Shown piece after piece: positions 1-64,000 of a DNA stretch of 64,000 bases. The position numbers and the translations under genes were made by a program. Location of the stretch: contig DASVEF010000299.1 in assembly GCA_036380715.1 (NCBI GenBank), forward strand, positions 7,520-71,519, read 5' to 3'. The DNA is from Thermoanaerobaculia bacterium. Its GTDB lineage: Bacteria; Acidobacteriota; Thermoanaerobaculia; Multivoradales; UBA5704. The notes below the pieces were generated by a model. It worked only from the letters and a program-made list of their open reading frames with translations. It did no database searches and was not told the DNA's origin. Numbering within the stretch: the first letter of the stretch is position 1; every line of letters begins with the position of its first letter.

Positions 1-1
1 G

Positions 2-490
2 GCGGTCGTGGTGGTGGGGCACCGCAGCCCGGTCTACTCCACGATGGCCCTGGTGGTGACCCTGTTCTCGATGGCCGTGCTGTTCGTCGTGCTCGGCGCG
101 CCGTTCATCGGCGTCCTCCAGGTGCTGATCTACACCGGCGCCATCGTGGTGCTGTTCCTGTTCGTCATCATGCTGCTGAACGTCGGCCGCGAGGAGGTCC
201 AGCCATCGGGCCAGCGGGCGCAGGCGGTCATGGCGATCCTCGGCGCGGTGGTGTTCGGCGGCCTGGTGATGCTGGCCGTGAGCGGAGTCCAGGCCGCGGC
301 GTTCCCGCAGCTCACGCCGGAGATGGTCTCGGTCAAAGGGCTGGCCCGGGAGCTGTTCCGCGACTACCTGCTCCCCTTCGAGATCGTCGGCCTGCTGCTG
401 CTCGTGGCGGTGATCGGCGCCACGGTGGCGGCGCGCAAGCCTCCCCAGGTTGATGTCTCCTCTCCCGACCCGAAGGAGTCCGAGCCTTGA
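2..490 (+). CDS. nuoJ: NADH-quinone oxidoreductase subunit J, 5'-partial at window edge
   Basis: Polytopic hydrophobic 160-aa product with the NuoJ-like segment VLQVLIYTGAIVVLFLFVIMLL. Sits upstream of nuoK/L/M/N in conserved order. Frame is open from the window start. Confidence 0.85.
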   Translation, partial: AVVVVGHRSPVYSTMALVVTLFSMAVLFVVLGAPFIGVLQVLIYTGAIVVLFLFVIMLLNVGREEVQPSGQRAQAVMAILGAVVFGGLVMLAVSGVQAAAFPQLTPEMVSVKGLARELFRDYLLPFEIVGLLLLVAVIGATVAARKPPQVDVSSPDPKESEP

Positions 491-792
491 GCGTCCCCAT
501 CTCCTGGTATCTGCTGCTCGCCGCGGTGATGTTCGCCATCGGCACCGTCGGAGCGCTGACGCGGCGCAACGGCATCAGCATCTTCCTGTCCATCGAGCTG
601 ATGCTCAACGCCGCGAACCTGACGCTGATCGCCTACTCGCGGCAGCTCGCCGTGCACACCGGCCAGATCGTCGTCCTCTTCGTGATGGCGGTCGCCGCGG
701 CCGAGGCCGCGGTCGGGCTCGCCCTGTTCATCGCCGTCTTCCGCCAGCGGCACACGATCGACCTCAACCGCATCAACCTGATGCGCTGGTGA
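487..792 (+). CDS. nuoK: NADH-quinone oxidoreductase subunit K
   Basis: 101-aa three-TM protein with the NuoK signature FLSIELMLNAANLTLIAYSRQ. ATGA overlap with nuoJ. Confidence 0.9.
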   Translation: MSVPISWYLLLAAVMFAIGTVGALTRRNGISIFLSIELMLNAANLTLIAYSRQLAVHTGQIVVLFVMAVAAAEAAVGLALFIAVFRQRHTIDLNRINLMRW

Positions 793-799
793 TCCCGCC

Positions 800-2734
800 A
801 TGCTCGATCTGCTCTGGTTGATCCCCATCCTGCCGCTCGCCGGCGCCGCCCTCAACGGGATGCTCGGCCGCCGTCCGCCCAAGGCCCTGGTGACCGCGAT
901 CGGCGTGGGCGCTCCCCTGCTCTCGCTGCTGCTGGCCCTCGGCTGCCTGTGGCAGTACGCGCAGGGGCACTTCCCGAACGACTACCCGAACACCCTCTAC
1001 GCCTGGACCGCCGGCCCGCTGGGTTCTTCTCTAAATATTGACGTGGCTTTCCTGCTCGATCCGCTGTCCGCGGTGATGCTCTTCGTGGTCACCTTCGTGG
1101 GCTTCCTGATCCACGTCTACTCAGTCGGCTACATGGGGCACGACCCGGGCTACCGGCGCTACTTCGCCTACCTGAACCTGTTCATGGCGATGATGCTGCT
1201 GCTGGTTTTGGGCGACAACTACCTGGTCATGTTCGTAGGCTGGGAAGGGGTGGGGCTCTGCTCGTATCTGCTGATCGGCTTCTACTACGAGGAGCCGTTC
1301 CCGCCCTACGCCGGCAAGAAGGCGTTCATCGTCAACCGGGTGGGCGACGCCGCGTTCCTGATCGGGATGTTCACGCTGATCGCTCACTTCGGCTCGCTCA
1401 AGTACGCCGATCTCTTCCCGCGCATCGCGCAGACCCCGAGCCTGGTCCAGGGGGAGTACTTCGCCGGGCTCTCGCTCGCCGGGTTCATCGCGCTCTGCTT
1501 CTTCGTCGGCGCCATGGGCAAGAGCGCGCAGATCCCGCTCTACGTCTGGCTGCCGGACGCCATGGCCGGCCCGACGCCGGTCTCAGCCCTGATCCACGCC
1601 GCCACCATGGTCACCGCGGGCGTCTACATGATCGCGCGCACCAACGTCCTCTATCAGCTCGCGCCGGGGGTGTCGCAGTTCGTGGCGGTGATCGGCGCGG
1701 CGACCGCGATCTTCGCGGCGTCGATCGGCCTGGCGCAGACGGACATCAAGAAGGTGCTGGCCTACTCGACCGTGTCGCAGCTCGGCTACATGTTCCTGGC
1801 CGCCGGGCTGGGGGCGTACACGGCCGCGGTCTTCCACCTCGGCACGCACGCCTTCTTCAAGGCCCTGCTCTTCCTCGGCTCCGGCTCGGTGATCCACGCC
1901 ATGGGCTGCGAGCAGGACATGCGGCAGATGGGCGGGCTCAAGAAGGCGCTGCCGCAGACGTACTGGACGTTCCTGATCGGCTGTCTGGCGATCGCCGGCA
2001 TCTTCCCCTTCGCCGGTTTCTTCAGCAAGGACGAGATCCTGCACGCCGCAGCCGGACGAGGCCAGTGGGTGCTGTATCTCGTCGGGCTGTTCACAGCGGG
2101 GCTCACGGCCTTCTACATGTTCCGCGCGTTCTTCCTGACCTTCCACGGGAGATTCCGCGGTACGCACGAGCAGGAGCACCACCTGCACGAGTCGCCGGCC
2201 GTGATGACGATCCCGCTCTGGATTCTGGCCGTGGGGGCGATCACTTCGGGATGGGTAGGGCTCCCAGGAGATCTCAACTGGCTCCACCACTTCCTCGGGC
2301 ACGTCGTGAGGCGCCCGGCGGGGCAAGGCGAGCCTGCCGAGCACCATGTCAGCGCGTTCCTGTTGGGCCTGATCGCTCTCGCGGTCGCGGGCGCCGCCAT
2401 CTACCTGGCCTACCGGTTCTACGGCGGCGACCGGGGCCTCGAGAAAGGGCGTACGTGGGCGCAGCGCTACCCGGCGATCCACCGCCTGCTGGCCAACAAG
2501 TACTACGTGGACGAGATCTACGACCGGTTGATCGTCCGTCCCCTGGCCTTCCTCTCCGGCTTCTTCTGGAAGGGGGTGGACACGCGGGTGATCGACGGCG
2601 CGATCCACACCGGCGCCGCGGCGACCGAGATCGCCGGCGACGTGGGGCGCCTGTCCACCACCGGCAACGTCCGCAACTACGCCCTCTACTTCTTCGCGGG
2701 CGTGATCCTGCTCTTTGTCTGGCTGATCCTCTGA
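800..2734 (+). CDS. nuoL: NADH-quinone oxidoreductase subunit L
   Basis: 644 aa. Antiporter-like complex I subunit motifs (WLPDAMAGPTPVSALIHAATMVTAGVY) and a long C-terminal helix region typical of NuoL. Position after nuoK. Confidence 0.9.
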   Translation: MLDLLWLIPILPLAGAALNGMLGRRPPKALVTAIGVGAPLLSLLLALGCLWQYAQGHFPNDYPNTLYAWTAGPLGSSLNIDVAFLLDPLSAVMLFVVTFVGFLIHVYSVGYMGHDPGYRRYFAYLNLFMAMMLLLVLGDNYLVMFVGWEGVGLCSYLLIGFYYEEPFPPYAGKKAFIVNRVGDAAFLIGMFTLIAHFGSLKYADLFPRIAQTPSLVQGEYFAGLSLAGFIALCFFVGAMGKSAQIPLYVWLPDAMAGPTPVSALIHAATMVTAGVYMIARTNVLYQLAPGVSQFVAVIGAATAIFAASIGLAQTDIKKVLAYSTVSQLGYMFLAAGLGAYTAAVFHLGTHAFFKALLFLGSGSVIHAMGCEQDMRQMGGLKKALPQTYWTFLIGCLAIAGIFPFAGFFSKDEILHAAAGRGQWVLYLVGLFTAGLTAFYMFRAFFLTFHGRFRGTHEQEHHLHESPAVMTIPLWILAVGAITSGWVGLPGDLNWLHHFLGHVVRRPAGQGEPAEHHVSAFLLGLIALAVAGAAIYLAYRFYGGDRGLEKGRTWAQRYPAIHRLLANKYYVDEIYDRLIVRPLAFLSGFFWKGVDTRVIDGAIHTGAAATEIAGDVGRLSTTGNVRNYALYFFAGVILLFVWLIL

Positions 2735-2750
2735 GCCGACCGGACCGACT

Positions 2751-4406
2751 ATGGAAACGCTGCTCGACCTGCTCCTCGGCAACTCGCTCACCCGGCTGGT
2801 CTTCTTCCCCGCGGTGGCGTGCCTGCCGCTGCTCTTCTTCCCGCGCGGCTCGGACCGCCCGGTCAAGATCTACGTGCTGATCGTCTCCCTGATCGAGTGC
2901 GCGTTCGGCCTCCAGTACCTCTTGACGCACCTGGGACCGGACGGCGCGTTCCCCGTGGTCCGCGACCTCGGGCCGGGCGGGGCGAAGATCCCGTGGATCC
3001 CAGGCCTCGGCATCCATTACGACCTGGCCATGGACGGCATCTCCATGCCACTGGTCCTGCTCGGGATCTTCCTGGTGCCGATCGTGCTCCTCGGCTCGTG
3101 GGTCGGCATCGAGCGCCACTGGCGGGCGTTCGGCGCGGCCCTGCTGCTGCTCACCACGGGCGTGCTCGGAGCCCTGCTCGCCTGGGACCTCTTCCTCTTC
3201 TACATCTTCTGGGAGGTCATGCTGATCCCGATGTACCTGCTGATCGGGGTCTGGGGCGGCGAGCGGCGGATCTACGCGGCGGTCAAGTTCTTCCTCTACA
3301 CCATGGCCGGCAGCCTGCTGATGCTGATCGCCATCCTGTGGATGGCGTGGACGTTCCACAATTTGAACGGCGGCGTCTGGAGCTTCGCGTACGAGGACAT
3401 GCTGCGGCTCCAGTTCCCGGTGCAGCAGCAGATCTGGCTGTTCGCGGCCTTCGCGCTGACCTTCGCGATCAAGGTGCCGATGTTCCCCTTCCACACCTGG
3501 CTGCCGGACGCCCACGTGGAGGCGCCGACCGGCGGCTCGGTGATCCTGGCCGGCATCCTGCTGAAGCTCGGCACCTACGGCTTCCTGCGCTTCGCCCTGC
3601 CGCTCTTCCCGCAGGCGAGCGAGGTGGCGCAGCCGCTGCTGGTGACGCTGGCGGTGATCGGCATCCTGTACGGTGCCCTGGTCGCCTGGGTACAGACCGA
3701 CATGAAGAAGCTGGTGGCCTACTCGTCGATCGCCCACCTCGGCTTCGTGATGCTGGGCATCCTGTCCTTCGACCTGGTCGCCTGGCAGGGCGCGCTGCTC
3801 CAGATGGTCAACCACGGCCTGTCCACGGGCGCGCTGTTCCTCCTCGTCGGCATGCTCTACGACCGCCGGCACACCAAGAAGTTCGAGGAGTTCGGCGGCC
3901 TCGCCAAGGTGATCCCGCTGTTCGCCTTCTTCCTGGTCTTCTCCACCCTGGCCTCGGTGGGCCTGCCGATGCTCAACGGCTTCGTAGGCGAGTTCATGAT
4001 CCTGGCCGGGAGCTACCGCGCGCTGGGCTGGCCCGCGGCGCTGTCGACTCTCGGCGTGGTGCTCGCCGCGCTCTACCTGATGAAGATGCTCCAGCTCACC
4101 ATCTGGGGACCTCTGACCAAGGAAGAGAACCGCGGGCTCCGCGACCTGACGGGGCGCGAGATCGCGGCGCTGGTGCCGCTCTGCGTGCTCATGCTGTGGA
4201 TCGGCGTGGCGCCGAACCCGTTCCTCAAGCCGAGCCTGCCGGCGCTGGATGCGACGCTCGCGGAGTTCAGGCAGGGGTTGGAACGGACGGAGGTGGCGGA
4301 GGCGACGCTGGCCCCTCACCCCCCGGCCCCCTCTCCCACCCCCTCCCTGCCATCCGGGAGAGGGGGAGAAAAATCTGCAATGGCCATGACGGGGGTTGGG
4401 CGATGA
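2751..4406 (+). CDS. nuoM: NADH-quinone oxidoreductase subunit M; C-terminal ~30 aa derived from a MITE/REP-like element
   Basis: NuoM/Mrp antiporter-like motifs (WLPDAHVEAPTGGSVILAGILLKLGTYGF). The ORF stays open through the repeat element at 4312-4383, giving the tail PHPPAPSPTPSLPSGRGGEK. ATGA overlap with nuoN. Confidence 0.88.
   Translation: METLLDLLLGNSLTRLVFFPAVACLPLLFFPRGSDRPVKIYVLIVSLIECAFGLQYLLTHLGPDGAFPVVRDLGPGGAKIPWIPGLGIHYDLAMDGISMPLVLLGIFLVPIVLLGSWVGIERHWRAFGAALLLLTTGVLGALLAWDLFLFYIFWEVMLIPMYLLIGVWGGERRIYAAVKFFLYTMAGSLLMLIAILWMAWTFHNLNGGVWSFAYEDMLRLQFPVQQQIWLFAAFALTFAIKVPMFPFHTWLPDAHVEAPTGGSVILAGILLKLGTYGFLRFALPLFPQASEVAQPLLVTLAVIGILYGALVAWVQTDMKKLVAYSSIAHLGFVMLGILSFDLVAWQGALLQMVNHGLSTGALFLLVGMLYDRRHTKKFEEFGGLAKVIPLFAFFLVFSTLASVGLPMLNGFVGEFMILAGSYRALGWPAALSTLGVVLAALYLMKMLQLTIWGPLTKEENRGLRDLTGREIAALVPLCVLMLWIGVAPNPFLKPSLPALDATLAEFRQGLERTEVAEATLAPHPPAPSPTPSLPSGRGGEKSAMAMTGVGR
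4312..4383. repeat. MITE/REP-like element, copy E (half element) inside the nuoM 3' end
   Basis: cccctcaccccccggccccctctcccaccccctccctgccatccgggagagggggagaaaaatctgcaatgg. Confidence 0.7.
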
Positions 4407-5860
4407 CTCGCGGGGATCTGATCAGCCTGCTCCCGGAGATGATCCTCTGCGGCGGCGGCATCGTGGTGCTGCTGCTGGACGCCATCGCTCCGTCTCTGCG
4501 GAGAGGGTTTACAGCGCTGGCTCTCGTCACGACCGGGGCGGCGGCTTGGGGTGCCTGGTACGCCTGGTATGAGGCTCCCTCGGATCCCGCGCTGAGCTGG
4601 AACGGGTTGCTGGAGACGAGCGGGGTCACCTATGCGCTGACGCTGGTGATCCTGCTGGCGACCGGGCTCTGCCTGCTCGCGTCGCAGGGCTATCTGCGGC
4701 GGGAGGGCATCCTCTCGGGCGAATACCACGCCCTGCTCCTCTGGTGCGCCACCGGGCTGGTGCTCATGCTGCGCGCCACCGAGCTGCTGACGGTCTTCCT
4801 GTCGCTGGAGCTGCTCTCGCTCTGCCTCTACTCGCTCGCGGTCTTCCACCGGCGGATTGCGGTGGCGTCCGAGGCGGCGATCAAGTACTTCCTGATGGGC
4901 GCCTTCGTCAGCGCCTTCGTCCTCTACGGCATCGCCCTGGTCTTCGGCGGCACGGGGAGCACCCGGTTCGCGGAGATCGGACAGGCGCTGGCGGGCATGC
5001 CGGAGGTCCCAGTCACGGTCAGCTTCGGCTTCCTGCTGCTGGTCGCCGGCTTCGGCTTCAAAATGAGTGTGGTCCCCTTCCACGCCTGGTCGCCGGACAC
5101 CTACCAGGGAGCGCCGTCGCCGTTCGTGGCGTTCCTGTCCGTGGCGCCCAAGGTGGCGAGCGCGCTGGTGCTCTACCGCCTGCTCGACGCGGTCGTGCAG
5201 GCCGGCGCTCCGAACGTCCAGGTCAAATGGTCCGGCGTGGTGGCCGCCCTGGCGGTCTTCTCCATGGTGGTCGGCAACCTCCTGGCCCTGGTGCAGCGCG
5301 ATATCAAGCGCATGCTCGCCTACTCGGGCGTGGCGCACATGGGCTACCTGCTGCTGGCTCTGGTGACCCTCGACCGGTCGTCGCTCGCTCCGGTGATCGT
5401 CTACCTGCTCGCCTACGTGCTGATGAATGCTGGCGCTTTCGCGGTGGTGAGCATGCTCTACAGCCGGCCGGGCGAGCAGCACCTGATCTCCGACCTGTCC
5501 GGCTGGGGCTACCGCTATCCGCTCCTCGGCGGCTGCCTGGCGGTCTGCATGCTGTCGCTCGGCGGCATCCCGCCGACCGTCGGTTTCGTGGGCAAGTACC
5601 TGGTCTTCCTCAACGCGGTGGGCGACGGGCTGGTCGGCCTGGCGGTCCTCGGCGTGCTGGCGAGCCTCATCGGCGTCTTCTACTACCTGCGGGTGGTGTA
5701 CGTGCTCTACATGCAGCCGGAGGAGCGGCAGCCGGAAGGACTGCTCATCGACTTCTGGGGCCGTGCCGCCGCGGTGCTCGCGGCTCTGGGCACCCTGGTG
5801 CTCGGCATCTGGCCTGGCGGGATTCTGCAGTGGCTACTCGAGACGACCGCAGCCAAGTAG
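4403..5860 (+). CDS. nuoN: NADH-quinone oxidoreductase subunit N
   Basis: 485-aa polytopic protein of the NuoN family (FHAWSPDTYQGAPSPFVAFLSVAPK). Last subunit of the operon order J-K-L-M-N. ATG at 4403 inside the longer track ORF. Confidence 0.9.
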   Translation: MTRGDLISLLPEMILCGGGIVVLLLDAIAPSLRRGFTALALVTTGAAAWGAWYAWYEAPSDPALSWNGLLETSGVTYALTLVILLATGLCLLASQGYLRREGILSGEYHALLLWCATGLVLMLRATELLTVFLSLELLSLCLYSLAVFHRRIAVASEAAIKYFLMGAFVSAFVLYGIALVFGGTGSTRFAEIGQALAGMPEVPVTVSFGFLLLVAGFGFKMSVVPFHAWSPDTYQGAPSPFVAFLSVAPKVASALVLYRLLDAVVQAGAPNVQVKWSGVVAALAVFSMVVGNLLALVQRDIKRMLAYSGVAHMGYLLLALVTLDRSSLAPVIVYLLAYVLMNAGAFAVVSMLYSRPGEQHLISDLSGWGYRYPLLGGCLAVCMLSLGGIPPTVGFVGKYLVFLNAVGDGLVGLAVLGVLASLIGVFYYLRVVYVLYMQPEERQPEGLLIDFWGRAAAVLAALGTLVLGIWPGGILQWLLETTAAK

Positions 5861-6483
5861 CCGACACGGAGGAGGTCTCTCCTCTCACCCTCAACCGGCT
5901 CTCCTTCTATCTGAGGTGCCTGCGCCACCTCCAGGAGACGGGAGTCAAGCGCGTCTCCTCGCAGGAGCTGGCGAAGCGGTACCACCTCTCCGCCACCCAG
6001 ATCCGCAAGGACCTGGCGCAGTTCGGCGAGTTCGGCATCCGCGGCGTCGGCTACGAGGTCGACGAGCTCGCCGATCACCTGAACTCGCTCCTCGGCCTCG
6101 ACCGCAAGCACGCCATGCTGATCGTGGGGATGGGAAACCTGGGGAGCGCCCTCGCCCAGTATCTCGGCTTCAACTACGGCTCCTTCCAGGTGGTGGCCGG
6201 AGTGGACAACGACCCCCGGAAGATCGGCCGCAAGGTGGGGAGCTTCACCGTCCGCTCGGCCGACGATCTGGCCGCCGTGGTCCGGGACTCGGGCGCCGAG
6301 ATCGGCGTGCTGACCGTCCCCGCCGAAGCCGCGCAGCAGAACTACGACGCCCTGGCCGAAGCCGGCATCAAGGCCGTCCTCAACTTCGCCCCCGTCCGCC
6401 TCAAGCGCCGCCACGGCGTCCCTCTCAAGAACGTCGACCTGCGGATCAACCTGGAGGAGCTGGCGTTCTTCCTGCGGGGGTGA
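5830..6483 (+). CDS. rex: Redox-sensing transcriptional repressor Rex
   Basis: Winged-helix N-terminus (LSFYLRCLRHLQETGVKRVSSQELAKRYHLSATQIRKDLAQFGEFGIRGVGYEV) followed by a Rossmann fold (MLIVGMGNLGSALAQY...IGVLTVPAEAAQ). Start uncertain: GTG at 5830 overlaps the nuoN end, and no ATG lies in frame after the nuoN stop. Confidence 0.75.
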   Translation: MATRDDRSQVADTEEVSPLTLNRLSFYLRCLRHLQETGVKRVSSQELAKRYHLSATQIRKDLAQFGEFGIRGVGYEVDELADHLNSLLGLDRKHAMLIVGMGNLGSALAQYLGFNYGSFQVVAGVDNDPRKIGRKVGSFTVRSADDLAAVVRDSGAEIGVLTVPAEAAQQNYDALAEAGIKAVLNFAPVRLKRRHGVPLKNVDLRINLEELAFFLRG

Positions 6484-6510
6484 GGCCGGTTTGAGCTAAA
6501 CTGAGGGTCC

Positions 6511-6738
6511 ATGAAGAAGGCTGAGATCGAGAAGCTTTTGGAGCTCCCCGTCGCCGAGAGGATCGAGTTGGCCCAGATTCTCTGGGAGAGTGTCGAGCCC
6601 GAGGACGAAGCCCGTTTCCTGTCGATCCCCGACTGGCAGTCCAGAATCCTCGACGAACGCCTCGCCGATCTCGACCGCAATCCGGGCGACGAGCAGACCT
6701 GGGACGAAGTCAAAGCAGAGCTCTGGCCCGAGCAATGA
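6511..6738 (+). CDS. Putative addiction-module antitoxin, TIGR02574-like
   Basis: 75 aa. The pattern AEIEKLLELPVAERIELAQILWESV...DEVKAELWPE matches this antitoxin family. ATGA overlap with the downstream ParE/RelE-like ORF. Confidence 0.7.
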   Translation: MKKAEIEKLLELPVAERIELAQILWESVEPEDEARFLSIPDWQSRILDERLADLDRNPGDEQTWDEVKAELWPEQ

Positions 6739-6950
6739 GGCTGGTGCTCCGCCGTGCGGCGAAGCGCGACCTGTTCGAAGCCCGCCGCGGGTACGACGAC
6801 AGGCAGCCGGGGCTCGGCGCTTCATTTCTGACCTCCATTGAGGCAGCCTTTGTAACGATCCTGCACGTGGGCGACACCACAAGCAACGCCATCGGTCTAA
6901 TGGTCCGTCACGCGGGAACCGACACCGGCCGCGTTCCGCTCACGAATTGA
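6735..6950 (+). pseudogene. ParE/RelE-like toxin, truncated; only the N-terminal ~45 aa look toxin-like
   Basis: The N-terminus MRLVLRRAAKRDLFEARRGYDDRQPGLGASFLTSIEAAF matches the ParE/RelE toxin N-terminal pattern. The C-terminal part is unrelated and the ORF ends 3 nt after the start of the next gene. Consistent with disruption by the inserted block 6.9-8.9 kb. Confidence 0.5.
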
Positions 6951-8581
6951 AAGGTACCCCTATGACCTTACGATTATCCCGCCGCCGCGCTATGCAAACG
7001 ACACTGTCTGCCGCCGCGGTAGCCACCCTGCCCCGTGACCGCGCCGTCGCCCGTCAGTCGACACCGATCGTGGTCAACGAGGCGATGATTACTCCTGACC
7101 AGGTCGAGGCCGCCCTGCCCAAACTTGACGGCCTGCTCGAGGACGCGATGATGCGTACCGGCGTGCCCGGCGCGGCTGTCGCCGTCGTCTACGACGACGC
7201 GGTCGTCTACGAGCGGGCCTTTGGCGTCCGCGAGGTGGGCAAACCCGATGCGGTCACGCCGGAGACGGTATTTCAGCTCGCCTCGATGTCCAAGTCGATC
7301 TCCTCGACACTGGTCGCCGCGGTGGTCGGCGACGGCGCCACGACCTGGGACGCTGTGGCGGCCGACCTACTCCCCGGGTTCGCGCTATCCGATCCATGGT
7401 TGAGCGCCCAGGTCACCCTGCGCGACCTCTTCAGCCACCGCTCCGGACTGCCGGCCTATGCCGGGGACGGCCTGACCTCGACCTTCGGGTACGGGCGCGA
7501 GGAGAGCGTGCGCCGGCTGCGCTATGTGCCACCTGCAACCTCGCTTCGTACGTCCTTCGCCTACGCGAACCTGCCACTTTCCGTCGCGGCCTACGCGGTG
7601 GCCATGGCAACCGGACAGACCTGGGAGGACCTCGCCGATGAGCGGCTGTTCGCACCGCTCGGGATGGCCACCTCCAGCTACCGTCTTGCTGACTACGTGG
7701 GCCGGACAAACAAGGCCGCCCCGCACTACCGAACGCGAGACGGCGTCTGGCCCCTGGGCGAAGTCACCGACGCCGACGCCTCGTCGCCGGCAGGCGGGGT
7801 CAGCACCACCGTGCAGGACCTGACACGCTGGATGCGGCTGCAATTGGGCGGTGGAGTGTTCGAGGGGGCTGAGGTGGTGGCCAGCGCGCCGCTGCTTGAG
7901 ACCCGCAGACCGCAGATCCTCGCGGGATCGCCGCCGAATCCGGCGGATGGGCCGGCGTTGTTCTACGGGCTGGGCTGGTACCTGCAGTACGACGAGCGGG
8001 GCCGTCTCCTCATGCACCACATCGGCGATTTCAACAGCGGCTTCCGGACAGGGGTGAGTCTGCTGCCCGCCGCCGGACTTGGCATCGTGGTGCTGAGCAA
8101 TGCCTGGCCCAACTCGCTTTCGGACGCGATTCCCAAGGCGTTCTTCGAGGTCGTCGAGCGGGGCGAACCGACCGAGGACTGGATCGGCATCTTCGAGGCC
8201 CAAACCGCTGAGGCGCTGGCCGCGGTGAGCGCCGCTGCACCATTCCCTCGGGGTGACGCGCCCGCCGACGGACCGCCGCTGTCGCTTGATGCCTACACCG
8301 GTTCTTACACCAACGAGTTGTACGGCGATATTACCGTTCGGGAAGAGAACGGCGGCCTCGTGCTGGAATTCGGACCGCTACCGTCCCAGCTCGAGTTGGA
8401 ACACTGGGACCGAGACGTGTTCACGTTTCCGCTCCCGCCAAGCGGCGAAGTGCTGCTGGGCAAACTCGGCGTGCAGTTCATGATCGGGCCATCCAGGAAG
8501 GCAACGACAGCAGCGCTGGGGCTACCGACAGTAGGTCCAGACGCAAACGCGCTCTTCACCCGGATGGAGTCCGAGGGATGA
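6947..8581 (+). CDS. Beta-lactamase-family serine hydrolase with Tat signal peptide and C-terminal extension domain
   Basis: Twin-arginine signal (LSRRRAMQTTLSAAAVATLP). SxxK active-site motif (ASMSKSISS). AmpC/PBP4/esterase-like fold length plus a ~150-aa C-terminal domain. Confidence 0.8.
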   Translation: MKGTPMTLRLSRRRAMQTTLSAAAVATLPRDRAVARQSTPIVVNEAMITPDQVEAALPKLDGLLEDAMMRTGVPGAAVAVVYDDAVVYERAFGVREVGKPDAVTPETVFQLASMSKSISSTLVAAVVGDGATTWDAVAADLLPGFALSDPWLSAQVTLRDLFSHRSGLPAYAGDGLTSTFGYGREESVRRLRYVPPATSLRTSFAYANLPLSVAAYAVAMATGQTWEDLADERLFAPLGMATSSYRLADYVGRTNKAAPHYRTRDGVWPLGEVTDADASSPAGGVSTTVQDLTRWMRLQLGGGVFEGAEVVASAPLLETRRPQILAGSPPNPADGPALFYGLGWYLQYDERGRLLMHHIGDFNSGFRTGVSLLPAAGLGIVVLSNAWPNSLSDAIPKAFFEVVERGEPTEDWIGIFEAQTAEALAAVSAAAPFPRGDAPADGPPLSLDAYTGSYTNELYGDITVREENGGLVLEFGPLPSQLELEHWDRDVFTFPLPPSGEVLLGKLGVQFMIGPSRKATTAALGLPTVGPDANALFTRMESEG

Positions 8582-8685
8582 CAGGCGCAGGACCTATCCA
8601 GGGCAACAGCGCGGGGCTATCTCGTACTTGGCCATCAACAGGGAGCAAGCCCCCCAAGGCTGGAATCTCGAAACGGAGAGCATGC

Positions 8686-8946
8686 ATGCATCGGATCCTA
8701 CAGGTGACCTTCGGCATCGCCTTGGTCCTGCTGCTCATAGCCCCCACCGGTATCCTTGCCACCGCGGCGGCTCCCTCGCCAGTCGCGGCCGTCGCCGCAT
8801 CCGAGATCGCCTGGCAGCCCTGTGCGACCGACCCGCTGCCCACCCAGGAGTGCGCCGAACTCGCAGTTCCCCTGGATTACGACGAGCCGGATGGGGCGTC
8901 GATCACCTTGGCCGTGGCGCAGGTTCCCGCGACTGACTTGGGATGA
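8686..8946 (+). pseudogene. 5' fragment of a secreted TAP-like alpha/beta hydrolase (S33 family), truncated
   Basis: Signal peptide plus EIAWQPCATDPLPTQECAELAVPLDYDEPDGASITLAVAQVPA, the typical N-terminus of tripeptidyl-aminopeptidase-like hydrolases. No catalytic domain follows. Immediately followed by a duplicated antitoxin tail. Confidence 0.5.
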
Positions 8947-8980
8947 AGTGAAGGCAGAACTCTGGCCTGAGCCGTCGTAG
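8935..8980 (+). repeat. Divergent second copy (~85% identical) of the antitoxin 3' end seen at 6698-6738
   Basis: gacttgggatgaagtgaaggcagaactctggcctgag here versus acctgggacgaagtcaaagcagagctctggcccgag at 6698. Both encode WDEVKAELWPE. Confidence 0.7.
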
Positions 8981-9006
8981 GGGCGCAGCATACTGCGCGC
9001 CCCTAC
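8977..9006. terminator. GC-rich hairpin between convergent genes
   Basis: gtaggggcgc-agcatact-gcgcgcccctac, a 10-12 bp perfect stem. Lies downstream of the minus-strand S51 peptidase gene. Confidence 0.4.
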
Positions 9007-9026
9007 GATCTCTGGAGGAGACGCGA

Positions 9027-10034
9027 TCAGTACGGGTTCTGGTCGATCACGCCGTTGTTGACGCTGCGCAGGTAGTAGCCGGTGCTCGGCCGGTTCCTCA
9101 GGTCGAAAGAGCCGCCGGAGGGGACTCTCCAGATCTTGTAGTTGGAGTAGGTCAGCGGCACGCCGGACCGGCAGACCTCCGGCGCATGATCGGCCAGCAC
9201 GAAGTAGGCAGGGCCGTCTCCCATCACGGTCGCCACGCCGTTGCGGTCCACGACCACCGAGGTCACCTCGTTCACAGCCACGGCGAGAGCGTTCGCGGCT
9301 TTGCCGTCCTGGATCTGCCGGGCGAGGAAGGCCATGGTCCGGCCCATGCGGTCGCGCTGCGCGAAATGGCTGTCGGTGATCGTCCCTTCCATGTTCGCCC
9401 AGTGGAAGAAGTCGTAGGTGAAGGTGATGGTCCGGTGGTAGGGATTGGCCAGGGCGTCGCTCGACACGGCGCTCCCCCGGCAGCCATCGTAGGTGAACTC
9501 GCCCTGGATCGCCGTGCCGGCGCTGGTCCCGCCGACGCCGCCTCCCTTGGCGTAGACAGATTCGACGGCGGTCTCCACCAGGGTCCCCTTGAAATAGTTG
9601 ACGTAGTTGCACTGGTCGCCGCCGGCGAAGAAGATCACCTCGGCGTTGCGCACCGTAGCTTCGACCGCGGCGGTGTTCGAGTCGCGGGCGCTGGTGATCA
9701 CCAGGGTCTCGACCGAGTCGACCCCGTTCATGGCGTAGATGTAGTCGTTGTAGCCGTTGGAGCCCGACGAGCGGAGGATGACGACGTCGACCGTGGTCGA
9801 GCAGCTCGTGCAGCCGCGGACCTGATCGATGATCCACTGGATCGCCGCGTCCACGTCCGTGCTGCCGCCGCCGAAGTCGTGGGCCGGGCCCGCCAGGACC
9901 GGGCTCACGTCCGCCGCGTTGCCCGTCAGATACCGTGTGACTTTGGCCTGGGCGGGGATCGCCACCAGGACTGCCAGCAAGACCAGGCAAAGAGCTGCTC
10001 TCCTCATCGGTTCCTCCTCTCGGAAAGACGACAT
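9027..10034 (-). CDS. Peptidase S51 family protein (cyanophycinase / dipeptidase E-like), secreted
   Basis: Signal peptide MRRAALCLVLLAVLVAIPAQA; the likely true start is the internal Met, making the gene end 10007. GGSAG-type serine nucleophile region (GGGVGGTSAGTAIQG). Type-1 glutamine-amidotransferase-like fold length. Confidence 0.7.
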   Translation of the reverse strand: MSSFREEEPMRRAALCLVLLAVLVAIPAQAKVTRYLTGNAADVSPVLAGPAHDFGGGSTDVDAAIQWIIDQVRGCTSCSTTVDVVILRSSGSNGYNDYIYAMNGVDSVETLVITSARDSNTAAVEATVRNAEVIFFAGGDQCNYVNYFKGTLVETAVESVYAKGGGVGGTSAGTAIQGEFTYDGCRGSAVSSDALANPYHRTITFTYDFFHWANMEGTITDSHFAQRDRMGRTMAFLARQIQDGKAANALAVAVNEVTSVVVDRNGVATVMGDGPAYFVLADHAPEVCRSGVPLTYSNYKIWRVPSGGSFDLRNRPSTGYYLRSVNNGVIDQNPY

Positions 10035-10098
10035 CCATCGCGCCGGGAGCCCGACACGCTCAGGCTCGCGGCAAGGGGTCTTACCTAGATGAGGTGCC

Positions 10099-10128
10099 GG
10101 ATCAGGCCGCTTTGCGAGCCCGCTGGGC
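10099..10128. repeat. 30-bp direct repeat, copy 1 (ggatcaggccgctttgcgagcccgctgggc)
   Basis: Identical copy at 10699-10728, exactly 600 bp downstream. Copy 2 forms the 3' end of the GT-C gene. Confidence 0.8.
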
Positions 10129-10371
10129 CGGGTTGGATGACTTGGGTTGCGGGCAGGCGCGAGCCCGCGCTAGGGAGGCGGAAAAATCCTCGAGACCTTC
10201 CAGGGACGCGGCGATGAAGGCTTCCGGAGCGATTTGGAGGGCTTCCGGCCGGTTTTGAGGAGGTGGGGCGGGTTTTTTACGGCCTCGGCCCGGTTTTTTC
10301 GGCTTCCAGGCGCGATTTTCCCGGGGGGAGGACGTTTTTCGGGCTAAATCCAGAAAAAACGGCCTGTACAG

Positions 10372-10572
10372 CGCCTGTGCTCGGATGCACAGCGGCTGTG
10401 CTCGCAGCGCAGGCGCTGTGTATCCGAGCGCAGAGGCTGTGTATGGGAGCGCAGGCGCTGAGTATGCGAGCGCAGGTGCTGTGCATCCGAGCGCAGGCGC
10501 TGTGTGTCCGAGCATAGCCGCTGAGTATCCGAGCACAGGCGCTGTGCATCGGAGCGCCAGGGCTGTGCAGGG
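10372..10572. repeat. 21-bp minisatellite, ~9.5 copies (consensus tgtgyatccgagcgcaggcgc)
   Basis: Read directly. In one frame it encodes a heptad A-V-x-P-S-A-G repeat. Embedded in a T-run-containing non-coding-looking block. Confidence 0.8.
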
Positions 10573-10698
10573 ACCCGCGCTCAGGACCTTTTTCCCAGAT
10601 GACGGATCCTCTGGCGCCTGCAAGATACCGGTCCACGGAAAGAACTTCCGGCCGCCGCCGGGGAATTCCCATCTATTGAGACCTCATCCCGTGGCGTC

Positions 10699-10728
10699 GG
10701 ATCAGGCCGCTTTGCGAGCCCGCTGGGC
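10699..10728. repeat. 30-bp direct repeat, copy 2
   Basis: Identical to 10099-10128. Confidence 0.8.
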
Positions 10729-12471
10729 TGTCAGCGTGAGCGGCCCCACCTTCATCGCGCCGGAGAAGGGGACGGCGAGGACGTAGAAGTCCTCCCCCGT
10801 CCGCCGGACCTCCCCCAGAGGCAGGGCGAGCCGGTTTCCCGGGAGCCCGGAGAGGACGAAGACGATCCGGCGGGTCGCGGCGGGCAGCTCGATCGTGCCC
10901 TGGACGCGCTGGAAGGGCCGGTGCGCCTGGGTGGCTTCCGCGAATCCCTGCTCCGGAACCAGGAAGACGAGAGGGTACTCCGGCAGATACCACTGCAGAT
11001 GCCGCTGCCATGGGCAGAGAAAGCCCTCCGCGCCGGACCCGCCGGTCCCGGACAACTCGACGGCCGCCAGGACGGTGTCCGCCGGGGACCAGGACCGGAT
11101 CGCCTCCAGGGTGCGATCCAGGCCGAGCTCGTACTCCGCGATCGTGCCCTGGTTGAATTCGTGGCGGACGATCGCCCAAGGCTTGGGCTGGTCGGGGCGC
11201 CGGTCGGCGCCGAAGAGGAAGAGGCCGGCTCCAACCATGGCGGCCACCGCGGTCGCGGCGAGCGCTCTGGGCCGGCTGGCGGCGAGGGCCGGAGCCGCGG
11301 CGAGGGCGAGGGCGGTCAGCAGGGCCGGCAGGTGGATCAGGGTGTAGCCGGCCTTGGTAATGTGGAACAGGGCGAAGAAGAGGACCGGCGGCAGCGCCCA
11401 GGCGAGGAGCCAGGAGAGCCGCGAGGCCAGGAGCCGCAGCCCGGGGAGGACCTGCCGGGGCGCGGTCGCCCAAACCAGGAGGAGCGCCACGGCTCCGGGG
11501 AAGATCCCCTGGAGCGCCCACTTCGTCAGGACCTCCACGTTGTGCGCGAGCGCTCCCCAGCCCGCGCCGTAGAGGACGGAAGTCTGCGGCAGCAGGGTTC
11601 CGAAATGCGCGGTGCTGATCCGCCGGTAGGCCCCGTAGCCGCCGGCCAGCAGGCAGAGCGGCACGAACCAGGCGAGGACGAGCGCAACGCCGAGCGCGGC
11701 GCCTCCAAAGAAGAGGCTGGGCGTCAGCCTCCCCCGCCGCCAGGTCCGGAAGAGGCCGAACAGAAACAGGGGGGCCAGGAGCACCAGGGTCGACTGGCGG
11801 AGCCCGCCGGCCACGGCCATCAGGGCGCAGGCCAGAAGAAAGGCCCGCCGGCTCTCGCTCATCCGCAGCGCTCCATAAGCGACGGCGACGCTCAATCCCC
11901 CTTCGAGGGCATAGATCAGCGGCAGCTCGCCGTAGAACCAGAGGAGGGGGTTGAAGGCGTATAGGACACCGGCGAAAGCGGCGGCCGGGACCCTCACCCC
12001 CTGGCCCCCTCTCCCATCCGCACTCCCGCCGCCCGGGAGAGGGGGAAACGCTCTCCGAGAGGCTCTTCCGAGCCAAGCGAAAATCTGCCTCCCCCCTCTC
12101 CCGGGAGGGTGTGAGTGCGGATGGGAGAGGGGGGCCGGGGGGGTGAGGGTCCCGGCCCGGCCCGTCAGCAAAACGATGCAGGCGGCTCCCAGGGCTCCTC
12201 CGAGGATCGCCAGGGCCACCATGCCGTGCAGGGGGTCGAGGCCGAGGGCGGCGAGGAGCTTCAGGATTCCGATGTAGAGAGGATAGCCGGGCGGGTGCGG
12301 ATGGTGGGCCGCGAGGTCGTACCGCTCCACGCCGAGAGCGAACTGGATGGAGTCGTGGTCCCACATCCGCCGGGCGGCGAAGGGGACGCGGATCAGGAGG
12401 GCGGCGACGGCCGACCCGAGCGCGATCCAGCGCAGGCGGGGGTCGGCCGTCATCGAGGGCTCGGAGCGCAA
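10702..12471 (-). CDS. GT-C fold membrane glycosyltransferase (PMT/ArnT family 39/83-like), with a MITE/REP-like element inserted in frame
   Basis: Polytopic protein with the N-terminal loop motif WDHDSIQFALGVERYDLAAHHPHPPGYPLY (D-x-D plus the aromatic/proline loop of GT-C enzymes). Residues ~110-165 (TPPAPLSHPHSHPPGRGGRQ...GGQGVR) are encoded by the repeat element at 11991-12149. Confidence 0.65.
   Translation of the reverse strand: MRSEPSMTADPRLRWIALGSAVAALLIRVPFAARRMWDHDSIQFALGVERYDLAAHHPHPPGYPLYIGILKLLAALGLDPLHGMVALAILGGALGAACIVLLTGRAGTLTPPAPLSHPHSHPPGRGGRQIFAWLGRASRRAFPPLPGGGSADGRGGQGVRVPAAAFAGVLYAFNPLLWFYGELPLIYALEGGLSVAVAYGALRMSESRRAFLLACALMAVAGGLRQSTLVLLAPLFLFGLFRTWRRGRLTPSLFFGGAALGVALVLAWFVPLCLLAGGYGAYRRISTAHFGTLLPQTSVLYGAGWGALAHNVEVLTKWALQGIFPGAVALLLVWATAPRQVLPGLRLLASRLSWLLAWALPPVLFFALFHITKAGYTLIHLPALLTALALAAAPALAASRPRALAATAVAAMVGAGLFLFGADRRPDQPKPWAIVRHEFNQGTIAEYELGLDRTLEAIRSWSPADTVLAAVELSGTGGSGAEGFLCPWQRHLQWYLPEYPLVFLVPEQGFAEATQAHRPFQRVQGTIELPAATRRIVFVLSGLPGNRLALPLGEVRRTGEDFYVLAVPFSGAMKVGPLTLTAQRARKAA
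11991..12149. repeat. MITE/REP-like nested palindromic element, copy D (full length, variant core)
   Basis: Termini ccctcaccccctggccccctctccc ... gggagaggggggccgggggggtgaggg. Inserted in frame in the GT-C gene. Confidence 0.75.
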
Positions 12472-12475
12472 CTGG

Positions 12476-13054
12476 CTACTGGCCGCCGCCGGCGCTCCAG
12501 GGCGGAACGATGCCGCTCATGCGGGCATAGGCGATCGACTGGCCGAGGTGCTCGTGCGCGTGGGTCGCGATCAGCATGAAACCCTCGCGGACCGTGCCAT
12601 CGTGGTCGAAGATCTTTATCGTCTTGTCGAGCTCGGCCTCGGGGGCCGTTTCGATGGCCTTGCGGGCGTGGTCGAACGACTTCTTGAGTGCATCGATCAC
12701 CTTGGCCTTGTCCGTGGAGGCCTTCTCAATGTTCCGCAGGTCGAGGCCCTCGGGTGGCTTGACGCCCCACAGGGTCGGCAGGAAGTAGTTGCCGCCGGCC
12801 ACGTGCAGGAACACCTCGCCGGTCGAGCGGACCTTGTCGTTGGGCTTCCACGAGTACTTCTCGGCGGGGGTCGCCTCGGCCAGGGCGATCAGCTTCTCCT
12901 GGGCGTCGCCGATCTGCCGCAGGATCTCGGCGCGAACGCCGGACCCGGGCTTAGCCGCAGCGGGCTGCTCGTCCGCCCGGGCCGGCGACGCCAGGACGGC
13001 GGTGAGTGCCAGGACCAAGGCGCAAGTGAGGGTGAGGCTGAGGGCTCGTTTCAT
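12476..13054 (-). CDS. DinB-family protein (DinB_2 four-helix bundle), secreted
   Basis: Start at MKRALSLTLTCALVLALTAVLASPARA (signal peptide). DinB-like HxxxH/E motif region (LIATHAHEHLGQSIAY). Confidence 0.7.
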   Translation of the reverse strand: MKRALSLTLTCALVLALTAVLASPARADEQPAAAKPGSGVRAEILRQIGDAQEKLIALAEATPAEKYSWKPNDKVRSTGEVFLHVAGGNYFLPTLWGVKPPEGLDLRNIEKASTDKAKVIDALKKSFDHARKAIETAPEAELDKTIKIFDHDGTVREGFMLIATHAHEHLGQSIAYARMSGIVPPWSAGGGQ

Positions 13055-13130
13055 CGTTGATCTCCTCGACGGGGAAAAAGGAACTGATCCCGCAGATCTT
13101 AGCGCTAGAATCGCGCCGGGGGTGAACCCG

Positions 13131-14441
13131 ATGATGCAGATGACCCTCGCCCTGCTGGCGAGCGTCGGAGCCTTCGCGCTCCTCATAGCCCTGATCGCCT
13201 GGCTGCAGCGCAAGTTCTTCCTGGTGCGGCAGCTCGCGTTCCCGCTCTACGTGGCGGCCGCGGCGGCCGGTCTGGAGGTCTTCATCCTGGTGATGCCGGG
13301 CTACAGGCCGGTGGAGCTCCACCGGGCGCTCGGCTGGCTGCTGCTCTTCTGCGGCCTCGCTCTGGTCCTGCGGCTGCTCGTGCTCTACCTGTTCGACGTC
13401 CACCTGTACGCGCAGAAGGGCGTCCGCCTTCCTCCCCTGCTCTCCGCGGTCACCATGGCCGTGATCTACCTGGTCACCGCGCTGATCACTCTGCGGCTGA
13501 CCATCCCCGGTCTGGACGTGACGCCCCTGGTGGCGACCAGCGCCGTCACCTCCCTGGTGCTCGGCCTCGCCTTGCAGCCGATCCTCTCCAACTTTTTCGC
13601 CGGCCTGGTGATCAGCGTGGAGCGGCCGTTCCGGATCAACGACTGGATCCGGATCGGCGACCAGGAGGGGCGGGTGGTCGCCATCACCTGGCGCACCACC
13701 CACCTGCGGACGCGCGACAACGACAACCTGGTCATCCCCAACGGCAAGCTCGCCGACGAGCGGGTGCTCAACTTCTACTACCCGCACCCGATGCACATGG
13801 AGCGGGTCAAGGTCGGGGCGGACTACAAGGTTCCGCCCTACCGGGTGCGCCGCGCCTTGCTGGAAGCGGTGCCGGGGGTCCAGGGCATCCTCGACAAGCC
13901 GAGCCCCGACATCTTCGTGCTCTCCTTCGACGAGAACGCCATCCTTTACGAGCTGCGGGTGTGGATCGAAGACATGGTTCAGGCACACCGGATCGCGAGC
14001 GACCTCAGAGGGCGCATCTGGGAGGAATTCAAGAAGGCGGGGATCACGATCCCGTACCCGATCCGCACGATCGAGCTGCCGCCCCGCCCCCGCAGACGCC
14101 CTCAAGCCGAGACCGGAGGAGGCCCGCGGCCGGCGCGGCTCTACGTGGCGGAGGGCCCCGAGCGCGGGCAGTCGCTCGATCTCGGCGGTCTTGACGGGGA
14201 GGCCACGACAGTGGGACGCTCTCGCGGTTGCTCGCTCTCGCTGAGCGAGCCGAACGCCAGCAAAGAGCACCTGAAGATCGAATGGAAGGACGGCGCCTGG
14301 CTGCTGACCGATCTGGAGAGCAGCTTCGGCACCCGGGTCAACGGCCAGCCCACGGCTCGCAAGGAGCTCGCGCCGCTCGACCGCATCTCGATCGGCGACA
14401 CGGTTATCATCTTCGAGAGCGATGCCCACGGACCTGCCTGA
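13131..14441 (+). CDS. Mechanosensitive channel MscS-family protein fused to a C-terminal FHA domain
   Basis: N-terminal TM helices plus the MscS beta-domain (FRINDWIRIGDQEGRVVAITWRTTHLRTRDNDNLVIPNGKL). The C-terminus has an FHA-like pattern (TTVGRSRGCSLSL...SKEHLKIEWKDGAWLLTDLESSFGTRVNGQP). Confidence 0.8.
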   Translation: MMQMTLALLASVGAFALLIALIAWLQRKFFLVRQLAFPLYVAAAAAGLEVFILVMPGYRPVELHRALGWLLLFCGLALVLRLLVLYLFDVHLYAQKGVRLPPLLSAVTMAVIYLVTALITLRLTIPGLDVTPLVATSAVTSLVLGLALQPILSNFFAGLVISVERPFRINDWIRIGDQEGRVVAITWRTTHLRTRDNDNLVIPNGKLADERVLNFYYPHPMHMERVKVGADYKVPPYRVRRALLEAVPGVQGILDKPSPDIFVLSFDENAILYELRVWIEDMVQAHRIASDLRGRIWEEFKKAGITIPYPIRTIELPPRPRRRPQAETGGGPRPARLYVAEGPERGQSLDLGGLDGEATTVGRSRGCSLSLSEPNASKEHLKIEWKDGAWLLTDLESSFGTRVNGQPTARKELAPLDRISIGDTVIIFESDAHGPA

Positions 14442-15351
14442 CTCCATCGGACCCTACCGCGTCAACGAGCTGATCGGCCGGGAGGGCCCCGCACTCCTCT
14501 ACCGCGCCTCCGCTCCAGGCGACGGACGGGCCGTGATCGTCCACCTTCTCTCCGCTCGCGTGGCCGAGGAGCGGGGTCTGCTGGAGCGCTTCCGGCGGGA
14601 GGCGGGAGCCCTGGCCCGGTCGAGCCATCCCAACCTCCTCAGGGTCCTGGAGATTGGCGAGGAGGGGGCTCGCCCGTTCATGGCGACCGAGCCGTTCGAC
14701 GGCGTCCCGCTCGACGAGGTGCTGAAGGGCCGGCAGCTTTCAGCGCCCGAGGCGATCAACGTGATGAAGGGGATCTGCCGCGGCCTGGCCCACGCTCATC
14801 AGCACGGCGTGGTCCACGGTCACGTCTGGCCCCATGCCGTCCTCGTCTCCCGGGACCTCTCCCAGGTGAAGCTGACCGACTTCGGCTTCGCTCGGGCCGA
14901 CTCGCTCGGCAAGACAGGTACCCTGAACACGGGCGCGCTCTCGCTCGGAGCCTTCCACTACCTGGCTCCGGAACAGGTCGATCAGAGGACCGGAGGGACA
15001 GCCGACCACCGGGCGGATCTCTACTCCGCGGGCGCGGTCTTCCACGAGATGCTGACCGGGCGGCCCCCCGGAGGGCGCTTCGCCCTGCCGAGCCAACTCA
15101 AAGCCGAGCTCACGCCGGATGCGGACGTGGTCGTCCTGAAATGCCTGGCCCGCAACCCGGGCGAGCGCTACGCGTCGGCGATCGACCTGCTGAACGATCT
15201 CGCGAGGCTCGAAGAGGCGATGCGGGTGCGCGTCCTCTCGGAATTCCAGGGCATCACCCGCCCCGGCTCGCGCAAGCGGGCGCTCCTCCTCGCCGGGCTG
15301 ATCCTCCTCCTCGCCGCACTGGCTGTGGCCGGCTTTTTCATCGCGCGCTGA
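14422..15351 (+). CDS. Ser/Thr protein kinase-like pseudokinase with C-terminal TM anchor
   Basis: Kinase fold retained (DFG in LTDFGFA, APE in YLAPEQ). The VAIK lysine is replaced (RAVIVHLL) and the HRD catalytic loop reads HGHVWPH. C-terminal helix LLLAGLILLLAALAVAGFFIA. 20-nt overlap with the MscS-FHA gene. Confidence 0.7.
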   Translation: MPTDLPDSIGPYRVNELIGREGPALLYRASAPGDGRAVIVHLLSARVAEERGLLERFRREAGALARSSHPNLLRVLEIGEEGARPFMATEPFDGVPLDEVLKGRQLSAPEAINVMKGICRGLAHAHQHGVVHGHVWPHAVLVSRDLSQVKLTDFGFARADSLGKTGTLNTGALSLGAFHYLAPEQVDQRTGGTADHRADLYSAGAVFHEMLTGRPPGGRFALPSQLKAELTPDADVVVLKCLARNPGERYASAIDLLNDLARLEEAMRVRVLSEFQGITRPGSRKRALLLAGLILLLAALAVAGFFIAR

Positions 15352-15404
15352 GGGGCTGCAGCTCTCTCGCCGGGAGCAAGCCGCTTCTGGCGGATAATGG
15401 CGCC

Positions 15405-16403
15405 ATGAGCTACCGCAATCTCGGCCAGACCGGTCTCAAGGTGTCGCCGCTCTGCCTGGGCGCGATGATGTTCGGCAAGTGGGGCAACCCCGATCACGAC
15501 GACTGCATCCGGATCATCCACCGGGCCCTGGAGGCCGGCGTCAACTTCATCGACACGGCCAACGGCTACTCCGAGGGGGAGTCAGAGGTCATCGTCGGCA
15601 AGGCGCTCCGGGGCCGCCGCGAGAAGGCCGTGCTCGCCACCAAGGTCTGGGCTCCCGTGGGCGAGGGGCCGAACGAGCGTGGCCTGTCGCGCAAGGCCAT
15701 CCAGGAGCAGGTCGAGAACAGCCTGCGCCACCTCGGCACCGATGTCATCGACCTGTACCAGATCCACCGTCCCGACCCCACGACCCCAGTGGAAGAGACC
15801 CTCTCCACCCTCAACGACCTGGTCCGCCAGGGCAAAGTCCGCTACATCGGCTGCTCCACCAACCACTACGAGGGCCAGGGACTGTGGGAGAAGCGCTTCT
15901 CCGCCTGGGAGATCGTCGAGACCCTGTGGATCAGCGAGCGCCGCGGCTGGGAGCGCTTCGTCTCCCTCCAGCCGCCGTACAGCATTCTGCGCCGCGTCAT
16001 GGAGCTGGAGCACTTCCCCATGTGCCAGCGCTTCGGCATCGCCAATATCGTCTGGAGCCCGCTCGAGGGGGGCTGGCTCACCGGCAAGTACCGCCGCGAC
16101 GCCGAGAATCCCATGGACAGCCAGCGCGCCCAGCACTGGATCGGCGACATCGACAATCCCAAGTTCCAGCGCCGCCTCGACATCGTCGAGCAGCTCGTGC
16201 CCATGGCCGAGGCCAAGGGGGTCTCGCTCGCCCGCTTCGCCAACGCCTGGGCGCTCCGCCACCCGGCGGTCACCTCGGTCATCATCGGACCGCGGACCCT
16301 GGAACAGCTCGAAGATAGCCTGGGAGCGCTGGAGGTCCAGGTCACTCCCGAAGAAGCGGCCCGGATCGACGAGTTGGTGCCGCCGGGGACCTCGGCGCTC
16401 TGA
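15405..16403 (+). CDS. Aldo/keto reductase
   Basis: MSYRNLGQTGLKVSPLCLGAMMFG...FIDTANGY...LYQIHRPD. Canonical AKR motifs. Confidence 0.85.
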   Translation: MSYRNLGQTGLKVSPLCLGAMMFGKWGNPDHDDCIRIIHRALEAGVNFIDTANGYSEGESEVIVGKALRGRREKAVLATKVWAPVGEGPNERGLSRKAIQEQVENSLRHLGTDVIDLYQIHRPDPTTPVEETLSTLNDLVRQGKVRYIGCSTNHYEGQGLWEKRFSAWEIVETLWISERRGWERFVSLQPPYSILRRVMELEHFPMCQRFGIANIVWSPLEGGWLTGKYRRDAENPMDSQRAQHWIGDIDNPKFQRRLDIVEQLVPMAEAKGVSLARFANAWALRHPAVTSVIIGPRTLEQLEDSLGALEVQVTPEEAARIDELVPPGTSAL

Positions 16404-16422
16404 ATCTTTTCGGAGGGAGACC

Positions 16423-17244
16423 ATGACCGACCTCAGAGGCAGGACCCTGTTCATCACCGGCGCGAGCCGCGGCATCGGCAAGGCGATCGCGCTGCGCGCC
16501 GCCGCGGACGGCGCCAACGTCGTCATCGCCGCCAAGACCACGGAGCCCCATTCCAAACTGCCGGGGACGATCTACACCGCCGCCGAGGAGATCGAGCAGG
16601 CCGGCGGCAAGGCCCTGCCGCTGCCGGTGGACATCCGCGACGAGGAGCAGGTCCAGAAGGCGGTCGAGCAGGCGGTCCAGACCTTCGGCGGAATCGACGT
16701 CCTGGTCAACAACGCGAGCGCCATCAACCTGACCCCGACGCTCCAGACGCCGATGAAACGCTTCGACCTGATGTGGGGGGTCAACGCCCGCGGCACATTC
16801 GCCTGCTCGCAGGCCTGCATCCCATACCTCCGGAAGTCGCCCAACCCGCACATCCTGACCCTCTCGCCGCCGCTCAATCTCGACCCCAAGTGGTTCAAGA
16901 ACCACGTCGCCTACACGATCTCCAAGTACGGGATGAGCCTCTGCGTGCTGGGGATGGCCGAGGAATTCCGCGCCGACGGCATCGCCGTCAACGCGCTCTG
17001 GCCGCGCACGGTCATCGCTACCGCCGCGCTCGCCATGCTCGGCGGCATGGCCCCGCCGGAGCGCTGCCGCAAGCCCGAGATCGTGGCCGACGCCGCGCAC
17101 GTCCTCCTGACGCGCGACAGCCGCTGCTGCACGGGCAACTTCTACATCGACGAGGACGTGCTGCGGGAGGCCGGAGTCACCGACTTCGAGAGGTATGCGG
17201 TCCAGCCCGGGGGGCCGCTGATGCCGGACCTGTTCCTGGGTTAG
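16423..17244 (+). CDS. SDR-family oxidoreductase
   Basis: TGASRGIGKA glycine-rich motif, NNAS, YTISKYG active-site YxxxK. GGAGG-like RBS upstream. Confidence 0.85.
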   Translation: MTDLRGRTLFITGASRGIGKAIALRAAADGANVVIAAKTTEPHSKLPGTIYTAAEEIEQAGGKALPLPVDIRDEEQVQKAVEQAVQTFGGIDVLVNNASAINLTPTLQTPMKRFDLMWGVNARGTFACSQACIPYLRKSPNPHILTLSPPLNLDPKWFKNHVAYTISKYGMSLCVLGMAEEFRADGIAVNALWPRTVIATAALAMLGGMAPPERCRKPEIVADAAHVLLTRDSRCCTGNFYIDEDVLREAGVTDFERYAVQPGGPLMPDLFLG

Positions 17245-17630
17245 CGCGTCTCCTCTTCGGCGGGAGGCGAGGCCGTCTCCGCTCTCTCCTCCCGGAGCTG
17301 GTCGATCGTGTCGAAGGCGTGGCGCAGGTGCGGGATGACGATGCTGCCGCCCACCACCAGGGCGACATTGAGGGCGTCGTACAGCTCGTCGTCGCTCCAG
17401 CCGGCCTCGACGCACTGTTCGAGGTGGTAGTCGATGCAGTCGTTGCAGCGCAGCACGGCCGAGGCGACCAGGCCGAGCAGCTCCTTGGTCCTGCCGTCGA
17501 GGGCGCCGTCGCGGTAGGCCGCGGTGTCCAGGTTGAAGAAGCGCTTGATGCCGAGGTGGTCGGCCCCCTCCAGGATGCGCTCGTTCATGCGCTTGCGGTA
17601 GGCGCGGAACTCGTCGATCGATCTCGCCAT
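17241..17630 (-). CDS. Carboxymuconolactone decarboxylase (AhpD-like) family protein
   Basis: 129 aa with the AhpD-core CxxC-containing helix (AVLRCNDCIDYHLEQ). Confidence 0.8.
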   Translation of the reverse strand: MARSIDEFRAYRKRMNERILEGADHLGIKRFFNLDTAAYRDGALDGRTKELLGLVASAVLRCNDCIDYHLEQCVEAGWSDDELYDALNVALVVGGSIVIPHLRHAFDTIDQLREERAETASPPAEEETR

Positions 17631-17645
17631 CGGGTCCTCCGTCGT

Positions 17646-19820
17646 TCAATTCAGCGGGGAGCGGCCGAGCAGGTGGCGCTCGAGCCAGGAGATTTCGGTG
17701 AAGAGCCGGGTCCGCTTGTGCGAGGGCTTGCGGAAGATGTGCCCCTCGCCCGGGTAGATCAGCAGCTCGACCGGCACGCCGCGCCAAGCCAGAGTGCGGT
17801 ACATCTCCTCGGCCTGCTCCGGGCCGTCGAATTCGCCGAACGTGATCAGCGTCGGCGTCTTCACCTGGCCGGCACGGCTGCTGGGCGACTCGTCCTGGTA
17901 GCGGGCAGGGTCCTCCCAGGGTGGCCGGCTCCGGTAGAAGCCTTCGGCCCAGAAAGCGCCCCGCGGGGAGCCGGCGACCATGGAGACGTCGTTCCAGCGC
18001 CCCGCCCCGGACACGGCGGCGCGGAACAGGCCGCTCCGGCCGATCAGGCAGTTCGTCAGCCCTCCCCCGCCGCTGTACCCCGTAACCCCCACCCGTTCGC
18101 GGTCCGCCCAGCCCAGGGCCAGCAGGTGCTCCACCCCGGCGATCACGTCAGCCGACGGACGCGAGCAGCGGTGGCCCTCCAAGGCCTGCCCGAAGGCGTC
18201 TCCCCGGCCGGCGCCGCCCCGGAAGTTCGGGGAGAGCACCAGGAATCCCCGGGAGGCCAGCAGGCCGGGATAGGAGGCGAAGCTCCCGCCCACGGACACG
18301 GTCTCCACGCGCGCCACGCCGAAGGGACCGCCATGGAGATGGACCACCAGCGGCAGCCCCTTCTCACCCTTGCGGCCCGGTGGCCAGAGGAGCACGCCCT
18401 CGATCGTGTCCCCCTCACGATTCTTCCAGGAGATCGTCTCCACCTCCGGCGCGGGATGGCGGTCGAGAGCCGCGTTGAAGCTCGTCAGCGCCCGCGCCGC
18501 CGCCATGCCGTCCGGCCCGTCCGCCAGCCAGATCTCGGGGAAACGCCGGTCGTAGCGCACGAAAGCGATCCTCCGCCCGTCCCGCGACGCCGTGAGCAAC
18601 TCGGTCATGCCACGGTGGTCGGCGAGGGTCTGAACCCGTCCGCTCGCGGGCTCGATCCGGTAGATCCGCGTCCGAGTCGAGACCAGGGCCGTCGCCAGGA
18701 TGGAGCCGCCGGCGAGGGGGACCGCCTCCAGGACGCTCCCCTCCAGATCCGGCGCGACCCGCGCGATCCCGCCGCCGGGCTCCACGCGATAGAGCCGTCC
18801 TTCGGTGGTGGTGAACCGTCCATCCCGCTCCTCCCCGGAGCCTGTGATCAGGAGGTCGCGGCCCGCCCAGAGCACCCGTTCCTCATAGACCCAGTTGCGG
18901 GTGCGCACCGGAGCGACCGCCTCCGGTCCCAGGGGCAGGACGGAGACCTCCCACTCCCTGACCGGGCCGTAGGGGCTCCCCGCTCCGAAGGCGATCCGGC
19001 CCCCGTCGGGAGAGAGATGGATGCTTCCCGGATTTGGCTCGGCCGATGCGAGGGGGACGGCGGTGCCCGTGGCGAAGTCGGCCCGGGCCAGCCGGTAGAG
19101 AGTGGTCCCGGGATCGGGGAGCTCGGGAAGGCGGCGGACGTCGCCGTAGATCCGGCGCCTCTCGCGGCCGGCCTGCAGCTCCGTGCCGGTCGGCGGGGTG
19201 ACGGCCGAGAGGACGACTCCCGAGCCGTCCGGCAGCCAGTCGTGGGAGAGGATCCCGGACTCGAAACGGGCGGGATCGGTCACCCGCCGCGGCCTACCCT
19301 CCAGTGGATCGAGGACCGAGAGCTGGGGCGCCTCCGGGGTGGAGAGGAACGACAGGAGCTTCCCGTCGGACGACCACCGGAGCTCCCGGAGGGCCGCCGG
19401 CTCGACGGCGAGGCGGACGGGCTTCGGCGCTCCGGGCGCCGCGAGGTCGATCCACCAGATGGCGTGCTCCTCCACGTCGCGGGCCGGGTCGTCCCTGCGA
19501 GCGATGAAGGCGAGCCGGTTGCCGTCCGGGGAGAGCGCGACCTCGAGGAAGGCGACCTCCGCGAGCCACTCTTCGATGGAATAGCCGGAGGCCGGAGGGA
19601 CGAGAGACAAGGCGGCGAGAAGGAGGGCCGCGAAGAGGACTGTCCTCGCCCGGGCGCGGCGCGGGCCCTCACCCCCGTCCCCTCTCCCGAAGGGAGAGGG
19701 GTGAAAGCTCTGGAAAAAGCTCAGAAGACCGCGATTTTCTCTGCAATTTCCCCCTCTCCCTCCGGGAGAGGGGGCCAGGGGGTGAGGGCTCAGCGGAACG
19801 GCCTTACGCCTTTGAAACAA
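17646..19820 (-). CDS. S9 family serine peptidase (prolyl oligopeptidase/DPP-like) with N-terminal TolB-like beta-propeller; start uncertain
   Basis: Catalytic Ser in GYSGGG; C-terminal alpha/beta hydrolase; beta-propeller repeats. The first ~55 codons of the ORF are a MITE/REP-like element (LSPHPLAPSPGGRGG...). The true start is probably near the signal peptide VLFAALLLAALSLVP, but no clean start codon was found. Confidence 0.75.
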   Translation of the reverse strand: MFQRRKAVPLSPHPLAPSPGGRGGNCRENRGLLSFFQSFHPSPFGRGDGGEGPRRARARTVLFAALLLAALSLVPPASGYSIEEWLAEVAFLEVALSPDGNRLAFIARRDDPARDVEEHAIWWIDLAAPGAPKPVRLAVEPAALRELRWSSDGKLLSFLSTPEAPQLSVLDPLEGRPRRVTDPARFESGILSHDWLPDGSGVVLSAVTPPTGTELQAGRERRRIYGDVRRLPELPDPGTTLYRLARADFATGTAVPLASAEPNPGSIHLSPDGGRIAFGAGSPYGPVREWEVSVLPLGPEAVAPVRTRNWVYEERVLWAGRDLLITGSGEERDGRFTTTEGRLYRVEPGGGIARVAPDLEGSVLEAVPLAGGSILATALVSTRTRIYRIEPASGRVQTLADHRGMTELLTASRDGRRIAFVRYDRRFPEIWLADGPDGMAAARALTSFNAALDRHPAPEVETISWKNREGDTIEGVLLWPPGRKGEKGLPLVVHLHGGPFGVARVETVSVGGSFASYPGLLASRGFLVLSPNFRGGAGRGDAFGQALEGHRCSRPSADVIAGVEHLLALGWADRERVGVTGYSGGGGLTNCLIGRSGLFRAAVSGAGRWNDVSMVAGSPRGAFWAEGFYRSRPPWEDPARYQDESPSSRAGQVKTPTLITFGEFDGPEQAEEMYRTLAWRGVPVELLIYPGEGHIFRKPSHKRTRLFTEISWLERHLLGRSPLN
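19666..19789. repeat. MITE/REP-like element, copy B (full length; reverse-complement orientation of copy A)
   Basis: ccctcacccccgtcccctctcccgaagggagaggggtgaaagctctggaaaaagctcagaagacc...ccctctccctccgggagagggggccagggggtgaggg. The core is near-identical to rc(copy A). Confidence 0.8.
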
Positions 19821-19824
19821 ACTC

Positions 19825-20343
19825 TCAGCCTCGCACGAACGTCCCGCGCTCCGTATCCTTGCGGACGCCGGGGAACTTCAGGGCGCGGCCGTGCGCCACG
19901 CAGTAGACCCCCGGCGGCAGGATGCCGGTGGCGAAAATCGCCTCGGTCAGGTTCTGCAGGGCGTCGGACTGCTTCATCTCGAACGGGCGCATGGCCCCGG
20001 TCAGGACGATCGGGATGCAGGGATCGGGAATCTCGGCGAGGAGGCAGTCGCCGGTCATGGCCAGCCGGTCGGTGCCGTGCAGGACGACGATGCCGGTCAT
20101 CTCGCCCCCCTCCCCTTCCGCACCGATCGCCTTGACCATCTGGACGACCCGGGCCCGGTCCTGGTCCGTCATGTCCAGGCTGTCCTTGCTCATCAGCTCG
20201 AGGACGCTGACCTCGGTGTCCTCCAGCCGCAGCTCGGAGAGCATCCGCCGCACGATCGAGCGCCGGTTGGCCAGCTCGCCCGACAGCTCGTCATAGGTTT
20301 TCTCGATGGTTCCGCCGGTGGTGATCAGGGTGATTCTGCGCAC
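19825..20343 (-). CDS. Asparaginase-domain protein (N-terminal type-I L-asparaginase fold only)
   Basis: TGGTIEK threonine-nucleophile motif at the N-terminus. 172 aa, so short form. Confidence 0.65.
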   Translation of the reverse strand: MRRITLITTGGTIEKTYDELSGELANRRSIVRRMLSELRLEDTEVSVLELMSKDSLDMTDQDRARVVQMVKAIGAEGEGGEMTGIVVLHGTDRLAMTGDCLLAEIPDPCIPIVLTGAMRPFEMKQSDALQNLTEAIFATGILPPGVYCVAHGRALKFPGVRKDTERGTFVRG

Positions 20344-20370
20344 GGAGCGGACTCTATCGCATCACCTCTC

Positions 20371-20395
20371 CCCCGCTCGCGCCCGATCCCGATCC
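20371..20395. repeat. 18-bp direct repeat, copy 1 (cccgctcgcgcccgatcc), upstream of the DUF433/DUF5615 cassette
   Basis: Copy 2 at 21133-21150 (cccgctcccgcccgatcc; 17/18 match) lies inside the 3' end of the DUF983 gene. Confidence 0.45.
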
Positions 20396-20434
20396 AATGG
20401 CCAATCCCTGCCTGAGCTGCTGAGCTGTTATAGT

Positions 20435-20770
20435 GTGCTGGTGTCCAAGCTTGAGAAAGCCGAGCAGCTACTGACCGAGATGAACCGGGCAGAGAAGGCG
20501 CAGATTCTCCAGTGGGTGGTCCAGGACTTGGGGGATGCCTTTCCCGGAATCGAAAGCCGTCCGGACGTCTGCGGCGGCGAGCCGTGCATCGTCCGTACCC
20601 GGATTCCCGTCTGGCTGCTCGTCCAGGCGCGGCGTTTGAGCACCAGCGAATCCGACCTGCTGCGGGCCTATCCCACCCTTCGAGCCGAGGATCTGGCCAA
20701 CGCCTGGGCCTACTATCGCGCTCACCCTGAGGAGATCGAGCGCCAGATCCGGGAGAACGAGGCGGCCTGA
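20435..20770 (+). CDS. DUF433-domain protein (antitoxin-like partner of DUF5615)
   Basis: GTG start. CGGEPCIVRTRIPVWLLV...LLRAYPTLRAEDLANAWAYY is the DUF433 signature. 4-bp gap to the DUF5615 gene. Confidence 0.7.
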   Translation: MLVSKLEKAEQLLTEMNRAEKAQILQWVVQDLGDAFPGIESRPDVCGGEPCIVRTRIPVWLLVQARRLSTSESDLLRAYPTLRAEDLANAWAYYRAHPEEIERQIRENEAA

Positions 20771-20774
20771 GCGG

Positions 20775-21116
20775 ATGGCCCGGCTCTACACGAACGAGAA
20801 CTTCCCGCGTCCCACCGCCGAGGAGCTACGCCGGCTCGGGCACGACATTCTGACTGTCCAGGAAGCCGGCTATTCCGGGCAAGCGGTCCCAGACTCTCAA
20901 GTCCTCGACTTTGCCAAGGATGAGGAGCGTGCCGTCGTAACCCTGAATCGGAAACACTTCCTCCGCCTTCACCAGGAACGGCCAGACCATTCAGGAATTG
21001 TCGTCTGCACCTTCGATCCCGACTTTTCAGGCCAAGCCTACAGAATCCATGAAGCCCTGAAGGGCCAGGAGCCGCTCGCCGGTAAGCTCATTCGAGTCAA
21101 CCGGCCAGGGCCGTAA
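20775..21116 (+). CDS. DUF5615-family PIN-like protein (putative toxin partner of DUF433)
   Basis: 113 aa. The N-terminus MARLYTNENFP...LGHDILTVQEAG is typical of DUF5615. Confidence 0.7.
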   Translation: MARLYTNENFPRPTAEELRRLGHDILTVQEAGYSGQAVPDSQVLDFAKDEERAVVTLNRKHFLRLHQERPDHSGIVVCTFDPDFSGQAYRIHEALKGQEPLAGKLIRVNRPGP

Positions 21117-21122
21117 CGGCAG

Positions 21123-21485
21123 TCACGGTCCTTCCCGCTCCCGCCCGATCCAGTAGTTGAGCGCCACGGCGATCCCCTTGCGGTGCGGCAGCGACAGCCC
21201 GATCACCACGACGGCCGCGATGCCGATCACGATCTGGCCCAGCCAGACCCACTCGGGGCGGACCAGGAACATCAGGACCACGAAGGAGCCGGTCAGCCCG
21301 GCTGTGGTCATGTACATGAAGAACCAGGTGTCGCCCGGCTCGCGCTCGAAGCGGAACCCACACACGGTGCAGGCGTCGCGCAGGTGATGCCAGCCGTCGA
21401 AGAGCCGTCCCTCCCCGCAGCGGGGGCAGCGGCCCCGGAAACCCCGGAGCACGGCCTGCCGCAAGCTTTTGGGACGGTTCGTCAC
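21123..21485 (-). CDS. DUF983 zinc-ribbon membrane protein
   Basis: CPRCGEGRLF...CTVCGF (CxxC-x17-CxxC) followed by two TM helices. 4-bp overlap with the upstream TIR-STAND gene, so co-transcribed. Confidence 0.7.
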   Translation of the reverse strand: MTNRPKSLRQAVLRGFRGRCPRCGEGRLFDGWHHLRDACTVCGFRFEREPGDTWFFMYMTTAGLTGSFVVLMFLVRPEWVWLGQIVIGIAAVVVIGLSLPHRKGIAVALNYWIGREREGP

Positions 21486-24400
21486 CCGGGCAGCTTAGAA
21501 CAGGTCTTGCGGTAGGAGAGCTGATCGCCCACGTGGTGCGACCACTCCTCGAGGGTGAGGTTGCGCCCGACCGTACGGCAGGCGGCGTCGATCAGCTTGT
21601 CGAGCTGAAGCGACCAGAGGCGGGCGGTGCCGTCGCCGCTCGCGCTTGCCAGGCTCTGGCCGTCCGGGCTGAAGGCCAGGCTGTAGACGTTGTCCCCGTG
21701 GCCGTGCAAGACGAGCGGCCGGACGTCAGGTTGTTCCAGGTCCCAGAGGCGGACCGTGCGGTCGCGGCTCCCGCTCGCCAGGCGCTTGCCGTCCGAGCTG
21801 AAGACGGCCACCGTGACGCTGTCGTCGTGGCCGGAGAGGACGACCGGGGCCGGGGAGGGGGTCTCCAGGCTCCACACCCGGATGGTCCGGTCGTCGGCGG
21901 CCGTGGCCAGGCGGTGACCGTCCGGGCTGAAGGCCATGCCGTGGACGACCCCCTCGTGCCGGCCCACGTCGACCGCCGCAGTCGAAGGCTTCCCCACGTC
22001 CCACAGCCGGACGTCGCCTCGCCGGGTTCCGGTGGCCAGACGCTTGCCGTCGGGGCTGAACGCGACGGTGACGAAGCTGTCTCCCTTCCGTGAGAGCACG
22101 ACGGGAGCCGCGGTCGGAGCTTCCACGTTCCACAGGCGGACCTCCGCGTCCTCGCTGGCGGCGGCGATCCGGCGCCCGTCCGGGCTGAAGGCGAGGTCCA
22201 CGACCCTCTGTTCCCTGGGACCCTGGAGGACAAACGCCGAGCTCTCGTCCTCGAGGCTCTCGACACGGACGGTGCCCTCCCGGTTGCCGATCGCCACGCG
22301 GCGGCCGTCCGGGCTGAACGCCACGCTCTCGATCTGCCCCATCCAGAAGGAGTGATCCACCGCGGGAGTCTCCGGGTGGCGCAGGTCCCAGACGCGGGCG
22401 TGCCCGTCCCAGCTCGCGGTCGAGACGCGCCCGCCGGTCCGGTCGAAGGCGACCCGCACGACGCGTCCGCCGTGCCCTCCCAGCACGACCGGCTCGGTCT
22501 CCCGGTGCTCCAGGCTCCAGAGTCTCGCGAAGCCGTCCGAGCTCCCGGTGGCCACCCAGCGGCTGTCCGGGCTGAACGCCAGGCTCACGATCGTGTCGTC
22601 GTGGCCGCGGAGCGTGGCGGTCAGGCGGGGAGTCGAAATATCGACCTTCCACAGCCGGAGCGTGGCGTCCTCGCCACCCGTGGCCAGCCAGCGGCCGTCC
22701 GGGCTGAAGGCGAGGATCCGGATGTCGTCCTCGTGTCCCAGCAGAGGGAACGGCTCGCCTCCGCCCTCGGTCCCCAGGAGATAGACCGTGCCGTCCCAGC
22801 TCCCCGTGGCCAGACGGCGGCCGTCCGGACTGAACGCCACGGCGCGGAAGGGGTTCTCGTGCCCGGTCAGGAAGCGGCTGTCGCGCACGCCCGCGGGGTC
22901 CCACAGGCGGACCGTGCCGTCGTCGCTTCCAGACACCAGGATGCTGCCGTCCGGGCTGAACACCAGCACGCCGATGTTGCCCGTATGGCCGGCGAGGACC
23001 ACGGGGGCGGACTGCGGCTCGGCGGTCTTCCAGACCCGCACCTTGTGGTCCCGGGCGCCGGTCGCCACCAGGCTGCTGTCCGGGCTGAAGGCCAGCGCTT
23101 CGATCTCTCCTTCGTGACCCGAGAGGATGGTGGCGGCAGGCTCCGCCGTCGTGAGATTCCAGAGGCGGGCCTTGCGGTCGTCCCCGCCGGCCGCCAGCCA
23201 GCGGCCATCGGCGCTGAAGGCGACCATGCGCACGGGACGCTCGCCGGCGGCGAGGACGCGGGGATGCGCCGAGGGGTTGCGGGAATCCCAGACGCGGACC
23301 GTGCCGTCTTCCCCGCCGGAGGCGAGTTGCGAGCCGCCGGGGTTGAAGGCCAGATCCTTGACATCCCCCTTGTGACCGCCGAGCACCGCGGGCGCGCTCC
23401 CCGGCTGCGCCACGTCCCAGAGCCGCACGGTACCGTCCTCGCTCGCCGTGGCGAGGCGGCGTCCGTCCGGGCTGAAAGCGACTTTCGTGACCCCTGCCTG
23501 GTGGCCAGCCAGGGGGATCGAGCCCGCCACCTTCGCCAGAGTGTGCCGCAACGCCTCCTCGCCGAGGGCGGTCTCCAGCCCGATCTCGCGCTTCAGGGCG
23601 ATGGACTCCAGAGCCAGGAGGAGGCTGCGTTGTGGCGTGTCCTCGATGCCGGTCACCGCCTGGGCGGCGAGCTGGCGCACCAGGGCGGTACGGCCCTGCA
23701 GCTTCGCCGTCTGGCGCTGCAGGAAGGAGACGACGGCCAGGGCCGCGGCGACCAGCCCGACGGCGGCGAGCAGGATCGAGAACCGGCGCATCCGGGCGGC
23801 CGCCTGTCTCTGCGTCTCCTCGCGGGCCTTGGCCTCCTCGGTGAGGCGTTGCGCCGCAACCAGCTCGCGCTGGCGCTGCGCCTCCTTCTCCGCCGCCTCG
23901 CGGTCACGGAGCGCCACGCTCGCGGCGACGAATCCCCGCTCCAGCTCGTTCACCTCGCCGGCGCGCTTCTCCACCAGCTCCTGCGCCGCGGCGAGCTGGG
24001 CGCCGCGCAACAGGCTCCCCTCGTCCTGGCCGAGGCGCAGCCACTCCTCAGCCTGTTCGGTCAACCGGCGCTGGATGCGCAGGGCGGCCCGCCCCTCCTC
24101 GATCCAGCCGCGGAAGCGGGGCCAGTTGCGGATCAGCGCCTCGTGCGACACGTCCACCAGCTCGTCGCCGCTCGCCGCGTCGCGGCCGGTGGTGAGCAGC
24201 CGCGCCTCGGCCAGCCGGCCGACGACCGACTTCAGCTCGGCGTTCTGTCCGGGCAGCTCCTTGAAGCGGGCGCGGCGGCGCGTGTCCTCCGTGCCCTCGC
24301 CGGGCTGCACCAGGCGCAGCAGGACGCGGCGGGCCATCTCCTGCTCGCCGGGCGAGAGCTTCTCCAGCTCCTCCTCCGCCCGCCGGGCGATGGCGCCGTG

Positions 24401-25717
24401 CACGCCGCCGATCGCCGCGTAGGCCTCGTGCGTCAGGCGCCGCCCTTGCCGGCGCTCCCACAGCTCGAGCAGCGCGTGCTCCAGGAGCGGGAGAGCCCCG
24501 GGCTGGCCAGACAGGTCCTGCAGGATGGCGTCGGGCAGCCCTTCCTCCATCTCGAGCCCGACCTGGAGGGCCGGCCCTTCGATCGCCTGGCGCAGCTCGC
24601 TCTCCACCATCGGCGAAACCAGCACGTGGCTGTCCGACATGCGGTCGGCCAGTTGGGGATAGGCCGCGGCGCGGGCGTAGAAATCCGCCCGCATGGTGAC
24701 CACGACCACCGTGCGCCCCTCGGCCACGTTCGCCGCGTACAGCAGGTTGTCGAGGAAGCGCTGCCGCACCTCTTCGGACGGGCAGAGAGTGAACACCTCC
24801 TCGAACTGGTCGACCACGATCACCACCCGGCGCCGCTCGTCGCCCCCGGTCAGGGCGAGCCGCACCGCGGAGTGGAGCGCCTTGTCGCTGACGCTCAACG
24901 TCTCCTGGAGCTGCAGCAGGGTGGCGACCCGGCCGCCTTCGGGATCGAGGACCGGCGCCAGTTGGACGGCCAGCTCGTCGAGCGGCTGCGAGCCCGGCTT
25001 CATGACCAGCACGGGCCATGAGTCGCTGCCCGGCAGCGCGCCCTGACGCAGCGTCGGGACCAGGCCGGCGCGAACCACCGACGACTTGCCGCTGCCCGAC
25101 GGTCCCAGCACGGCGAGGAAGCGGCTCTGGCGCAGCCGCTCCACCAGCCACTGCGTGAGCGCCTCGCGGCCGTGGAAGAAGCGGGCGTCCTCCTCGTGGA
25201 ACGCGGCGAGACCGCGGTAGGGGCAGACGCCGATCTCCGCGACCTCCCCTTCGGAAGGGCCGGGCGGGAGGCCGCGGACGCCGCAGATCAGACGGCGGAA
25301 CGCGTCCTCGTCCGCGAAGCCGTTGCGGAAATCGACCCAGGTGACGCGGCTGAGGAAACGCGGCAGCCGTCCCCGCTCGGGCATCACGGCGCCCTGGAGC
25401 AGCACCGGGATGACCCGGTACTCGGGGGACTTCACCCGCTCGTCGAGGGCCGCCCGCATCTCCTCGTTCTCCCAGGCGCCCAGCCCGTGCGGGCCGAGGA
25501 AAACCGCGCAGGTGATGCTCTCGTCGAGCGCCCTCTCCAGAGCCTCCTGCCAGACCTCGCCGGGGACGAGGTGCCACTTGTCGAGGAACGGCTGCACCCC
25601 GGCGTCGCGCAGCCGCCGGGCCAGCTCCTCCACGAGCGGCTTGTCCGCGCTGTGGTGGCTGAGGAAGACGTCGTAGCGCTTCGCGGGGGCTGCTGCCGGA
25701 GCCGTGGCGGTGCTCAT
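21482..25717 (-). CDS. TIR domain / STAND P-loop NTPase / transmembrane helix / WD40-repeat protein (1411 aa)
   Basis: N-terminal TIR (YDVFLSHHSADKPLVEELARRLRDAGVQPFLDKWHLVPGEVW). STAND N-terminal helix motif GVCPYRGLAAFHEEDARFFHGRE plus Walker A VLGPSGSGKSSVV. Predicted TM segment FSILLAAVGLVAAALAVVSFL. At least 14 WD40 blades (recurring GH...VRLWD/VRVW). Confidence 0.85.
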   Translation of the reverse strand: MSTATAPAAAPAKRYDVFLSHHSADKPLVEELARRLRDAGVQPFLDKWHLVPGEVWQEALERALDESITCAVFLGPHGLGAWENEEMRAALDERVKSPEYRVIPVLLQGAVMPERGRLPRFLSRVTWVDFRNGFADEDAFRRLICGVRGLPPGPSEGEVAEIGVCPYRGLAAFHEEDARFFHGREALTQWLVERLRQSRFLAVLGPSGSGKSSVVRAGLVPTLRQGALPGSDSWPVLVMKPGSQPLDELAVQLAPVLDPEGGRVATLLQLQETLSVSDKALHSAVRLALTGGDERRRVVIVVDQFEEVFTLCPSEEVRQRFLDNLLYAANVAEGRTVVVVTMRADFYARAAAYPQLADRMSDSHVLVSPMVESELRQAIEGPALQVGLEMEEGLPDAILQDLSGQPGALPLLEHALLELWERRQGRRLTHEAYAAIGGVHGAIARRAEEELEKLSPGEQEMARRVLLRLVQPGEGTEDTRRRARFKELPGQNAELKSVVGRLAEARLLTTGRDAASGDELVDVSHEALIRNWPRFRGWIEEGRAALRIQRRLTEQAEEWLRLGQDEGSLLRGAQLAAAQELVEKRAGEVNELERGFVAASVALRDREAAEKEAQRQRELVAAQRLTEEAKAREETQRQAAARMRRFSILLAAVGLVAAALAVVSFLQRQTAKLQGRTALVRQLAAQAVTGIEDTPQRSLLLALESIALKREIGLETALGEEALRHTLAKVAGSIPLAGHQAGVTKVAFSPDGRRLATASEDGTVRLWDVAQPGSAPAVLGGHKGDVKDLAFNPGGSQLASGGEDGTVRVWDSRNPSAHPRVLAAGERPVRMVAFSADGRWLAAGGDDRKARLWNLTTAEPAATILSGHEGEIEALAFSPDSSLVATGARDHKVRVWKTAEPQSAPVVLAGHTGNIGVLVFSPDGSILVSGSDDGTVRLWDPAGVRDSRFLTGHENPFRAVAFSPDGRRLATGSWDGTVYLLGTEGGGEPFPLLGHEDDIRILAFSPDGRWLATGGEDATLRLWKVDISTPRLTATLRGHDDTIVSLAFSPDSRWVATGSSDGFARLWSLEHRETEPVVLGGHGGRVVRVAFDRTGGRVSTASWDGHARVWDLRHPETPAVDHSFWMGQIESVAFSPDGRRVAIGNREGTVRVESLEDESSAFVLQGPREQRVVDLAFSPDGRRIAAASEDAEVRLWNVEAPTAAPVVLSRKGDSFVTVAFSPDGKRLATGTRRGDVRLWDVGKPSTAAVDVGRHEGVVHGMAFSPDGHRLATAADDRTIRVWSLETPSPAPVVLSGHDDSVTVAVFSSDGKRLASGSRDRTVRLWDLEQPDVRPLVLHGHGDNVYSLAFSPDGQSLASASGDGTARLWSLQLDKLIDAACRTVGRNLTLEEWSHHVGDQLSYRKTCSKLPG

Positions 25718-25783
25718 GATGCCAAATCGCGGGATTTCAAGGAGATCCTACGACAAGACGCCTCTTCTGTCGACCCCTGACGG
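25718..25783. repeat. ~55-66 bp direct repeat, copy 1, bracketing the vapBC cassette
   Basis: gatgccaaatcgcgggatttcaaggagatcctacgacaagacgcctcttctgtcgacccctgacgg, compared with 26508-26561 ggtgccaaatcgcggatttcgacaaggcgcccctgttgtcgaccccggggg. Confidence 0.7.
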
Positions 25784-25870
25784 CAAGGAGCATAGAGGCG
25801 CGCTCGGTAGTTGCCCTCATCGGGCAGATCACACGTATACTATGAGTGAGGGCCGTATGCGAGGAAGCTC

Positions 25871-26092
25871 ATGAAGACAAAGCTGACTGTCACCATCGAT
25901 GAGGAGCTGATTCCCAAAGCGAAGCGCTACGCCCGGCAACGGGGAATCTCTCTCTCCCAGCTCATCGAGACGTCGCTGCGGAGCACCACGGAAGGGGAAG
26001 AAACCACCTTCTCCCAGCGCTGGAGGGGGAAGTTCGAACCGGCCAACCGCGATGACGAGCGCTACAAGGCTCTCGCGAAGCGTTACCTGTGA
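25871..26092 (+). CDS. vapB: VapB-type antitoxin (DUF6364-like)
   Basis: 73 aa. MKTKLTVTIDEELIPKAKRYARQRGISLSQLIE is the typical small antitoxin pattern. ATGA overlap with the PIN gene. Confidence 0.65.
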   Translation: MKTKLTVTIDEELIPKAKRYARQRGISLSQLIETSLRSTTEGEETTFSQRWRGKFEPANRDDERYKALAKRYL

Positions 26093-26505
26093 TCGTTCTC
26101 GTCGACACAGATGTACTGATCGACCTGGCGCTCAACCGAGCCCCGAACGCCGAGCCCGCGGCTCATCTTCTCGATCTACTTGAAAGACGGCCGGGAACAG
26201 CCTTCGTGGCTTGGCACTCCCTCGCGAACTTCTACTATGTGGTCTCTCCGATCCGGGGAAAGCAGCCGGCCCGGGATTTCCTCATCGACTTGGCGCGCTT
26301 CATCGAAGTGGCGTCCACGACAACAGAGAGCCTGCTCTACGCGGGCCAGTTGGACATGCCCGACTTCGAGGATGCGATGCAGGTCGCCGCAGCCTTGGCT
26401 TGTCGGGCCGGGCTGATCGCCACCCGGAACCTTCGCCACTATAAGCGGTCCCCGGTCCGAGCCGCGGAGCCACGCACTGTCGTGGAACAACTGCTGGGAA
26501 ACTGA
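26089..26505 (+). CDS. vapC: PIN-domain toxin VapC
   Basis: MIVLVDTDVLID with acidic residues at PIN positions (D6, D8, E..., D...). 138 aa. Confidence 0.85.
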   Translation: MIVLVDTDVLIDLALNRAPNAEPAAHLLDLLERRPGTAFVAWHSLANFYYVVSPIRGKQPARDFLIDLARFIEVASTTTESLLYAGQLDMPDFEDAMQVAAALACRAGLIATRNLRHYKRSPVRAAEPRTVVEQLLGN

Positions 26506-26507
26506 TC

Positions 26508-26561
26508 CATGGTGCCAAATCGCGGATTTCGACAAGGCGCCCCTGTTGTCGACCCCGGGGG
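26508..26561. repeat. Direct repeat, copy 2, bracketing vapBC
   Basis: See 25718-25783. Confidence 0.7.
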
Positions 26562-26584
26562 TGTGAAGGTCCGTTCGCGCGGAA

Positions 26585-26880
26585 GGGAGGATCGTACAGA
26601 CCGGGAGGATCGTCCGGTCCTGCGGTGCGAACGTCCGTTCCTGCGGGGAGACGGCTCGGGCGAGTAGGGAGGAGCGTCCGTTCCTACGGGGAGACGGGCC
26701 GGGCGAGCGGGGAGACGGGCCGTCCGAGTGGGGAGAGCGTTCCGTTCCTACGGGTGGGAAGCTCGTTCGGGCTCCCCCAAGGCCCTCCCCACTGGAACGG
26801 AGCGTCCGTTCGCGTGGGGAGAGGCCTCTCCCCGCACGAACGGAGCTTCCGGGCGCCCGCCGGCGCTTCGCCCCCGCTCG
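26585..26880. repeat. Degenerate tandem repeat array (units ~22 bp, cgtccgttccTRcggggagacgg; irregular spacing) in a ~700-bp non-coding gap
   Basis: At least four copies of the gtccgttcc-containing unit plus gggagacggg repeats. Includes the local palindrome gaacgga-gcg-tccgttc. Confidence 0.6.
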
Positions 26881-27211
26881 CCCCGGCTTTGCCACTGCCG
26901 AAACGGGCGCCGCCGGCGCGTTCCCGCACCAGCGGCGAGCACGTCCACGATCAGGCCACGTCCGTACGGCCTTCCGTCACGTGCGAATCGAGGATCGCAC
27001 CGCAGCGCTCCAGCGCCACCCCGTCGACAGCCCCCGCAGGTACAGGATCGGCAGCACCGCGGCCACCTTCGGCGACCGGCGCGTGTACGGCGGCAGGATC
27101 GAGCTCGTGAAGCGCTGCCGGCGACCCTCCTCGTCCACCCGCCGGTCATTGAGCTACAGGATTTGACCGTGCCTTCCCCAAATGGTGCCCCCTGGGCATC
27201 GCTTCGAAGCG

Positions 27212-30200
27212 TTAGGCGGACGAGTCACGTTGCCAGTCGGCCATTCGCCCAATGAGCCATATGAACGGCTCGACCTGGCCGTTCAACACGCATGCGCCCT
27301 TGATAATGCTGTCAAGCAGTCCCTGCACATCAGACAAGCACAAGGCGGAGACCGCCCGGTTGTCCGTGGGAAGCAATGAACAGAACGGCGTATCTGTTGT
27401 CTCGCGAGCTCCCAACGTGACGTCTCGCTCCTTGATCATAATCGTGATCGGTTCTCCATTGTCTGGGAGTCCGACCGACACGGCGAGATTCGGAGTCGGG
27501 CCATGGGCCCTGGCCAGCGTTTCCTTCAAGTAGGCGGAAAAGGCTTTGGCCCACTCCTCCACGCCGGATCGTCCTGGGGCCACCTCGAATTCGCTTTCGC
27601 CGGACGCGCGATCTTCCAGAGCCTGTCGCTCCTCCTCAGCTTCGCGCTCCGCGTCGATGAGGGCCTCGAGGGTCCTGTCAACGTCCTCTCGTGTATGAGA
27701 AGCCGAGCAGATGAACCTTAGGCGACCTCGTCCGATCTCCACGACCGGGTACGTTACAGCCGCCGTGAGCACGCCACGCTTATATAAGCCGTGTGCAATC
27801 GCATAGAGCTTGTCTTTATCGGAAAAATGCGGGGTGACAATGGGGCCATCTCCTGTCCCGAGGTCATATCCTGCTTCGGAGAACCGCTTCCGCATGTAGG
27901 TAGTTATATCCCAGAGTCGCTCTCGCAGTGCGTCGTCCGCGCTCAATCGGCGCAAGGCGGCGAGCGCTGCCGCGATATCGGCAGGGCTGGTCGTAGCCTG
28001 GAATATAAAAGCTCTGGCGGACGACTTCAGCAGGTCAATGTGCTCCTCTCGGGCGGCAATCACACCCCCAATGCTCCCGAGCGCCTTACTGAGCGTCGTC
28101 ATGATGAAGTCTACCTGGTCGGTGACACCTTGAGAAGCGCAAAGACCGGCTCCTCGAGGGCCATAGAAGCCAAAGGAATGCGCCTCATCCACGAGCACGA
28201 GCGCATCGTATTTCTTCGCCGTGAGCACGATGTCCGCTACCGGCGCCACCCCCTCTCCCATGCTGTAGACGCTTTCGAGAACTACAAGAGCCGTGCGGTA
28301 AGGCGACGCTTCCGTCTTGAGGACTGATTCCAAGTCCGATGGATTGTTGTGTTGAAACGTTCTTATCGTCGCACCGGACAGCCGGGCGCCGTCAACGAGG
28401 GAAGCGTGACAGAGCTGGTCCATCACGACGACATCGTTGTCGCCAAGAATGCCTGCGACAACTCCGAGATTCGCGGTGAATCCTGTGGGGAACAGGCACG
28501 CGGCAGGCTTTCCCACCAACTCGGCAAAGGCTCTCTCGAACTCCAGGTGGAGATCGGTTACGCCGGATGCCACTGCGGATGTTCCCATTCCGGCCCCGAA
28601 GCGCTCCAGGGCAGATCTGGCTTCCTCAATGACCTCCTGATCACGGTTCAGGCCGAGGTACAGGTTGGTGGTCCATATGATGGCCTCGCGTTCTTCATGG
28701 GTGTACATATCGGCGACAGTGCCTCTGTGCGCGCTTCCTGTACGCAGCAACTTGCTGTGGGGGTCTCGGCCACGACGGCCCACCAGCCGCTTGAGCTCCC
28801 GGACGAGCATACCCTTGTCGGTAGCGGACCAGGAGGGCGCCTTCGCAGCCATGAACGGCGGGTAGCTGGACTGAATCTGGGCCTGAAAGCTAGCGAGTGT
28901 ATCCGAGGCTCCACCGCGCGCCTTCTCCGGCGGCGCATGCTCCGTGGCGCTGCTCATCGACTCGAGGACGTAATCGGCCAGAGCAGCAGGAGTAAAGCGC
29001 TGGATAACAGCCGATGCCGGCAGCCTTCGACCTATGTTCGCGGCAAGCCGATTGCTCAGCTCCACCACGGTCAACGAGTCGAGGCCGAGGTCGTTCAATG
29101 AGTGATCCAGCGGCACTTGCTCGGGATCACGAAGACGAAGGAGAGGCGCGATCTCGCCTCGAATGATCGATAGCAGGGCCGCATGCCGCTCGTCCTTCGA
29201 AAGGCCCGCCAGACGGTGCACCCCGCCCCCGGCGTCGCGGGTGACGTCGGCCCCGGAGTGAGGGGCGAGGCATTGGCGCCGGTCAGGATCGCGACTCGCC
29301 TCCGGTTCCGGGAGCTGCTTGCGGTCGAGCTTGCCGTTGGGCAACCGAGGCAGCTCCTCGAGGTGCATCACGACCTGAGGCAGCATGTACTTCGGCAGCC
29401 GCTCCGCCAGGTACGCTCGCGCCGCCTCACGGGTCACCGCCTCGTCCCGGCTCACCACATACACCACGAGCATCTTCTGGCCGCCGCCCCCGTCCACGAC
29501 CGCCGCCGCTGCGCCGTCCACGCCTTCCATCGACTCCAGCGTCGACTCGATCTCTTCGAGCTCTACCCGGAAGCCTCGGATCTTTACCTGTTGGTCGATC
29601 CGGCCCAGGAACTCGATCTCGCCGTCTTCCCTCCACCGGCATAGATCTCCTGTTTTGTACAGCCGCTCTTCCGGAATCGGCCCGGTCGGATCCACCTCGA
29701 TGAACCGCTCCCTCGTAAGCTCCTCGTCGTGCAGGTATCCGCGCCCAAGCTGGTCTCCCGCCAAGTACATCTCTCCTGGAACCCCGACGGGAACCGGCTG
29801 CATGGAATCGTCCAGGATGTACGACCGAGAGCTCGACACCGGCTTGCCGATCGTGATCGACTCCGCACCTGCAGAAACCTCGGTAGCCGTCGAAAAAACC
29901 GTGTCCTCGGTCGCCCCATAGACGTTGACCACCCGCAGGCCCGGCTGCAGCGCGTGAAGCTGGTCCACCAGCGACCGCTTGAGCACTTCGCCCCCCAAGA
30001 CGAAACACCGGATCCCCTCGGGCAGCCGTCCGGTCGCGAGCAACGCCTGCATCCCCGACGGCACCATGGTGCACGTCCTCACCCGGTCCGCCGACGGCAG
30101 CTCCAGCAGGGCCAGCAGGTTCTCGGCCAGCACCACCGTCCCGCCGAGTGACAACGTACCCAGGATCTCCATGACCGAGGCGTCGAAACAGATAGAGGCA

Positions 30201-30901
30201 GCCGACAGCACACCCGACAGCTCCTCGTCATCCAGCAACTTGCGCATCGACCGGGTCATCGCGACAACGCTTCGATGTTCGACGGCGACCCCCTTCGGTC
30301 GCCCTGTCGAGCCCGACGTGTACATGACATACGCCAGGTCGCTCGCCGACGGCCCAGCCACGCCGTCCGCCGTCCACTCCCCCACCTCATCGAGCCGTAC
30401 GAGCTTTGGCACCCCCTCGCAGAGCTCTGCCATACTCTCGCGGTCCACGATGGCGGCCGCTACACGAGCGTGCTCCAGCATGTAGCGCACCCGCTCCCGC
30501 GGATACGCCGGATCCAGCGGCACGTACGTACACCCCGCTCGCAATACCCCTACGAGAGTCGCCACGAGCTCCCACGTGCGGCTCATGCACACCCCGACCA
30601 ACGACCGCGGCTCCACGCCCCGAGCCACGAGCTCGCCCGCAATCGCGCTCGCCCGTTCCGTCAGTCGCTGGTAGTCGATCGCCGTCTTGCCATCGATGAT
30701 CGCCGTCCGCTCCGGATGCGCCTGCGCCTGCTTCTCGATGAGCCCCCAGACCGTCTCCGTCCGGTCGTACGCCTCCTGCGTCCGAGCCCATTCGACGTGA
30801 ACACGTTGCGCCTGCTCCTCGTCCAGCAAGGAGACTCTCCCTCTAGGCACACTCGGATCCTGGGTAACATGCTCCAGCACACGCTTTGGGGTATTGTTCA
30901 T
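27212..30901 (-). CDS. NRPS-like tridomain: adenylation domain, PCP, PLP-dependent alpha-oxoamine synthase, plus a ~130-aa C-terminal domain of unknown function
   Basis: A domain cores A3 [13 protein letters not shown]7 YKTGD, A8 [21 protein letters not shown]10 PNGKLDR; the FDAS Asp implies an amino-acid substrate. PCP motif LGLDSL. AOS/BioF-like class-II aminotransferase ([21 protein letters not shown]-lysine TLSKALG). Confidence 0.85.
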
Positions 30902-30989
30902 CGTAGACTGCCTTTCCCGCTAAATAGTCTCGGTCTACCGGCCGCAACCGTGGAGGGCCGGTTCGCCGATCGCCCGCCGGAGGACGGTC

Positions 30990-33122
30990 CTACCGCCCAA
31001 TGTCGCGCCGCTCCGACTCGGTCCGGGCCCGGAGCGCGCTCGCCAGGAAGCGGGCGGCGAGGCTCCGGGAGAGCAGGCCCCGCTCCCGGAGCACCTCCAG
31101 GGCGCCGGCCACGCACGAGCGGTACTTCCGGCTGCCCAGCGACGGGTCCAGAGGGTCGCACGGAATCTCGGGGAAGACGATCCGCTCGCCGGCCCTGATG
31201 TCGTAGAGGCGGTTGACGGTGCCCCCGGGCCACAGGACCTCCACCGTGGCGGTCTTGGCCCGGCCCAGCCCGAAGAGCTGCGCCAGGGCGTCCTGGGAGG
31301 CGAAGCCCGATCCGCCGGCGACGGGGCGCAGCGTGGTCCGTCCCCCCTCGGGGGTCACCCGGATCACGGCGCCGATGCCGTCCCGGTTGACCCGCCCGTC
31401 GGGCAGCAGGCCCACGGTTCCCAGCGTGCGGACCTCGACCCAGCCGTTGTCGTTGCCGTCGTTGATCTCCACGGCCAGCCCCCCGTCCGGGAACTCGAGC
31501 CCGTTCCAGGTGAAGGCGCCACCTGCGGCCGGGGCGAAGACCTCCACGTATCTGGCGGTGGCATCGAAGGGACTGCCGTACTCGACGGGGTAGCGCTTCA
31601 GGGGGATCTCTTCCGGGATATCGAATGCGGAGGCGGTCACCAGATCCGGAAAGCCGTCCCGGTTCAGATCGCCGGTGGCGCCGCCATGGACGTTGCGCCG
31701 GGCGTGGTCCACGGCGAGGGCGTCCAGGTCGGCCTCGAAGCGGGCGGAGCAGCCCGGGTTGAGGAGGACGGCCCCGGGGTTGTCGGCGTTGATGGTGTGG
31801 AGGGAGCCGTCCAGGCTGCCGAAGAACACCACGTCCGGGTCGCCGTCGTTGTCCAGGTCCGGCGCCATCACAGCCCAGCCGAAGGGGGTGGCCCGGAGCG
31901 CCCCGGGCCCGGCGTCCACGAAGCCCCCTTCGGACGTTCCGAGGAAGGCCCGGGAAGAAAGCTGCCCCCGGGTGAAGGGTATGCCCACGACCGAGAAGAC
32001 GTAGTCGCCCATGTTCGTGGCGAAGAAGTCCATGTGGCCGTCGCAGTCGAAGTCGGCGAACGCGAGGCCCATCCAGGACGTGCCGGGCAGGTCCGTGCCC
32101 ACCCGATGGGTCACGGAGGTGAACCGGCCGGCGCCGTCGTTGTTCAGGACCTGGATTAGCCCGCGGCTCACTTCCGTCGGGGGGAGGCCCCCCTGGTCGT
32201 CGGCCTGGAGCAGGTCCACGTCCCCATCCTGGTCGTAGTCCACCAGGGCCAGGGCCCAGGTGATGGTGGCGGCGCCGTCCCGCGGCGGTCGGAAGCCGGT
32301 GAGGTTCCGGATGCCGGAGCTGACGCTCGCGTCCCGGAAGCGCAGGCGGCCTTCGTTCAGGAAGAGCTGGTTCGGGTGGCTGTGCTCCCAGGGCTCCACC
32401 AGGGTGGCGGTCCGGCGGCTCCAGTCGTAGGAGTTGGCCACCGCCAGGTCCAGCAGGCCGTCGCCGTCCACGTCGCCCACGGAGCAGTGGGTATGGCCCA
32501 GGTCGCTCTTGCCCAGGCCGCTCTCGGCGGTGGCGTCCCGGAAGGTGCCGTCGCCCCGGTTCTCGAACAGGCGGTTCGGCTCCGAGCGGCCCAGCACGAC
32601 CAGATCCGGGTCGCCATCGTTGTCCAGATCGCCGAAGCAGACGCCGGTGGAGTCCTGGTCGGTGGCGGCGACGCCCGCCGCCTCCGCCACGTCCTCGAAG
32701 CGCAGGGCTCCGGTCTCCTCGAGGCGGTTGGCGTACAGGCTGTTGGCGGCACCGGGACCGTTGGTCACGTAGAGGTCCAGGTCGCCGTCGCGGTCGAAGT
32801 CGAGCAGCGCCACGCCTGGTGAGCCGCGGGGCTTCTCCGGCGTGGCGACGACCAGCGGCATCGTGTAGAGGGGCTGAGCCTTGATCCGCTCGAAGACGGC
32901 GTTCGTGGCCGACGGCGCGCGCCGGTAGTCGATCCCGGAAGCCTCGTCCGCCGCCAGGTCGTGGAACGTGACGCCGGCCCCGACGTCAGCGGCGGCCGGC
33001 ACGCCCGCGCCTACGAGCACCGCACGCCGAGCGGACGCGGCTCGACCGTGCCCGCCGCAGGCGGCCAGCACGCCCGCGCCCACGAGCGCCGCGAGCAGGA
33101 TCGTGGCGGTGCGGTGGAGCAT
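30990..33122 (-). CDS. CRTAC1-family protein (FG-GAP/VCBS repeats plus ASPIC/UnbV C-terminal domain), lipoprotein-like signal
   Basis: Repeated DxDxDGxxD calcium-binding beta-propeller motifs (LDFDRDGDLDLYV, FGDLDNDGDPDLVV, GDVDGDGLLDLAV) and a C-terminal ASPIC-like region. Signal peptide LLAALVGAGVLAAC. Confidence 0.75.
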   Translation of the reverse strand: MLHRTATILLAALVGAGVLAACGGHGRAASARRAVLVGAGVPAAADVGAGVTFHDLAADEASGIDYRRAPSATNAVFERIKAQPLYTMPLVVATPEKPRGSPGVALLDFDRDGDLDLYVTNGPGAANSLYANRLEETGALRFEDVAEAAGVAATDQDSTGVCFGDLDNDGDPDLVVLGRSEPNRLFENRGDGTFRDATAESGLGKSDLGHTHCSVGDVDGDGLLDLAVANSYDWSRRTATLVEPWEHSHPNQLFLNEGRLRFRDASVSSGIRNLTGFRPPRDGAATITWALALVDYDQDGDVDLLQADDQGGLPPTEVSRGLIQVLNNDGAGRFTSVTHRVGTDLPGTSWMGLAFADFDCDGHMDFFATNMGDYVFSVVGIPFTRGQLSSRAFLGTSEGGFVDAGPGALRATPFGWAVMAPDLDNDGDPDVVFFGSLDGSLHTINADNPGAVLLNPGCSARFEADLDALAVDHARRNVHGGATGDLNRDGFPDLVTASAFDIPEEIPLKRYPVEYGSPFDATARYVEVFAPAAGGAFTWNGLEFPDGGLAVEINDGNDNGWVEVRTLGTVGLLPDGRVNRDGIGAVIRVTPEGGRTTLRPVAGGSGFASQDALAQLFGLGRAKTATVEVLWPGGTVNRLYDIRAGERIVFPEIPCDPLDPSLGSRKYRSCVAGALEVLRERGLLSRSLAARFLASALRARTESERRDIGR

Positions 33123-33269
33123 CGATCACCTTCTCTCTGATTGGTCCGACGGACAGAGAATCGCCACCTCGCTATACATTATGAGGTGCGCGCGAATGAC
33201 GGAGCGGGACAGGAGGTGGCGGCCGACACGCGCGGGACGGCGAACGGCCAGACCCTCAGCAGGATCGAG

Positions 33270-36200
33270 TCAGCGTAGCTCCCGCGTCAACCACTTCACC
33301 ACGTACTCGCGCAGCTCCGGCATCTCGGGGAACGGCTCGCCATAGCTCTTCATGGCGCGGAACGGCAGCGGCTCCATCCGCAGCGCTTCATAGGTATTGC
33401 GGTCGGCGTCCTTGTCCCAGCCCTGGCTCTGCAGGAAGACGGTGCGGGTCCATCCGTCGCGGACGGGAGGCAGGCCGGAGGCCTCGAATTCGAGGGCGAT
33501 CTCGTCGCCGGGAGCGAGGATGACCGAGCGGTCGTCCGTCTGCGCCAGCAGCTCGCGCACGTCGCCGTAGCGGGTGTAGCGGCCGGGGAACGGCAGCCAC
33601 GGCGACTCGCCCGCCACCTTCTCGTACTCGAAGCCGTGAGGACCGTTGGGCGAGTTGCGGACGAGCCGGGAGAAGCCGCGGTAGCGCAGCTCCGCCTGAC
33701 GAGGCGCCACGCGGGCGCGGACGACGGGGAGGGCGTCGGATGGCTGGCGGGTCCAGGCGATCCTGTCCCAGCCCAGCCACAGGGAGGTGACGATGCGCAG
33801 ACGGCGGGCGCCTGAGGGCAGCGGCGGCGCGTCGACCACCATGGTCTTGGTCTTGCCCGCCGGGAAGCCCATCGAGGGCATCAGGACCTCCCAACCCTTC
33901 TCCGTTTCCACTTCCAGGCGAGGCGGCAGATAGGGAAAGTCGGGACGCTGGGCCGAGGCTAAGTTCAGGCTCGCGTCGGCGGGGAAGATCCAGCCGTCGA
34001 GATGGAGCCGCACCGGGCCGCCGGGCGCCTCGCCGAGATCGAAGGTGAACGTCCACGCTCGCGCCACTCCCTGGTAGGGGCTCGGCTCGTAGCCGGAGGC
34101 GTAGACGTCGTCGCGGGCGCGGACGCGGTCCGTCACCTCGGCCCCTCCACCGTCCCAGGCGGCAGCGACCGGGCGGAGCCCTTGCGAGGCGAGCACGCGC
34201 ACCGGCTGGCGCCGGCCGGGCTCCACCTTGAGGCTGCTCGCCACCTCGACGGCGGCGGGATGGTCCACCACCCAGAGCCGAACGGCGTCGAAGAAGGCGG
34301 CTTCCCACAGCTCCTCGGTGATTCGAAGGCGATAGGCGCCGCCGGCCGGCCGGGCGCCGTCCACCCGCACCAACTCGTCGGGATCCGCGCCGGCCCAGAC
34401 GCCGGGCGCCACCGGCAGGCCGATCGGCGAATTCCACAGCAGGTCGGTGACGAAGTCGAAGCGCTCGCCGGTCCAGGCATAGAGGAACGGGCAGCTTCCC
34501 TTGAGGAGCTGCTCTTCCACCACCCGCTGGTCCACCTGCGGCTGGAGCCGGCTCTGCGGCACGCCGTTCGTCCAGGTCACCCGCAGGATGTCGGCCTGGC
34601 GCAGGCCGCCGAGACCGAAGTGGGTGACGGCGCCGGTGACCTCGCGGAGCTGGTAGGCGCTGCCGGAGCGCACCTCGACGACGGCGCCGAGCCCCTGGAG
34701 GTTGTTCTTGCCGCTGCCCTGGGTCAGCGCCCGCAGCCGCACGGCGAGCCAACGGTTCTTGTTCCCGCCCGCGTTCTCCAGCCGGTGGAGACCGGAGGCT
34801 CCGGCCGCGACGAGATCGAGGTCGCCGTCGGAGTCGAGGTCGGCGGCGATCAATGTGGCGGCTGACACCGGCGCGCCCTCGACCGGCAACGGCTCGAAGA
34901 CGGGCGCGGCGATGGTGCCCCGCTGGCCGAGCACCACCACGCCGTCCGGACCGGCAGCGGCCAGGTCGAGCCGACCGTCGTTGTCGGCGTCGAAGGCGAG
35001 CACGGAAGTGAGCCGCTTGCTGCCGGGCAGTCCCGGGAGCGGCCAGGGGACGAAGCGGCCGCCCACGTTGTGCCAGAGGCTGAGCCCGGAGCCGGCGGCG
35101 GCGAGGTCCGGCAGGCCGTCGTTGTCCAGATCGGCGCTGGCGACGGCCTCGACGGGTGCGGAAGCCGCGAGCCCGCCGGCGGCGGTGCGGTCGGCGAACC
35201 GGCCCTGACGCTGGTTGTCGATCCAGGCGATCCCCTGCGCGTGGGCCATGACCAGGTCGAGATCGCCGTCGCGGTCGAGATCGCTCGCCGCGAGGTCCCG
35301 GATCCCGGCGAACGGGAGCCGCGGCAAAGTCTGCGGTCCGACGGGCTCGAGCGGCCCTTGAAGCGCGTTGCGGAAGAGCTCGATCGCGGGCGTCTCGCCG
35401 CCGCCCACGGCAAGGTCGAGATCTCCCTCGATGTCGAAATCGAGCACGGCGGCGGCCGTTCCTCCCGCCTTGGTCAACCCGGCGCCGGAGGTCGCGTCAT
35501 CGAAGCCCCCGTCCCCCCTCCCCCGCCAGAAGACGACCCGCTTGGGTCCGAAGCCGATCAGGTCGGTCCGGCCGTCGTTGTCGAGGTCCGCGGCCAGGAG
35601 CCCTTCGATTCCCGCCGCCTCCGGCCCCGCCACGGGCTCGCCGCCGCGCCGCACCTCCAACCGCGGCGCCTCACCGCCTTGGACCCAGGCGAGGTCCGCC
35701 TTGTCGTCGCCGTCGAAGTCGGCGGCGGCCAGGGCGCGGTCGGCGGCCGGCTCGGCCGCGAGCGCGGCGGTCTGGAAGCGCACCGGCAATGGATCGCCGA
35801 AGGAGGAAGGAGGCGGCTCGGCCGCGAACCGCTCGACGGGAAGGCCCAGGACGCCGGGCAACAGCTCATTCAGGCTCTGCTGGTAAACGGCGGTGGGCTT
35901 CAGGACGTTTTCCAGGCGGATGGCCGGCACACGGGCCGCCGCCACCTCTCCAGATTCCAGTGCGGCGAGCACCGGCGCCAGGGCAGAGGAAGCCGCCGGA
36001 GACGCCGTGCCGGCCAGCTCGCGAACGCGCAGGAAGGCCCGCGTGGCTTCCGCGCGGTCGCCGGCGGCGACGGCCCGCTGACCGGCTTGGAGCAGGACGA
36101 CCAGGTTCTCCGGCCGCAGCCGCGAGAGAGCCTTCAAGGCGTCCGCGAGGGCCGCTTCGGCCTCCGGACCGGAAAGCTGCGCCGCCTGGCGGTAGAGCGA

Positions 36201-36608
36201 GTATTGGACGTCCACGCGATCCGGCGCCGCCTGCACGGCTCGGCGGTAGGCGGCGAGCGCCTCTTCGGGCTTGCCGCTCCAGTGCAGCACGTCCCCCTGA
36301 ATCGCCAGCAGGTCGGCCCGGTCCGGCGCCTTGGCGAGCGCCTGCGCGATCCAACTCTGGGCCTCCTCGTTCTTCTGCTGCCGCAGGGCGGCGATGGCGA
36401 GGTTGGCGTAGGCGAGAGGATCGGCCGGCGCCAGCTCCTGGAGCTTGCGGAAGGTTTTGGCGGCCTCGGCGGGCCGCTCGTTCTCGAGCTGGGCCAGGCC
36501 GAGGTTGCGCAGCGTCGCGGCCTGGCTGGAGACCGGCGCGGATGCAGGCTGCGGAGCGGGACCCGGCATCAAGAAAGCGAGGGCGAGGAGGAGGAGCAGA
36601 CAGATCAT
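33270..36608 (-). CDS. TPR-repeat plus FG-GAP/VCBS-repeat plus ASPIC/UnbV protein (CRTAC1-like), secreted
   Basis: Start at MICLLLLLALAFL (signal peptide). N-terminal TPR region, then many DxDxDG propeller repeats, then a C-terminal ASPIC-like domain. Confidence 0.75.
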   Translation of the reverse strand: MICLLLLLALAFLMPGPAPQPASAPVSSQAATLRNLGLAQLENERPAEAAKTFRKLQELAPADPLAYANLAIAALRQQKNEEAQSWIAQALAKAPDRADLLAIQGDVLHWSGKPEEALAAYRRAVQAAPDRVDVQYSLYRQAAQLSGPEAEAALADALKALSRLRPENLVVLLQAGQRAVAAGDRAEATRAFLRVRELAGTASPAASSALAPVLAALESGEVAAARVPAIRLENVLKPTAVYQQSLNELLPGVLGLPVERFAAEPPPSSFGDPLPVRFQTAALAAEPAADRALAAADFDGDDKADLAWVQGGEAPRLEVRRGGEPVAGPEAAGIEGLLAADLDNDGRTDLIGFGPKRVVFWRGRGDGGFDDATSGAGLTKAGGTAAAVLDFDIEGDLDLAVGGGETPAIELFRNALQGPLEPVGPQTLPRLPFAGIRDLAASDLDRDGDLDLVMAHAQGIAWIDNQRQGRFADRTAAGGLAASAPVEAVASADLDNDGLPDLAAAGSGLSLWHNVGGRFVPWPLPGLPGSKRLTSVLAFDADNDGRLDLAAAGPDGVVVLGQRGTIAAPVFEPLPVEGAPVSAATLIAADLDSDGDLDLVAAGASGLHRLENAGGNKNRWLAVRLRALTQGSGKNNLQGLGAVVEVRSGSAYQLREVTGAVTHFGLGGLRQADILRVTWTNGVPQSRLQPQVDQRVVEEQLLKGSCPFLYAWTGERFDFVTDLLWNSPIGLPVAPGVWAGADPDELVRVDGARPAGGAYRLRITEELWEAAFFDAVRLWVVDHPAAVEVASSLKVEPGRRQPVRVLASQGLRPVAAAWDGGGAEVTDRVRARDDVYASGYEPSPYQGVARAWTFTFDLGEAPGGPVRLHLDGWIFPADASLNLASAQRPDFPYLPPRLEVETEKGWEVLMPSMGFPAGKTKTMVVDAPPLPSGARRLRIVTSLWLGWDRIAWTRQPSDALPVVRARVAPRQAELRYRGFSRLVRNSPNGPHGFEYEKVAGESPWLPFPGRYTRYGDVRELLAQTDDRSVILAPGDEIALEFEASGLPPVRDGWTRTVFLQSQGWDKDADRNTYEALRMEPLPFRAMKSYGEPFPEMPELREYVVKWLTRELR

Positions 36609-37199
36609 GCGAACCGCATTGTATCGTCCGCGCGGGCCCCTCACCTCCCCGGCCCTCCTCTCCCCGAGGGTCTGTGAATATATCGAGGGTCACTGCTGTC
36701 CAAGAACGGTCTGCCAGGCTGATGAGAAGCCAGTCGCGAGGCGGGTTTCTGTGGTCCAGAGCGGCACTTTGGCGGTCCAGGTCTGGGGGGTCATGAAGGG
36801 AGCTGTCCAAGAGACCCAGCAAGGAGAGGCTGAGCTGTTCAGGAGGTGGCAGCCGGGGCGGAGTATCAAAGGACTTGTTCAACTACTCATTCAGATCGCG
36901 GTAGGTAAACAGGTTCCAGACGCAGGAGCGAGGCTAGGTGGAGGGCCTTGAAGAACAGCTCGATCGGGGCCTAGCAGGTGTCAGCCTCCGCCTCGTCGAG
37001 CGGCTCAAGGAGCGCTTCGACCCACTCCGCGCGCCACTCCTGCGGGTCGTCTTCAACCTCGACCGCCGGGTCGACCTGCCGGCGATGGAGGGGCTCTCGG
37101 TCCGGCTCCGGCCGACGCCGATCACCCACACGCAGCTCGACTTGAGCGTCAACGTCCTCGAAGAGGGAGGCCGCCTCGGGCGGAGACGGCGGGCCGCCC

Positions 37200-37328
37200 G
37201 GCTACGCCCCGGAGCCGGTGGCGGTCGGCGAGGGGGGAGTGATTGCAAATAAATAAAATGGTATACCCAAAGGAAAAAGGGGTCGTCACCGGCTCTCGCT
37301 TCCTGGACAAGAGGATAAACTCCGCACC
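37200..37328 (+). promoter_or_regulatory. AT-rich putative promoter/leader upstream of pabA
   Basis: gattgcaaataaataaaatggtatacccaaaggaaaaagggg is strongly AT-rich against the ~70% GC background. Confidence 0.35.
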
Positions 37329-37907
37329 ATGCGCGTCCTCGTTCTGGAGAATCGGGACGCCTTCACCCCGGATCTGGTGAAGGCTCTGGAGGCGCTCGAC
37401 GCGGAGTGCCTGGTCCACCGCGCGGGCAATCTCGACCTGGAAGCCGTCCAGGCGCTCAGGCCGAAGCGGATACTGCTCTCGCCCGGATCGCTCGGGCCGA
37501 AGAAGATCAAGGTCTGTGGAGAGGTGGTCGAGAAGCTGGCGGGAGAGATCCCGATCCTCGGCATCTGCCAGGGCGTGCAGGTGATCGCCTCGGTCGCGGG
37601 AGCGCGCATCCTGTCCACAAAGAAGAAGGTGGAGGGCAAGACCTCGATGGTCCGCCACGACGGCAAGGGGCTCTATCGGGCTCTGCCGAACCCGTTCACG
37701 GCGGCCTGCTCTCCCCTCGTGGTGATCGATCCCACCCACGAGCCCCACTTCGTCGAGCTCAGCGCCTGGAACGAGGACGGCGCGGTCCTGGGGCTCCGCA
37801 TCGGAGGGCTCGGCGTCGAGGGGGTGCAGCTCCACCCGGAGGCGTTCCTCACCGAATCGGGGACCGATCTGCTGTTCAACTTCCTCTACCGCTCCCAGAC
37901 CTGGTAG
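37329..37907 (+). CDS. pabA: Aminodeoxychorismate/anthranilate synthase component II (class-I glutamine amidotransferase)
   Basis: GATase motifs (ILGICQG catalytic Cys; LHPE His/Glu). Sits upstream of a chorismate-binding component I gene and a class-IV aminotransferase. Confidence 0.8.
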   Translation: MRVLVLENRDAFTPDLVKALEALDAECLVHRAGNLDLEAVQALRPKRILLSPGSLGPKKIKVCGEVVEKLAGEIPILGICQGVQVIASVAGARILSTKKKVEGKTSMVRHDGKGLYRALPNPFTAACSPLVVIDPTHEPHFVELSAWNEDGAVLGLRIGGLGVEGVQLHPEAFLTESGTDLLFNFLYRSQTW

Positions 37908-37910
37908 GCC

Positions 37911-39380
37911 ATGTGGTCCGACCGGTTGCCCGAAACGAGGCGGCGCCGGCTCATGGAGCGGTTGCGGGGGGTCCTCCCCGCTCCCCTCCCTCACTCTCGC
38001 GGCGCCACGACCCCGCTCCGGAGCCCCGGCGCACCCGCCCGGCCGGAGCAGGTCGCCGAGGAGCTGCGCCACCTCCCCGGCTTCGCCTGGCTCGACGGCG
38101 GCGGGGAGAGGGATCACCGGTTTTTCGTTCAGCCGTTGGCTGTGCTGACCGCGCGCAAGGGACGGGCGGCCGTCGTAGGGCCGGCCGGCCGGATTACGTT
38201 CTCGGCGGGAGGGTTCGGCCTGCTGGAGGCAGCCTTCGCCGCCTGGGGCGGTCCGGCCAAGGCTTTTCTGACCGGTTATCTCGGCTATGAGCTGTGCGCC
38301 GAGCTCGAACGCTTCGCTCCGGTCTCCCCCGCCGATCTGGAGGACGATCTGAAGACGCCCGACCTCCACCTGGCGCTCTACGTCTCGTGCCTGCGCTGGG
38401 ACGGCCGGAGTTGGACCCTGGAGAGCACCGACGCCTGGCCGGGGATGGGCGATCCGGTCCGCGAGGCCGAGCGCGTGCTCGCCGCCGCCCGGAGGCGCGA
38501 GATCCCGGCTCCCCCAGAGAGTCGCCTGACCTCGGGACCGGTGGTCAGCCGGCCCTCGCGCCCCGGCTTCGAGGCGGGCGTCGAGCGGATCGTGGAGCGC
38601 ATCCGCACCGGCGAGGTCTATCAGGTGAACCTCTGCCGCCGGCTGGAAGCCCCGCTCTCTCCGGAGGATGTCTGGCCTCTCTATCAGAGGCTGCGCGCCG
38701 CGAGCCCCGCCACCCATGGCGCGTTCCTGGACCTCGGGCGCAGTGATTCTCATCGGGCCCTGCTCTCCGTCAGCCCGGAGCTGTTCCTTTCGGTCCGCGA
38801 TGGAGTGGTCGAGACCCGCCCAATCAAGGGGACCCGGCCGCGCGGAGCCACGCCGCGCGAGGATCGGGCCCTGGCCCGCGAGCTCCAGGAGAGCGTCAAG
38901 GACCAGGCGGAGCTGACCATGATCGTCGACGTGGCGCGCAACGATCTGGGGAGGGTCTGCGAGACCGGCACCGTGGAGGTGGTCCGCCACGCCGAGCTGG
39001 TGACGCTGCCGACCCTGCACCACACGGTCTCCACGATCCGCGGCAAGCTGCGCGCGGACGAGAGCCTGGTCGCGCTCTTGCGCGCCGCCTTTCCGCCGGC
39101 CTCGATCACCGGCGCGCCGAAGATCCAGGCGATCGTGGTGGCCGCGGCCGAGGAGGAACGCCGGCGCGGTCCGGCCATGGGGGCCGTGGGCTGGCTCTCG
39201 CTCGGCGGCGACCTGGAGCTGTCGGTGGCGATCCGCACGGCGGTCGCGGCCCGCGGGCGAGTCACCTACCACGCCGGCTGCGGCATCGTCGTCGATTCCG
39301 ATCCGGAGCTCGAATTTGCTGAAAGCACGGTCAAGGCGCGGGCCTTTCTCTCCGCCCTCGGCGTCCCGGAGGTGACGTGA
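37911..39380 (+). CDS. pabB: Aminodeoxychorismate synthase component I (chorismate-binding enzyme)
   Basis: C-terminal chorismate-binding motifs (SITGAPKIQA...GAVGWLSLGGDLELSVAIRT). Confidence 0.8.
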   Translation: MWSDRLPETRRRRLMERLRGVLPAPLPHSRGATTPLRSPGAPARPEQVAEELRHLPGFAWLDGGGERDHRFFVQPLAVLTARKGRAAVVGPAGRITFSAGGFGLLEAAFAAWGGPAKAFLTGYLGYELCAELERFAPVSPADLEDDLKTPDLHLALYVSCLRWDGRSWTLESTDAWPGMGDPVREAERVLAAARRREIPAPPESRLTSGPVVSRPSRPGFEAGVERIVERIRTGEVYQVNLCRRLEAPLSPEDVWPLYQRLRAASPATHGAFLDLGRSDSHRALLSVSPELFLSVRDGVVETRPIKGTRPRGATPREDRALARELQESVKDQAELTMIVDVARNDLGRVCETGTVEVVRHAELVTLPTLHHTVSTIRGKLRADESLVALLRAAFPPASITGAPKIQAIVVAAAEEERRRGPAMGAVGWLSLGGDLELSVAIRTAVAARGRVTYHAGCGIVVDSDPELEFAESTVKARAFLSALGVPEVT

Positions 39381-40108
39381 TCCTCGCTTGGTGGAACGGC
39401 CTCACTCTGCCGGATAACATTGTCCGGATCGATCCCGACGACGCCGGCTTCCTCTACGGCGACGGCCTGTTCGAGACCCTGCGCGTCGACCACGGCCAGG
39501 CCCTGGACGTCGAAGCCCACCTGGACCGCCTCTTCGCCGGCTTCCCCCGGATCGGGATCGACATCCCCGAGGACCGGGAGATGCTGGAGCGCGGCATCGC
39601 CGCGGTCGCCGAGCAGGCCCCCCGTCCGGTGTCACGCTTGCGGATTACGGTCACCCACGGCGCCGGCGCCGAGCCCACTCGGCTGATCCGGGCGGTCCCC
39701 TATTCACCCCCCGGCGAAGGGATGTACCGGAACGGCGTGCCGGTGATCCTCCTTCCCGACTTCCGGGTCGATTCGCAGAGTCCCCTCGCCGGGCTCAAGA
39801 GCCTCTGCTATCAGATGAATCGCCTGGCACTCCTCCGTGCGGAGGCTGCGGGGGCTTTCGATGCCCTGCTGCTCAACGAGCGCGGGCTCCTGGCAGGTGG
39901 ATCGAGGAGCAATGTAATCCTGACCCTCCCCGACGGCGTCTTCACCCCTCCGTTGGCGGATGGCTGCCTTCCGGGGACCGTGCGGCGGCGCCTCTTAGAA
40001 AAGGGAAAGGTTGTTGAGCGGTCGCTGACGCCCGAGGATCTGGAGAACGCGAGGGAGGTTTTTTTAACGAACAGTCTGATCGGGGTGCTGCGGGCCCTCA
40101 CCCCCTGA
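39377..40108 (+). CDS. pabC: Aminodeoxychorismate lyase (class-IV aminotransferase fold)
   Basis: GTG start overlapping pabB. DGLFETLRV...SNVILTL motifs of the PabC/IlvE fold. Confidence 0.75.
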   Translation: MILAWWNGLTLPDNIVRIDPDDAGFLYGDGLFETLRVDHGQALDVEAHLDRLFAGFPRIGIDIPEDREMLERGIAAVAEQAPRPVSRLRITVTHGAGAEPTRLIRAVPYSPPGEGMYRNGVPVILLPDFRVDSQSPLAGLKSLCYQMNRLALLRAEAAGAFDALLLNERGLLAGGSRSNVILTLPDGVFTPPLADGCLPGTVRRRLLEKGKVVERSLTPEDLENAREVFLTNSLIGVLRALTP

Positions 40109-40140
40109 CCCCCTCTCCCGTCACCGGGAGAGGGGGAATC
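40095..40140. repeat. MITE/REP-like element, copy F (solo terminus)
   Basis: ccctcaccccctgaccccctctcccgtcaccgggagagggggaa, overlapping the pabC stop. Confidence 0.7.
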
Positions 40141-40155
40141 TGGTTAGCCAGGCGG

Positions 40156-41622
40156 TTACGACGGCAGCTCGCCGACCACCCGCTTGACCTCGGTCCCGGC
40201 GGGGAACCGGGTGTTCGTGTTCGCGTGGTTGATGATGGCGAGCGTCTCGAGGTCGACGTCCGACGGGTAGCGGCGGGCGAACTCCTCCAGCGTCATGGCG
40301 CTGGGCAGCGACACGATGTCGATCCGCTGCGGCTGGACGTCGAGGAGCCTGCGGTCTCTCACCCGCTCGAAGCTGGCGAGCGAGGAGGAGAGGAGGTCGT
40401 CGTAGCCGTTCCAGCGGTTGGCCATCGTGTAGCCGAGCACCTGGTAGACGCGGTTGTTGTCCTCCACGAAGGCCGCGACGCCCTGGAGGTCGCCGGCCTG
40501 GCCGCGCTGCACGCCGAAGACCCGGGCGACGGCCGGCAGGCCACCGAGGTCCGCCCGCAGCGCCTGCCCCTGCACGATGCCCTGCTGCGAGAAGAACTCG
40601 CGGGCCGCTTCCTCCGGCGAGGTGCGGCCGGAGAGGGTCAGCACCACCACCGCGTCCTCCCGCGGGCTGATGGCGCCCACCGCCTGCTTCTGGTTGCTCG
40701 TCTTCCAGCCCCGCGGGAAGGTGATCTGGAACCCGAGGTCAGGCTGGATGAACGTGTTGCCCCGGAAGTATCCCTCGCGCGGGTTCTGCCCAAAGACGAC
40801 GTTGTCGATCTGCTGCAGGAAGCGCTCGCGGCCCACCGTGGCCTGCGAGAAGTTCTGGTTGAGTCCGGCCACCTGCGACTCGATCCGCTGGATGCGGTTC
40901 TCGGGCGCGGGGTGCGTCGACAGCCAGTTGGGGATCCGGGCGCCCTTCATTTCCCGCTGGCTCACCCGGGCCAGGGTCTCGAACACCCCGCTCATCTCGC
41001 GCGGGTCGTAGTTCTCCCGCACCATGTAGCGCAGGCCCAGGTCGTCGGCCTCGCGCTCGTCGTCGCGGCCGTACTTGAGGAACATGAGCTGGAGACCGGT
41101 GTTCGCGATGTCGCCGTAGTTGGCCAGCTCGGGCTTGAGGATCATGCCGGCGATCAGGCCGATCTGCGCGAGCTGCGCCTTGCTCATCTGCTCGACGCTG
41201 TGGCGTCCGGTCACGTGGCCGATCTCGTGCCCCAGGACCGAGACCAGCTCGGCCTCCGAGCTCATGTGCGAGAGCAGCCCGCGGGTCACGTAGATGAAGC
41301 CTCCGGGCAGGGCGAAGGCGTTGACCACCGGGTCGTCCACCACCCGGAACGTCCAGGGCAGATTCGGCCGCTCCGACTCCGCGGCCAGCCTCTTGCCGAG
41401 GCGTTCGACGTAGGCCTGCAGATCCTGATCAGGATAGAGGCCCAACTGCTGCACCACCTGCTGGTCGGCTTCGCGGCCCATCGCGATCTCTTGCTCTTCA
41501 CCGATGAAGGCAATCTGCTTCTTTCCCGTCGCCGGGTTGGTCGAGCAGCTGGACAGGATGAGCGCACAGGCCACCAGTGCGGTGAGTCTCTCTCTCCAAT
41601 GCTGTGTATTCCACCGAACCAT
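40156..41622 (-). CDS. M48-family zinc metallopeptidase, lipoprotein
   Basis: Start at MVRWNTQHW. Lipobox LILSSCS. HEIGHV zinc-binding motif plus a downstream Glu. The longer track ORF extends upstream spuriously. Confidence 0.85.
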   Translation of the reverse strand: MVRWNTQHWRERLTALVACALILSSCSTNPATGKKQIAFIGEEQEIAMGREADQQVVQQLGLYPDQDLQAYVERLGKRLAAESERPNLPWTFRVVDDPVVNAFALPGGFIYVTRGLLSHMSSEAELVSVLGHEIGHVTGRHSVEQMSKAQLAQIGLIAGMILKPELANYGDIANTGLQLMFLKYGRDDEREADDLGLRYMVRENYDPREMSGVFETLARVSQREMKGARIPNWLSTHPAPENRIQRIESQVAGLNQNFSQATVGRERFLQQIDNVVFGQNPREGYFRGNTFIQPDLGFQITFPRGWKTSNQKQAVGAISPREDAVVVLTLSGRTSPEEAAREFFSQQGIVQGQALRADLGGLPAVARVFGVQRGQAGDLQGVAAFVEDNNRVYQVLGYTMANRWNGYDDLLSSSLASFERVRDRRLLDVQPQRIDIVSLPSAMTLEEFARRYPSDVDLETLAIINHANTNTRFPAGTEVKRVVGELPS

Positions 41623-41769
41623 GGCTCGTCTCCTTGTGAGTCTGCGGCGGGGACCGCGGGCGATCCGTGCCGACACAGAAGGTGGTTGCAAGGACGATGC
41701 CCTCTTTTCAGCCGCGGCGCGGCGATTGCATAGGCGCTGGCGCGGATAGACGGGAGGAAGGAGCAGCTC

Positions 41770-42774
41770 ATGAACATTACAGTCCTGACAGGGCTCGATA
41801 AGAAGGATGGTCCGCACGACGTGGTCGTCGACCAGATCGCTGACGCGCTGCGGCAGAACGGTCACGAAGTGTCCCTGCTGGAGGTCTACAACGACGTCCG
41901 GCAGGTCGTCGACGGGCTCGGCGAACACAAGCCCGACCTGGTCTTCAACCTGCTGGAGAGCTTCGGGGAGGACACCGGCGCCGATGTCGCGGTGGCCGGC
42001 CTGCTCAACCTGCTCGGTGTGCGCTACACCGGCGGCGGCCCCGGGGAGCTCTACCTGCGCCAGGACAAGGGGCTCGCCAAGAAGGTCTTCGCCTTCGACG
42101 GGATCCTCTACCCCCACTTCGCGGTCTTCTCCAGGGATTCCGACCTGGAGACCGGCGGCAAGCTGCGCATGCCGCTGTTCGTCAAGCCGCTGAGCGCCGA
42201 CGCCTCGATCGGCATCGAAGGCGATTCCCTGGTGCGCGACGCGACGTCCCTGATGAAACGGGTCGTCGACATTCACGAAAAGGTGAACGATTCGGCTCTG
42301 GTCGAGGAGTACATCGAGGGGCGCGAGCTCTACGTCGGCGTCCTCGGCAACCGCGAGCCCACGGCCCTGCCGCCGATCGAGGTGGATTTCTCAGGCCTGC
42401 CGGAGGGGGCGCCGCGCGTGCTCGGCTCGAAGGCGAAATGGAACCCCGACAGCGTCGAGTACAAGGGCACGAAGTCGGTGCTGGCCGATGACCTCCCCGA
42501 CGAGCTGCGGGCGCGCCTTCAGAAGACGGCCATCGAGGCCGCCCGCGCCGTGCGGGTGCGCGACTACGGCCGCGTGGACCTGCGGCTGACCGATACAGGT
42601 GACATCTACGTCATCGAGGTCAACGCCAACTGCTACCTGGAGAAAGGGAGCGAGTTCGCCGTCGCCGCAGCCGCCTCGGGGCTGGAGTTTTCCGCCCTGA
42701 TCCAGCGGATCGTGGAGCTGGCGATGGAGCGGTACGAGGCCATCGCCCCCTCCCAGGTCCTCCAGAATGCCTAA
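41770..42774 (+). CDS. D-alanine--D-alanine ligase-family ATP-grasp protein
   Basis: ATP-grasp fold with Ddl-like N- and C-terminal segments (LFVKPLSADASIGI...YIEGRELYVGVLGN...VIEVNANC). Confidence 0.7.
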   Translation: MNITVLTGLDKKDGPHDVVVDQIADALRQNGHEVSLLEVYNDVRQVVDGLGEHKPDLVFNLLESFGEDTGADVAVAGLLNLLGVRYTGGGPGELYLRQDKGLAKKVFAFDGILYPHFAVFSRDSDLETGGKLRMPLFVKPLSADASIGIEGDSLVRDATSLMKRVVDIHEKVNDSALVEEYIEGRELYVGVLGNREPTALPPIEVDFSGLPEGAPRVLGSKAKWNPDSVEYKGTKSVLADDLPDELRARLQKTAIEAARAVRVRDYGRVDLRLTDTGDIYVIEVNANCYLEKGSEFAVAAAASGLEFSALIQRIVELAMERYEAIAPSQVLQNA

Positions 42775-42801
42775 GGCCACAGCACCCATCGCGGGAAGGG
42801 G

Positions 42802-43836
42802 TTACGGCATGTAGCTCCCTCGATGCACGTGGTTCATCGCCAGTGCCGTGACGAGGGTGGTCAGGGCGATGACCGCGGGCACCTCCCGGTCTTCGGGATA
42901 GACCTGCTCCAGGGCTTCGGCACGCTCGGCGAGGTGGTCGAGCAGGCGGCGGGTGCGCTCCGGAAAGTGGCCGGTCCAGCGGTAGACGTCCGCCGGCAGG
43001 TCCCGGCGCAGGCGGCGGATCAGGACGGCCGCGGGACGGCGGGGCGCGTCGGTCGAGAGGTCCTCCGGCCGGCCCAGATCCTCGAAGATGGCGCGCATCG
43101 CGCCGTCCAGCCCTGGAGGGAATTCGCCGCCGGTCCCGCTCATATCGTCGTAATACTGGTCCAGCGTATACGCGATCTCCCCCACGTCCTCGTCGAGCTC
43201 CTCGTCGGTGACGAGCGGCTCGCGGTCGCTCAGCTCGGCCATGACCGCGTCGCAGTAGCTGAGCTTGGCGAGCGCCTCGGGCCAGGCGGCGTACTCCGAT
43301 GACCAGTCGAGCCCGGGGGTCATCCAGACGGCGAACGTCTCCGCCCAGTCCTCGTCCGGATGCTTCTGGGCATACCAGCCCGGGAGGTGGCGGACGTAGC
43401 GCCGGCTGAAGGGCTCCGGCCGGTACTCCTCCCGGTACGGCTGGGTGATCGAGCCGAAGCGCTCGACCCACTCCTCCGAGTCGTAGAGCTCGTAGGCGTA
43501 ATTGACGACGTGCCCCATCTCGTGCCGCAGATAGCGCAGGATGTCGGCGCGCCCCATCCCCTCGACATGCCCGGTGCGCTCGGCGTGGATGCGCGTCAGC
43601 TCCGGATGCGCCAGGTAGAAGGGAATGGCGATGGCGATCGTCTTGAAAGGCACTCCCCACTCGCTGGAGAGGTAGAACCGCGGGCGCACCTTGCGGATGC
43701 CGGCCTGCTCCAGCTCCCGCTCGAATTCCCGCAGGATCGGCTCCAGCGGCGTGCCCTCGATCCGCAGACCGAGGTCCCGGATCGGACGCGACGACAGATT
43801 GGCTTCCTGGAACACGGGCTCCATGGCAGGCTCCAT
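42802..43836 (-). CDS. Putative zinc-dependent metallopeptidase (HExxH)
   Basis: Start at MEPAMEPVFQ. HEMGHVVNY zinc motif. Convergent with the ATP-grasp gene. Confidence 0.55.
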   Translation of the reverse strand: MEPAMEPVFQEANLSSRPIRDLGLRIEGTPLEPILREFERELEQAGIRKVRPRFYLSSEWGVPFKTIAIAIPFYLAHPELTRIHAERTGHVEGMGRADILRYLRHEMGHVVNYAYELYDSEEWVERFGSITQPYREEYRPEPFSRRYVRHLPGWYAQKHPDEDWAETFAVWMTPGLDWSSEYAAWPEALAKLSYCDAVMAELSDREPLVTDEELDEDVGEIAYTLDQYYDDMSGTGGEFPPGLDGAMRAIFEDLGRPEDLSTDAPRRPAAVLIRRLRRDLPADVYRWTGHFPERTRRLLDHLAERAEALEQVYPEDREVPAVIALTTLVTALAMNHVHRGSYMP

Positions 43837-43893
43837 CCTCCCACTAGAGGAAGGCAAGATCGGTGCCGCGCCTCCCATGCTAATCTGTGCTGC

Positions 43894-44190
43894 ATGTCGA
43901 CCGAATACGTCGAGCAACGCGACGGCGGCTACTGGATCGCCGAAACCCGCGTCTCGTTGGACTCGATCGTCCACGCCTTTCTGAACGGGCAGACCGCCGA
44001 GAGCATCGCCCAGTCCTTCCCGGTCCTCCGCCTCGAGCAGGTCTACGGAGCGATTACCTACTATCTCGGTCACCGCGCGGAGGTCGACGCTTACCTGGAG
44101 AAGGTCCGGTCGGAATTCGAAGCCCTGCGCCGGTCAGCCCGCGAGGCGGACCCCATGTTCTACCAGAAGCTCGCGGACGTCAGTTTGTAA
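43894..44190 (+). CDS. DUF433-domain protein (second paralog, no adjacent DUF5615)
   Basis: DGGYWIAETRVSLDSIVHAFLNGQTAESIAQSFPVLRLEQVYGAITYY is the DUF433 signature. Confidence 0.7.
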   Translation: MSTEYVEQRDGGYWIAETRVSLDSIVHAFLNGQTAESIAQSFPVLRLEQVYGAITYYLGHRAEVDAYLEKVRSEFEALRRSAREADPMFYQKLADVSL

Positions 44191-44261
44191 CCTATCCGCC
44201 CTACCCCTCGTACTGTAGACAGCAACCCCGGAGAGGTTGCTTCAACAGGAGGGATAGCCAG

Positions 44262-44900
44262 ATGAAAAAGCTTGTGTCGACCCTTGCCGTCGCGCTGCTG
44301 TGGACGATTCCGGCCAGCGCGGACGAGACCGTGCGGCACTTGAGCAAGCAGATCCCGACGGCCGACGTCGAGCGGGTCAGCCTCGACTTCCCGGTCGGAC
44401 AGCTCCTCGTGGACGGCTGGGACAGCCAGCAGGTCGATCTCGACGTCCGGCTGGAGTGCGAGCGGGACACGCGTTCCTGCCGCGAGGCGGCCCAGAAGGT
44501 GCGGCTCGTCTACAGCACGGATGACGGCCAGCTCCATGTGGAGATGAAGGACTGGCCCAAGATGGGAGGCAAGGGCCTGGAAGCGCACATCCAGATCAAG
44601 GTGCCCCGCCGCCTGGCGCTCAACGCCGACCTCGGCGTCGGCGAGATGCGGATCGCCGGGATCGAGGGCCACCTGAACGCCGATCTCGGCGTGGGCGAGC
44701 TGTCGGTGACGATGCCCGAGTCCGCGGTGGCCTCCGTGAACGCCGACACCGGTGTCGGAGAGGCCAACCTCACCGTGAACGGTAAGCACTACGAGAGCTC
44801 CGGATTCATCGCGAAGGAGATCCGCTGGAAGGACGGGAACGGCAACGCCCGCGTCCAGGTGGACTGCGGGGTCGGCGAGATCGACGTTCGGCTGCAGTAG
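44262..44900 (+). CDS. DUF4097-like putative adhesin/beta-helix protein, secreted
   Basis: Signal peptide MKKLVSTLAVALLWTIPASA. Repeated ADLGVGE(M/L) beta-strand units. RBS AGGAGGG upstream. Confidence 0.6.
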   Translation: MKKLVSTLAVALLWTIPASADETVRHLSKQIPTADVERVSLDFPVGQLLVDGWDSQQVDLDVRLECERDTRSCREAAQKVRLVYSTDDGQLHVEMKDWPKMGGKGLEAHIQIKVPRRLALNADLGVGEMRIAGIEGHLNADLGVGELSVTMPESAVASVNADTGVGEANLTVNGKHYESSGFIAKEIRWKDGNGNARVQVDCGVGEIDVRLQ

Positions 44901-45395
44901 GTGACCGATCTCCACGTCGTCCTCGTCGAGCCGGAGATCCACTGGAACACCGGCAACGCCGGCCGGAGCTGCCTGGCGGCCGGCGCGCAGCTCCACCTGG
45001 TGGAGCCGCTGGGCTTCTCCCTCGACGAGCGGGAGGTGCGCCGCGCCGGGCTCGATTACTGGCCGCGCGTCGATCCGCGGATCTGGCCCTCCTGGGAGAC
45101 CCTGGAGGCGAGGCTCCCCGAGCTCGGGGAGCCTTTCTTCTTCAGCGCGGAGGCGCCGCGGGACTACTGGAGCGTCCGGTATCCCGAGCGCGCCGTGCTG
45201 GTCTTCGGCAGGGAGAGCGTGGGGTTGCCGCCGGAGATCCGGGAGAGGTGGCGGGACCGGCTGGTCGGCATCCCGATCCTGGACCCGGAGATCCGGTCGC
45301 TCAATCTCTCGACTTCGGTGGCTCTGGCGCTGTATGAGGTGATGCGGCAGAGGGGACCGATCCCCATCCTCCCCCGCCCGGGGTCTCCAGAATGA
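44901..45395 (+). CDS. trmL: tRNA (cytidine/uridine-2'-O)-methyltransferase TrmL (SpoU-TrmD class)
   Basis: GTG start. VVLVEPEIHWNTGNAGRSCLAAGAQLHLV...VLVFGRESVGLP...[13 protein letters not shown]. Confidence 0.8.
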   Translation: MTDLHVVLVEPEIHWNTGNAGRSCLAAGAQLHLVEPLGFSLDEREVRRAGLDYWPRVDPRIWPSWETLEARLPELGEPFFFSAEAPRDYWSVRYPERAVLVFGRESVGLPPEIRERWRDRLVGIPILDPEIRSLNLSTSVALALYEVMRQRGPIPILPRPGSPE

Positions 45396-46905
45396 GCCGG
45401 TCTCCGGGCTCCGCCTCGCACCCGTCCACGGAAGCCAGCTCCACCACCTCCCCGGACGCGCGCACCAGCCGCTGACGTCCGGGGAGCCCCGGCTCTCCCC
45501 CGTCCATGCCATAGGGGCGCTCCACCCGGTGCTGGGTGAGGAGCGACAGTGATACGGGCTGGAGGAACGTCAGCTCGCGCACGGCGCCGTCCCCTCCGCG
45601 CCATCGCCCCGCGCCTCCTGAGCCGGCGCGGATGGCGAAACGCTCCAGGCGCACGGGATAGCGGTGCTCGAGCACCTCGGGGTCGGTGATCCGGGTGTTC
45701 GTCATGTGCGTGTGGACCGCGCTCGCTCCGCGGGCTCCGGGAACGGCTCCCGAGCCGCCGCAGACGGTCTCGTAATAGCCGAACCGCGCGTTCCCGAAAA
45801 GCACGTTGTTCATCGTCCCCTGGCTGCAGGCGGCGAGCTTCAGGGCCTTGAGCAGAGTGTCGACGAGGCGCTGGCTGGTCTCGACGTTACCGCCCACGAC
45901 TGCGGGAGCCTCGGCAGGATCCTCCGGAAAGGGCGGGTTCAGCAGGCCCGGCGGAATGCGGATTTCGACCGGGCGGAGGATGCCTTCGTTCAGGGGGAGC
46001 GGCTCGGCGATCAGCAGGCGGAGGACGTACAGCACGGCGCTCCGCACCACCGCCGGCGGCGCGTTCAAATTGCCGGGATGGACGCCGGCCGATCCCGCGA
46101 AGTCGACCACGGCTCCCGAAGGGGAGATGTCGATCCGGACGGCGATCGGCGAGCCGTCGTCCAGCCGTTCCGCGGCCTCGTACCTCGCCTCGGGCAGATG
46201 GGCCAGGGCGGAGCGGAGCCGCTCTTCCGCCCGCGCTTTCAGGGCCGCCATGTAGTGCTCCACCATGGCGCGGCCGTGCTCGCGCGCCAAGCTCCGGAGG
46301 GCTTCCGCGCCGCGATGGTTGGCGGCGGCCGCGGCGCGCAGATCGGCGAGGTTCTCCTCCACCGCCCGGGTGGGGAACGGCGCCTCCAGGAGCAACCGGC
46401 GCATCGCGTCCCATCGGGGCTCGCCGCCGCGGGCCAGATACGCCGGAGGGATCACCACCCCTTCCTCGATCAGACGCCGGGCTCCCGGCGGCATCGACCC
46501 TGGCCGGACGCCGCCGATCTCCGCGTGGTGGGCGCGGCTCCCAACATAGCCCAGCAGCTCCTCGCCTTCCGAGAACACCGGCGTCACGACCGTCACGTCC
46601 GGCAGGTGAGAGCCCCCGAAGCCGGGATGGTTGGTGACCACCACGTCTCCGGGCTCCATGGGGAGGACCTCGCGCAGCCGGCGCACGCAGAGCCCCAGCG
46701 CCCCCAGGTGGACCGGGATGTGCGGCGCGTTGACCACCAGCTCGCCCGCCGAGTCCAGGAGGGCGCACGAGAAGTCCAGACGCTCTTTGACATTCGTCGA
46801 AACGGCGGTGCGCCGCAGCATTTCTCCCATCTGGAGGGCCACGGCCGCGAAGCGATGGGTGAACAGCTCGAGCTGGACGGCCTCGGGGCGGAGGTGAGAG
46901 GTCAT
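45301..46905 (-). CDS. hyuB: Hydantoinase B / oxoprolinase family protein
   Basis: Start at [19 protein letters not shown]; the rest of the long track ORF upstream is spurious. HyuB-family motifs through to the [10 protein letters not shown]-terminus. Its 3' end overlaps convergent trmL by ~95 nt. Confidence 0.8.
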
Positions 46906-46935
46906 GGGCGGAATTATAGGAGTTGGGAGAATAGG

Positions 46936-48858
46936 ATGGCTCGCGGTTTGCACCTCGGCGGCGGGAGAATGCCGAGAACGACAAAAACGCGGAAGACCGC
47001 CCCCGCCCCCCTCAATCCGGAGCACGGCTATCCAAGACCGCAGCTCCAGCGCGACGAGTGGATCTCCCTCAATGGCCCCTGGGAGTTCAAGCTGGACCCG
47101 GAGGGCAGGTGGCAGATCCCGGGCGAGTTCGTCTGGGATTCCACCATCCTGGTCCCCTACTCGCCCGAGACCCCGTTGAGCGGGATCCACGACACCGGCT
47201 TCTACCGGCGCTGCTGGTACCGGCGCACCTTCCGGTCCCCGGCCCTCCGGCAGGGCGAGCGGCTGCTCCTCCACTTCGGGGCGGTCGACTACGCGGCGAC
47301 GGTATGGGTGAACGGATCTCTTGCGGTCTTTCACGAGGGGGGCTACACGCCGTTCACGGCGGACATCACGAACCTGCTCCTCCCCGCCGGCGAGCAGGGT
47401 GTGGTCGTGCGGGCCGACGACGATCCCCACGACCTCTCCAAGCCGCGCGGCAAGCAGGACTGGCAGCTCGAGCCGCACTCGATCTGGTATCCGCGCACCA
47501 CCGGCATCTGGCAGACGGTCTGGCTGGAGCGCGTCCCCTCCACCTGGATCGGCAGCATCCGCTGGACGCCCAGCCTGGAGCGCTGGGAGCTCGGGTTCGA
47601 GGCCTTGATGGAAGGCGAGTACCGCGAGCGGCTGCGCCTGGGCGTCAAGCTGCGGGTTGGCGACCAGCTCGTCGCGGACGACACCTACACCGTGGTCTCC
47701 GGCGAGGTCCACCGACGGATCGCCCTGTCGGACCCGGGCATCGACGATTTCCGCAACGAGCTGCTGTGGAGCCCGGCGACGCCGACACTGATCGAGGCCC
47801 ACCTCCAGCTCTGGGCGGAGCGCGGCGAGCTGCTCGACGAGGCCCGCAGCTACACGGCGCTGCGCACCATCGCCATCGAGGGGAACCGGATCGTGCTGAA
47901 CGGCCGCCCCTATCCTCTGCGCCTGGTGCTCGACCAGGGCTACTGGTCGGAGAGCGGCCTGACCGCTCCGGGCGACGAGGCTCTGAAACGCGATGTCGAG
48001 CTGGCCAAGGCCATGGGTTTCAACGGCGTGCGGAAGCACCAGAAGATCGAGGACCCGCGCTACCTCTACTGGGCGGACCGGCTCGGCCTGCTGGTCTGGG
48101 CAGAAATGCCGAGCGCCTACCGCTTCAACAAGCGTTCCATCCAGCGCCTGACCCGCGAGTGGATGGAGGCGATCCGCCGCGACTACAGCCACCCCTCGAT
48201 CATCGCCTGGGTGCCATTCAACGAGTCCTGGGGCGTGCCGAACCTGCCGAACAACGAGCCCGAGCGGCACCTGGTCCGCTCGCTCTACCACCTCACCAAG
48301 ACCCTGGATCCGACCCGCCCGGTGATCGGCAACGACGGCTGGGAGAGCGTCGCCACAGATATCGTCGGCATTCACGATTACGACGCCGACCCGCGGCGGA
48401 TCGCCAGGCGATACCACGCCGAGGACGTGCTGCCGCGGCTGTTCAAGCGGGAGCGCCCGGGCGGGAGGCTCCTCGTGCTGGAAGAGAACGCCTACTACGA
48501 CCAGCCGGTCATGCTGACCGAATTCGGCGGCATCTGCGCCTCCGACGACGAGAGGACCTGGGGATACTCGCGGGCTGCGAGCGGCAACGATCTCGCCGAG
48601 CGCTACCGGGAGCTCCTGGAGGTGGTGAATTCCCTCGACGTCCTCTCCGGGTTCTGCTACACCCAGTTCGCCGATACCTACCAGGAAGCCAACGGGCTGC
48701 TCCGCGCCGACCGCACCCCGAAGTTCCCGCTGGAGGAGATGGCGTCCGCCACGCGCGGCGAGGTAGAGCGGCGCCAGAGGAAGAAGAGGATGCTCAGCGG
48801 AGTGGGCGCGGCCGGCACCCGGCATGAGCCGGAGGCTCCACCGTTCGACGACGATTGA
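46936..48858 (+). CDS. Glycoside hydrolase family 2-like protein (beta-galactosidase/glucuronidase-type)
   Basis: Sugar-binding N-domain (WISLNGPWEF), TIM-barrel with NE acid/base (WVPFNESWG). Directly upstream of galT-galK. Confidence 0.7.
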   Translation: MARGLHLGGGRMPRTTKTRKTAPAPLNPEHGYPRPQLQRDEWISLNGPWEFKLDPEGRWQIPGEFVWDSTILVPYSPETPLSGIHDTGFYRRCWYRRTFRSPALRQGERLLLHFGAVDYAATVWVNGSLAVFHEGGYTPFTADITNLLLPAGEQGVVVRADDDPHDLSKPRGKQDWQLEPHSIWYPRTTGIWQTVWLERVPSTWIGSIRWTPSLERWELGFEALMEGEYRERLRLGVKLRVGDQLVADDTYTVVSGEVHRRIALSDPGIDDFRNELLWSPATPTLIEAHLQLWAERGELLDEARSYTALRTIAIEGNRIVLNGRPYPLRLVLDQGYWSESGLTAPGDEALKRDVELAKAMGFNGVRKHQKIEDPRYLYWADRLGLLVWAEMPSAYRFNKRSIQRLTREWMEAIRRDYSHPSIIAWVPFNESWGVPNLPNNEPERHLVRSLYHLTKTLDPTRPVIGNDGWESVATDIVGIHDYDADPRRIARRYHAEDVLPRLFKRERPGGRLLVLEENAYYDQPVMLTEFGGICASDDERTWGYSRAASGNDLAERYRELLEVVNSLDVLSGFCYTQFADTYQEANGLLRADRTPKFPLEEMASATRGEVERRQRKKRMLSGVGAAGTRHEPEAPPFDDD

Positions 48859-49952
48859 TCGCCATGCACAAGCGTTCGCTGACCAAGCCCGACGGCCGCG
48901 CCCTGATCCTTTATGCGCGGCAGCCGATCCCCGAGGGGATCGAGGCGGTCAGCCCGGACGCCAACCCGCCCGGCCGCAAGACCCATCTGCGCTGGCACCC
49001 CCTGCGCGGCGAGTGGGTGGCCTACGCCAGCCATCGCCAGAACCGCACTTTCCTGCCGCCGCCCGAGTACAACCCGCTCGCGCCGACCACCGATCCCGCG
49101 CACCCGACCGAGGTTCCGGCCGGCGACTGGGAGGTGGCGGTGTTCGAGAACCGCTTCCCCACCTTGTCCGAGCACGCCGAGGAGCCGCCGCCGCCCGCGA
49201 TCGTGCCCACGCGGCCTGGCAAGGGAGCCTGCGAGGTCGTGGTCTTCACGCAGGACCCATCGACCTCGCTGGGCGCGCTCCCCCTCGCACGCCTGGAGCT
49301 GATCGTGGAGGTCTGGGCCGACCGCCACCGCGAGCTCGGCGCGCGGCCTGACGTCGACTACGTGTTTCCGTTCGAGAACCGCGGCGTGGAGGTAGGGGTC
49401 ACTCTCCACCATCCGCACGGGCAGATCTACGCCTACCCCTTCGTGCCGCCGATCCCCGCGCGAGAGCTGGCGCAGCAGCAGGCCTACTTCGAGACTCATG
49501 GCCGCGGCCTGCTGGAAGATCTGATCCGCGACGAGCTGGAGGACGGCCGGCGCACGCTCTACGTGGGCGACCGGGCGCTCGCCTGGATGCCGGTCTGCGC
49601 CCGCTACTCTTACGAGGTCTGGATCGCGCCGCGGCGGCCGGCCCCTTCCATCGCCGATCTGGACGGCGACGAGCGGTCCGACTTCGCGCGCGCCCTCAAG
49701 ACGGTGCTGCTGAAATACGACGGCCTGTGGTCGAAGCCGTTCCCCTATATCCTGGTCTTCCATCAGGCGCCGACGGATGGCAATCTCCACCCCGAGGCGC
49801 ATCTGCACGTCGAAATCTATCCGGCCTACCGTATGCCGGGACGGCTCAAGTATCTGGCGGGCAGCGAGATCGGCGCCGGAGTCTTCACCGCCGACACTCT
49901 TCCCGAGGAGAAAGTGGCCGAGCTGAGAGCGGTGGAGGTGAGCCTTGACTGA
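48855..49952 (+). CDS. galT: Galactose-1-phosphate uridylyltransferase
   Basis: HIT-like active site HHPHGQIYAY. Overlaps the GH2 stop and the galK start. Confidence 0.85.
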   Translation: MIAMHKRSLTKPDGRALILYARQPIPEGIEAVSPDANPPGRKTHLRWHPLRGEWVAYASHRQNRTFLPPPEYNPLAPTTDPAHPTEVPAGDWEVAVFENRFPTLSEHAEEPPPPAIVPTRPGKGACEVVVFTQDPSTSLGALPLARLELIVEVWADRHRELGARPDVDYVFPFENRGVEVGVTLHHPHGQIYAYPFVPPIPARELAQQQAYFETHGRGLLEDLIRDELEDGRRTLYVGDRALAWMPVCARYSYEVWIAPRRPAPSIADLDGDERSDFARALKTVLLKYDGLWSKPFPYILVFHQAPTDGNLHPEAHLHVEIYPAYRMPGRLKYLAGSEIGAGVFTADTLPEEKVAELRAVEVSLD

Positions 49953-51084
49953 GCCCGTCGTCTCCGCGACCACGACCGAGACACAGACCCAACCCGCGTT
50001 CGTCGAGCTGTTCGGCCGGCCGCCGCTCGTCACCACCGACGCGCCCGGCCGGGTGAACCTGATCGGCGAGCATACGGACTACAACGGCGGCTTCGTGCTT
50101 CCCATGGCGATCCCGCAGCGCACCCGGGTGGAGTTGGCGCCCCGCGACGACTCTCTGGTCCGCGCATGGAGCGCCGACGTGCGCCGCCCGGAGGTTCTGG
50201 AGTACCGGATCGGCGAGGAGACGCCCGGCCGCGGCTGGCTCGACTACGTACAGGGAGTGACCCAGGTGCTGCGCCTCGCCGGCCACCGGCTCGGAGGGTT
50301 CGATCTGCGGATCGATTCCGACGTCCCGCTCGGCAGCGGGCTCTCGTCGAGCGCCGCTCTGGAGGTGTCCCTGCTGCGGGCGCTCCGGGAGGCTTTCGGG
50401 CTGCAGATCGACGACGTCGCGCTCGCGCTCCTCGGACAGAAGGCGGAGAACGACTTCGTGGGCGCGCCGGTCGGAGTCATGGACCAGATGGCGGCCAGCC
50501 TGGCCGACGAGCGGCAGGCGCTGTTCCTCGACACCCGGAACCTCCATTTTGAAAGAGTGCCGTTGCCGGAGGGGGTCGACCTCGTGGTGATCGACTCGGG
50601 GATATCGCACCATCACGCCAGTGGCGAGTACCGGATCCGCCGGCAGGAGTGCGAGCGGGCCGCGGAGCTCCTGGGCTTCCCGCAGCTCCGCGACCTGGAC
50701 AACCACGACCTGTGGCGGCTGTCGGCTCTCCCCGAGCCGCTCGACCGCCGCGCCCGGCACGTCATCACTGAAAACGCCCGCGTCCGCGCCGCCGTCGCGG
50801 CGATGCGCGAGAGGGACCTGGAGCGCTTGGGCAAGCTCCTCAACCTCTCCCACCAGTCTCTCCGCGACGACTACGAGGTCTCGATCCCCGCGATCGATCT
50901 CCTCGTCGCGCTGGCCCAGAAGGAGCCCGGCGTCTACGGCGCCCGCATCACCGGAGGCGGCTTCGGAGGCTCGGTCGTGATCCTCACCCACGCCGGCCAA
51001 GGGCGCGAGATCGGAGAGAGGCTCGTCCAGGAGTACAACCGGCGGACCGAGCGGAAGGGGGCCCTGCTGGTGCCGGAGAAGTGA
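49945..51084 (+). CDS. galK: Galactokinase (GHMP kinase)
   Basis: APGRVNLIGEHTDYNGGFVLPMAI and PLGSGLSSSAALEVS GHMP motifs. TTG start overlapping the galT stop. Confidence 0.85.
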   Translation: MTEPVVSATTTETQTQPAFVELFGRPPLVTTDAPGRVNLIGEHTDYNGGFVLPMAIPQRTRVELAPRDDSLVRAWSADVRRPEVLEYRIGEETPGRGWLDYVQGVTQVLRLAGHRLGGFDLRIDSDVPLGSGLSSSAALEVSLLRALREAFGLQIDDVALALLGQKAENDFVGAPVGVMDQMAASLADERQALFLDTRNLHFERVPLPEGVDLVVIDSGISHHHASGEYRIRRQECERAAELLGFPQLRDLDNHDLWRLSALPEPLDRRARHVITENARVRAAVAAMRERDLERLGKLLNLSHQSLRDDYEVSIPAIDLLVALAQKEPGVYGARITGGGFGGSVVILTHAGQGREIGERLVQEYNRRTERKGALLVPEK

Positions 51085-51109
51085 CCCGCCCCGGCGAATC
51101 GCCGTTTAC

Positions 51110-51129
51110 GGTCGCCGATTACGGCGACC
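51110..51129. terminator. Hairpin between convergent galK and the small membrane protein gene
   Basis: ggtcgccg-atta-cggcgacc. 8-bp stem. Confidence 0.4.
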
Positions 51130-51610
51130 TGAGGCCCCGCGAGATCCGGTCGGCGTCGACCAGGCGGGGCCAGCGGGTGAACATGGCGAAGGCGGCGGCG
51201 ATGCAGAGGAAGATGCCGTAGAAGGCGATCCCGGACAGCAGGGCGATCAGCAGGCCGAGGAGTGACGCGGCCACGAGCGTCGCGAAGCTCGCCAGGGTGG
51301 CCTTCCGGTATGCCCGGAGGACTTTTTCAACGTCGATGGGGATGGCCGGGTTCCGCGGGATCGATCCTCGCAGAATGGTCGTCCGCAGGCGCGAGGAGAG
51401 GAGGATGAGCACCATGGCGACGGCCGTGAGGACGATCGGCACGGCGTCGGGCACCCCCTGATTGAACCGGATACCGAGCCCCTCCACCAGGAGCCAGGAG
51501 AGCACCACGCAAAGTCCCACGGCTCCGGCCAGGACGGCGCAGGCGGTACGCAGCGGCCGGAGATGCGCGGTGATCCGCTGTTCGTGCTCGGAAGGTCCGC
51601 GGAGAAACAT
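51119..51610 (-). CDS. Small membrane protein of unknown function (163 aa, ~4 TM)
   Basis: Start at MFLRGPSEH; this is the C-terminal part of a spurious 914-aa track ORF. Hydrophobic helices. Lies 6 bp downstream of hyuA on the same strand. Confidence 0.45.
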   Translation of the reverse strand: MFLRGPSEHEQRITAHLRPLRTACAVLAGAVGLCVVLSWLLVEGLGIRFNQGVPDAVPIVLTAVAMVLILLSSRLRTTILRGSIPRNPAIPIDVEKVLRAYRKATLASFATLVAASLLGLLIALLSGIAFYGIFLCIAAAFAMFTRWPRLVDADRISRGLRSP

Positions 51611-51615
51611 GTTCC

Positions 51616-53841
51616 TCAGTCTAGCGCCAGAACCAGCGCCCCGGCCCCGTCCACCTGGCCGCGCCACGAAGCTCCCACGACGGTCGCGCTGTGGCTCTCG
51701 AAGACCAGTGCCGGCCCCTGGAAGGCGGCGCCCGGACGCAGGGCGTCGCGGTCGAAGACCGGGGCCTCGATCCAGCTCTCCCCGATCCAGCAGCGCCGTG
51801 TCCCTGAAGGCACGGCCGGGTGCGGCTCCACGAAGATGGTTTCCAGGGGAAGCTCCGCGGGCAGCGACGAGGCGACGACGCGGATCGACTCCAGCTCGAT
51901 CGCCCGTCCTTCGGGGGCATAGCCGTAGATCTCCCGGTAGGCCGCGGCAAAGGAGGCCTCGGGCGGCTCGCCTTCGCGGTGCTCCACCGTCAGCGCCTCG
52001 TCCTGGCCGGCGAAGCGGAGGTTGAGGAGACGGCGGCGGATCCGGATCTCCCCTTCCGGCGCCCCCTCGGCCGCCACGGCGGACGCGGCCTCCTTTCCGA
52101 GCTCCTCGATCCGCTCCTTCAGGCTCTCTTTCACCCGCTCCAGAGGCTCCAGGACCTGCCGGTGGGCGAATCGCTCGACGACCGCGGCGCCCAGCCCGAG
52201 CGCGGAGAGCAGGCCGGCGTCCCGCGGCACGATCGCGCGGGCGATCCCCAGCAGCTCCGCGAGCGCGCAGGCGTGCTGGGCGCCGGCGCCGCCGAAGGCG
52301 ATCAGGGCATAGTCCGCGGGATCGTAGCCGCGGCGCAGCGAGATGCTCCGGATCGCCTCGGCCATCCGCTCGTTGGCGATGTCGAGGAAGCCGCCGAGCA
52401 CCGCCTCCCGGGCGGGAGCCGCGCCCTCCCGCTCCGCCATGCGGGAGAGGATGCCGTCCAGCGCCCGCTCCGCCGCCGCGGGATCGAGCGGGATCTCGAA
52501 GCGCGCGGGGTCGAGCCGGCCGAGGATCAGGTTGACGTCCGTCAAGGTGAGCGGACCACCGGCGCCATAGCAGGTGGGGCCCGGCCAGGCGCCCGCGCTC
52601 TCCGGCCCCACGCGGAGCTGGATGCCGTCGAAGGAGCAGATCGAGCCTCCGCCCGCCGCCACGCTTTCGATGGCGAGCGCCGGAGCGACCAGGTGGGCGT
52701 CGCCAACCCGGTGCTCGAACAGGTACTCGAAGTCGCCGTCGTAGCGCGCCACGTCCGTGCTGGTGCCGCCCATGTCGAAGGCGATCACCTTTGCGAAGCC
52801 GGACCGCCGGCCGGAGAGGGCGGCCCCCACCACTCCGCCGGCGGGGCCGGAGAGCAGGGCGTCCTTGGCGCGGAAGGAATCCGCCCGCACCAGCCCGCCC
52901 GCGCTGGTCATCACGTGCAGGGAGCCCGCGGGCAGCGCGCCGGCCACGCCCTTCAGATAGCGCTCCAGGACCGGCGAGAGGCAGGCGTCGACCACCGCGG
53001 TCTCGGCGCGCGGGAGCAGCTTGATGAGCGGTGCGAGGCATGAGGAGAGGGAGACGTAGCGGAAGCCGCAGGCGCGCAGGAGCTCTCCCAGCTCCTCCTC
53101 GTGGCGAGGGTTGCGGAAGCTGTGCATCAGGGCCACCGCCGCGGCCTCCGCTCCTTCGGCGAGCAGCCGGCCGGCTGTTTCCCGCAGGGCCTCCGCGTCG
53201 AGGCGGACGAGGACCGAGCCGTCGGCGGCCAGGCGCTCCGGGACCTCCACCACCTCCTGGTAGAGCGGCTCGGGCTTTTCGACGGCCAGCGCGAAGAGGT
53301 CGGGGCGCTGCTGGGTGCCGATGCGGAGGAGGTCGGCGAAGCCTCGCGTGATGAAGAGCGCCGTCTTCGCCCCCTTGCGCTCCAGCAGGGCGTTCGTCCC
53401 GCGCGTGGTGGCGACCCGCATGGCCATCTCCGGCAAGGGACGGTCGAGCGGCGTGCCGGTGACGAGGCGGGCGGCGAGCACCGGCGCCTCCTCGGGCGAG
53501 AGCAGCTCGAAGGCGGCGCCGGCCAGATCCCCCTCCAAAGCCCCCTTCAGAGGACCGTCGAGCTCCAGGACCGCCTCCGCAGGGTCGTAGCCGATGACCG
53601 TCCGCGCCGGCCCGTCCCCGCGCAGCAGCCGGAAGGAGAACCCGCGGAAGAAGCCCGGGGGGAGGCTCCAGCCGGAGGCGAGCCGCAAGGCTCTCTCCCC
53701 CGCCCGCTCGGCGATCCGGCCGCGCAGGGCGCTCGTCGAGAGGACCTTGGCGCGGTGGAGGCCCCCCTCCGGGTCCACCGCCAGACAGTCGGTGAACGTG
53801 CCTCCGGTGTCGGCCCAGACGCGCCAAGGACCGGCCGTCAA
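51616..53841 (-). CDS. hyuA: Hydantoinase A / oxoprolinase family protein
   Basis: 741 aa. WRVWADTGGTFTDC N-terminus and AFDMGGTSTDV actin-like ATPase motifs of the HyuA family. Confidence 0.85.
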   Translation of the reverse strand: MTAGPWRVWADTGGTFTDCLAVDPEGGLHRAKVLSTSALRGRIAERAGERALRLASGWSLPPGFFRGFSFRLLRGDGPARTVIGYDPAEAVLELDGPLKGALEGDLAGAAFELLSPEEAPVLAARLVTGTPLDRPLPEMAMRVATTRGTNALLERKGAKTALFITRGFADLLRIGTQQRPDLFALAVEKPEPLYQEVVEVPERLAADGSVLVRLDAEALRETAGRLLAEGAEAAAVALMHSFRNPRHEEELGELLRACGFRYVSLSSCLAPLIKLLPRAETAVVDACLSPVLERYLKGVAGALPAGSLHVMTSAGGLVRADSFRAKDALLSGPAGGVVGAALSGRRSGFAKVIAFDMGGTSTDVARYDGDFEYLFEHRVGDAHLVAPALAIESVAAGGGSICSFDGIQLRVGPESAGAWPGPTCYGAGGPLTLTDVNLILGRLDPARFEIPLDPAAAERALDGILSRMAEREGAAPAREAVLGGFLDIANERMAEAIRSISLRRGYDPADYALIAFGGAGAQHACALAELLGIARAIVPRDAGLLSALGLGAAVVERFAHRQVLEPLERVKESLKERIEELGKEAASAVAAEGAPEGEIRIRRRLLNLRFAGQDEALTVEHREGEPPEASFAAAYREIYGYAPEGRAIELESIRVVASSLPAELPLETIFVEPHPAVPSGTRRCWIGESWIEAPVFDRDALRPGAAFQGPALVFESHSATVVGASWRGQVDGAGALVLALD

Positions 53842-53849
53842 GACAGCCC

Positions 53850-53915
53850 CTCAAGGACAACAAGGACTTCGAGGACGAGCGTCCTTGGCATCCTTGTTGT
53901 CCTTGTTGTCCTTGA
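53850..53915. terminator. Inverted-repeat / short tandem (tccttgttg x3) hairpin region between the TGase-like gene and hyuA
   Basis: caaggacaacaaggac...gtccttgg...tccttgttgtccttgttgtccttg. Confidence 0.4.
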
Positions 53916-53980
53916 TTCCACCGCCGCTCGCCGCAAAGTTCGCGCCTATGCCGCGGCCGGCCACTCGACCTTCAGCGACC

Positions 53981-55102
53981 TCATCCCTGTCCCGCCAGCT
54001 TGCCCGCGAGCTGCTTGACCCGCCGGTTCTCGCGGTCGATCGCCGTGGCCTTGCGCAGCCACTTCCGCGCGTCCCCCGTGTCGCCCTTGGAGAGCGACAG
54101 GAGGCCCATGGCCGCGTAGGGTTCGGCGCTCTTGCCGACGAGACGCATGGCCTTGCGGTAGAAGCGGCGCGCCTCCTCGGTCCGGCCGTGGACGAAGCTC
54201 AGGTCTCCCAGGGAGATGTAGAGGAACGGGTTGCGGCTGCCCAGCCGGCTGGAGATCGCCAGCAGATCCTCCGCCTCTTTCTCCTGGCCCCGGAGGCGCA
54301 GCAGCGCGGCCAGGTTCTGGTAGGCGGACAGCGCGGCCGGATCGGCCTCCAGCGCCCTGCGGTAGGCGGCTTCGGCCTCCGCGGTGTCGCCGGCACGGCG
54401 GAGGGCCACGCCGTAGTTGATCCAGGCGCGGCCGAGCTCCGGGTCGATCGCCACGGCCTTGCGGAGCCAGTCGAGCGCCTCCCGGTTCTTGCCCGCGCGC
54501 AGCAGCTCGGCGCCGCGGTTGGAGTGGAAGAGGGCGATCGCGGTCAGGTCGGACATCGGGGAGACTTTCCGGTACTCGGCCGGCGGCGCGGCGGAGAAAT
54601 CGAGGATCCGCATCGCGGCGCCGGAGTCATAGCCGGCGCTGACGTGGCCGGAGACCACCACGAGGTCCCCCTCCTTCTCGAACTTTTCGATGTCGTCCAC
54701 GTCCAGATAGAGGACGGGCAGGCCGATCTCGCGCGCCAGGCCCACGAACAGGCTGGTGAACGCCAGGCAGTTGGCCTTCCGTTTCTTGAAGACCTCCTGC
54801 GCGGTGCCGGTATAGCGCGCCTCGTACTGGATCCCGAGAGAGGGTCCGACGATGGCGTTCAGGAGGCGGTCCAGGCGCTTCTCCGTCTGGACCTCGGCCG
54901 GGACGGCCCGGTGGACCCACTCCCGCATCTCCTCGCTGATCTCGTAGGGGATGACGACCGAGGAAGGATCGAGCCCCCGGGCGCGCAGAGCCCGCGCGAC
55001 GTCGGAGCTTCCCGGCCCCGACGTCGCGCAACCGGTCAGCGCGACGAGCGCGATCCCCAGGAACAGGACGGAGCGCCGTTTGTCTTCGAACATGGCCCAC
55101 AC
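53981..55102 (-). CDS. Lipoprotein with transglutaminase-like cysteine-protease domain and C-terminal TPR repeats
   Basis: Lipobox LTGCAT. Cys-His-Asp core (ANCLAFTSLFVGLAREIG...VSGHVSAGYD). Four or more TPR units in the C-terminal half. Confidence 0.7.
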   Translation of the reverse strand: MWAMFEDKRRSVLFLGIALVALTGCATSGPGSSDVARALRARGLDPSSVVIPYEISEEMREWVHRAVPAEVQTEKRLDRLLNAIVGPSLGIQYEARYTGTAQEVFKKRKANCLAFTSLFVGLAREIGLPVLYLDVDDIEKFEKEGDLVVVSGHVSAGYDSGAAMRILDFSAAPPAEYRKVSPMSDLTAIALFHSNRGAELLRAGKNREALDWLRKAVAIDPELGRAWINYGVALRRAGDTAEAEAAYRRALEADPAALSAYQNLAALLRLRGQEKEAEDLLAISSRLGSRNPFLYISLGDLSFVHGRTEEARRFYRKAMRLVGKSAEPYAAMGLLSLSKGDTGDARKWLRKATAIDRENRRVKQLAGKLAGQG

Positions 55103-55123
55103 CCCTCGCGGCCGGCGCCGGCT

Positions 55124-55693
55124 TCAAGTCGCCTGGGCCGGCCGCCGGAAGAGCAGACGTTTCGCACCGAAGAACAGCAACCCGATCACCACCAGGATCG
55201 CCAGGATCGGGAGGGTGATCGCGAGGACGGAGAGGAACGCCGACATCGCCGCCTCGATCGTGGACACGACCGGATTGCCGAGCCCGCCGGTGGTGAACGA
55301 GGAGATCTGCCGTACGGTCGCCGTGATGCCCTGGAACATCGCCGACGTGCCGCCGCCCGCCAGGATCGCGAGCGTCCACTTGAGGAACGGGCTCACGTCG
55401 GTCACCGACGAAGCGGTCACCACGACGCCGGCGACGATGGCGATCGGCGTCGCCGCCGCGTCGAGCAGGTTGTCGATCCACGGGATGTAGTAGCCGCCGA
55501 TCTCCAGGGCGGTGGCGACCGCGAACGTGATCAGCGCCGCGTCCGACCCGATCCAGGCGAAGTTGTCCCCGAGCGCCAGGTGGCCGATCTCGGAGCGCGA
55601 GGCGAGGCTCATGACCAGAAGGGGGACGAAGACCCGGAACCCGCAGGCAGCCGCCAGGCCCAGGCCGATCAGAACGCTCAGCAAAGTGTCCAA
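55124..55693 (-). CDS. DUF4126-family membrane protein
   Basis: 189 aa, 4-5 TM, with the conserved IPWIDNLLD segment. Confidence 0.6.
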   Translation of the reverse strand: MDTLLSVLIGLGLAAACGFRVFVPLLVMSLASRSEIGHLALGDNFAWIGSDAALITFAVATALEIGGYYIPWIDNLLDAAATPIAIVAGVVVTASSVTDVSPFLKWTLAILAGGGTSAMFQGITATVRQISSFTTGGLGNPVVSTIEAAMSAFLSVLAITLPILAILVVIGLLFFGAKRLLFRRPAQAT

Positions 55694-55837
55694 CGTCTAC
55701 TCCTTTCCGGATGACCCGCCTCGGGGAGGGGGCGCCCGTCACCACCTATAACAATACACCCGGGCTAAATTTTCCCCTCCGCCCAAATAGACGAAAAAAC
55801 TCCGGGAAGGTTCCGGAGGCGAGGCACCGGCAGCCTG

Positions 55838-55925
55838 GGGTTGAAACCCCAGGCTGGATTGTTTCGCTCCTGCGGAGCGCCTCCCCCGCCCGGAGGGCGA
55901 TACAGCCCAGCCTGGGGTTTCAACC
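55838..55925. other. Two near-identical tandem stem-loops (agcctggggttKaaaccccaggc), ~60 bp apart
   Basis: cagcctggggttgaaaccccaggctgg and cagcctggggtttcaaccccaggcct. Downstream of the minus-strand ATPase gene, upstream of the DUF4126 gene. Confidence 0.5.
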
Positions 55926-55931
55926 CCAGGC

Positions 55932-58367
55932 CTACCAAGCCGGCTCCCCTGCCCGTTTCGGCGCCCAGGCGAGAGTGAGGAAGCGGATCTCGACGTCCTT
56001 GCGGCGGGGCTTGAGGGCCAGAGTCTCCAGCTCCTCCTTCTCGGGGTCCAGGCGCTCCTCCAGCCGGTCGATCTCGGCCTGCAGCTCGGCGTCGAGGTCC
56101 GCCAGCCGCTTCTTCAGGGTCTCCAGGTTCTCCTCGGCGCGCGACACGTCCTGCCGCTCCTGGTAGGTCCGGCCGACGCCGCGCATGGCGCTGGTCGCGC
56201 GCCCGAGGTTCGCCGCGCTGAAGGTCTTGCGGCCGAAGAGGGCGCCGAGGACCGTCGTGCCCGCGGTCATGACCGTGCTCCAGGTCTGGTGCCGTGCCTG
56301 CTCCTCCTGCTTCTGGCGGTTGTGCTCGGCGCGGCGCATCCGCTCCTCGATCTGGGCCACCTTGGGGCCGTGCTTCTTGCGCAGCGCCTCGACCTGCTCG
56401 TCGCGCCGCTGGCGCGCGAGGTCGCCGAGGCGGATGCGGAAGTCGCGCTCGGTCTCCCCCGGCTGTGACAGCTCGCCGAAGCCCGGGCTGCGGAAGACCT
56501 CGCAGCGCCGGGTGCGAAAGAGGCACTCCTCGAGCTGCCGGCGCCAGCCGTCGTAGCTCCTGGCGCGCACCGCCTCGTCGGGCAGGGAGGCGAAGCGGGC
56601 TCCGGCGACCGGCTCGCTCTCCAGGTCCTCCCGGGCGGCGTCCACGGCCTCGGCCGCGTACCAGTCCACCTCCTCCCCGCCCAGCGGCGCGAGCAGGGAC
56701 ACCTCCTCCGCGTGGTCGATCCCCTTCTTCTCCTCCACGTAGTGGACCGTCGCGGCGGCGAACAGGGACGGCTCATAGACGATCTCGTCCGGCCGGGTCC
56801 GCACGGCGAGGAAGCGCTGGGAGACCTCCGGCGGCAGCACGGGCGCCGCTCCCGCCAGGTCCGTGGCGCCGGACGCGGAGGGAGCCGCGGCGGGGACCGC
56901 AGGCGACGGCGCGGCCGCGGCCTGCCCCGGCGCTCCCGATGAGGACCTCTGGCCACCCATCAGCCGCTTGATCTCGGGACGGGTGAGCGGGCCGCGCAGG
57001 TAGGACATCACCCAGCGGGTCTGGAAGACGACCGGCGCGTCCTCGTGCACGTTGTGCAGCAGGAAGACCCGGTTGCCGAGCCCTGCCAGGACCTGCTCCA
57101 TGCGCGCGCGGTCGAACGACCCGCCCGCGGCGGCCCCTTCCAGCCCGTCCATCAGCCGCTGCTTGTCGCGCTCGGTCTGCAGGCGCCCGAGGAACCAGGT
57201 GCCCACGTTGCTCAGCCCCTTATAGTCGAGATCCACCGGGTTCTGGGTGGCGAGCACCAGCCCCAGGCCGAAGGCGCGCGCCTGTTTGAGCAGGGTGAGG
57301 AGCGGACGCTTCGACGGCGGCTCCGCGACCGGCGGCATGTAGCCGAACACCTCGTCCATGCAGAGGATCGCCCGCAGGCTGCTCGTGCCCGGCTTGCCCC
57401 GCATCCAGCCGAGCGTCTGGTTGAGCAGCAGGGAGACGAAAAACATCCGCTCGCGGTCCGAGAGGTGGGCGATGGACAGCACGGCCACGCGCGGCTTGCC
57501 GGACGCGGTGTAGAGCAGCCGGTCGACGTCGAGCGGCTCGCCCTGGAGCCACGCCGCGAAGCCCGGCGAGCCGAGCAGGCTGTTCAGCGCCATGGCCAGC
57601 TCGAAGCGCTCCTTGGCGGGATAGAAGGACTCCAGGTCCAGCACCCCGACCCGCTCGACCGGCGGCTTCTGGATCTGCTGGATCAGGCCGCCGAGGTCGA
57701 GGCTCTTCCCCGCCCGCCACGACGCGTCGAGGATGTTCGACAGGAGGATGTGCTCGCGCCCGCGCATGGGGTCCGAGTCGACGCCGAGGAGCGACAGCAG
57801 GCTGGAGACCAGGGTCTGCACCCGCTCGCGTATCAGGTCGCCGTCGGCGAGCGCCTCGGGAGAGGGCGCCGCCAGGGACGACAGGATGGAGATCGGCAGC
57901 CCCGCTTCGCTGCCCGGCGTGTAGACCACGAAATCGGCGGCCTCGCGCAGGCGCGCGATGCGCTCGCCGCTCTGCCCCCAGCGCTCCAGCCCGCCGCGCC
58001 AGGTGTCGGCCTCCTTGGCGGCGAACGCCTCGGGCGTGAGCCCGGCGCGGGCCGCGGCGTCGGGGTCGACCCAGGGAGCGAAATCCGCGGGCGCCAGACC
58101 CGGGAAGGTGAGCAGCAGATTCGCCAGGTCCCCTTTGGGATCGATCACCAGCGCCGGGATCTTGTCGATGGCCGCCTCTTCGAGCAGCGCGATCAGCAGG
58201 CCGGTCTTGCCGCTCCCGGTCATGCCCACGCAGACCGCGTGGGTCAGGAGGTCGCGGGAGTCGTAGAGAAGGGGCTCGGGAAGAGCCTCCCCGCGCGTGA
58301 GGTCGTAAGGGCGTCCGAGATAGAAGACGCCGAGCTTTTCGTAGGCCGAGGTGGTGTCGCTGTCCAT
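55932..58367 (-). CDS. HerA/FtsK-like P-loop ATPase (DUF87/DUF853-type) with C-terminal coiled coil
   Basis: Start at MDSDTTSAYEKLGVFYLGRPYD; the upstream 28 codons of the track ORF are repeat-element-derived. Walker A VCVGMTGSGKTGLL. Walker B-like ILCMDEVFGY. Long charged coiled-coil C-terminus. Confidence 0.55.
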   Translation of the reverse strand: MDSDTTSAYEKLGVFYLGRPYDLTRGEALPEPLLYDSRDLLTHAVCVGMTGSGKTGLLIALLEEAAIDKIPALVIDPKGDLANLLLTFPGLAPADFAPWVDPDAAARAGLTPEAFAAKEADTWRGGLERWGQSGERIARLREAADFVVYTPGSEAGLPISILSSLAAPSPEALADGDLIRERVQTLVSSLLSLLGVDSDPMRGREHILLSNILDASWRAGKSLDLGGLIQQIQKPPVERVGVLDLESFYPAKERFELAMALNSLLGSPGFAAWLQGEPLDVDRLLYTASGKPRVAVLSIAHLSDRERMFFVSLLLNQTLGWMRGKPGTSSLRAILCMDEVFGYMPPVAEPPSKRPLLTLLKQARAFGLGLVLATQNPVDLDYKGLSNVGTWFLGRLQTERDKQRLMDGLEGAAAGGSFDRARMEQVLAGLGNRVFLLHNVHEDAPVVFQTRWVMSYLRGPLTRPEIKRLMGGQRSSSGAPGQAAAAPSPAVPAAAPSASGATDLAGAAPVLPPEVSQRFLAVRTRPDEIVYEPSLFAAATVHYVEEKKGIDHAEEVSLLAPLGGEEVDWYAAEAVDAAREDLESEPVAGARFASLPDEAVRARSYDGWRRQLEECLFRTRRCEVFRSPGFGELSQPGETERDFRIRLGDLARQRRDEQVEALRKKHGPKVAQIEERMRRAEHNRQKQEEQARHQTWSTVMTAGTTVLGALFGRKTFSAANLGRATSAMRGVGRTYQERQDVSRAEENLETLKKRLADLDAELQAEIDRLEERLDPEKEELETLALKPRRKDVEIRFLTLAWAPKRAGEPAW

Positions 58368-58410
58368 GGTTTCCGTCTCCAGGTACGGAATCGTACAACG
58401 GCGGCCGGGG

Positions 58411-58568
58411 CCCCTCACCCCCCGGCCCCCTCTCCCATCCCCTCCCCCCAACCGGGAGAGGGGGAGAAAGACGGGATAAAAGCTCGGTAGATCGCCGTCT
58501 TTATAGGAGTTCCCCCTCTCCCGGAAGGATGGGAGGGGGTGGGAGAGGGGGCTAGGGGGTGAGGGGCC
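58411..58568. repeat. MITE/REP-like element, copy C (full length, variant core)
   Basis: cccctcaccccccggccccctctccc...gggagagggggctagggggtgagggg. Spans the M24 gene 3' end and the region upstream of the ATPase. Confidence 0.75.
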
Positions 58569-59796
58569 AGGCCCGCGGATCGAGCTCGTACGGCAGCGGC
58601 GTCAGCGTCTCCAGCCCGTCCGCCGTCAAGTGGACCAGGTCCTCCAGCCGCACGCCGTAGCCGCCTTTCGGGTCGGGATCGTAGAGGCCGGGCTCCAGGG
58701 TGAAGACGTCTCCTTCGCGGAGCACCCCTTCCGCGCCGGAGGCCTTCTTGAAGATCGGCTGCTCGTGGAGGTCGAAGCCGACGCCGTGGCCGAGGTTGTG
58801 GACGTAGCCGCGGGTCGTGCCGGGCGAGGAGATCGGGGTGAGGTAGCCCTCGGCGGTGAGGAGCGCGCAGACGGACTCCTGGAGGTCCCAGCCCCGCGCT
58901 CCCGGAACGGCTCGCGAGCGCGCCCGCTCCAGCGCCTCGCGGACCGCGGCGTGGGCGCGGGCCAGAGCCGGCGAGGGCGATTGACCTGGAAGGGGGACGC
59001 AGAAGGTGCGGGTACAGTCGGCGAAGAGGGCGCCGCGCGGGAAGACGTCTACGACCAGCGACTCGCCGGCGCGGAGGACCCGCTCCTGGGTGCCCGTCGA
59101 ATGGGGCACGCCCCCCTCCTCGCCCGGCGCCACGAGGTTCCCCTTCGGCTGCTCCAGGCCGTGGCGGCCGAGGACCTGCGCCACCTCGGCGCGCAGGCGC
59201 GCGATCCGCAGCGGCTCCCCTTCCAGCCAGAGCTCTCCAGAACGGACAGTGGCAGCAGCCAGCAGCCGGGCCACGGCGCGGAGGGCCTCGCAGGTCCCCT
59301 CGGCCGCGGCGCGGATGCCGGCCACCTCCCGGGGGGTCTTACGCTTGCGCACGGCGAGGAGCAGCGCGTTGCCCGGCACCCAGGTCCACCCCTGGCGGGC
59401 GAGACGGGAGCAGGCGGCCTGGATCACCCCGGCCTGCCCGTGACCGGCCAGGGCGACGCGCCCGGGGCGGACCCCCGAAGCTTCCAGGGCCTTGGCCGCC
59501 ACCCAGGCCATCTGCTCCTCGGGCTCGATGGCCTCGCTGGACCGCCGGGCCAGGCCGAGCGCTTCCGGAGTGATCAGCTCGAGGCCGGTGGCCGCGGCCT
59601 CGTCGCGCTCCATGGGAGTGTGATAGGCGAGATGCGCAGATCCATCCCGGGGAGCCACGAGCTGGCACTCCCCGAGGTGGACGGAGCCGACGAACGCGGC
59701 GAGGTCGGGGTCCTGCGAGGACCGGGCGAGCACGAGCAGGGCTTCACAGCCCATCTCCGCGAGCCCGGCGGAGAGATCGGCGAGGCGGCCCGCCAT
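58552..59796 (-). CDS. M24-family Xaa-Pro aminopeptidase/creatinase-like peptidase
   Basis: Creatinase-type N-domain plus pita-bread domain with YVHNLGHGVGFDLHEQP metal-ligand motif. The last ~5 codons come from the repeat element. Confidence 0.8.
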   Translation of the reverse strand: MAGRLADLSAGLAEMGCEALLVLARSSQDPDLAAFVGSVHLGECQLVAPRDGSAHLAYHTPMERDEAAATGLELITPEALGLARRSSEAIEPEEQMAWVAAKALEASGVRPGRVALAGHGQAGVIQAACSRLARQGWTWVPGNALLLAVRKRKTPREVAGIRAAAEGTCEALRAVARLLAAATVRSGELWLEGEPLRIARLRAEVAQVLGRHGLEQPKGNLVAPGEEGGVPHSTGTQERVLRAGESLVVDVFPRGALFADCTRTFCVPLPGQSPSPALARAHAAVREALERARSRAVPGARGWDLQESVCALLTAEGYLTPISSPGTTRGYVHNLGHGVGFDLHEQPIFKKASGAEGVLREGDVFTLEPGLYDPDPKGGYGVRLEDLVHLTADGLETLTPLPYELDPRAWPLTP

Positions 59797-59803
59797 GCCG
59801 CCT

Positions 59804-60133
59804 TTACAGGTTCCGGTTGATGAAGTTCTCGAAGGCCGACTTGGGCATGGCGCCCATCATGCGGTCGGCCATCTGCCCGTTCTTGAACAGGATGAACGTG
59901 GGGATGCTCGACACCTGGAACTGATAGGCGATCTGCTGATTCTCGTCCACGTTCAGCTTGGCGATGCGCACTTTGCCGTCCATCTCGTCGGCGATCTGGT
60001 CGAGCAGCGGCGCCACCATGCGGCAGGGACCGCACCACGACGCCCAGAAATCCACGAGGACCGGCTTGTCCGACTTCAGAACCTCGCTCTCGAAGTTCTG
60101 GTCGCTGATCGTCAGAATCTTGTCGTTGGCCAT
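59804..60133 (-). CDS. trxA: Thioredoxin
   Basis: 109 aa with WCGPC active site. Confidence 0.9.
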   Translation of the reverse strand: MANDKILTISDQNFESEVLKSDKPVLVDFWASWCGPCRMVAPLLDQIADEMDGKVRIAKLNVDENQQIAYQFQVSSIPTFILFKNGQMADRMMGAMPKSAFENFINRNL

Positions 60134-60181
60134 TGGTATCTCCCTCTCTGGCAGGACCGGCCGGTCCGCCTGTTCCGTGCT

Positions 60182-61150
60182 TTACAACTCCGCGGAGGAC
60201 CCATCTTGTTCCAACCGGCGCCGCGCGAAGTATTCGCGAGTGGTCTCAACATCCCGCGCGATCTGGGCAGACAGGTCCATGACCGTGGGGAAGATCCGCT
60301 CCTCGCGCAGCCGTTTGTGGAACGATAGCTCCACCCGTTGTCCATAGACGTTGGACTTGAAGTCCAGGATATGGCTCTCCACCACCCGCTGATAATTCTC
60401 GTACACGGTCGGCCGCGTGCCGATGTTGGTCACGCAGTCGAAGGTCGCGGGATAGCTCGGGAAGAAGACCCGCCCCGCGTACACCCCGTCGGCCGGCAGC
60501 AGCTTGTGGTCCGGGACCACGTTGATCGTCGGCCAGCCGAGGCGCTGCCCCATGCGGTCGCCGCGCGCGATCGGGCCGGAGATCGAATAGGGCCGGCCCA
60601 GCATGGCCGCGGCCTCCTCCACTTGGCCTTCGGACAGGAGGCGGCGGATGCGGGTGCTGGAGATCCGCTCGCCGCCGAGGAAGACCTCCTCGACGCCGAA
60701 GGCCCGGAGCCCGAGCTCCCCTCCCATCTCCTGCAACAGATCCAGATTCCCTTCCCGCCCGTTGCCGAACACGAAAGTCGAGCCGACGTAGATCTCCTGG
60801 AGCCCCAGCCGGCCGTGCAGGAAGTCGCGCACGAACTGGCGCGCCGGCAGGCGCGCGAAGTCCGGGGTGAAGCGCAGGACCAGCAGCACGGAGACCCCCG
60901 TCTCCGCGAGCAGCTTCTCCTTCTGCGCCGGCGTGGTCAGGGGGACGGGCGCCTGCTCCGGGCGTAGCACCGCGAGCGGATGGGGATCGAAGGTCAGGAC
61001 CACCGACGGGACCGACAGCTCCTCGGCCCGGCGCACCACGCGGTCGAGGATGGCCCGCTGGCCGCGATGGACGCCGTCGAAGTTGCCGATGGTGGCAACG
61101 CCGCCATGCGGCAGATCGGTGCTGTTGTAAGCGTCTTGGACGATGAGCAT
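60182..61150 (-). CDS. ribF: Bifunctional riboflavin kinase / FMN adenylyltransferase
   Basis: N-terminal FAD synthetase (GNFDGVHRGH-like GNFDGVHRGQ) and C-terminal riboflavin kinase (PTINV...GxY) motifs. Confidence 0.9.
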   Translation of the reverse strand: MLIVQDAYNSTDLPHGGVATIGNFDGVHRGQRAILDRVVRRAEELSVPSVVLTFDPHPLAVLRPEQAPVPLTTPAQKEKLLAETGVSVLLVLRFTPDFARLPARQFVRDFLHGRLGLQEIYVGSTFVFGNGREGNLDLLQEMGGELGLRAFGVEEVFLGGERISSTRIRRLLSEGQVEEAAAMLGRPYSISGPIARGDRMGQRLGWPTINVVPDHKLLPADGVYAGRVFFPSYPATFDCVTNIGTRPTVYENYQRVVESHILDFKSNVYGQRVELSFHKRLREERIFPTVMDLSAQIARDVETTREYFARRRLEQDGSSAEL

Positions 61151-61267
61151 GGACGAGGAGCAGGCCTAGAGGACGGGCGGGGCCGCGGCGGGGGAGTCTA
61201 GCAGATTGCCCCGGCCGGATGCGCCGGGCTCAGACGGTGTTTCGAAGTGGGGACGCGCTCCGCTGAG

Positions 61268-61393
61268 CCCTCACCCCCTGACCCCCTCTCCCGGAGGGAG
61301 AGGGGGAAAATGCATAGAAAACAGTAGTCTTCTGAGCTTTTTCCAGAGCTTTCACCCCTCTCCCTCCGGGAGAGGGGCCGGGGGTGAGGGCCC
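61268..61393. repeat. MITE/REP-like element, copy A (full length)
   Basis: ccctcaccccctgaccccctctcccggagggagagggggaaaatgcatagaaaacagtagtcttctgagctttttccagagctttcacccctctccctccgggagaggggccgggggtgaggg. Provides the last ~14 codons of rimO. Confidence 0.8.
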
Positions 61394-62719
61394 CACGATG
61401 TGGCCCACCAGGTCGTCGGCGTACGCTTCGGTGATCTCGACCTCGACGAGCGCGCCCGCCGGCGCGGAGCCGTTGTTGATCAGCAGCCGGCCGTCGATCT
61501 CCGGGGCCATGCCGTGATGCCGGCCCTGGAGCAGGTGCTCGGACTCCTCGCAGGTCCCCTCGACCAGCACCTGGAGCCGCTCCCCCACCAGCCGGCGCCG
61601 CCGCTCCAGGGCGATCGGCTTCTGCGCCTCCAGGAGCTGCCGCAGCCGGCGCCGCGCCACGTGCTTCGGCACCCGGTCCGGCAGCCCGGCCCCGGGCGTG
61701 TCCTCCTCGGGGCTGTAGGCGAAGCCGCCCAGGTGGTCCAGACGGGCCTCGCGCACGAACGCCAGCAGGTCCTGGAAATGCTCCTCGGTCTCGCCCGGGA
61801 AGCCGACGATGAACGTCGAGCGCAGGAAGACGTCGGGCGCCAGCTCCCGCGCCCGCTCCAGCAGCCGCAGGTAGCGTTTGGCGTCGCCGCCCCGCCGCAT
61901 GGCCGACAGGATGTCGCCGTGGCTGTGCTGGAGCGGCATGTCGAGGTAGGAGCAGAAGCGCGGCTCCGTGCCCATCAGGCGCAGCAGGTCCTCGTCGAGG
62001 GTGGTCGGATAGGCGTAGAGGAAACGGATCCAGGGGATCGACGTCTCCGCCAGCAGCGCCTCGACGAGCCGCAGCAGGCCGTGGCGGCGCAGGCCGAGGT
62101 CCTCGCCGTAGCGGGTGGTGTCCTGGGCGATCAGGTTGAGCTCGGCGATGCCCGACTCTTCGAGCTGCTTCGCCTCCGCGACCAGGTCCTCGATCGTGCG
62201 GCTGCGGAACCGGCCGCGCCAGATCGGGATCGCGCAGAACGTGCACGGGTTGTTGCACCCTTCGGCGACCTTGAGATAGGCGTGGCCGCGGGTGGTGAGC
62301 AGGCGCGGCGCCGTGTGGTCGAAGACCATGTGAGACGGCGCCGGCAGCGGCGGCCCGCCGCCGAGCTGGACCACCTGGCCGATGTCGCGGAGCTGGTCGA
62401 GACCGACGAAGCCGTCGATCTCCGGGATCTCCCTGGCGAGCTGGTCGCCGAACCGGTTGACCATGCACCCGGCCACCAGGACCCGCTCGACGCCCTGCCC
62501 CTTGCGGCCGACGACCTCCAGGATGGTGTCGATCGACTCCTGCTGGGCCTCTTCGATGAAGGCGCAGGTGTTGACCACCACCGTGTCGGCGCTCTCCAGG
62601 TCGTTGACGACCTCGTAGCCGCGGCGCGCCAGCTCGCCGAGCATGATTTCGCTGTCGACGAGGTTTTTCGGGCAGCCGAGGCTGATCATTCCGACACGCG
62701 GGCGCACGGGTTTCGTCAT
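61352..62719 (-). CDS. rimO: Ribosomal protein S12 methylthiotransferase (radical SAM MTTase)
   Basis: MTTase N-domain ISLGCPKNLVDSE (RimO-type rather than MiaB GCQMN). Radical SAM CNNPCTFC. TRAM domain. The C-terminal tail GPSPPAPLPEGEG is repeat-derived. Confidence 0.85.
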   Translation of the reverse strand: MTKPVRPRVGMISLGCPKNLVDSEIMLGELARRGYEVVNDLESADTVVVNTCAFIEEAQQESIDTILEVVGRKGQGVERVLVAGCMVNRFGDQLAREIPEIDGFVGLDQLRDIGQVVQLGGGPPLPAPSHMVFDHTAPRLLTTRGHAYLKVAEGCNNPCTFCAIPIWRGRFRSRTIEDLVAEAKQLEESGIAELNLIAQDTTRYGEDLGLRRHGLLRLVEALLAETSIPWIRFLYAYPTTLDEDLLRLMGTEPRFCSYLDMPLQHSHGDILSAMRRGGDAKRYLRLLERARELAPDVFLRSTFIVGFPGETEEHFQDLLAFVREARLDHLGGFAYSPEEDTPGAGLPDRVPKHVARRRLRQLLEAQKPIALERRRRLVGERLQVLVEGTCEESEHLLQGRHHGMAPEIDGRLLINNGSAPAGALVEVEITEAYADDLVGHIVGPSPPAPLPEGEG

Positions 62720-62789
62720 AGGCGGGAGAGTCTAACAGAGGGAGGAGACCGGAGAATTCCTGCGCCACCGTGGGGTCGTGCGCGGCTCA

Positions 62790-63085
62790 CGAGCCGCCGT
62801 GCGCTCCCGCCGTCGGCTCGCACGCGGCTGCCGTGACCTCGTGGGCATCGCCGTCGGCTCGTGCGCTGCTGCCGTGGCCTCGTGGGTACCCGCCATCGGC
62901 TCGTGCGCCGCTGCCGTGACCTCGTGAGGACCCGCCGTCGGCTCGCGTGCGGCTGCCGTGCCTCGTGCGCGGCTGCCGTGACCTCGTGGGTACCCGCCGT
63001 CGATTCGTGCGCGGCTGCCGTGCCTCGTGCGCGATCGCCGCCTCCTCGTGGGTCGCTTCCGTCGACTCGGCGGCCGGCGCCGTGA
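62790..63085. repeat. ~42-bp tandem repeat, ~6 copies (ccgccgtcggctcgtgcgcggctgccgtgacctcgtgggtac)
   Basis: Read directly. Intergenic between rimO and the HupE-like gene. Units show internal sub-duplications. Confidence 0.75.
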
Positions 63086-63158
63086 GCTCGGCTGCGGCGC
63101 ACGAGCTCGCGGCGGCGCCTCCCGAGAGTCTGCCGATGGCTCACCCCGCCAGGAGCGT

Positions 63159-63794
63159 CTACGACATCAGCCAGTAGCCGCCGACGAGGATCGACGCCGC
63201 GGAGAACCCGTACAGGAGGGCCTGGTAGGCTCGGCTCCCCCGCACCGTGGTCAGACGGACCGCCAGGAGTCCCAGGGCGGACGAGAATGCCACCATCGCC
63301 GCGATCGAGCCGACGCCGAAGCCGGCGACGTAGGCGACGGAACCCTCCACGGAGGGGAGAGCCAGGGCCGGGAGCACGCCGAGGATGTGGGAGCTGCCCG
63401 CCAGGCCGTGGAGGGTGCCGATCCACAGCGCCGCCAGGGAGGGCCTGCCCGGCAGATGGGAGTGGCCGGCCTCCCGGATCGAAGGGCAGCGCGCCAGCCA
63501 GGCCCTGCGCATCCCCCAGAGCCCCACGGCGATCAGCGCTGCGCCGACCATCCGCTCGCTCCAGGAGGAGATCCGGCCCACCGGCAGGAAGCCGCGCAGC
63601 GCCAGCGCCAGCAGCCCGACGCCCCAGACGCCCACGCTGTGCCCCATCCCCCAGAGCAGCCCCGTGCTCCACCCCCTCCGCCGCTCGTTCACCACCAGAG
63701 GCGCGACCGCCGACAGGTGGTCCGGCCCCGCCAGGGCATGGGTGAAACCCGCGAGCAGGCCCGCGAGGGCGGCGATCAGAACTTCGGCGCTCAT
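63159..63794 (-). CDS. HupE/UreJ-like (or NicO-like) metal transporter membrane protein
   Basis: 211 aa, 6 TM. His-rich helix motifs FTHALAGPDHLSAV and GMGHSVG and GHSHLPG. Confidence 0.5.
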   Translation of the reverse strand: MSAEVLIAALAGLLAGFTHALAGPDHLSAVAPLVVNERRRGWSTGLLWGMGHSVGVWGVGLLALALRGFLPVGRISSWSERMVGAALIAVGLWGMRRAWLARCPSIREAGHSHLPGRPSLAALWIGTLHGLAGSSHILGVLPALALPSVEGSVAYVAGFGVGSIAAMVAFSSALGLLAVRLTTVRGSRAYQALLYGFSAASILVGGYWLMS

Positions 63795-63877
63795 CGAGGG
63801 GGAACTTTACCATTCCTCCGTTGACACTCCTTCAGGGTTGGCCTAAGTTTCAAGGCCAATCGATGAGAGGAGCTTCG

Positions 63878-64000
63878 ATGCCCAGACATGGACGTTTCGC
63901 CCTGGCTCTCGGACTTTGCGCGCTCGGCCTCCTGAGCGCCGCGCCGGCGCGGCCGGCCGGGTTCTCCGGTCCGCCTCCGGGGATCAAGGCCATGGGCATG
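63878..64000 (+). CDS. Secreted protein, 5' part only (runs off window)
   Basis: ATG preceded by GAGAGGAG RBS. Signal-peptide-like MPRHGRFALALGLCALGLLSAAPARPA. Confidence 0.3.
   Translation, partial: MPRHGRFALALGLCALGLLSAAPARPAGFSGPPPGIKAMGM

Follow-up and report, generated by a model that had tools for sequence, protein, structure and literature searches.

Repeats around a vapBC pair at the 5' end of a TIR-STAND gene

Solitary chromosomal toxin-antitoxin (TA) modules are plainly horizontally transferred, mostly have no linked mobility genes, and their movement is a long-standing gap in understanding. The stretch of DNA analysed here (the window, 64 kb) raises this question at a single locus, where a vapBC pair lies between two similar sequences in direct orientation, the first of which begins at the start codon of a divergent TIR-STAND gene. 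Where does the repeated sequence come from, and how did the pair come to lie within it?

The annotation of the pair given in a preliminary description of this DNA is confirmed by Pfam. The plus-strand gene vapB (25871-26092) encodes a 73-aa, ribbon-helix-helix-like antitoxin of the DUF6364 family (PF19891, E 9e-18), and vapC (26089-26505, plus strand) encodes a 138-aa PIN_3 toxin (PF13470, E 3e-17); its GTG start lies in a 4-nt overlap (GTGA) with the vapB stop codon. Upstream of vapB, paired operator-like ACGTATAC motifs occupy 25833-25861 of the plus strand; the second copy is degenerate (CGTATGCG), and the first overlaps a TATACT hexamer resembling a -10 box. This motif pair is conserved in every family subgroup examined and is a putative operator of vapBC. 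The locus thus has the architecture of a type II VapBC system, with a small RHH-like antitoxin gene upstream of and overlapping a PIN toxin gene, and operator-like motifs in the promoter. A toxin-antitoxin function is predicted by homology: VapC has 873 homologs at E<=1e-10, and all family-invariant columns are retained in the window protein. PADLOC did not assign the TA proteins to any defence system. An exact-protein look-up returned no record for VapC (P0001) and, for VapB, only the contig L001, which matches the window at 100% identity and is hence uninformative.

The sequence enclosed by the repeats, 717 nt on the plus strand (25791-26507), consists of 22 nt of no assigned origin, the promoter/operator, vapB and vapC, and ends 2 nt past the vapC stop. 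Its left limit was set at the point where homology to the sister strain L090, described below, stops. Neither the ORF list nor Pfam reveals a gene for mobility in it, be it an integrase or a transposase; it is a complete addiction unit of small size, in line with what Furuta et al. 2010 ask of such inserts (<20 kb, free of mobility genes). Its GC content is ~0.59-0.63, compared with 0.73 in the TIR-STAND gene. The closest relative of the module, L002, is 85% identical at the nucleotide level over 25813-26505 only, with the homology stopping at the vapC stop codon, and the flanking repeats therefore belong to the host site.

Alignment and copy number of the repeats

The preliminary description had reported ~55-bp imperfect direct repeats around vapBC, and these lie where it placed them. 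Refined by alignment on the plus strand, copy 1 covers 25715-25777 and copy 2 covers 26508-26556, with 44 of 49 aligned bases identical and gaps of 1 nt and 13 nt. The Smith-Waterman score of the pair is 51, whereas 2000 dinucleotide shuffles never exceeded 27 (mean 14.6, sd 2.3); the next best match to copy 1 on either strand of the window also scores 27. The aligned core of 49 nt (63 nt in copy 1) exceeds the >30 bp that Furuta et al. 2010 ask of flanking direct repeats, and weaker similarity may extend to 25790 in copy 1 and 26569 in copy 2. Both copies open with CATG; in copy 1 the CAT, read on the opposite strand, is the TIR-STAND start codon. A 13-nt segment at ~25738-25750 is present in copy 1 and missing from copy 2.

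No third copy was found in the window by mismatch-tolerant and blastn-short searches, and a 24-base gapped pattern of the repeat had no match in GTDB species genomes or JGI metagenomes. The independent Logan contig L001 is 100% identical over 19769-26845, both copies included, so that the structure is not specific to one assembler. On direct reading, two short palindromes are visible in each copy, AAATC-N3/4-GATTT and a hairpin, CGACAAG...TTGTCG, in which one change is compensatory.

The repeated sequence is the leader of the TIR-STAND gene

The gene next to copy 1 (21482-25717, minus strand) encodes a TIR-nSTAND1-WD40 protein of 1411 aa. Pfam assigns the nSTAND1 (E 7e-134) and WD40 (E 2e-147) regions, the TIR_2 domain is taken from the precomputed gene call, and PADLOC yields partial TIR/repeat matches only. 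The promoter scan predicts a sigma-70-like promoter for this gene at 25745-25773 of the minus strand (TCGACA-17 nt-TAGGAT), and both hexamers are conserved in the single leader of L090. The extra segment that the preliminary description had seen in copy 1 is therefore real, at 13 nt, but its reading as an SD-like AAGGAG does not stand: on the minus strand the segment supplies the -10 box TAGGAT of the predicted promoter. The repeat does not belong to the vapBC module; it is made up of the ATG, leader and predicted promoter of TIR-STAND, the divergent gene.

Read on the minus strand, the two copies differ in what they adjoin. The proximal copy, DR-L (25715-25790; core 25715-25777), carries the start codon, leader and promoter of TIR-STAND, and its last bases (25778-25790) are still homologous to L090. 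The distal copy, DR-R (26508-26561), is a relic of the leader and ATG that has no gene after it and does not have the 13-nt -10 segment; it occupies an intergenic region between converging genes, where the scan detects no promoter. DR-R adjoins the vapC stop codon within 2 nt, and its opposite end falls exactly at the ATG. The divergence between DR-L and DR-R (5 of 49 aligned positions, and two indels) is of the same order as the inter-strain dS of 0.117. The 5' end of TIR-STAND, a candidate defence gene, would be the insertion target, with its promoter carried along in the proximal copy.

Sister strains at the TIR-STAND locus

The strain L090, found through the 90% cluster listing, has an ortholog with 95.4% nucleotide identity (dS 0.117). 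Upstream of it there is a single copy of the leader, with the 13 nt present and vapBC absent; the 13-nt difference is therefore a deletion from copy 2, not an insertion into copy 1. The comparison with relatives that the preliminary description had called for thus gives one copy and no vapBC, but the next 10.8 kb are missing from L090 as well. In fact, L090 is collinear with the window on the TIR-STAND side only, its homology ends at 25790, and nothing beyond the distal copy matches; the window has 11.5 kb more (25791-37309), comprising vapBC and the adjoining 10.8 kb. Since the window's sequence upstream of pabA is also found in a third strain, L094, L090 looks like a deletion derivative; it is not a pristine empty site. 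Consequently, the pre-insertion state of the vapBC locus is not directly seen. We note that homology to L090 stops at the left junction of the cassette (25790), a coincidence that a simple two-event history leaves unexplained.

The region from pabA to TIR-STAND is a mosaic that is different in each strain examined: L092 and L093 (members of the CRTAC1 cluster) and L094 (a pabA cluster member) each show another context, and none of the three has a leader copy. Among GTDB species genomes, the best TIR-STAND relative reaches 58% identity, and the sequences upstream bear no relation to that of the window; a homolog search gave a top identity of 67% over a partial match and 65% at near-full coverage.

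The same signature at homologous vapBC loci

Comparison of vapBC pairs of this family with 81-94% DNA identity reveals that the common stretch runs only from -42 to -100 before the vapB ATG to 0 to +11 after the vapC stop, and that outside it the sequences are unrelated, also where >1 kb of flank can be compared. Homologous vapBC units thus behave like discrete ~0.7 kb cassettes, from operator to toxin stop, in unrelated contexts.

Locus-specific direct repeats bracket the cassette at a score of at least 50 in 4 of 68 testable metagenome loci and at none of 130 spaced control positions (Fisher p 0.013). The flanking repeat measures 140 nt at L049, at least 85 nt at L017, 49 nt (100% identical) at L041 and 45-48 nt at L054, and at L037 a 124-nt repeat pair surrounds two TA cassettes. 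Such repeats are found at only ~6-9% of homologous vapBC loci. They are ordinary gene ends, namely 3' coding ends, stop codons with downstream sequence, or 5' leaders with the first codons. The repeats of seven loci are mutually unrelated in sequence, no common motif was seen across loci at repeat ends or cassette ends, and ARAGORN found no tRNA gene at five repeat-bearing loci (L009, L017, L041, L049 and L054).

For L041, L089 provides a clean empty site, with a single 49-nt copy and both flanks collinear, which is in full the empty-site evidence described by Furuta et al. 2010. At one position the two L041 copies agree with each other and not with L089.

A second cassette in the window

A second TA cassette lies on the plus strand of the window at 20397-21122, where Pfam identifies a DUF433 antitoxin-like gene (20435-20770) and a DUF5615 PIN-like gene (20775-21116). 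It is bracketed by two minus-strand copies of the 3' end of a DUF983 gene. Copy A (21123-21152, core 21134-21151) is the working 3' end with the stop codon, while copy B (20362-20396, core 20372-20389) is a relic of the same end, stop codon included. The cores match at 17 of 18 bases, with a score of 31 compared with a maximum of 30 in 2000 shuffles. In the sister strain L091, which does not have the DUF433/DUF5615 cassette, the asparaginase start codon follows the DUF983 stop codon after 19 nt, and a single sequence (2815-2832 of L091) aligns to both copies A and B. L091 is thus a clean empty site, with one copy where the window has a cassette between 18-30-nt repeats, again in full the evidence of Furuta et al. 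2010.

Alternative origins of the repeats

The alternative that survives best, although we consider it unlikely, is that the distal copy did not arise in situ and is instead the leader of another TIR-STAND allele or paralog, brought in by recombination with foreign or ectopic DNA. This could have occurred by homology-facilitated illegitimate recombination of a fragment bearing both vapBC and a leader, or by a segmental duplication into which vapBC landed later. By eye, the DR-L, DR-R and L090 leaders are about equidistant (9, 8 and 9 differences), so that the window copies are not demonstrably each other's closest relatives, which is in line with import. The mosaic nature of the pabA-TIR-STAND region in every strain examined, the sequence past the distal copy that is unrelated to the sister strain, and the several repeat pairs elsewhere that are already 85-90% diverged point the same way. 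Against this, the sole recent and fully resolved case, L041/L089, is an in-place duplication, with identical copies that share a derived base relative to the empty site. The exact end of the distal copy at the ATG and its distance of 2 nt from the vapC stop are as a target duplication predicts, its ~10% divergence is consistent with simple ageing at the neutral rate, and neither a paralogous TIR-STAND gene nor a third leader copy was found.

It is far less probable that the repeats are recombination sites (attL/attR, integron attC or dif-like) and that the cassette was moved by a site-specific recombinase acting in trans. A small cassette bracketed by direct repeats, with two short palindromes in each copy, does resemble such an arrangement, and chromosomal integrons and pdif modules often carry TA cassettes. 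However, the fold energy of both copies on both strands is no better than shuffled (z -0.5 to +0.5), direct reading of both copies reveals no GTTRRRY or RYYYAAC cores, and the vapBC cassette has its own promoter. The repeat has only two copies in the 64 kb, its 24-base pattern is absent from GTDB species genomes and JGI metagenomes, the repeats around homologous cassettes share no motif with it or with one another, and L090 has the sequence just once, as the leader and promoter region of TIR-STAND. The preliminary description had left both an inserted cassette with a duplicated target and a recombination site in play. The first is upheld by the limits of L002, the single copy in L090, the L041/L089 pair and L091, whereas the second is at odds with the unrelated repeats elsewhere and the shuffle-level fold.

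Equally improbable is a cis-regulatory element kept twice, such as an operator common to TIR-STAND and vapBC or an antisense promoter directed into vapC. The predicted promoter in copy 1 is conserved and the palindromes could be protein-binding sites; copy 2, however, has nothing to control in its convergent intergenic region, has lost the -10 and any promoter detectable by the scan, and diverges at about the neutral rate. In addition, vapBC comes with operator-like ACGTATAC motifs that are conserved across the family, and Rfam gives no match in 25300-27400 at E<=1. Finally, chance or low-complexity similarity in DNA of 69% GC, or an assembly artefact, can be dismissed on the alignment score, which neither the shuffles nor the rest of the window approach, and on the independent contig that is identical across the whole structure.

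A possible course of the insertion

In sum, the repeats probably represent a long target duplication, arising from the insertion of a self-contained vapBC cassette of ~0.72 kb at the TIR-STAND 5' end. We infer that the insertion itself created the duplication flanking vapBC, and the chemistry of strand breakage and fill-in is proposed on the same footing. The target duplex would have been opened just inside the ATG and again upstream of the promoter, at points ~50-76 nt from each other, either via two staggered single-strand breaks or via a replication template switch. The cassette would then have been joined between the opened points, and filling in of the single-stranded target would have left a target copy on each side of it. 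Because the proximal copy (25715-25790) would have retained the -35 TCGACA, the -10 TAGGAT and the start codon, TIR-STAND would have stayed expressible, while the distal copy (26508-26561) would have become a relic through later loss of the 13 nt with the -10 and a divergence of ~10%, near the neutral inter-strain level. No transposase, integrase or defined element ends would have been involved.

We extend this reading only tentatively, and with more doubt than belief, to type II TA cassettes in general. [quoted passage not shown] VapC toxins are RNases, not DNA endonucleases. Since neither VapC nor DUF5615 toxins are DNA endonucleases, such a pathway would have to be driven by the host (staggered nicks with fill-in, or template switching) and not by the cargo, and the duplication would allow a cassette to settle on a gene end or promoter while the neighbouring gene survives.

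These loci provide natural examples with resolved junctions from two TA families, with two clean empty sites. The mobile unit is trimmed to the stretch from operator to toxin stop, and its insertion can duplicate tens to >100 bases of target, which explains how cassettes come to lie on a start codon, a promoter or a gene 3' end with the gene left intact. TA cassettes are thereby linked to the 'insertion with long target duplication' of restriction-modification systems, and the TA examples argue against a mechanism that needs DNA cleavage by the cargo. Flanking repeats would also allow excision or amplification via homologous recombination.

Comparison with known systems

TA cassettes are frequent in chromosomal integrons, and integron gene cassettes are similarly compact, with a limit tight against the ORF end and similar bracketing sequences in direct orientation. 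In contrast, attC structure and core sites are absent from the present locus and no array occurs in the window; the loci have no sequence in common, the cassette has its own promoter, and the 'site' is the promoter and leader of a neighbouring gene. An integron gene cassette was rejected on these grounds: the attC hairpin and cores are absent, the folds equal those of shuffles, the repeats of seven loci are unrelated, and there is no array. The pdif modules of Acinetobacter plasmids carry TA or resistance genes between XerC/D sites, with conserved 28-bp Xer sites in inverted orientation. They too are small TA-bearing modules with short bounding repeats and no recombinase of their own, whereas the repeats described here are direct, locus-specific and not dif-like. 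An integrative element with att sites, commonly found at a tRNA gene, was likewise rejected, there being no integrase in the insert, a different repeat sequence at every locus and no tRNA at the five other repeat-bearing loci covered by ARAGORN.

Classical transposons and insertion sequences also duplicate the target directly on either side of the insert. Their target duplications are short, of fixed length per element and usually <10 bp (PMC2853133, Figure 1 legend), in contrast to a variable ~18-140 bp here, and their transposase and terminal inverted repeats have no counterpart at these loci. A transposon or IS was rejected because the insert holds no transposase ORF and reading of the junctions shows no inverted repeats or conserved cassette ends.

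Another likeness is found in Microcystis aeruginosa PCC 7806, where a ParDE-like TA module lies between two identical 152-bp direct repeats (PMC7935541). As here, a type II TA pair with long direct repeats around it sits beside a defence- or death-related gene, in that case a protease gene (PMC7935541). Those repeats, unlike the present ones, carry an internal 16-bp inverted repeat, and the study of them includes neither an analysis of their origin nor an empty-site comparison (PMC7935541). Apart from this one TA case and the restriction-modification work, our search, whose coverage is incomplete and does not prove absence, found no paper describing long duplication of the target at type II TA cassettes generally.

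Insertion of restriction-modification gene complexes with long target duplication was reportedly described by Nobusato et al. in 2000 (Gene 259:99). In later work, the repeats around such insertions are 45 to ~420 bp, variable in length, genome-unique and overlapping gene 3' ends, with mobility genes absent (PMC2853133; PMC3874152). Our loci are alike in several respects: an addiction-type unit without mobility genes is flanked by locus-specific direct repeats, often reaching over the ends of the neighbouring genes (Furuta, Abe and Kobayashi 2010, PMC2853133), an empty-site genome holds the single copy, and repeat length varies (45-~420 bp there, ~18-140 bp here). The differences lie in the cargo, which is here a type II TA pair with a PIN-domain toxin, in the far smaller unit (0.7 kb), trimmed from operator to stop codon, and in the empty site, which for the window vapBC is seen in part. 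As VapC toxins are not DNA endonucleases, the idea of cargo-driven double-strand cleavage from the restriction-modification work does not carry over to these cassettes.

Direct repeats on either side of vapBC

The vapB (25871-26092, plus strand, DUF6364) and vapC (26089-26505, plus strand, PIN_3) genes lie divergent from the TIR_2-nSTAND1-WD40 gene (TIR-STAND, 21482-25717, minus strand), as the preliminary description had it, and the direct repeats that it placed around vapBC are real. Copy 1 (25715-25777, read on the plus strand as CATGATGCCAAATCGCGGGATTTC[AAGGAGATCCTAC]GACAAGACGCCTCTTCTGTCGACCCC) and copy 2 (26508-26556, plus-strand reading CATGGTGCCAAATCGCGGATTTCGACAAGGCGCCCCTGTTGTCGACCCC) share a direct orientation on the plus strand and agree in 44 of the 49 bases aligned, leaving one gap of 1 nt and one of 13 nt. 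Both open with CATG; the CAT of copy 1 is, on the opposite strand, the start codon of TIR-STAND. Window GC is 69%, and pairwise local alignment of the two stretches scores 51, well over the maximum of 27 among 2000 dinucleotide-preserving shuffles (mean 14.6, sd 2.3). The next-best match to copy 1 within the window, on both strands, also scores 27, and no third copy was found in the 64 kb. An independent Logan contig (L001) is identical to the window over 19769-26845, and the repeat structure is therefore independent of any one assembler. Chance similarity or an assembly artefact is poorly supported as the origin of the repeats.

The window holds other repeats. A REP-like array (26565-26851) adjoins copy 2 on its far side. 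It has 5-6 direct repeats of about CGTCCGTTCCTRCGGGGAGA, spaced by 21/43 nt, and after them copies in inverted orientation, which build a long palindrome (26798-26851); the L001 contig breaks inside it. The array has no Rfam match and was not found in the other loci examined. A dispersed C-rich motif of ~30 nt, GGCCCCTCACCCCCCCGGCCCCCCTCTCCC, occurs four times, in both orientations (4306-4337, 12123-12154, 36633-36664 and 58408-58436). Tandem arrays are found at 10406-10567 (21-nt unit AGCGCAGGCGCTGTGTATCCG, 7.7 copies, 80% matches) and at 62776-63119 (overlapping, periods of 42, 62 and 83 nt, ~4 copies), the latter adjoined by an 18-nt array. Positions 19769-19830, just downstream of the asparaginase gene and equal to the first 62 nt of L001, show 79% identity to the opposite-strand stretch 61287-61227.

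vapBC as a discrete unit

The closest vapBC relative with available DNA, from farmland soil, has 85% nucleotide identity, and its homology is confined to 25813-26505, beginning 58 nt ahead of vapB and ending at the stop codon of vapC; its flanks are unrelated to those of the window. An all-against-all comparison of 80 metagenome loci with homologous vapBC, this relative and the window reveals many pairs that are 81-94% identical in DNA across the cassette alone (e.g., L032/L044 at 93.7%, and the groups L015/L035/L014/L034 and L016/L022/L029). Homology sets in 42-100 nt ahead of the vapB ATG, immediately before a conserved ACGTATAC motif pair, and ends 0-11 nt past the vapC stop, and these sharp limits persist where both sides offer over 1 kb of unrelated flank. 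The family therefore travels as a discrete unit of ~0.7 kb, trimmed to "operator to toxin stop codon", and the repeat is part of the host site and not of vapBC. Between distant family members no conserved cassette ends were found, and neither inverted repeats nor a transposase or integrase was found at or in the cassette. GC is 59-63% in the window cassette (25791-26507) vs 73% in TIR-STAND.

Paired ACGTATAC palindromes, ~13-15 nt apart, lie upstream of vapB in all subgroups of the DUF6364/PIN_3 family and are presumably the VapB operator; in the window they occupy 25833-25861, the second motif being degenerate.

The repeated sequence is the TIR-STAND leader

In minus-strand orientation copy 1 forms the region upstream of TIR-STAND, and a scan for promoters predicts TCGACA-17 nt-TAGGAT at 25773..25745 of that strand, within copy 1, with the -10 hexamer inside the 13-nt segment special to this copy. 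The preliminary description had noted this extra segment, which is indeed present, and had read in it a Shine-Dalgarno-like AAGGAG; that motif is complementary to a portion of the -10 region of TIR-STAND. It is no ribosome-binding site; vapB carries an AGGAAG of its own 125 nt further on.

At the 90%-identity level the TIR-STAND protein clusters with a single other protein, encoded on a Logan contig (L090) from a sister strain (95.4% DNA identity over the gene, dS 0.117, dN 0.019). L090 carries one leader copy, directly upstream of the same ATG, and this copy keeps the 13 nt and both promoter hexamers. The 13 nt are therefore ancestral and copy 2 carries a deletion. Copy 2 occupies the intergenic stretch where vapC and an adenylation-PCP-aminotransferase gene converge at their 3' ends; with no gene after it and no -10, it is a relic.

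A fast-changing locus

L090 also lacks vapBC, and the comparison with an empty site, suggested at the outset, is answered in part. Positions 2814-7469 of L090 match 25790-21135 of the window, and 19-2815 match 40105-37310, a pabA/pabB/pabC-like operon, with a 2-nt overlap at the junction. L090 is therefore without all of 25791-37309 (11.5 kb), a stretch that holds the cassette, copy 2, the REP-like array, the adenylation-aminotransferase gene, a CRTAC1-like gene and an FG-GAP/TPR gene. Being collinear on the TIR-STAND side only, it is not a clean empty site for vapBC. In a third strain (L094) the window's sequence continues 137 nt past the L090 junction, upstream of pabA, which argues that the junction is a derived state, a deletion. 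That L090 homology ends where the left junction of the cassette lies (25790/25791) is a coincidence for which a simple two-event history gives no account.

The CRTAC1 and adenylation-gene pair lies in other contexts on contigs L092 and L093, where no leader copy was found beside it. A fourth strain (L091) has only 41 codons of TIR-STAND left, from the 3' end of the gene (L091 2359-2484), next to DUF983, and so TIR-STAND itself varies in the population. The region is therefore a mosaic that changes fast. As a separate observation, the CRTAC1 and adenylation-PCP-aminotransferase pair (33223-27077) is found, at 88-94% identity, in three different genomic settings, and for this reason appears to be a mobile two-gene module.

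Flanking repeats at other vapBC loci

At every metagenome locus whose flanks were long enough, the 300 nt that follow the cassette were aligned with the 360 nt that precede it. Strong direct repeats of their own surround vapBC at 4 of 68 testable loci, while none of 130 spaced pseudo-cassette placements in the same loci reached the threshold score of 50 (Fisher p 0.013); inverted-orientation repeats around these loci never scored above 30. Sliding controls in the window gave a signal at just one site besides the WD40 repeats.

The repeats are ordinary gene ends. At L049 they comprise 140 nt (85% identical) of the 3' coding end of the upstream gene; at L017, at least 85 nt (89% identical, cut off by the contig end) of the 3' coding end of an amidohydrolase-like gene, with the distal copy frameshifted; at L041, 49 nt (100%) of the leader and first 13 nt of a downstream EamA transporter gene; and at L054, 45-48 nt of the stop codon and downstream sequence of the upstream gene, the vapC stop coinciding with the repeat start. 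Self-comparison of L037 adds a 124-nt pair (96.8% identical; L037 871-3164) that brackets two different tandem vapBC cassettes (1337-2034 and 2274-2908) and consists of the first ~40 codons, the 5' coding part, of an AlpA-like gene. In each of these five cases the neighbouring gene stays intact through one copy, the other copy being a relic. No sequence common to the flanking repeats of different loci was found.

L009 looks like a complex, multi-step rearrangement. It has a 184-nt direct repeat (1199-1381 and 2172-2355, 91% identical), the first copy of which starts 6 nt after the vapC stop and is the relic 3' end of a gene for 122 aa that lies 0.8 kb downstream; its vapBC is also bracketed by a second, weak repeat, derived from a GTPase-like 5' end.

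Clean empty sites are available for two cassettes. The L041 EamA protein shares a 90% cluster with a protein on Logan contig L089, which matches both L041 flanks at 95-96% identity and has the 49 nt once. Since L041 1-202 corresponds to L089 391-592 and L041 945-1824 to L089 544-1423, L041 equals L089 plus a 742-nt vapBC cassette and a second 49-nt copy. Both L041 copies read ATGAGT where L089 reads ATGGGT, and the duplication therefore arose in the L041 lineage. The other is the DUF433/DUF5615 cassette of the window (20397-21122, 726 nt; DUF433 20435-20770, DUF5615 20775-21116, the pair spanning 20435-21116), between DUF983 and the asparaginase gene (whole site 20362-21152). In L091 these two genes lie 19 nt apart with no toxin-antitoxin pair, and L091 2815-2832 aligns to both 20372-20389 and 21134-21151. 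The target duplication has an 18-nt core (17/18 match), extendable to ~30 nt, that includes the DUF983 stop codon, and the cassette ends at most 6 nt from the stop codon of its toxin.

Origin of the duplication

The vapBC cassette was probably inserted at the TIR-STAND 5' end, duplicating ~50-76 nt of target. The core of the original reading, an inserted cassette with a duplicated target, is borne out by the homology limits, the single leader of L090, the L041/L089 pair and the second cassette. The proximal copy would have kept the promoter and start codon, so that TIR-STAND stayed expressible, and the distal copy would have decayed, a 13-nt deletion taking away the -10 alongside ~10% substitutions. 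Two single-strand breaks on opposite strands, tens of bases apart, could have allowed joining of the cassette and fill-in; a template switch in replication or repair may also be the chemistry.

The three leader versions (copy 1, copy 2 and L090) differ pairwise at 9, 8 and 9 positions, and their tree shows no closest pair. These distances approximate the neutral distance between the strains, and the duplication is therefore of about the same age as their split. The main rival reading, which the equal leader distances and the mosaic setting allow, derives the distal copy from another allele or paralog via recombination; we consider it unlikely given the in-place origin seen at L041 and the exact abutment of copy 2 on the vapC stop. 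A site-specific recombination site, offered earlier as the alternative, is poorly supported, the sequence being a gene leader that is single in L090 and the repeats being unrelated between loci; so is a purposeful regulatory duplicate.

Comparison with known systems

The structure is neither an integron cassette nor a transposon nor an att-bounded island: the defining features of each were tested for and not found. The closest described phenomenon is the "insertion with long target duplication" of restriction-modification (RM) complexes (Nobusato et al. 2000, as cited in PMC2853133 and PMC3874152). There, direct repeats of variable length (45 to about 420 bp), unique in the genome and often overlapping 3' ends of flanking genes, occur with no mobility genes and as a single copy in the empty-site genome, by an unknown mechanism (PMC2853133; PMC3874152); double-strand breakage by the restriction enzyme may take part, according to the authors (Furuta et al. 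2010, PMC2853133; Mruk and Kobayashi 2014, PMC3874152). The window vapBC agrees with the RM description (Furuta et al. 2010) in repeat length and in the absence of mobility genes. As to the empty site, the agreement is partial for the window vapBC and full for L041/L089 and the second cassette. In contrast to RM complexes, the cargo here consists of type II toxin-antitoxin pairs with PIN-type toxins. PIN-type toxins are RNases, and these are presumably no exception, so that an insertion driven by DNA cleavage by the cargo is unlikely.

Our literature search, itself incomplete, returned no general description of long target duplication for toxin-antitoxin cassettes; a Microcystis toxin-antitoxin system with flanking 152-bp repeats has been published, the origin of the repeats not being analysed (PMC7935541). 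Recurrence in two toxin-antitoxin families with resolved empty sites offers a concrete handle on the movement of solitary toxin-antitoxin modules.

Follow-up and report, generated by a model that had tools for sequence, protein, structure and literature searches.

Alpha-oxoamine synthase (AOS) domains fused to carriers serve as release domains of polyketide synthase (PKS) and PKS-nonribosomal peptide synthetase (NRPS) lines, as in SxtA (saxitoxin) and PigH/RedN/RedL (prodiginines), and in SxtA and PigH/RedL the carrier-bound thioester is the direct substrate of the AOS. AusA and its relatives are single-module adenylation-carrier-reductase (A-T-R) enzymes, often constituting one-gene pathways, whose released amino aldehydes cyclize to pyrazinones or pyrazines. 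Pyrazinone and pyrazine signals formed from aminoketones are also a known type of chemistry. The layout A-CP-Aminotran_1_2 (AOS) was catalogued by Milano et al. in 2013 (PMC3870968), for example in Microscilla marina A1ZVW4 and Blastopirellula marina A3ZWL3, with the specificity given as "Nrp" or unknown and no product assigned. Related logic in separate proteins includes a bacterial serine palmitoyltransferase (SPT) with a dedicated ACP and acyl-ACP synthetase (PMC9386255) and SgaAB, a PKS and an AOS of sphingolipid synthesis (PMC12134224), and BioWF is presented in its source as a natural fusion of pimeloyl-CoA synthetase and AONS (PMC9544090). A search of the open-access literature for a characterized family member of the amino-acid-type A-T-AOS layout returned none, and only the 2013 domain catalogue turned up.

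The gene described here occupies positions 27212..30901 on the minus strand of the window, which is the whole 64-kb stretch of DNA that was analyzed. It is a complete ORF with an ATG start encoding 1229 aa, and in public records the identical protein (P0001) is annotated with 1205 aa, starting 24 codons further in at an alternative TTG. The N-terminal ~30 residues of the 1229-aa protein are unconserved across the family. Pfam detected AMP-binding (residues 56-390, 4e-78), AMP-binding_C (450-524), PP-binding (580-645), and Aminotran_1_2 (740-1081, 2e-43) domains. An earlier note, made from the sequence alone, had described a 1229-aa A-PCP-AOS protein at this position, which is borne out by the ORF, Pfam, and NCBIfam, and the motifs it cited, FDAS, LGLDSL (Ser609), and TLSKALG (Lys939), are all found in the translation. 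Loci L036 and L065 keep, together with the gene, a hairpin-forming 3' tail of 45 nt (27167..27211, minus strand), at which the shared block ends. Rfam scans near the gene in four loci detected no riboswitch or leader. From its domain content, the gene probably, if not securely, encodes a self-contained single-module NRPS-like synthetase that would join an aminoacyl thioester to a second amino acid through a C-C bond and release an aminoketone.

The AOS domain (~residues 730-1090; 27632..28714, minus strand) was delimited by Pfam, NCBIfam, and alignment to the S. multivorum SPT, and it is preceded by a conserved linker (residues 646-729). In this alignment the catalytic set is complete, comprising H832-A833-S834, D905, H908, the PLP lysine Lys939, and R1062, and these residues are at least 90% conserved across the family; the PLP-binding residues, whose possible loss the earlier note had raised, are thus all in place. 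The corresponding roles in AOS enzymes are those of the PLP lysine, the strictly conserved His-Ala-Ser, the PLP-contacting Asp and His, and the carboxylate-binding Arg (PMC6148460). The domain scored below every NCBIfam equivalog cutoff, namely, BioF (322 versus 426), KBL (314 versus 460), the SPT models (306-312 versus 500-640), ALAS (248 versus 339), and the CqsA type (192 versus 428), and it is an AOS outside any named enzyme subfamily. Its nearest solved relative is the S. multivorum SPT 3a2b (40% identity, 245 bits), and Bacteroidales AOS proteins of ~395 aa, which were taken as SPT-like, share 36-38% identity with it. This proximity to SPTs outside the family favors another explanation, in which the protein would be a lipid (sphingoid-base-like) synthase, the A domain activating a fatty or other hydrophobic carboxylic acid, the carrier presenting it to the SPT-type AOS for condensation with serine, and the C-terminal domain binding the acyl chain. 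Such a protein would unite in one chain the three-protein system of Proteobacteria (acyl-ACP synthetase, ACP, and SPT), and sphingolipid routes with separate proteins are documented both for that system (PMC9386255) and for a PKS with an AOS (PMC12134224).

The C-terminal domain (~residues 1110-1229; 27215..27574, minus strand) has, by structure comparison only, the fold of sterol carrier protein 2 (SCP2). Its 120 aa superpose on solved SCP2 structures (alpha/beta, with a five-stranded sheet under helices), and the signature G-Q-x-E-P-F-x-W-L-x-x-R is invariant in the family. No sequence match to PF02036 or any other Pfam model was obtained at E values up to 10, in line with the earlier remark that the last ~130 aa contain no recognizable motif, and a PDB search with a profile of 27 sequences of the domain also returned nothing at E values up to 10. 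The domain was matched by only 25 representatives out of 1.84 billion, and all examined matches were AOS proteins except P0143, an nSTAND/TPR protein that matched weakly (3.6e-06), in seven short stretches. The conserved aromatic and aliphatic residues W1117, F1121, L1195, L1196, F1213, and W1215 are compatible with a putative hydrophobic cavity. Two conserved cysteines were considered as catalytic residues and dismissed, being replaced in several members. A lipid-binding fold at this position would also suit the lipid synthase. A lipid would suit an SCP2 domain and an SPT-like AOS better as a substrate than a short amino acid would, which counts against a diaminoketone product.

The carrier (T/ACP-like) domain (residues 580-645; 28967..29164, minus strand) matched PF00550 at 39.6-42.7 bits against a cutoff of 20.8. 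Ser609 of LGLDSL is the attachment site of phosphopantetheine, and the D-S-L of this motif is at least 90% conserved in the family. Residues 560-1229 align colinearly, at 44% identity over 663 aa, with the terminal ACP-AOS-SCP2 part of P0144, an AT-DH-KR-ACP-AOS protein in which the homologous block terminates a reducing PKS module. Because of this colinear similarity, the carrier-AOS-SCP2 part is assigned as a putative chain-release cassette, and carrier-tethered acyl donors would be the ancestral substrates of the AOS. The homology to a PKS chain-release end lends indirect support to the decarboxylative Claisen chemistry that had been suggested for the gene. The same homology would also fit a lipid synthase.

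The adenylation domain (~residues 40-535; 29297..30784, minus strand) was identified by TIGR01733, core motifs A3-A10, and alignment to the LgrA A domains, and it points away from a lipid synthase. It scored 399.8 bits against a cutoff of 317.4 for TIGR01733, the NCBIfam amino-acid adenylation domain, in addition to 263 bits for PF00501 and 31 bits for PF13193. AusA was also among the NCBIfam matches of the protein. As assigned by hand through motif anchors, Asp240 corresponds to D235 of GrsA, which binds the alpha-amino group of the substrate, and Lys524 corresponds to K517 of motif A10; equivalents of both were kept in all 133 family sequences compared. In the LgrA alignment, the N terminus of the domain contains a remnant of the C-A linker, which is typical of NRPS elongation modules. 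The 10-residue specificity code, whose extraction the earlier note had proposed, was read by hand as DAMTVGVVFK, and the family consensus is DPMIVGVVYK with the conserved pattern D-[PAT]-M-[IVT]-V-G-[VA]-V-[YF]-K. The TIGR01733 score, the universal alpha-amino Asp and A10 Lys, and the conserved code indicate that the A domain is of a predicted amino-acid type with a small hydrophobic pocket. This pocket would be closed by bulky V, V, V, and Y/F residues, a shape unexpected for a long chain, and no ceramide synthase or reductase gene was found near the gene in any of the loci. Considering all of these features, we regard a sphingoid-base-like synthase as unlikely. The last five residues of the family code, GVVYK, are identical to the end of the Ile code DGFFLGVVYK, and this resemblance, called by hand, suggests an aliphatic substrate (Ile/Val/Leu-like); we know of no exact counterpart of the code. 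A hint of glycine from a high PDB score to LgrA was dropped, since the score was the sum of two A-domain matches.

In the preferred aminoketone-forming scheme, the A domain would use ATP to activate an Ile/Val/Leu-like aliphatic L-amino acid and load it onto the phosphopantetheine arm at Ser609, and a second, small amino acid (Ser, Gly, or Ala) would be bound by the AOS domain as a PLP aldimine. The resulting carbanion would attack the tethered aminoacyl thioester with loss of CO2, releasing an alpha,alpha'-diaminoketone, while the SCP2-like domain would keep the hydrophobic portion of either the tethered substrate or the product in place where release occurs. The diaminoketone would be prone to dimerization into dihydropyrazines or pyrazines, or host enzymes could reduce it. 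The sequence does not reveal which amino acid the AOS takes as partner; SPT recognizes serine mainly through the PLP phosphate and Lys (PMC6148460). Ser may be slightly favored since the nearest AOS relatives are Bacteroidota serine palmitoyltransferases, and Gly or Ala would be equally possible. No C, TE, or R domain for release was detected by Pfam in the protein, and the AOS scored equally well on the KBL, BioF, and SPT models; both features would also fit an amide route, in which the AOS would, like KBL, condense an acyl-CoA with an amino acid to a free aminoketone, whose amine would release the tethered aminoacyl group by aminolysis. The N-aminoacyl-aminoketone would then cyclize to a pyrazinone-type signal, similar to DPO/AI-3 chemistry, for which pyrazinone and pyrazine signals from aminoketones offer a precedent. 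However, uncatalyzed aminolysis would be inefficient, and both the carrier-AOS fusion order and the relationship to the releasing terminus of a PKS point to a carrier-bound thioester as the direct AOS substrate, so that the amide route appears improbable.

Homologs with the same A-T-AOS architecture, which the earlier note had thought worth seeking together with their neighborhoods, were found in Acidobacteriota, Myxococcota, Gemmatimonadota, Gamma- and Betaproteobacteria, and Bacteroidota. In more than 35 loci, finished genomes and chromosomes among them, the gene is complete and on its own, which speaks against the concern that it might be a fragment of a larger assembly line. The gene is a member of a widespread, horizontally mobile family rather than a lone oddity. 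A functionless, decaying relic or assembly artifact, that is, a broken piece of a larger NRPS/PKS, would account for the N-terminal C-A linker remnant, for the partial condensation domain carried by the relative P0033, and for the few copies that seem frameshifted or split (L036 and L067). Among the shorter "T-AOS-SCP2" proteins, P0174 is a copy of the full architecture that is frameshifted or split, and P0162 has an uncalled 2.1-kb stretch upstream. A relic or artifact is scarcely credible given that the reading frame is intact and of constant length in more than 120 sequence clusters, that all catalytic residues are kept, and that finished chromosomes carry the gene. The protein is 66-90% conserved over its full length, SCP2 domain included, and dN/dS within the family is 0.24-0.36, which also contradicts a relic. 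The gene is kept under purifying selection, which is fairly relaxed (dN/dS about 0.3), a point against the aminoketone synthetase.

Sequence comparison shows that the single-gene unit has been transferred recently between at least five bacterial phyla. The window gene shares 87.4% nucleotide identity over 3573 nt with that of Polyangium aurulentum, with a dS of 0.29 and homology stopping at the ORF borders, and its GC is unlike that of the host, all of which indicates recent transfer. The dS values to the copies of Myxococcota, Gemmatimonadota, and Beta-/Gammaproteobacteria range from 0.29 to 0.69. The GC of the gene deviates from that of its flanks in both directions; in the window, its GC3 is 0.75 versus 0.85-0.95 in the adjoining genes, and GC3-based gene calling rejected it owing to this atypical value, which is evidence of a foreign origin. 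In the family tree the phyla are interleaved, and transposases occur on the flanks of the gene in Kangiella and Janthinobacterium. No family member was found among 72,556 plasmid records.

The earlier observation that no condensation, thioesterase, or reductase genes are adjacent extends to the whole 64-kb window, where no such gene and no PKS or other NRPS gene was found elsewhere. The gene is co-oriented with two FG-GAP/UnbV_ASPIC (CRTAC1-type) proteins, identified by Pfam, one of 710 aa with a lipoprotein signal (LAAC lipobox; 30990..33122, minus strand) and the other at 33270-36644. Both had been noticed before, but only the first is a conserved partner. This protein shares 85-90% amino acid identity in seven loci, its local identity to the second paralog does not exceed 45%, and it is always adjacent in Acidobacteriota only, either upstream or downstream, in both gene orders. 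The gap at 25718-27211, previously placed upstream, is downstream (3') because the gene is on the minus strand, and the true upstream spacer is 88 bp. The single true repeat array within it is at 26611-26846 (5 copies versus 0.27 expected), and the gap is not entirely noncoding, as had been described: a VapBC-like pair is encoded there on the plus strand, consisting of an antitoxin-like ORF of 73 aa (25871-26092) overlapping a PIN_3/VapC ORF (26089-26505; 3e-17).

An all-against-all ORF comparison in 37 loci, with Pfam searches on the recurrent neighbors, revealed no conserved biosynthetic partner gene. Recurrence was limited to the ASPIC protein, confined to Acidobacteriota; a GST, confined to the Luteimonas group; Ser/Thr kinase or TPR proteins; and an MFS transporter and a MOSC protein, both from three closely related Microbulbifer loci (echini, epialgicus, and variabilis ATCC). 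Except for the ASPIC protein, these neighbors (GST, MFS, MOSC, and kinase/TPR) were rejected as partners and judged to reflect lineage synteny or chance. A biological role compatible with the aminoketone chemistry would be that of cargo of conflict or defense islands, producing a toxic or signaling small molecule against phages or competitors, which would explain the mobility of the gene. The window holds a TIR-nSTAND1-WD40 protein and a DUF433/DUF5615 pair in addition to the VapBC-like pair, and similar company is found in L065 (VapBC and SIR2), L066 (a diversity-generating retroelement and SIR2-NACHT proteins), and L014 and L034 (transposases). However, the protein matches no PADLOC model, its neighbors differ from locus to locus, and kinases and STAND proteins are so abundant in these genomes that the adjacency may be due to chance; together with the missing plasmid link, this makes a role as defense cargo rather improbable.

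If the aminoketone-forming reaction is true, this would be, as far as searched, the first NRPS-like enzyme found to release an aminoacyl thioester by C-C bond formation, and a single protein would turn two amino acids, at the expense of ATP, into an alpha,alpha'-diaminoketone, which would be of interest to natural-product discovery and to biocatalysis, where AOS enzymes are engineered toward aminoketones. A wider reading is put forward tentatively and is doubtful as a whole: one mobile gene would constitute a complete pathway to an undescribed scaffold (an alpha,alpha'-diaminoketone or a derived pyrazine or diamino-alcohol) through a PLP-dependent C-C bond on an NRPS-tethered thioester, the SCP2-like domain would be obligatory in a new type of release cassette, and the Acidobacteriota enzyme would work with the surface FG-GAP/ASPIC lipoprotein, the two serving as signal and receptor or as toxin and handling partner. 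In terms of evolution, the family is a clear case of a one-gene biosynthetic unit that Acidobacteriota, Myxococcota, Gemmatimonadota, Proteobacteria, and Bacteroidota have swapped very recently, and such exchange implies a portable selective benefit. The protein is one among many orphan NRPS-like enzymes, and its domain order was already catalogued in 2013. Cultured carriers exist in Polyangium, Luteimonas, Marilutibacter, Microbulbifer, Janthinobacterium, and Aquimarina, which makes the question directly testable.

Like SxtA and PigH/RedN/RedL, the window protein has the AOS directly after the carrier in one polypeptide and would perform a decarboxylative Claisen release with an amino acid. 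Unlike in these enzymes, the donor would be loaded by an amino-acid-type NRPS A domain and the acyl group would bear an alpha-amine; the protein has no KS/AT or other module and carries an extra SCP2-fold domain after the AOS. The three-domain order is the same as that catalogued in 2013, and the family described here includes the Microscilla protein P0172, while that catalogue mentions neither a C-terminal domain nor horizontal spread nor any function (PMC3870968). The combination of adenylating enzyme, carrier, and SPT-like AOS follows the logic of the SPT/ACP/acyl-ACP synthetase and SgaAB systems, which rely on separate proteins and on acyl chains of fatty or polyketide origin, whereas here the parts are fused, the A domain is of the amino-acid type, and downstream sphingolipid genes are missing. 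BioWF, as its source describes it, likewise joins an ATP-dependent acid-activating enzyme to an AOS in one polypeptide, but it proceeds through a CoA thioester with no carrier, serves biotin synthesis, and has an activating domain unrelated to NRPS A domains (PMC9544090). The C-terminal placement of an SCP2 fold on an enzyme handling hydrophobic thioesters or lipids recalls the SCPx thiolase-SCP2, MFE-2, alkyl sulfatases (YjcS), and UbiJ, with which the SCP2-fold domain of the window protein has no detectable sequence similarity. As in AusA-type A-T-R enzymes, a minimal thiotemplate enzyme would release a reactive alpha-amino carbonyl compound, with the difference that the release would proceed by PLP-dependent C-C bond formation instead of NAD(P)H reduction.

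The synthetase gene (27212-30901, minus strand) comprises 1,229 codons and starts with ATG, and an identical protein is on public record from a Thermoanaerobaculia (Acidobacteriota) MAG, with the start annotated 24 codons later. Pfam domains AMP-binding (residues 56-390), AMP-binding_C (450-524), PP-binding (580-645), and Aminotran_1_2 (740-1081) were assigned to the protein, which passed the amino acid adenylation model TIGR01733 (NCBIfam) with 399.8 bits against a cutoff of 317.4. The alpha-oxoamine synthase (AOS) part scored 306 to 322 bits with the BioF, KBL, and serine palmitoyltransferase (SPT) models (NCBIfam), which is under every equivalog cutoff. The enzyme described in the earlier note is real and was read correctly in its essentials. 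The FDAS, LGLDSL, and TLSKALG motifs are all present, the last ~130 residues, reported to be without a recognizable motif, gave no Pfam match up to an E value of 10, two FG-GAP/UnbV_ASPIC genes lie upstream, and no other NRPS or PKS gene was found in the entire 64-kb window.

The adenylation (A) domain keeps a remnant of a C-A linker at its N terminus and aligns from end to end with the A domains of NRPSs such as LgrA. Its ten-position specificity code, read by motif anchors, is D-A-M-T-V-G-V-V-F-K; the pattern D-[PAT]-M-[IVT]-V-G-[VA]-V-[YF]-K is maintained in 133 family sequences, none of which lacks the Asp that binds the amino group or the Lys of motif A10. This code describes a hydrophobic pocket closed off by bulky residues and resembles aliphatic codes; its last five residues are identical to those of an Ile code. 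To our knowledge, no known code matches it exactly. The carrier (T) domain contains Ser609 within the ACP-like LGLDSL motif. One family member, P0033 (locus L065, 1259-5632), has an N-terminal extension of ~228 aa matching part of a condensation domain, which hints that the A domain derived from a C-A-T module.

The AOS domain shares 40% identity with the SPT of Sphingobacterium multivorum and is intact. In addition to the predicted PLP lysine (K939), it contains the His-Ala-Ser triad (H832), D905, H908, and R1062, and each of these residues is at least 90% conserved across the family; their catalytic roles have been reviewed (PMC6148460).

The last 145 residues were modeled with AlphaFold2 using 32 homologues. 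The model (pLDDT of 81.5, with a core of about 90) contains, in order, a helix, four strands, two helices, a strand, and a helix, and predicts a sterol-carrier-protein-2 (SCP2) fold. The likeness is structural only, and a PDB search with a profile of 27 C-terminal domain sequences found nothing. The domain has the invariant signature GQxEPFxWLxxR and two cysteines that are present in at least 90% of the members, although not in all. The strongest case for a lipid (sphingoid-base-like) synthase is the SPT-like AOS together with the SCP2 fold; this function is nevertheless rather unlikely, chiefly given the invariant amino acid signature of the A domain.

When the SCP2-like domain was run with HMMER against 1.84 billion representative proteins, only 25 matched, nearly all of which are pieces of the synthetase family. 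The informative exception, P0144, is the terminal part of a reducing PKS module (AT-DH-KR-ACP-AOS). Over its last 663 residues, it is colinear with and 44% identical to positions 560-1229 of the synthetase, and the shared stretch runs from the carrier domain through a conserved linker and the AOS to the SCP2-like domain. A reciprocal search with this PKS end ranked the A-T-AOS family first, followed by standalone AOS proteins of ~395 aa from Bacteroidales (36 to 38% identity), which are taken to be SPT-like. The colinearity and the reciprocal search suggest that the carrier-AOS-SCP2 block is a single evolutionary and functional unit, joined here to an NRPS loading domain and probably serving as a chain-release cassette for carrier-bound thioesters.

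The family includes more than 120 sequence clusters of equal length with 67 to 92% identity to the synthetase, and when one genome was scanned for each species, about 36 loci gave near-full-length matches (58 to 89% identity). These loci belong to Acidobacteriota (Thermoanaerobaculia and others), Myxococcota (Polyangium and Archangium), Gemmatimonadota, Luteimonas, Marilutibacter, Microbulbifer, Kangiella, Alcanivoracaceae, Janthinobacterium, and Aquimarina; the family also extends to Microscilla, Kordia, Pseudoalteromonas, and others. A comparison of all ORFs at 37 loci revealed no neighbor conserved across lineages. The uniform length of the family and the solitary gene in many loci show that it is not a fragment of a larger assembly line, a possibility that the earlier note had raised. 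In two MAGs, the gene is present as two or three diverged copies on separate contigs (L003, L015, and L029; L006 and L027), reflecting either paralogy or a mixed bin.

The gene of Polyangium aurulentum shares 87.4% nucleotide identity with the window synthetase over 3,573 nt, those of Archangium share 84 to 85%, and the similarity ends at the ORF borders. Between the window synthetase and those of Myxococcota, Gemmatimonadota, and Beta- and Gammaproteobacteria, dS is only 0.29 to 0.69, and dN/dS values of 0.24 to 0.36 indicate constraint; a decaying relic is highly implausible. The GC content of the gene is 0.07 to 0.10 below that of its flanks in high-GC hosts and up to 0.13 above it in low-GC hosts, its GC3 in the window is 0.75 versus 0.85 to 0.95 for most neighboring genes, and phyla are interleaved in a neighbor-joining tree of the family. 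IS200-like Y1 transposase genes flank the synthetase in a Kangiella MAG (L014, 2108-2722 and 7581-8264), and an IS240/IS6-type transposase lies immediately downstream in Janthinobacterium sp. ROICE36 (L034, 13786-14478). No member was found among PLSDB plasmids. This uncharacterized family has spread recently across phyla as a mobile single gene.

In each of the eight Acidobacteriota loci that make up the window's clade, the synthetase adjoins a gene for an FG-GAP/UnbV_ASPIC protein of 710 aa that bears a lipoprotein signal (30990-33122, minus strand, in the window). This protein shares 85 to 90% amino acid identity among these loci and at most 45% local identity with the second ASPIC paralog of the window (33270-36644). 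The ASPIC gene lies upstream of the synthetase in five loci (the window, L004, L028, L015, and L029), whereas three others (L036, L065, and L003) have it downstream. The two genes form a block of ~6 kb (27167-33158 in the window) with precise junctions and unrelated, nonsyntenic flanks, and the two gene orders amount to a circular permutation of it. In contrast to the synthetase, the ASPIC gene has a host-like GC3 of 0.93. Because it is not adjacent to the synthetase in other phyla, the ASPIC protein cannot be required for catalysis.

The gap at 25718-27211, formerly described as upstream and noncoding, is actually downstream since the synthetase gene is on the minus strand, and it carries a VapB-like antitoxin and PIN_3/VapC pair (25871-26505, plus strand; 73 and 138 aa, overlapping by 4 nt). 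The pair has a regionally atypical GC3 of 0.74 and lies between direct repeats of ~50 to 60 nt (25715-25777 and 26508-26556; 85 to 94% identical), as if inserted or duplicated. Within the gap, the local repeat array is limited to 26611-26846, where five copies of CGTCCGTTCCnnCGGGGAGA, one inverted, are spaced by 21/43 nt; the rest of the window has no copy of the sequence, for which chance alone would give 0.27 matches. A 1,411-aa protein encoded about 1.5 kb away from the synthetase (21482-25717, minus strand) combines a TIR-like region at its N terminus, matched by the PADLOC TIR/SEFIR models, with an nSTAND1 NTPase and roughly 13 WD40 repeats, and it looks like a candidate NLR/Avs-type conflict-system protein. 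Neighboring genes for a DUF433 protein of 154 aa and a DUF5615 protein of 113 aa (20306-21116, plus strand) look like a toxin-antitoxin module. An island-borne conflict function of the synthetase, compatible with the chemistry proposed below, is improbable. A distant family member (L066, 1-7793) adjoins a diversity-generating retroelement (RVT_1, bAvd, and HTH_17) and two SIR2_2/NACHT/FGE-sulfatase proteins. An Acido-Lenti-1 small RNA (Rfam RF01687; 55834-55879, plus strand), which scored 42.5 bits with a gathering score of 37, fits an origin of the window in Acidobacteriota.

In the proposed mechanism, an aliphatic L-amino acid would be activated with ATP and loaded onto Ser609, and a second small amino acid would form an aldimine with PLP. 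The resulting carbanion would attack the aminoacyl thioester, with decarboxylation and release of an alpha,alpha'-diaminoketone, which may undergo spontaneous or host-mediated follow-up reactions, such as pyrazine formation or reduction; the SCP2-like domain may hold the substrate or product. An amide-forming route to a pyrazinone is given little credence.

Orphan enzymes of the NRPS-like type are common. Release by a carrier-linked AOS is established in PKS-type lines (SxtA, PigH, and RedL). A 2013 catalog of the PLP domains found in NRPS and PKS proteins listed the A-carrier-AOS order, with no product or function given (PMC3870968), and three-protein ACS, ACP, and SPT systems (PMC9386255) and PKS and AOS sphingolipid routes (PMC12134224) have been documented. 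Searches of the open-access literature, which could miss papers in subscription journals, found neither a biochemically characterized enzyme in which an amino-acid-type A domain feeds an AOS nor any mention of an SCP2 domain in an A-T-AOS-type protein. The synthetase is a single-module NRPS-like enzyme whose putative release cassette, PLP-dependent and C-C-forming, contains an SCP2-fold domain; if it functions as proposed, its chemistry would be new, and cultured carriers allow direct testing.
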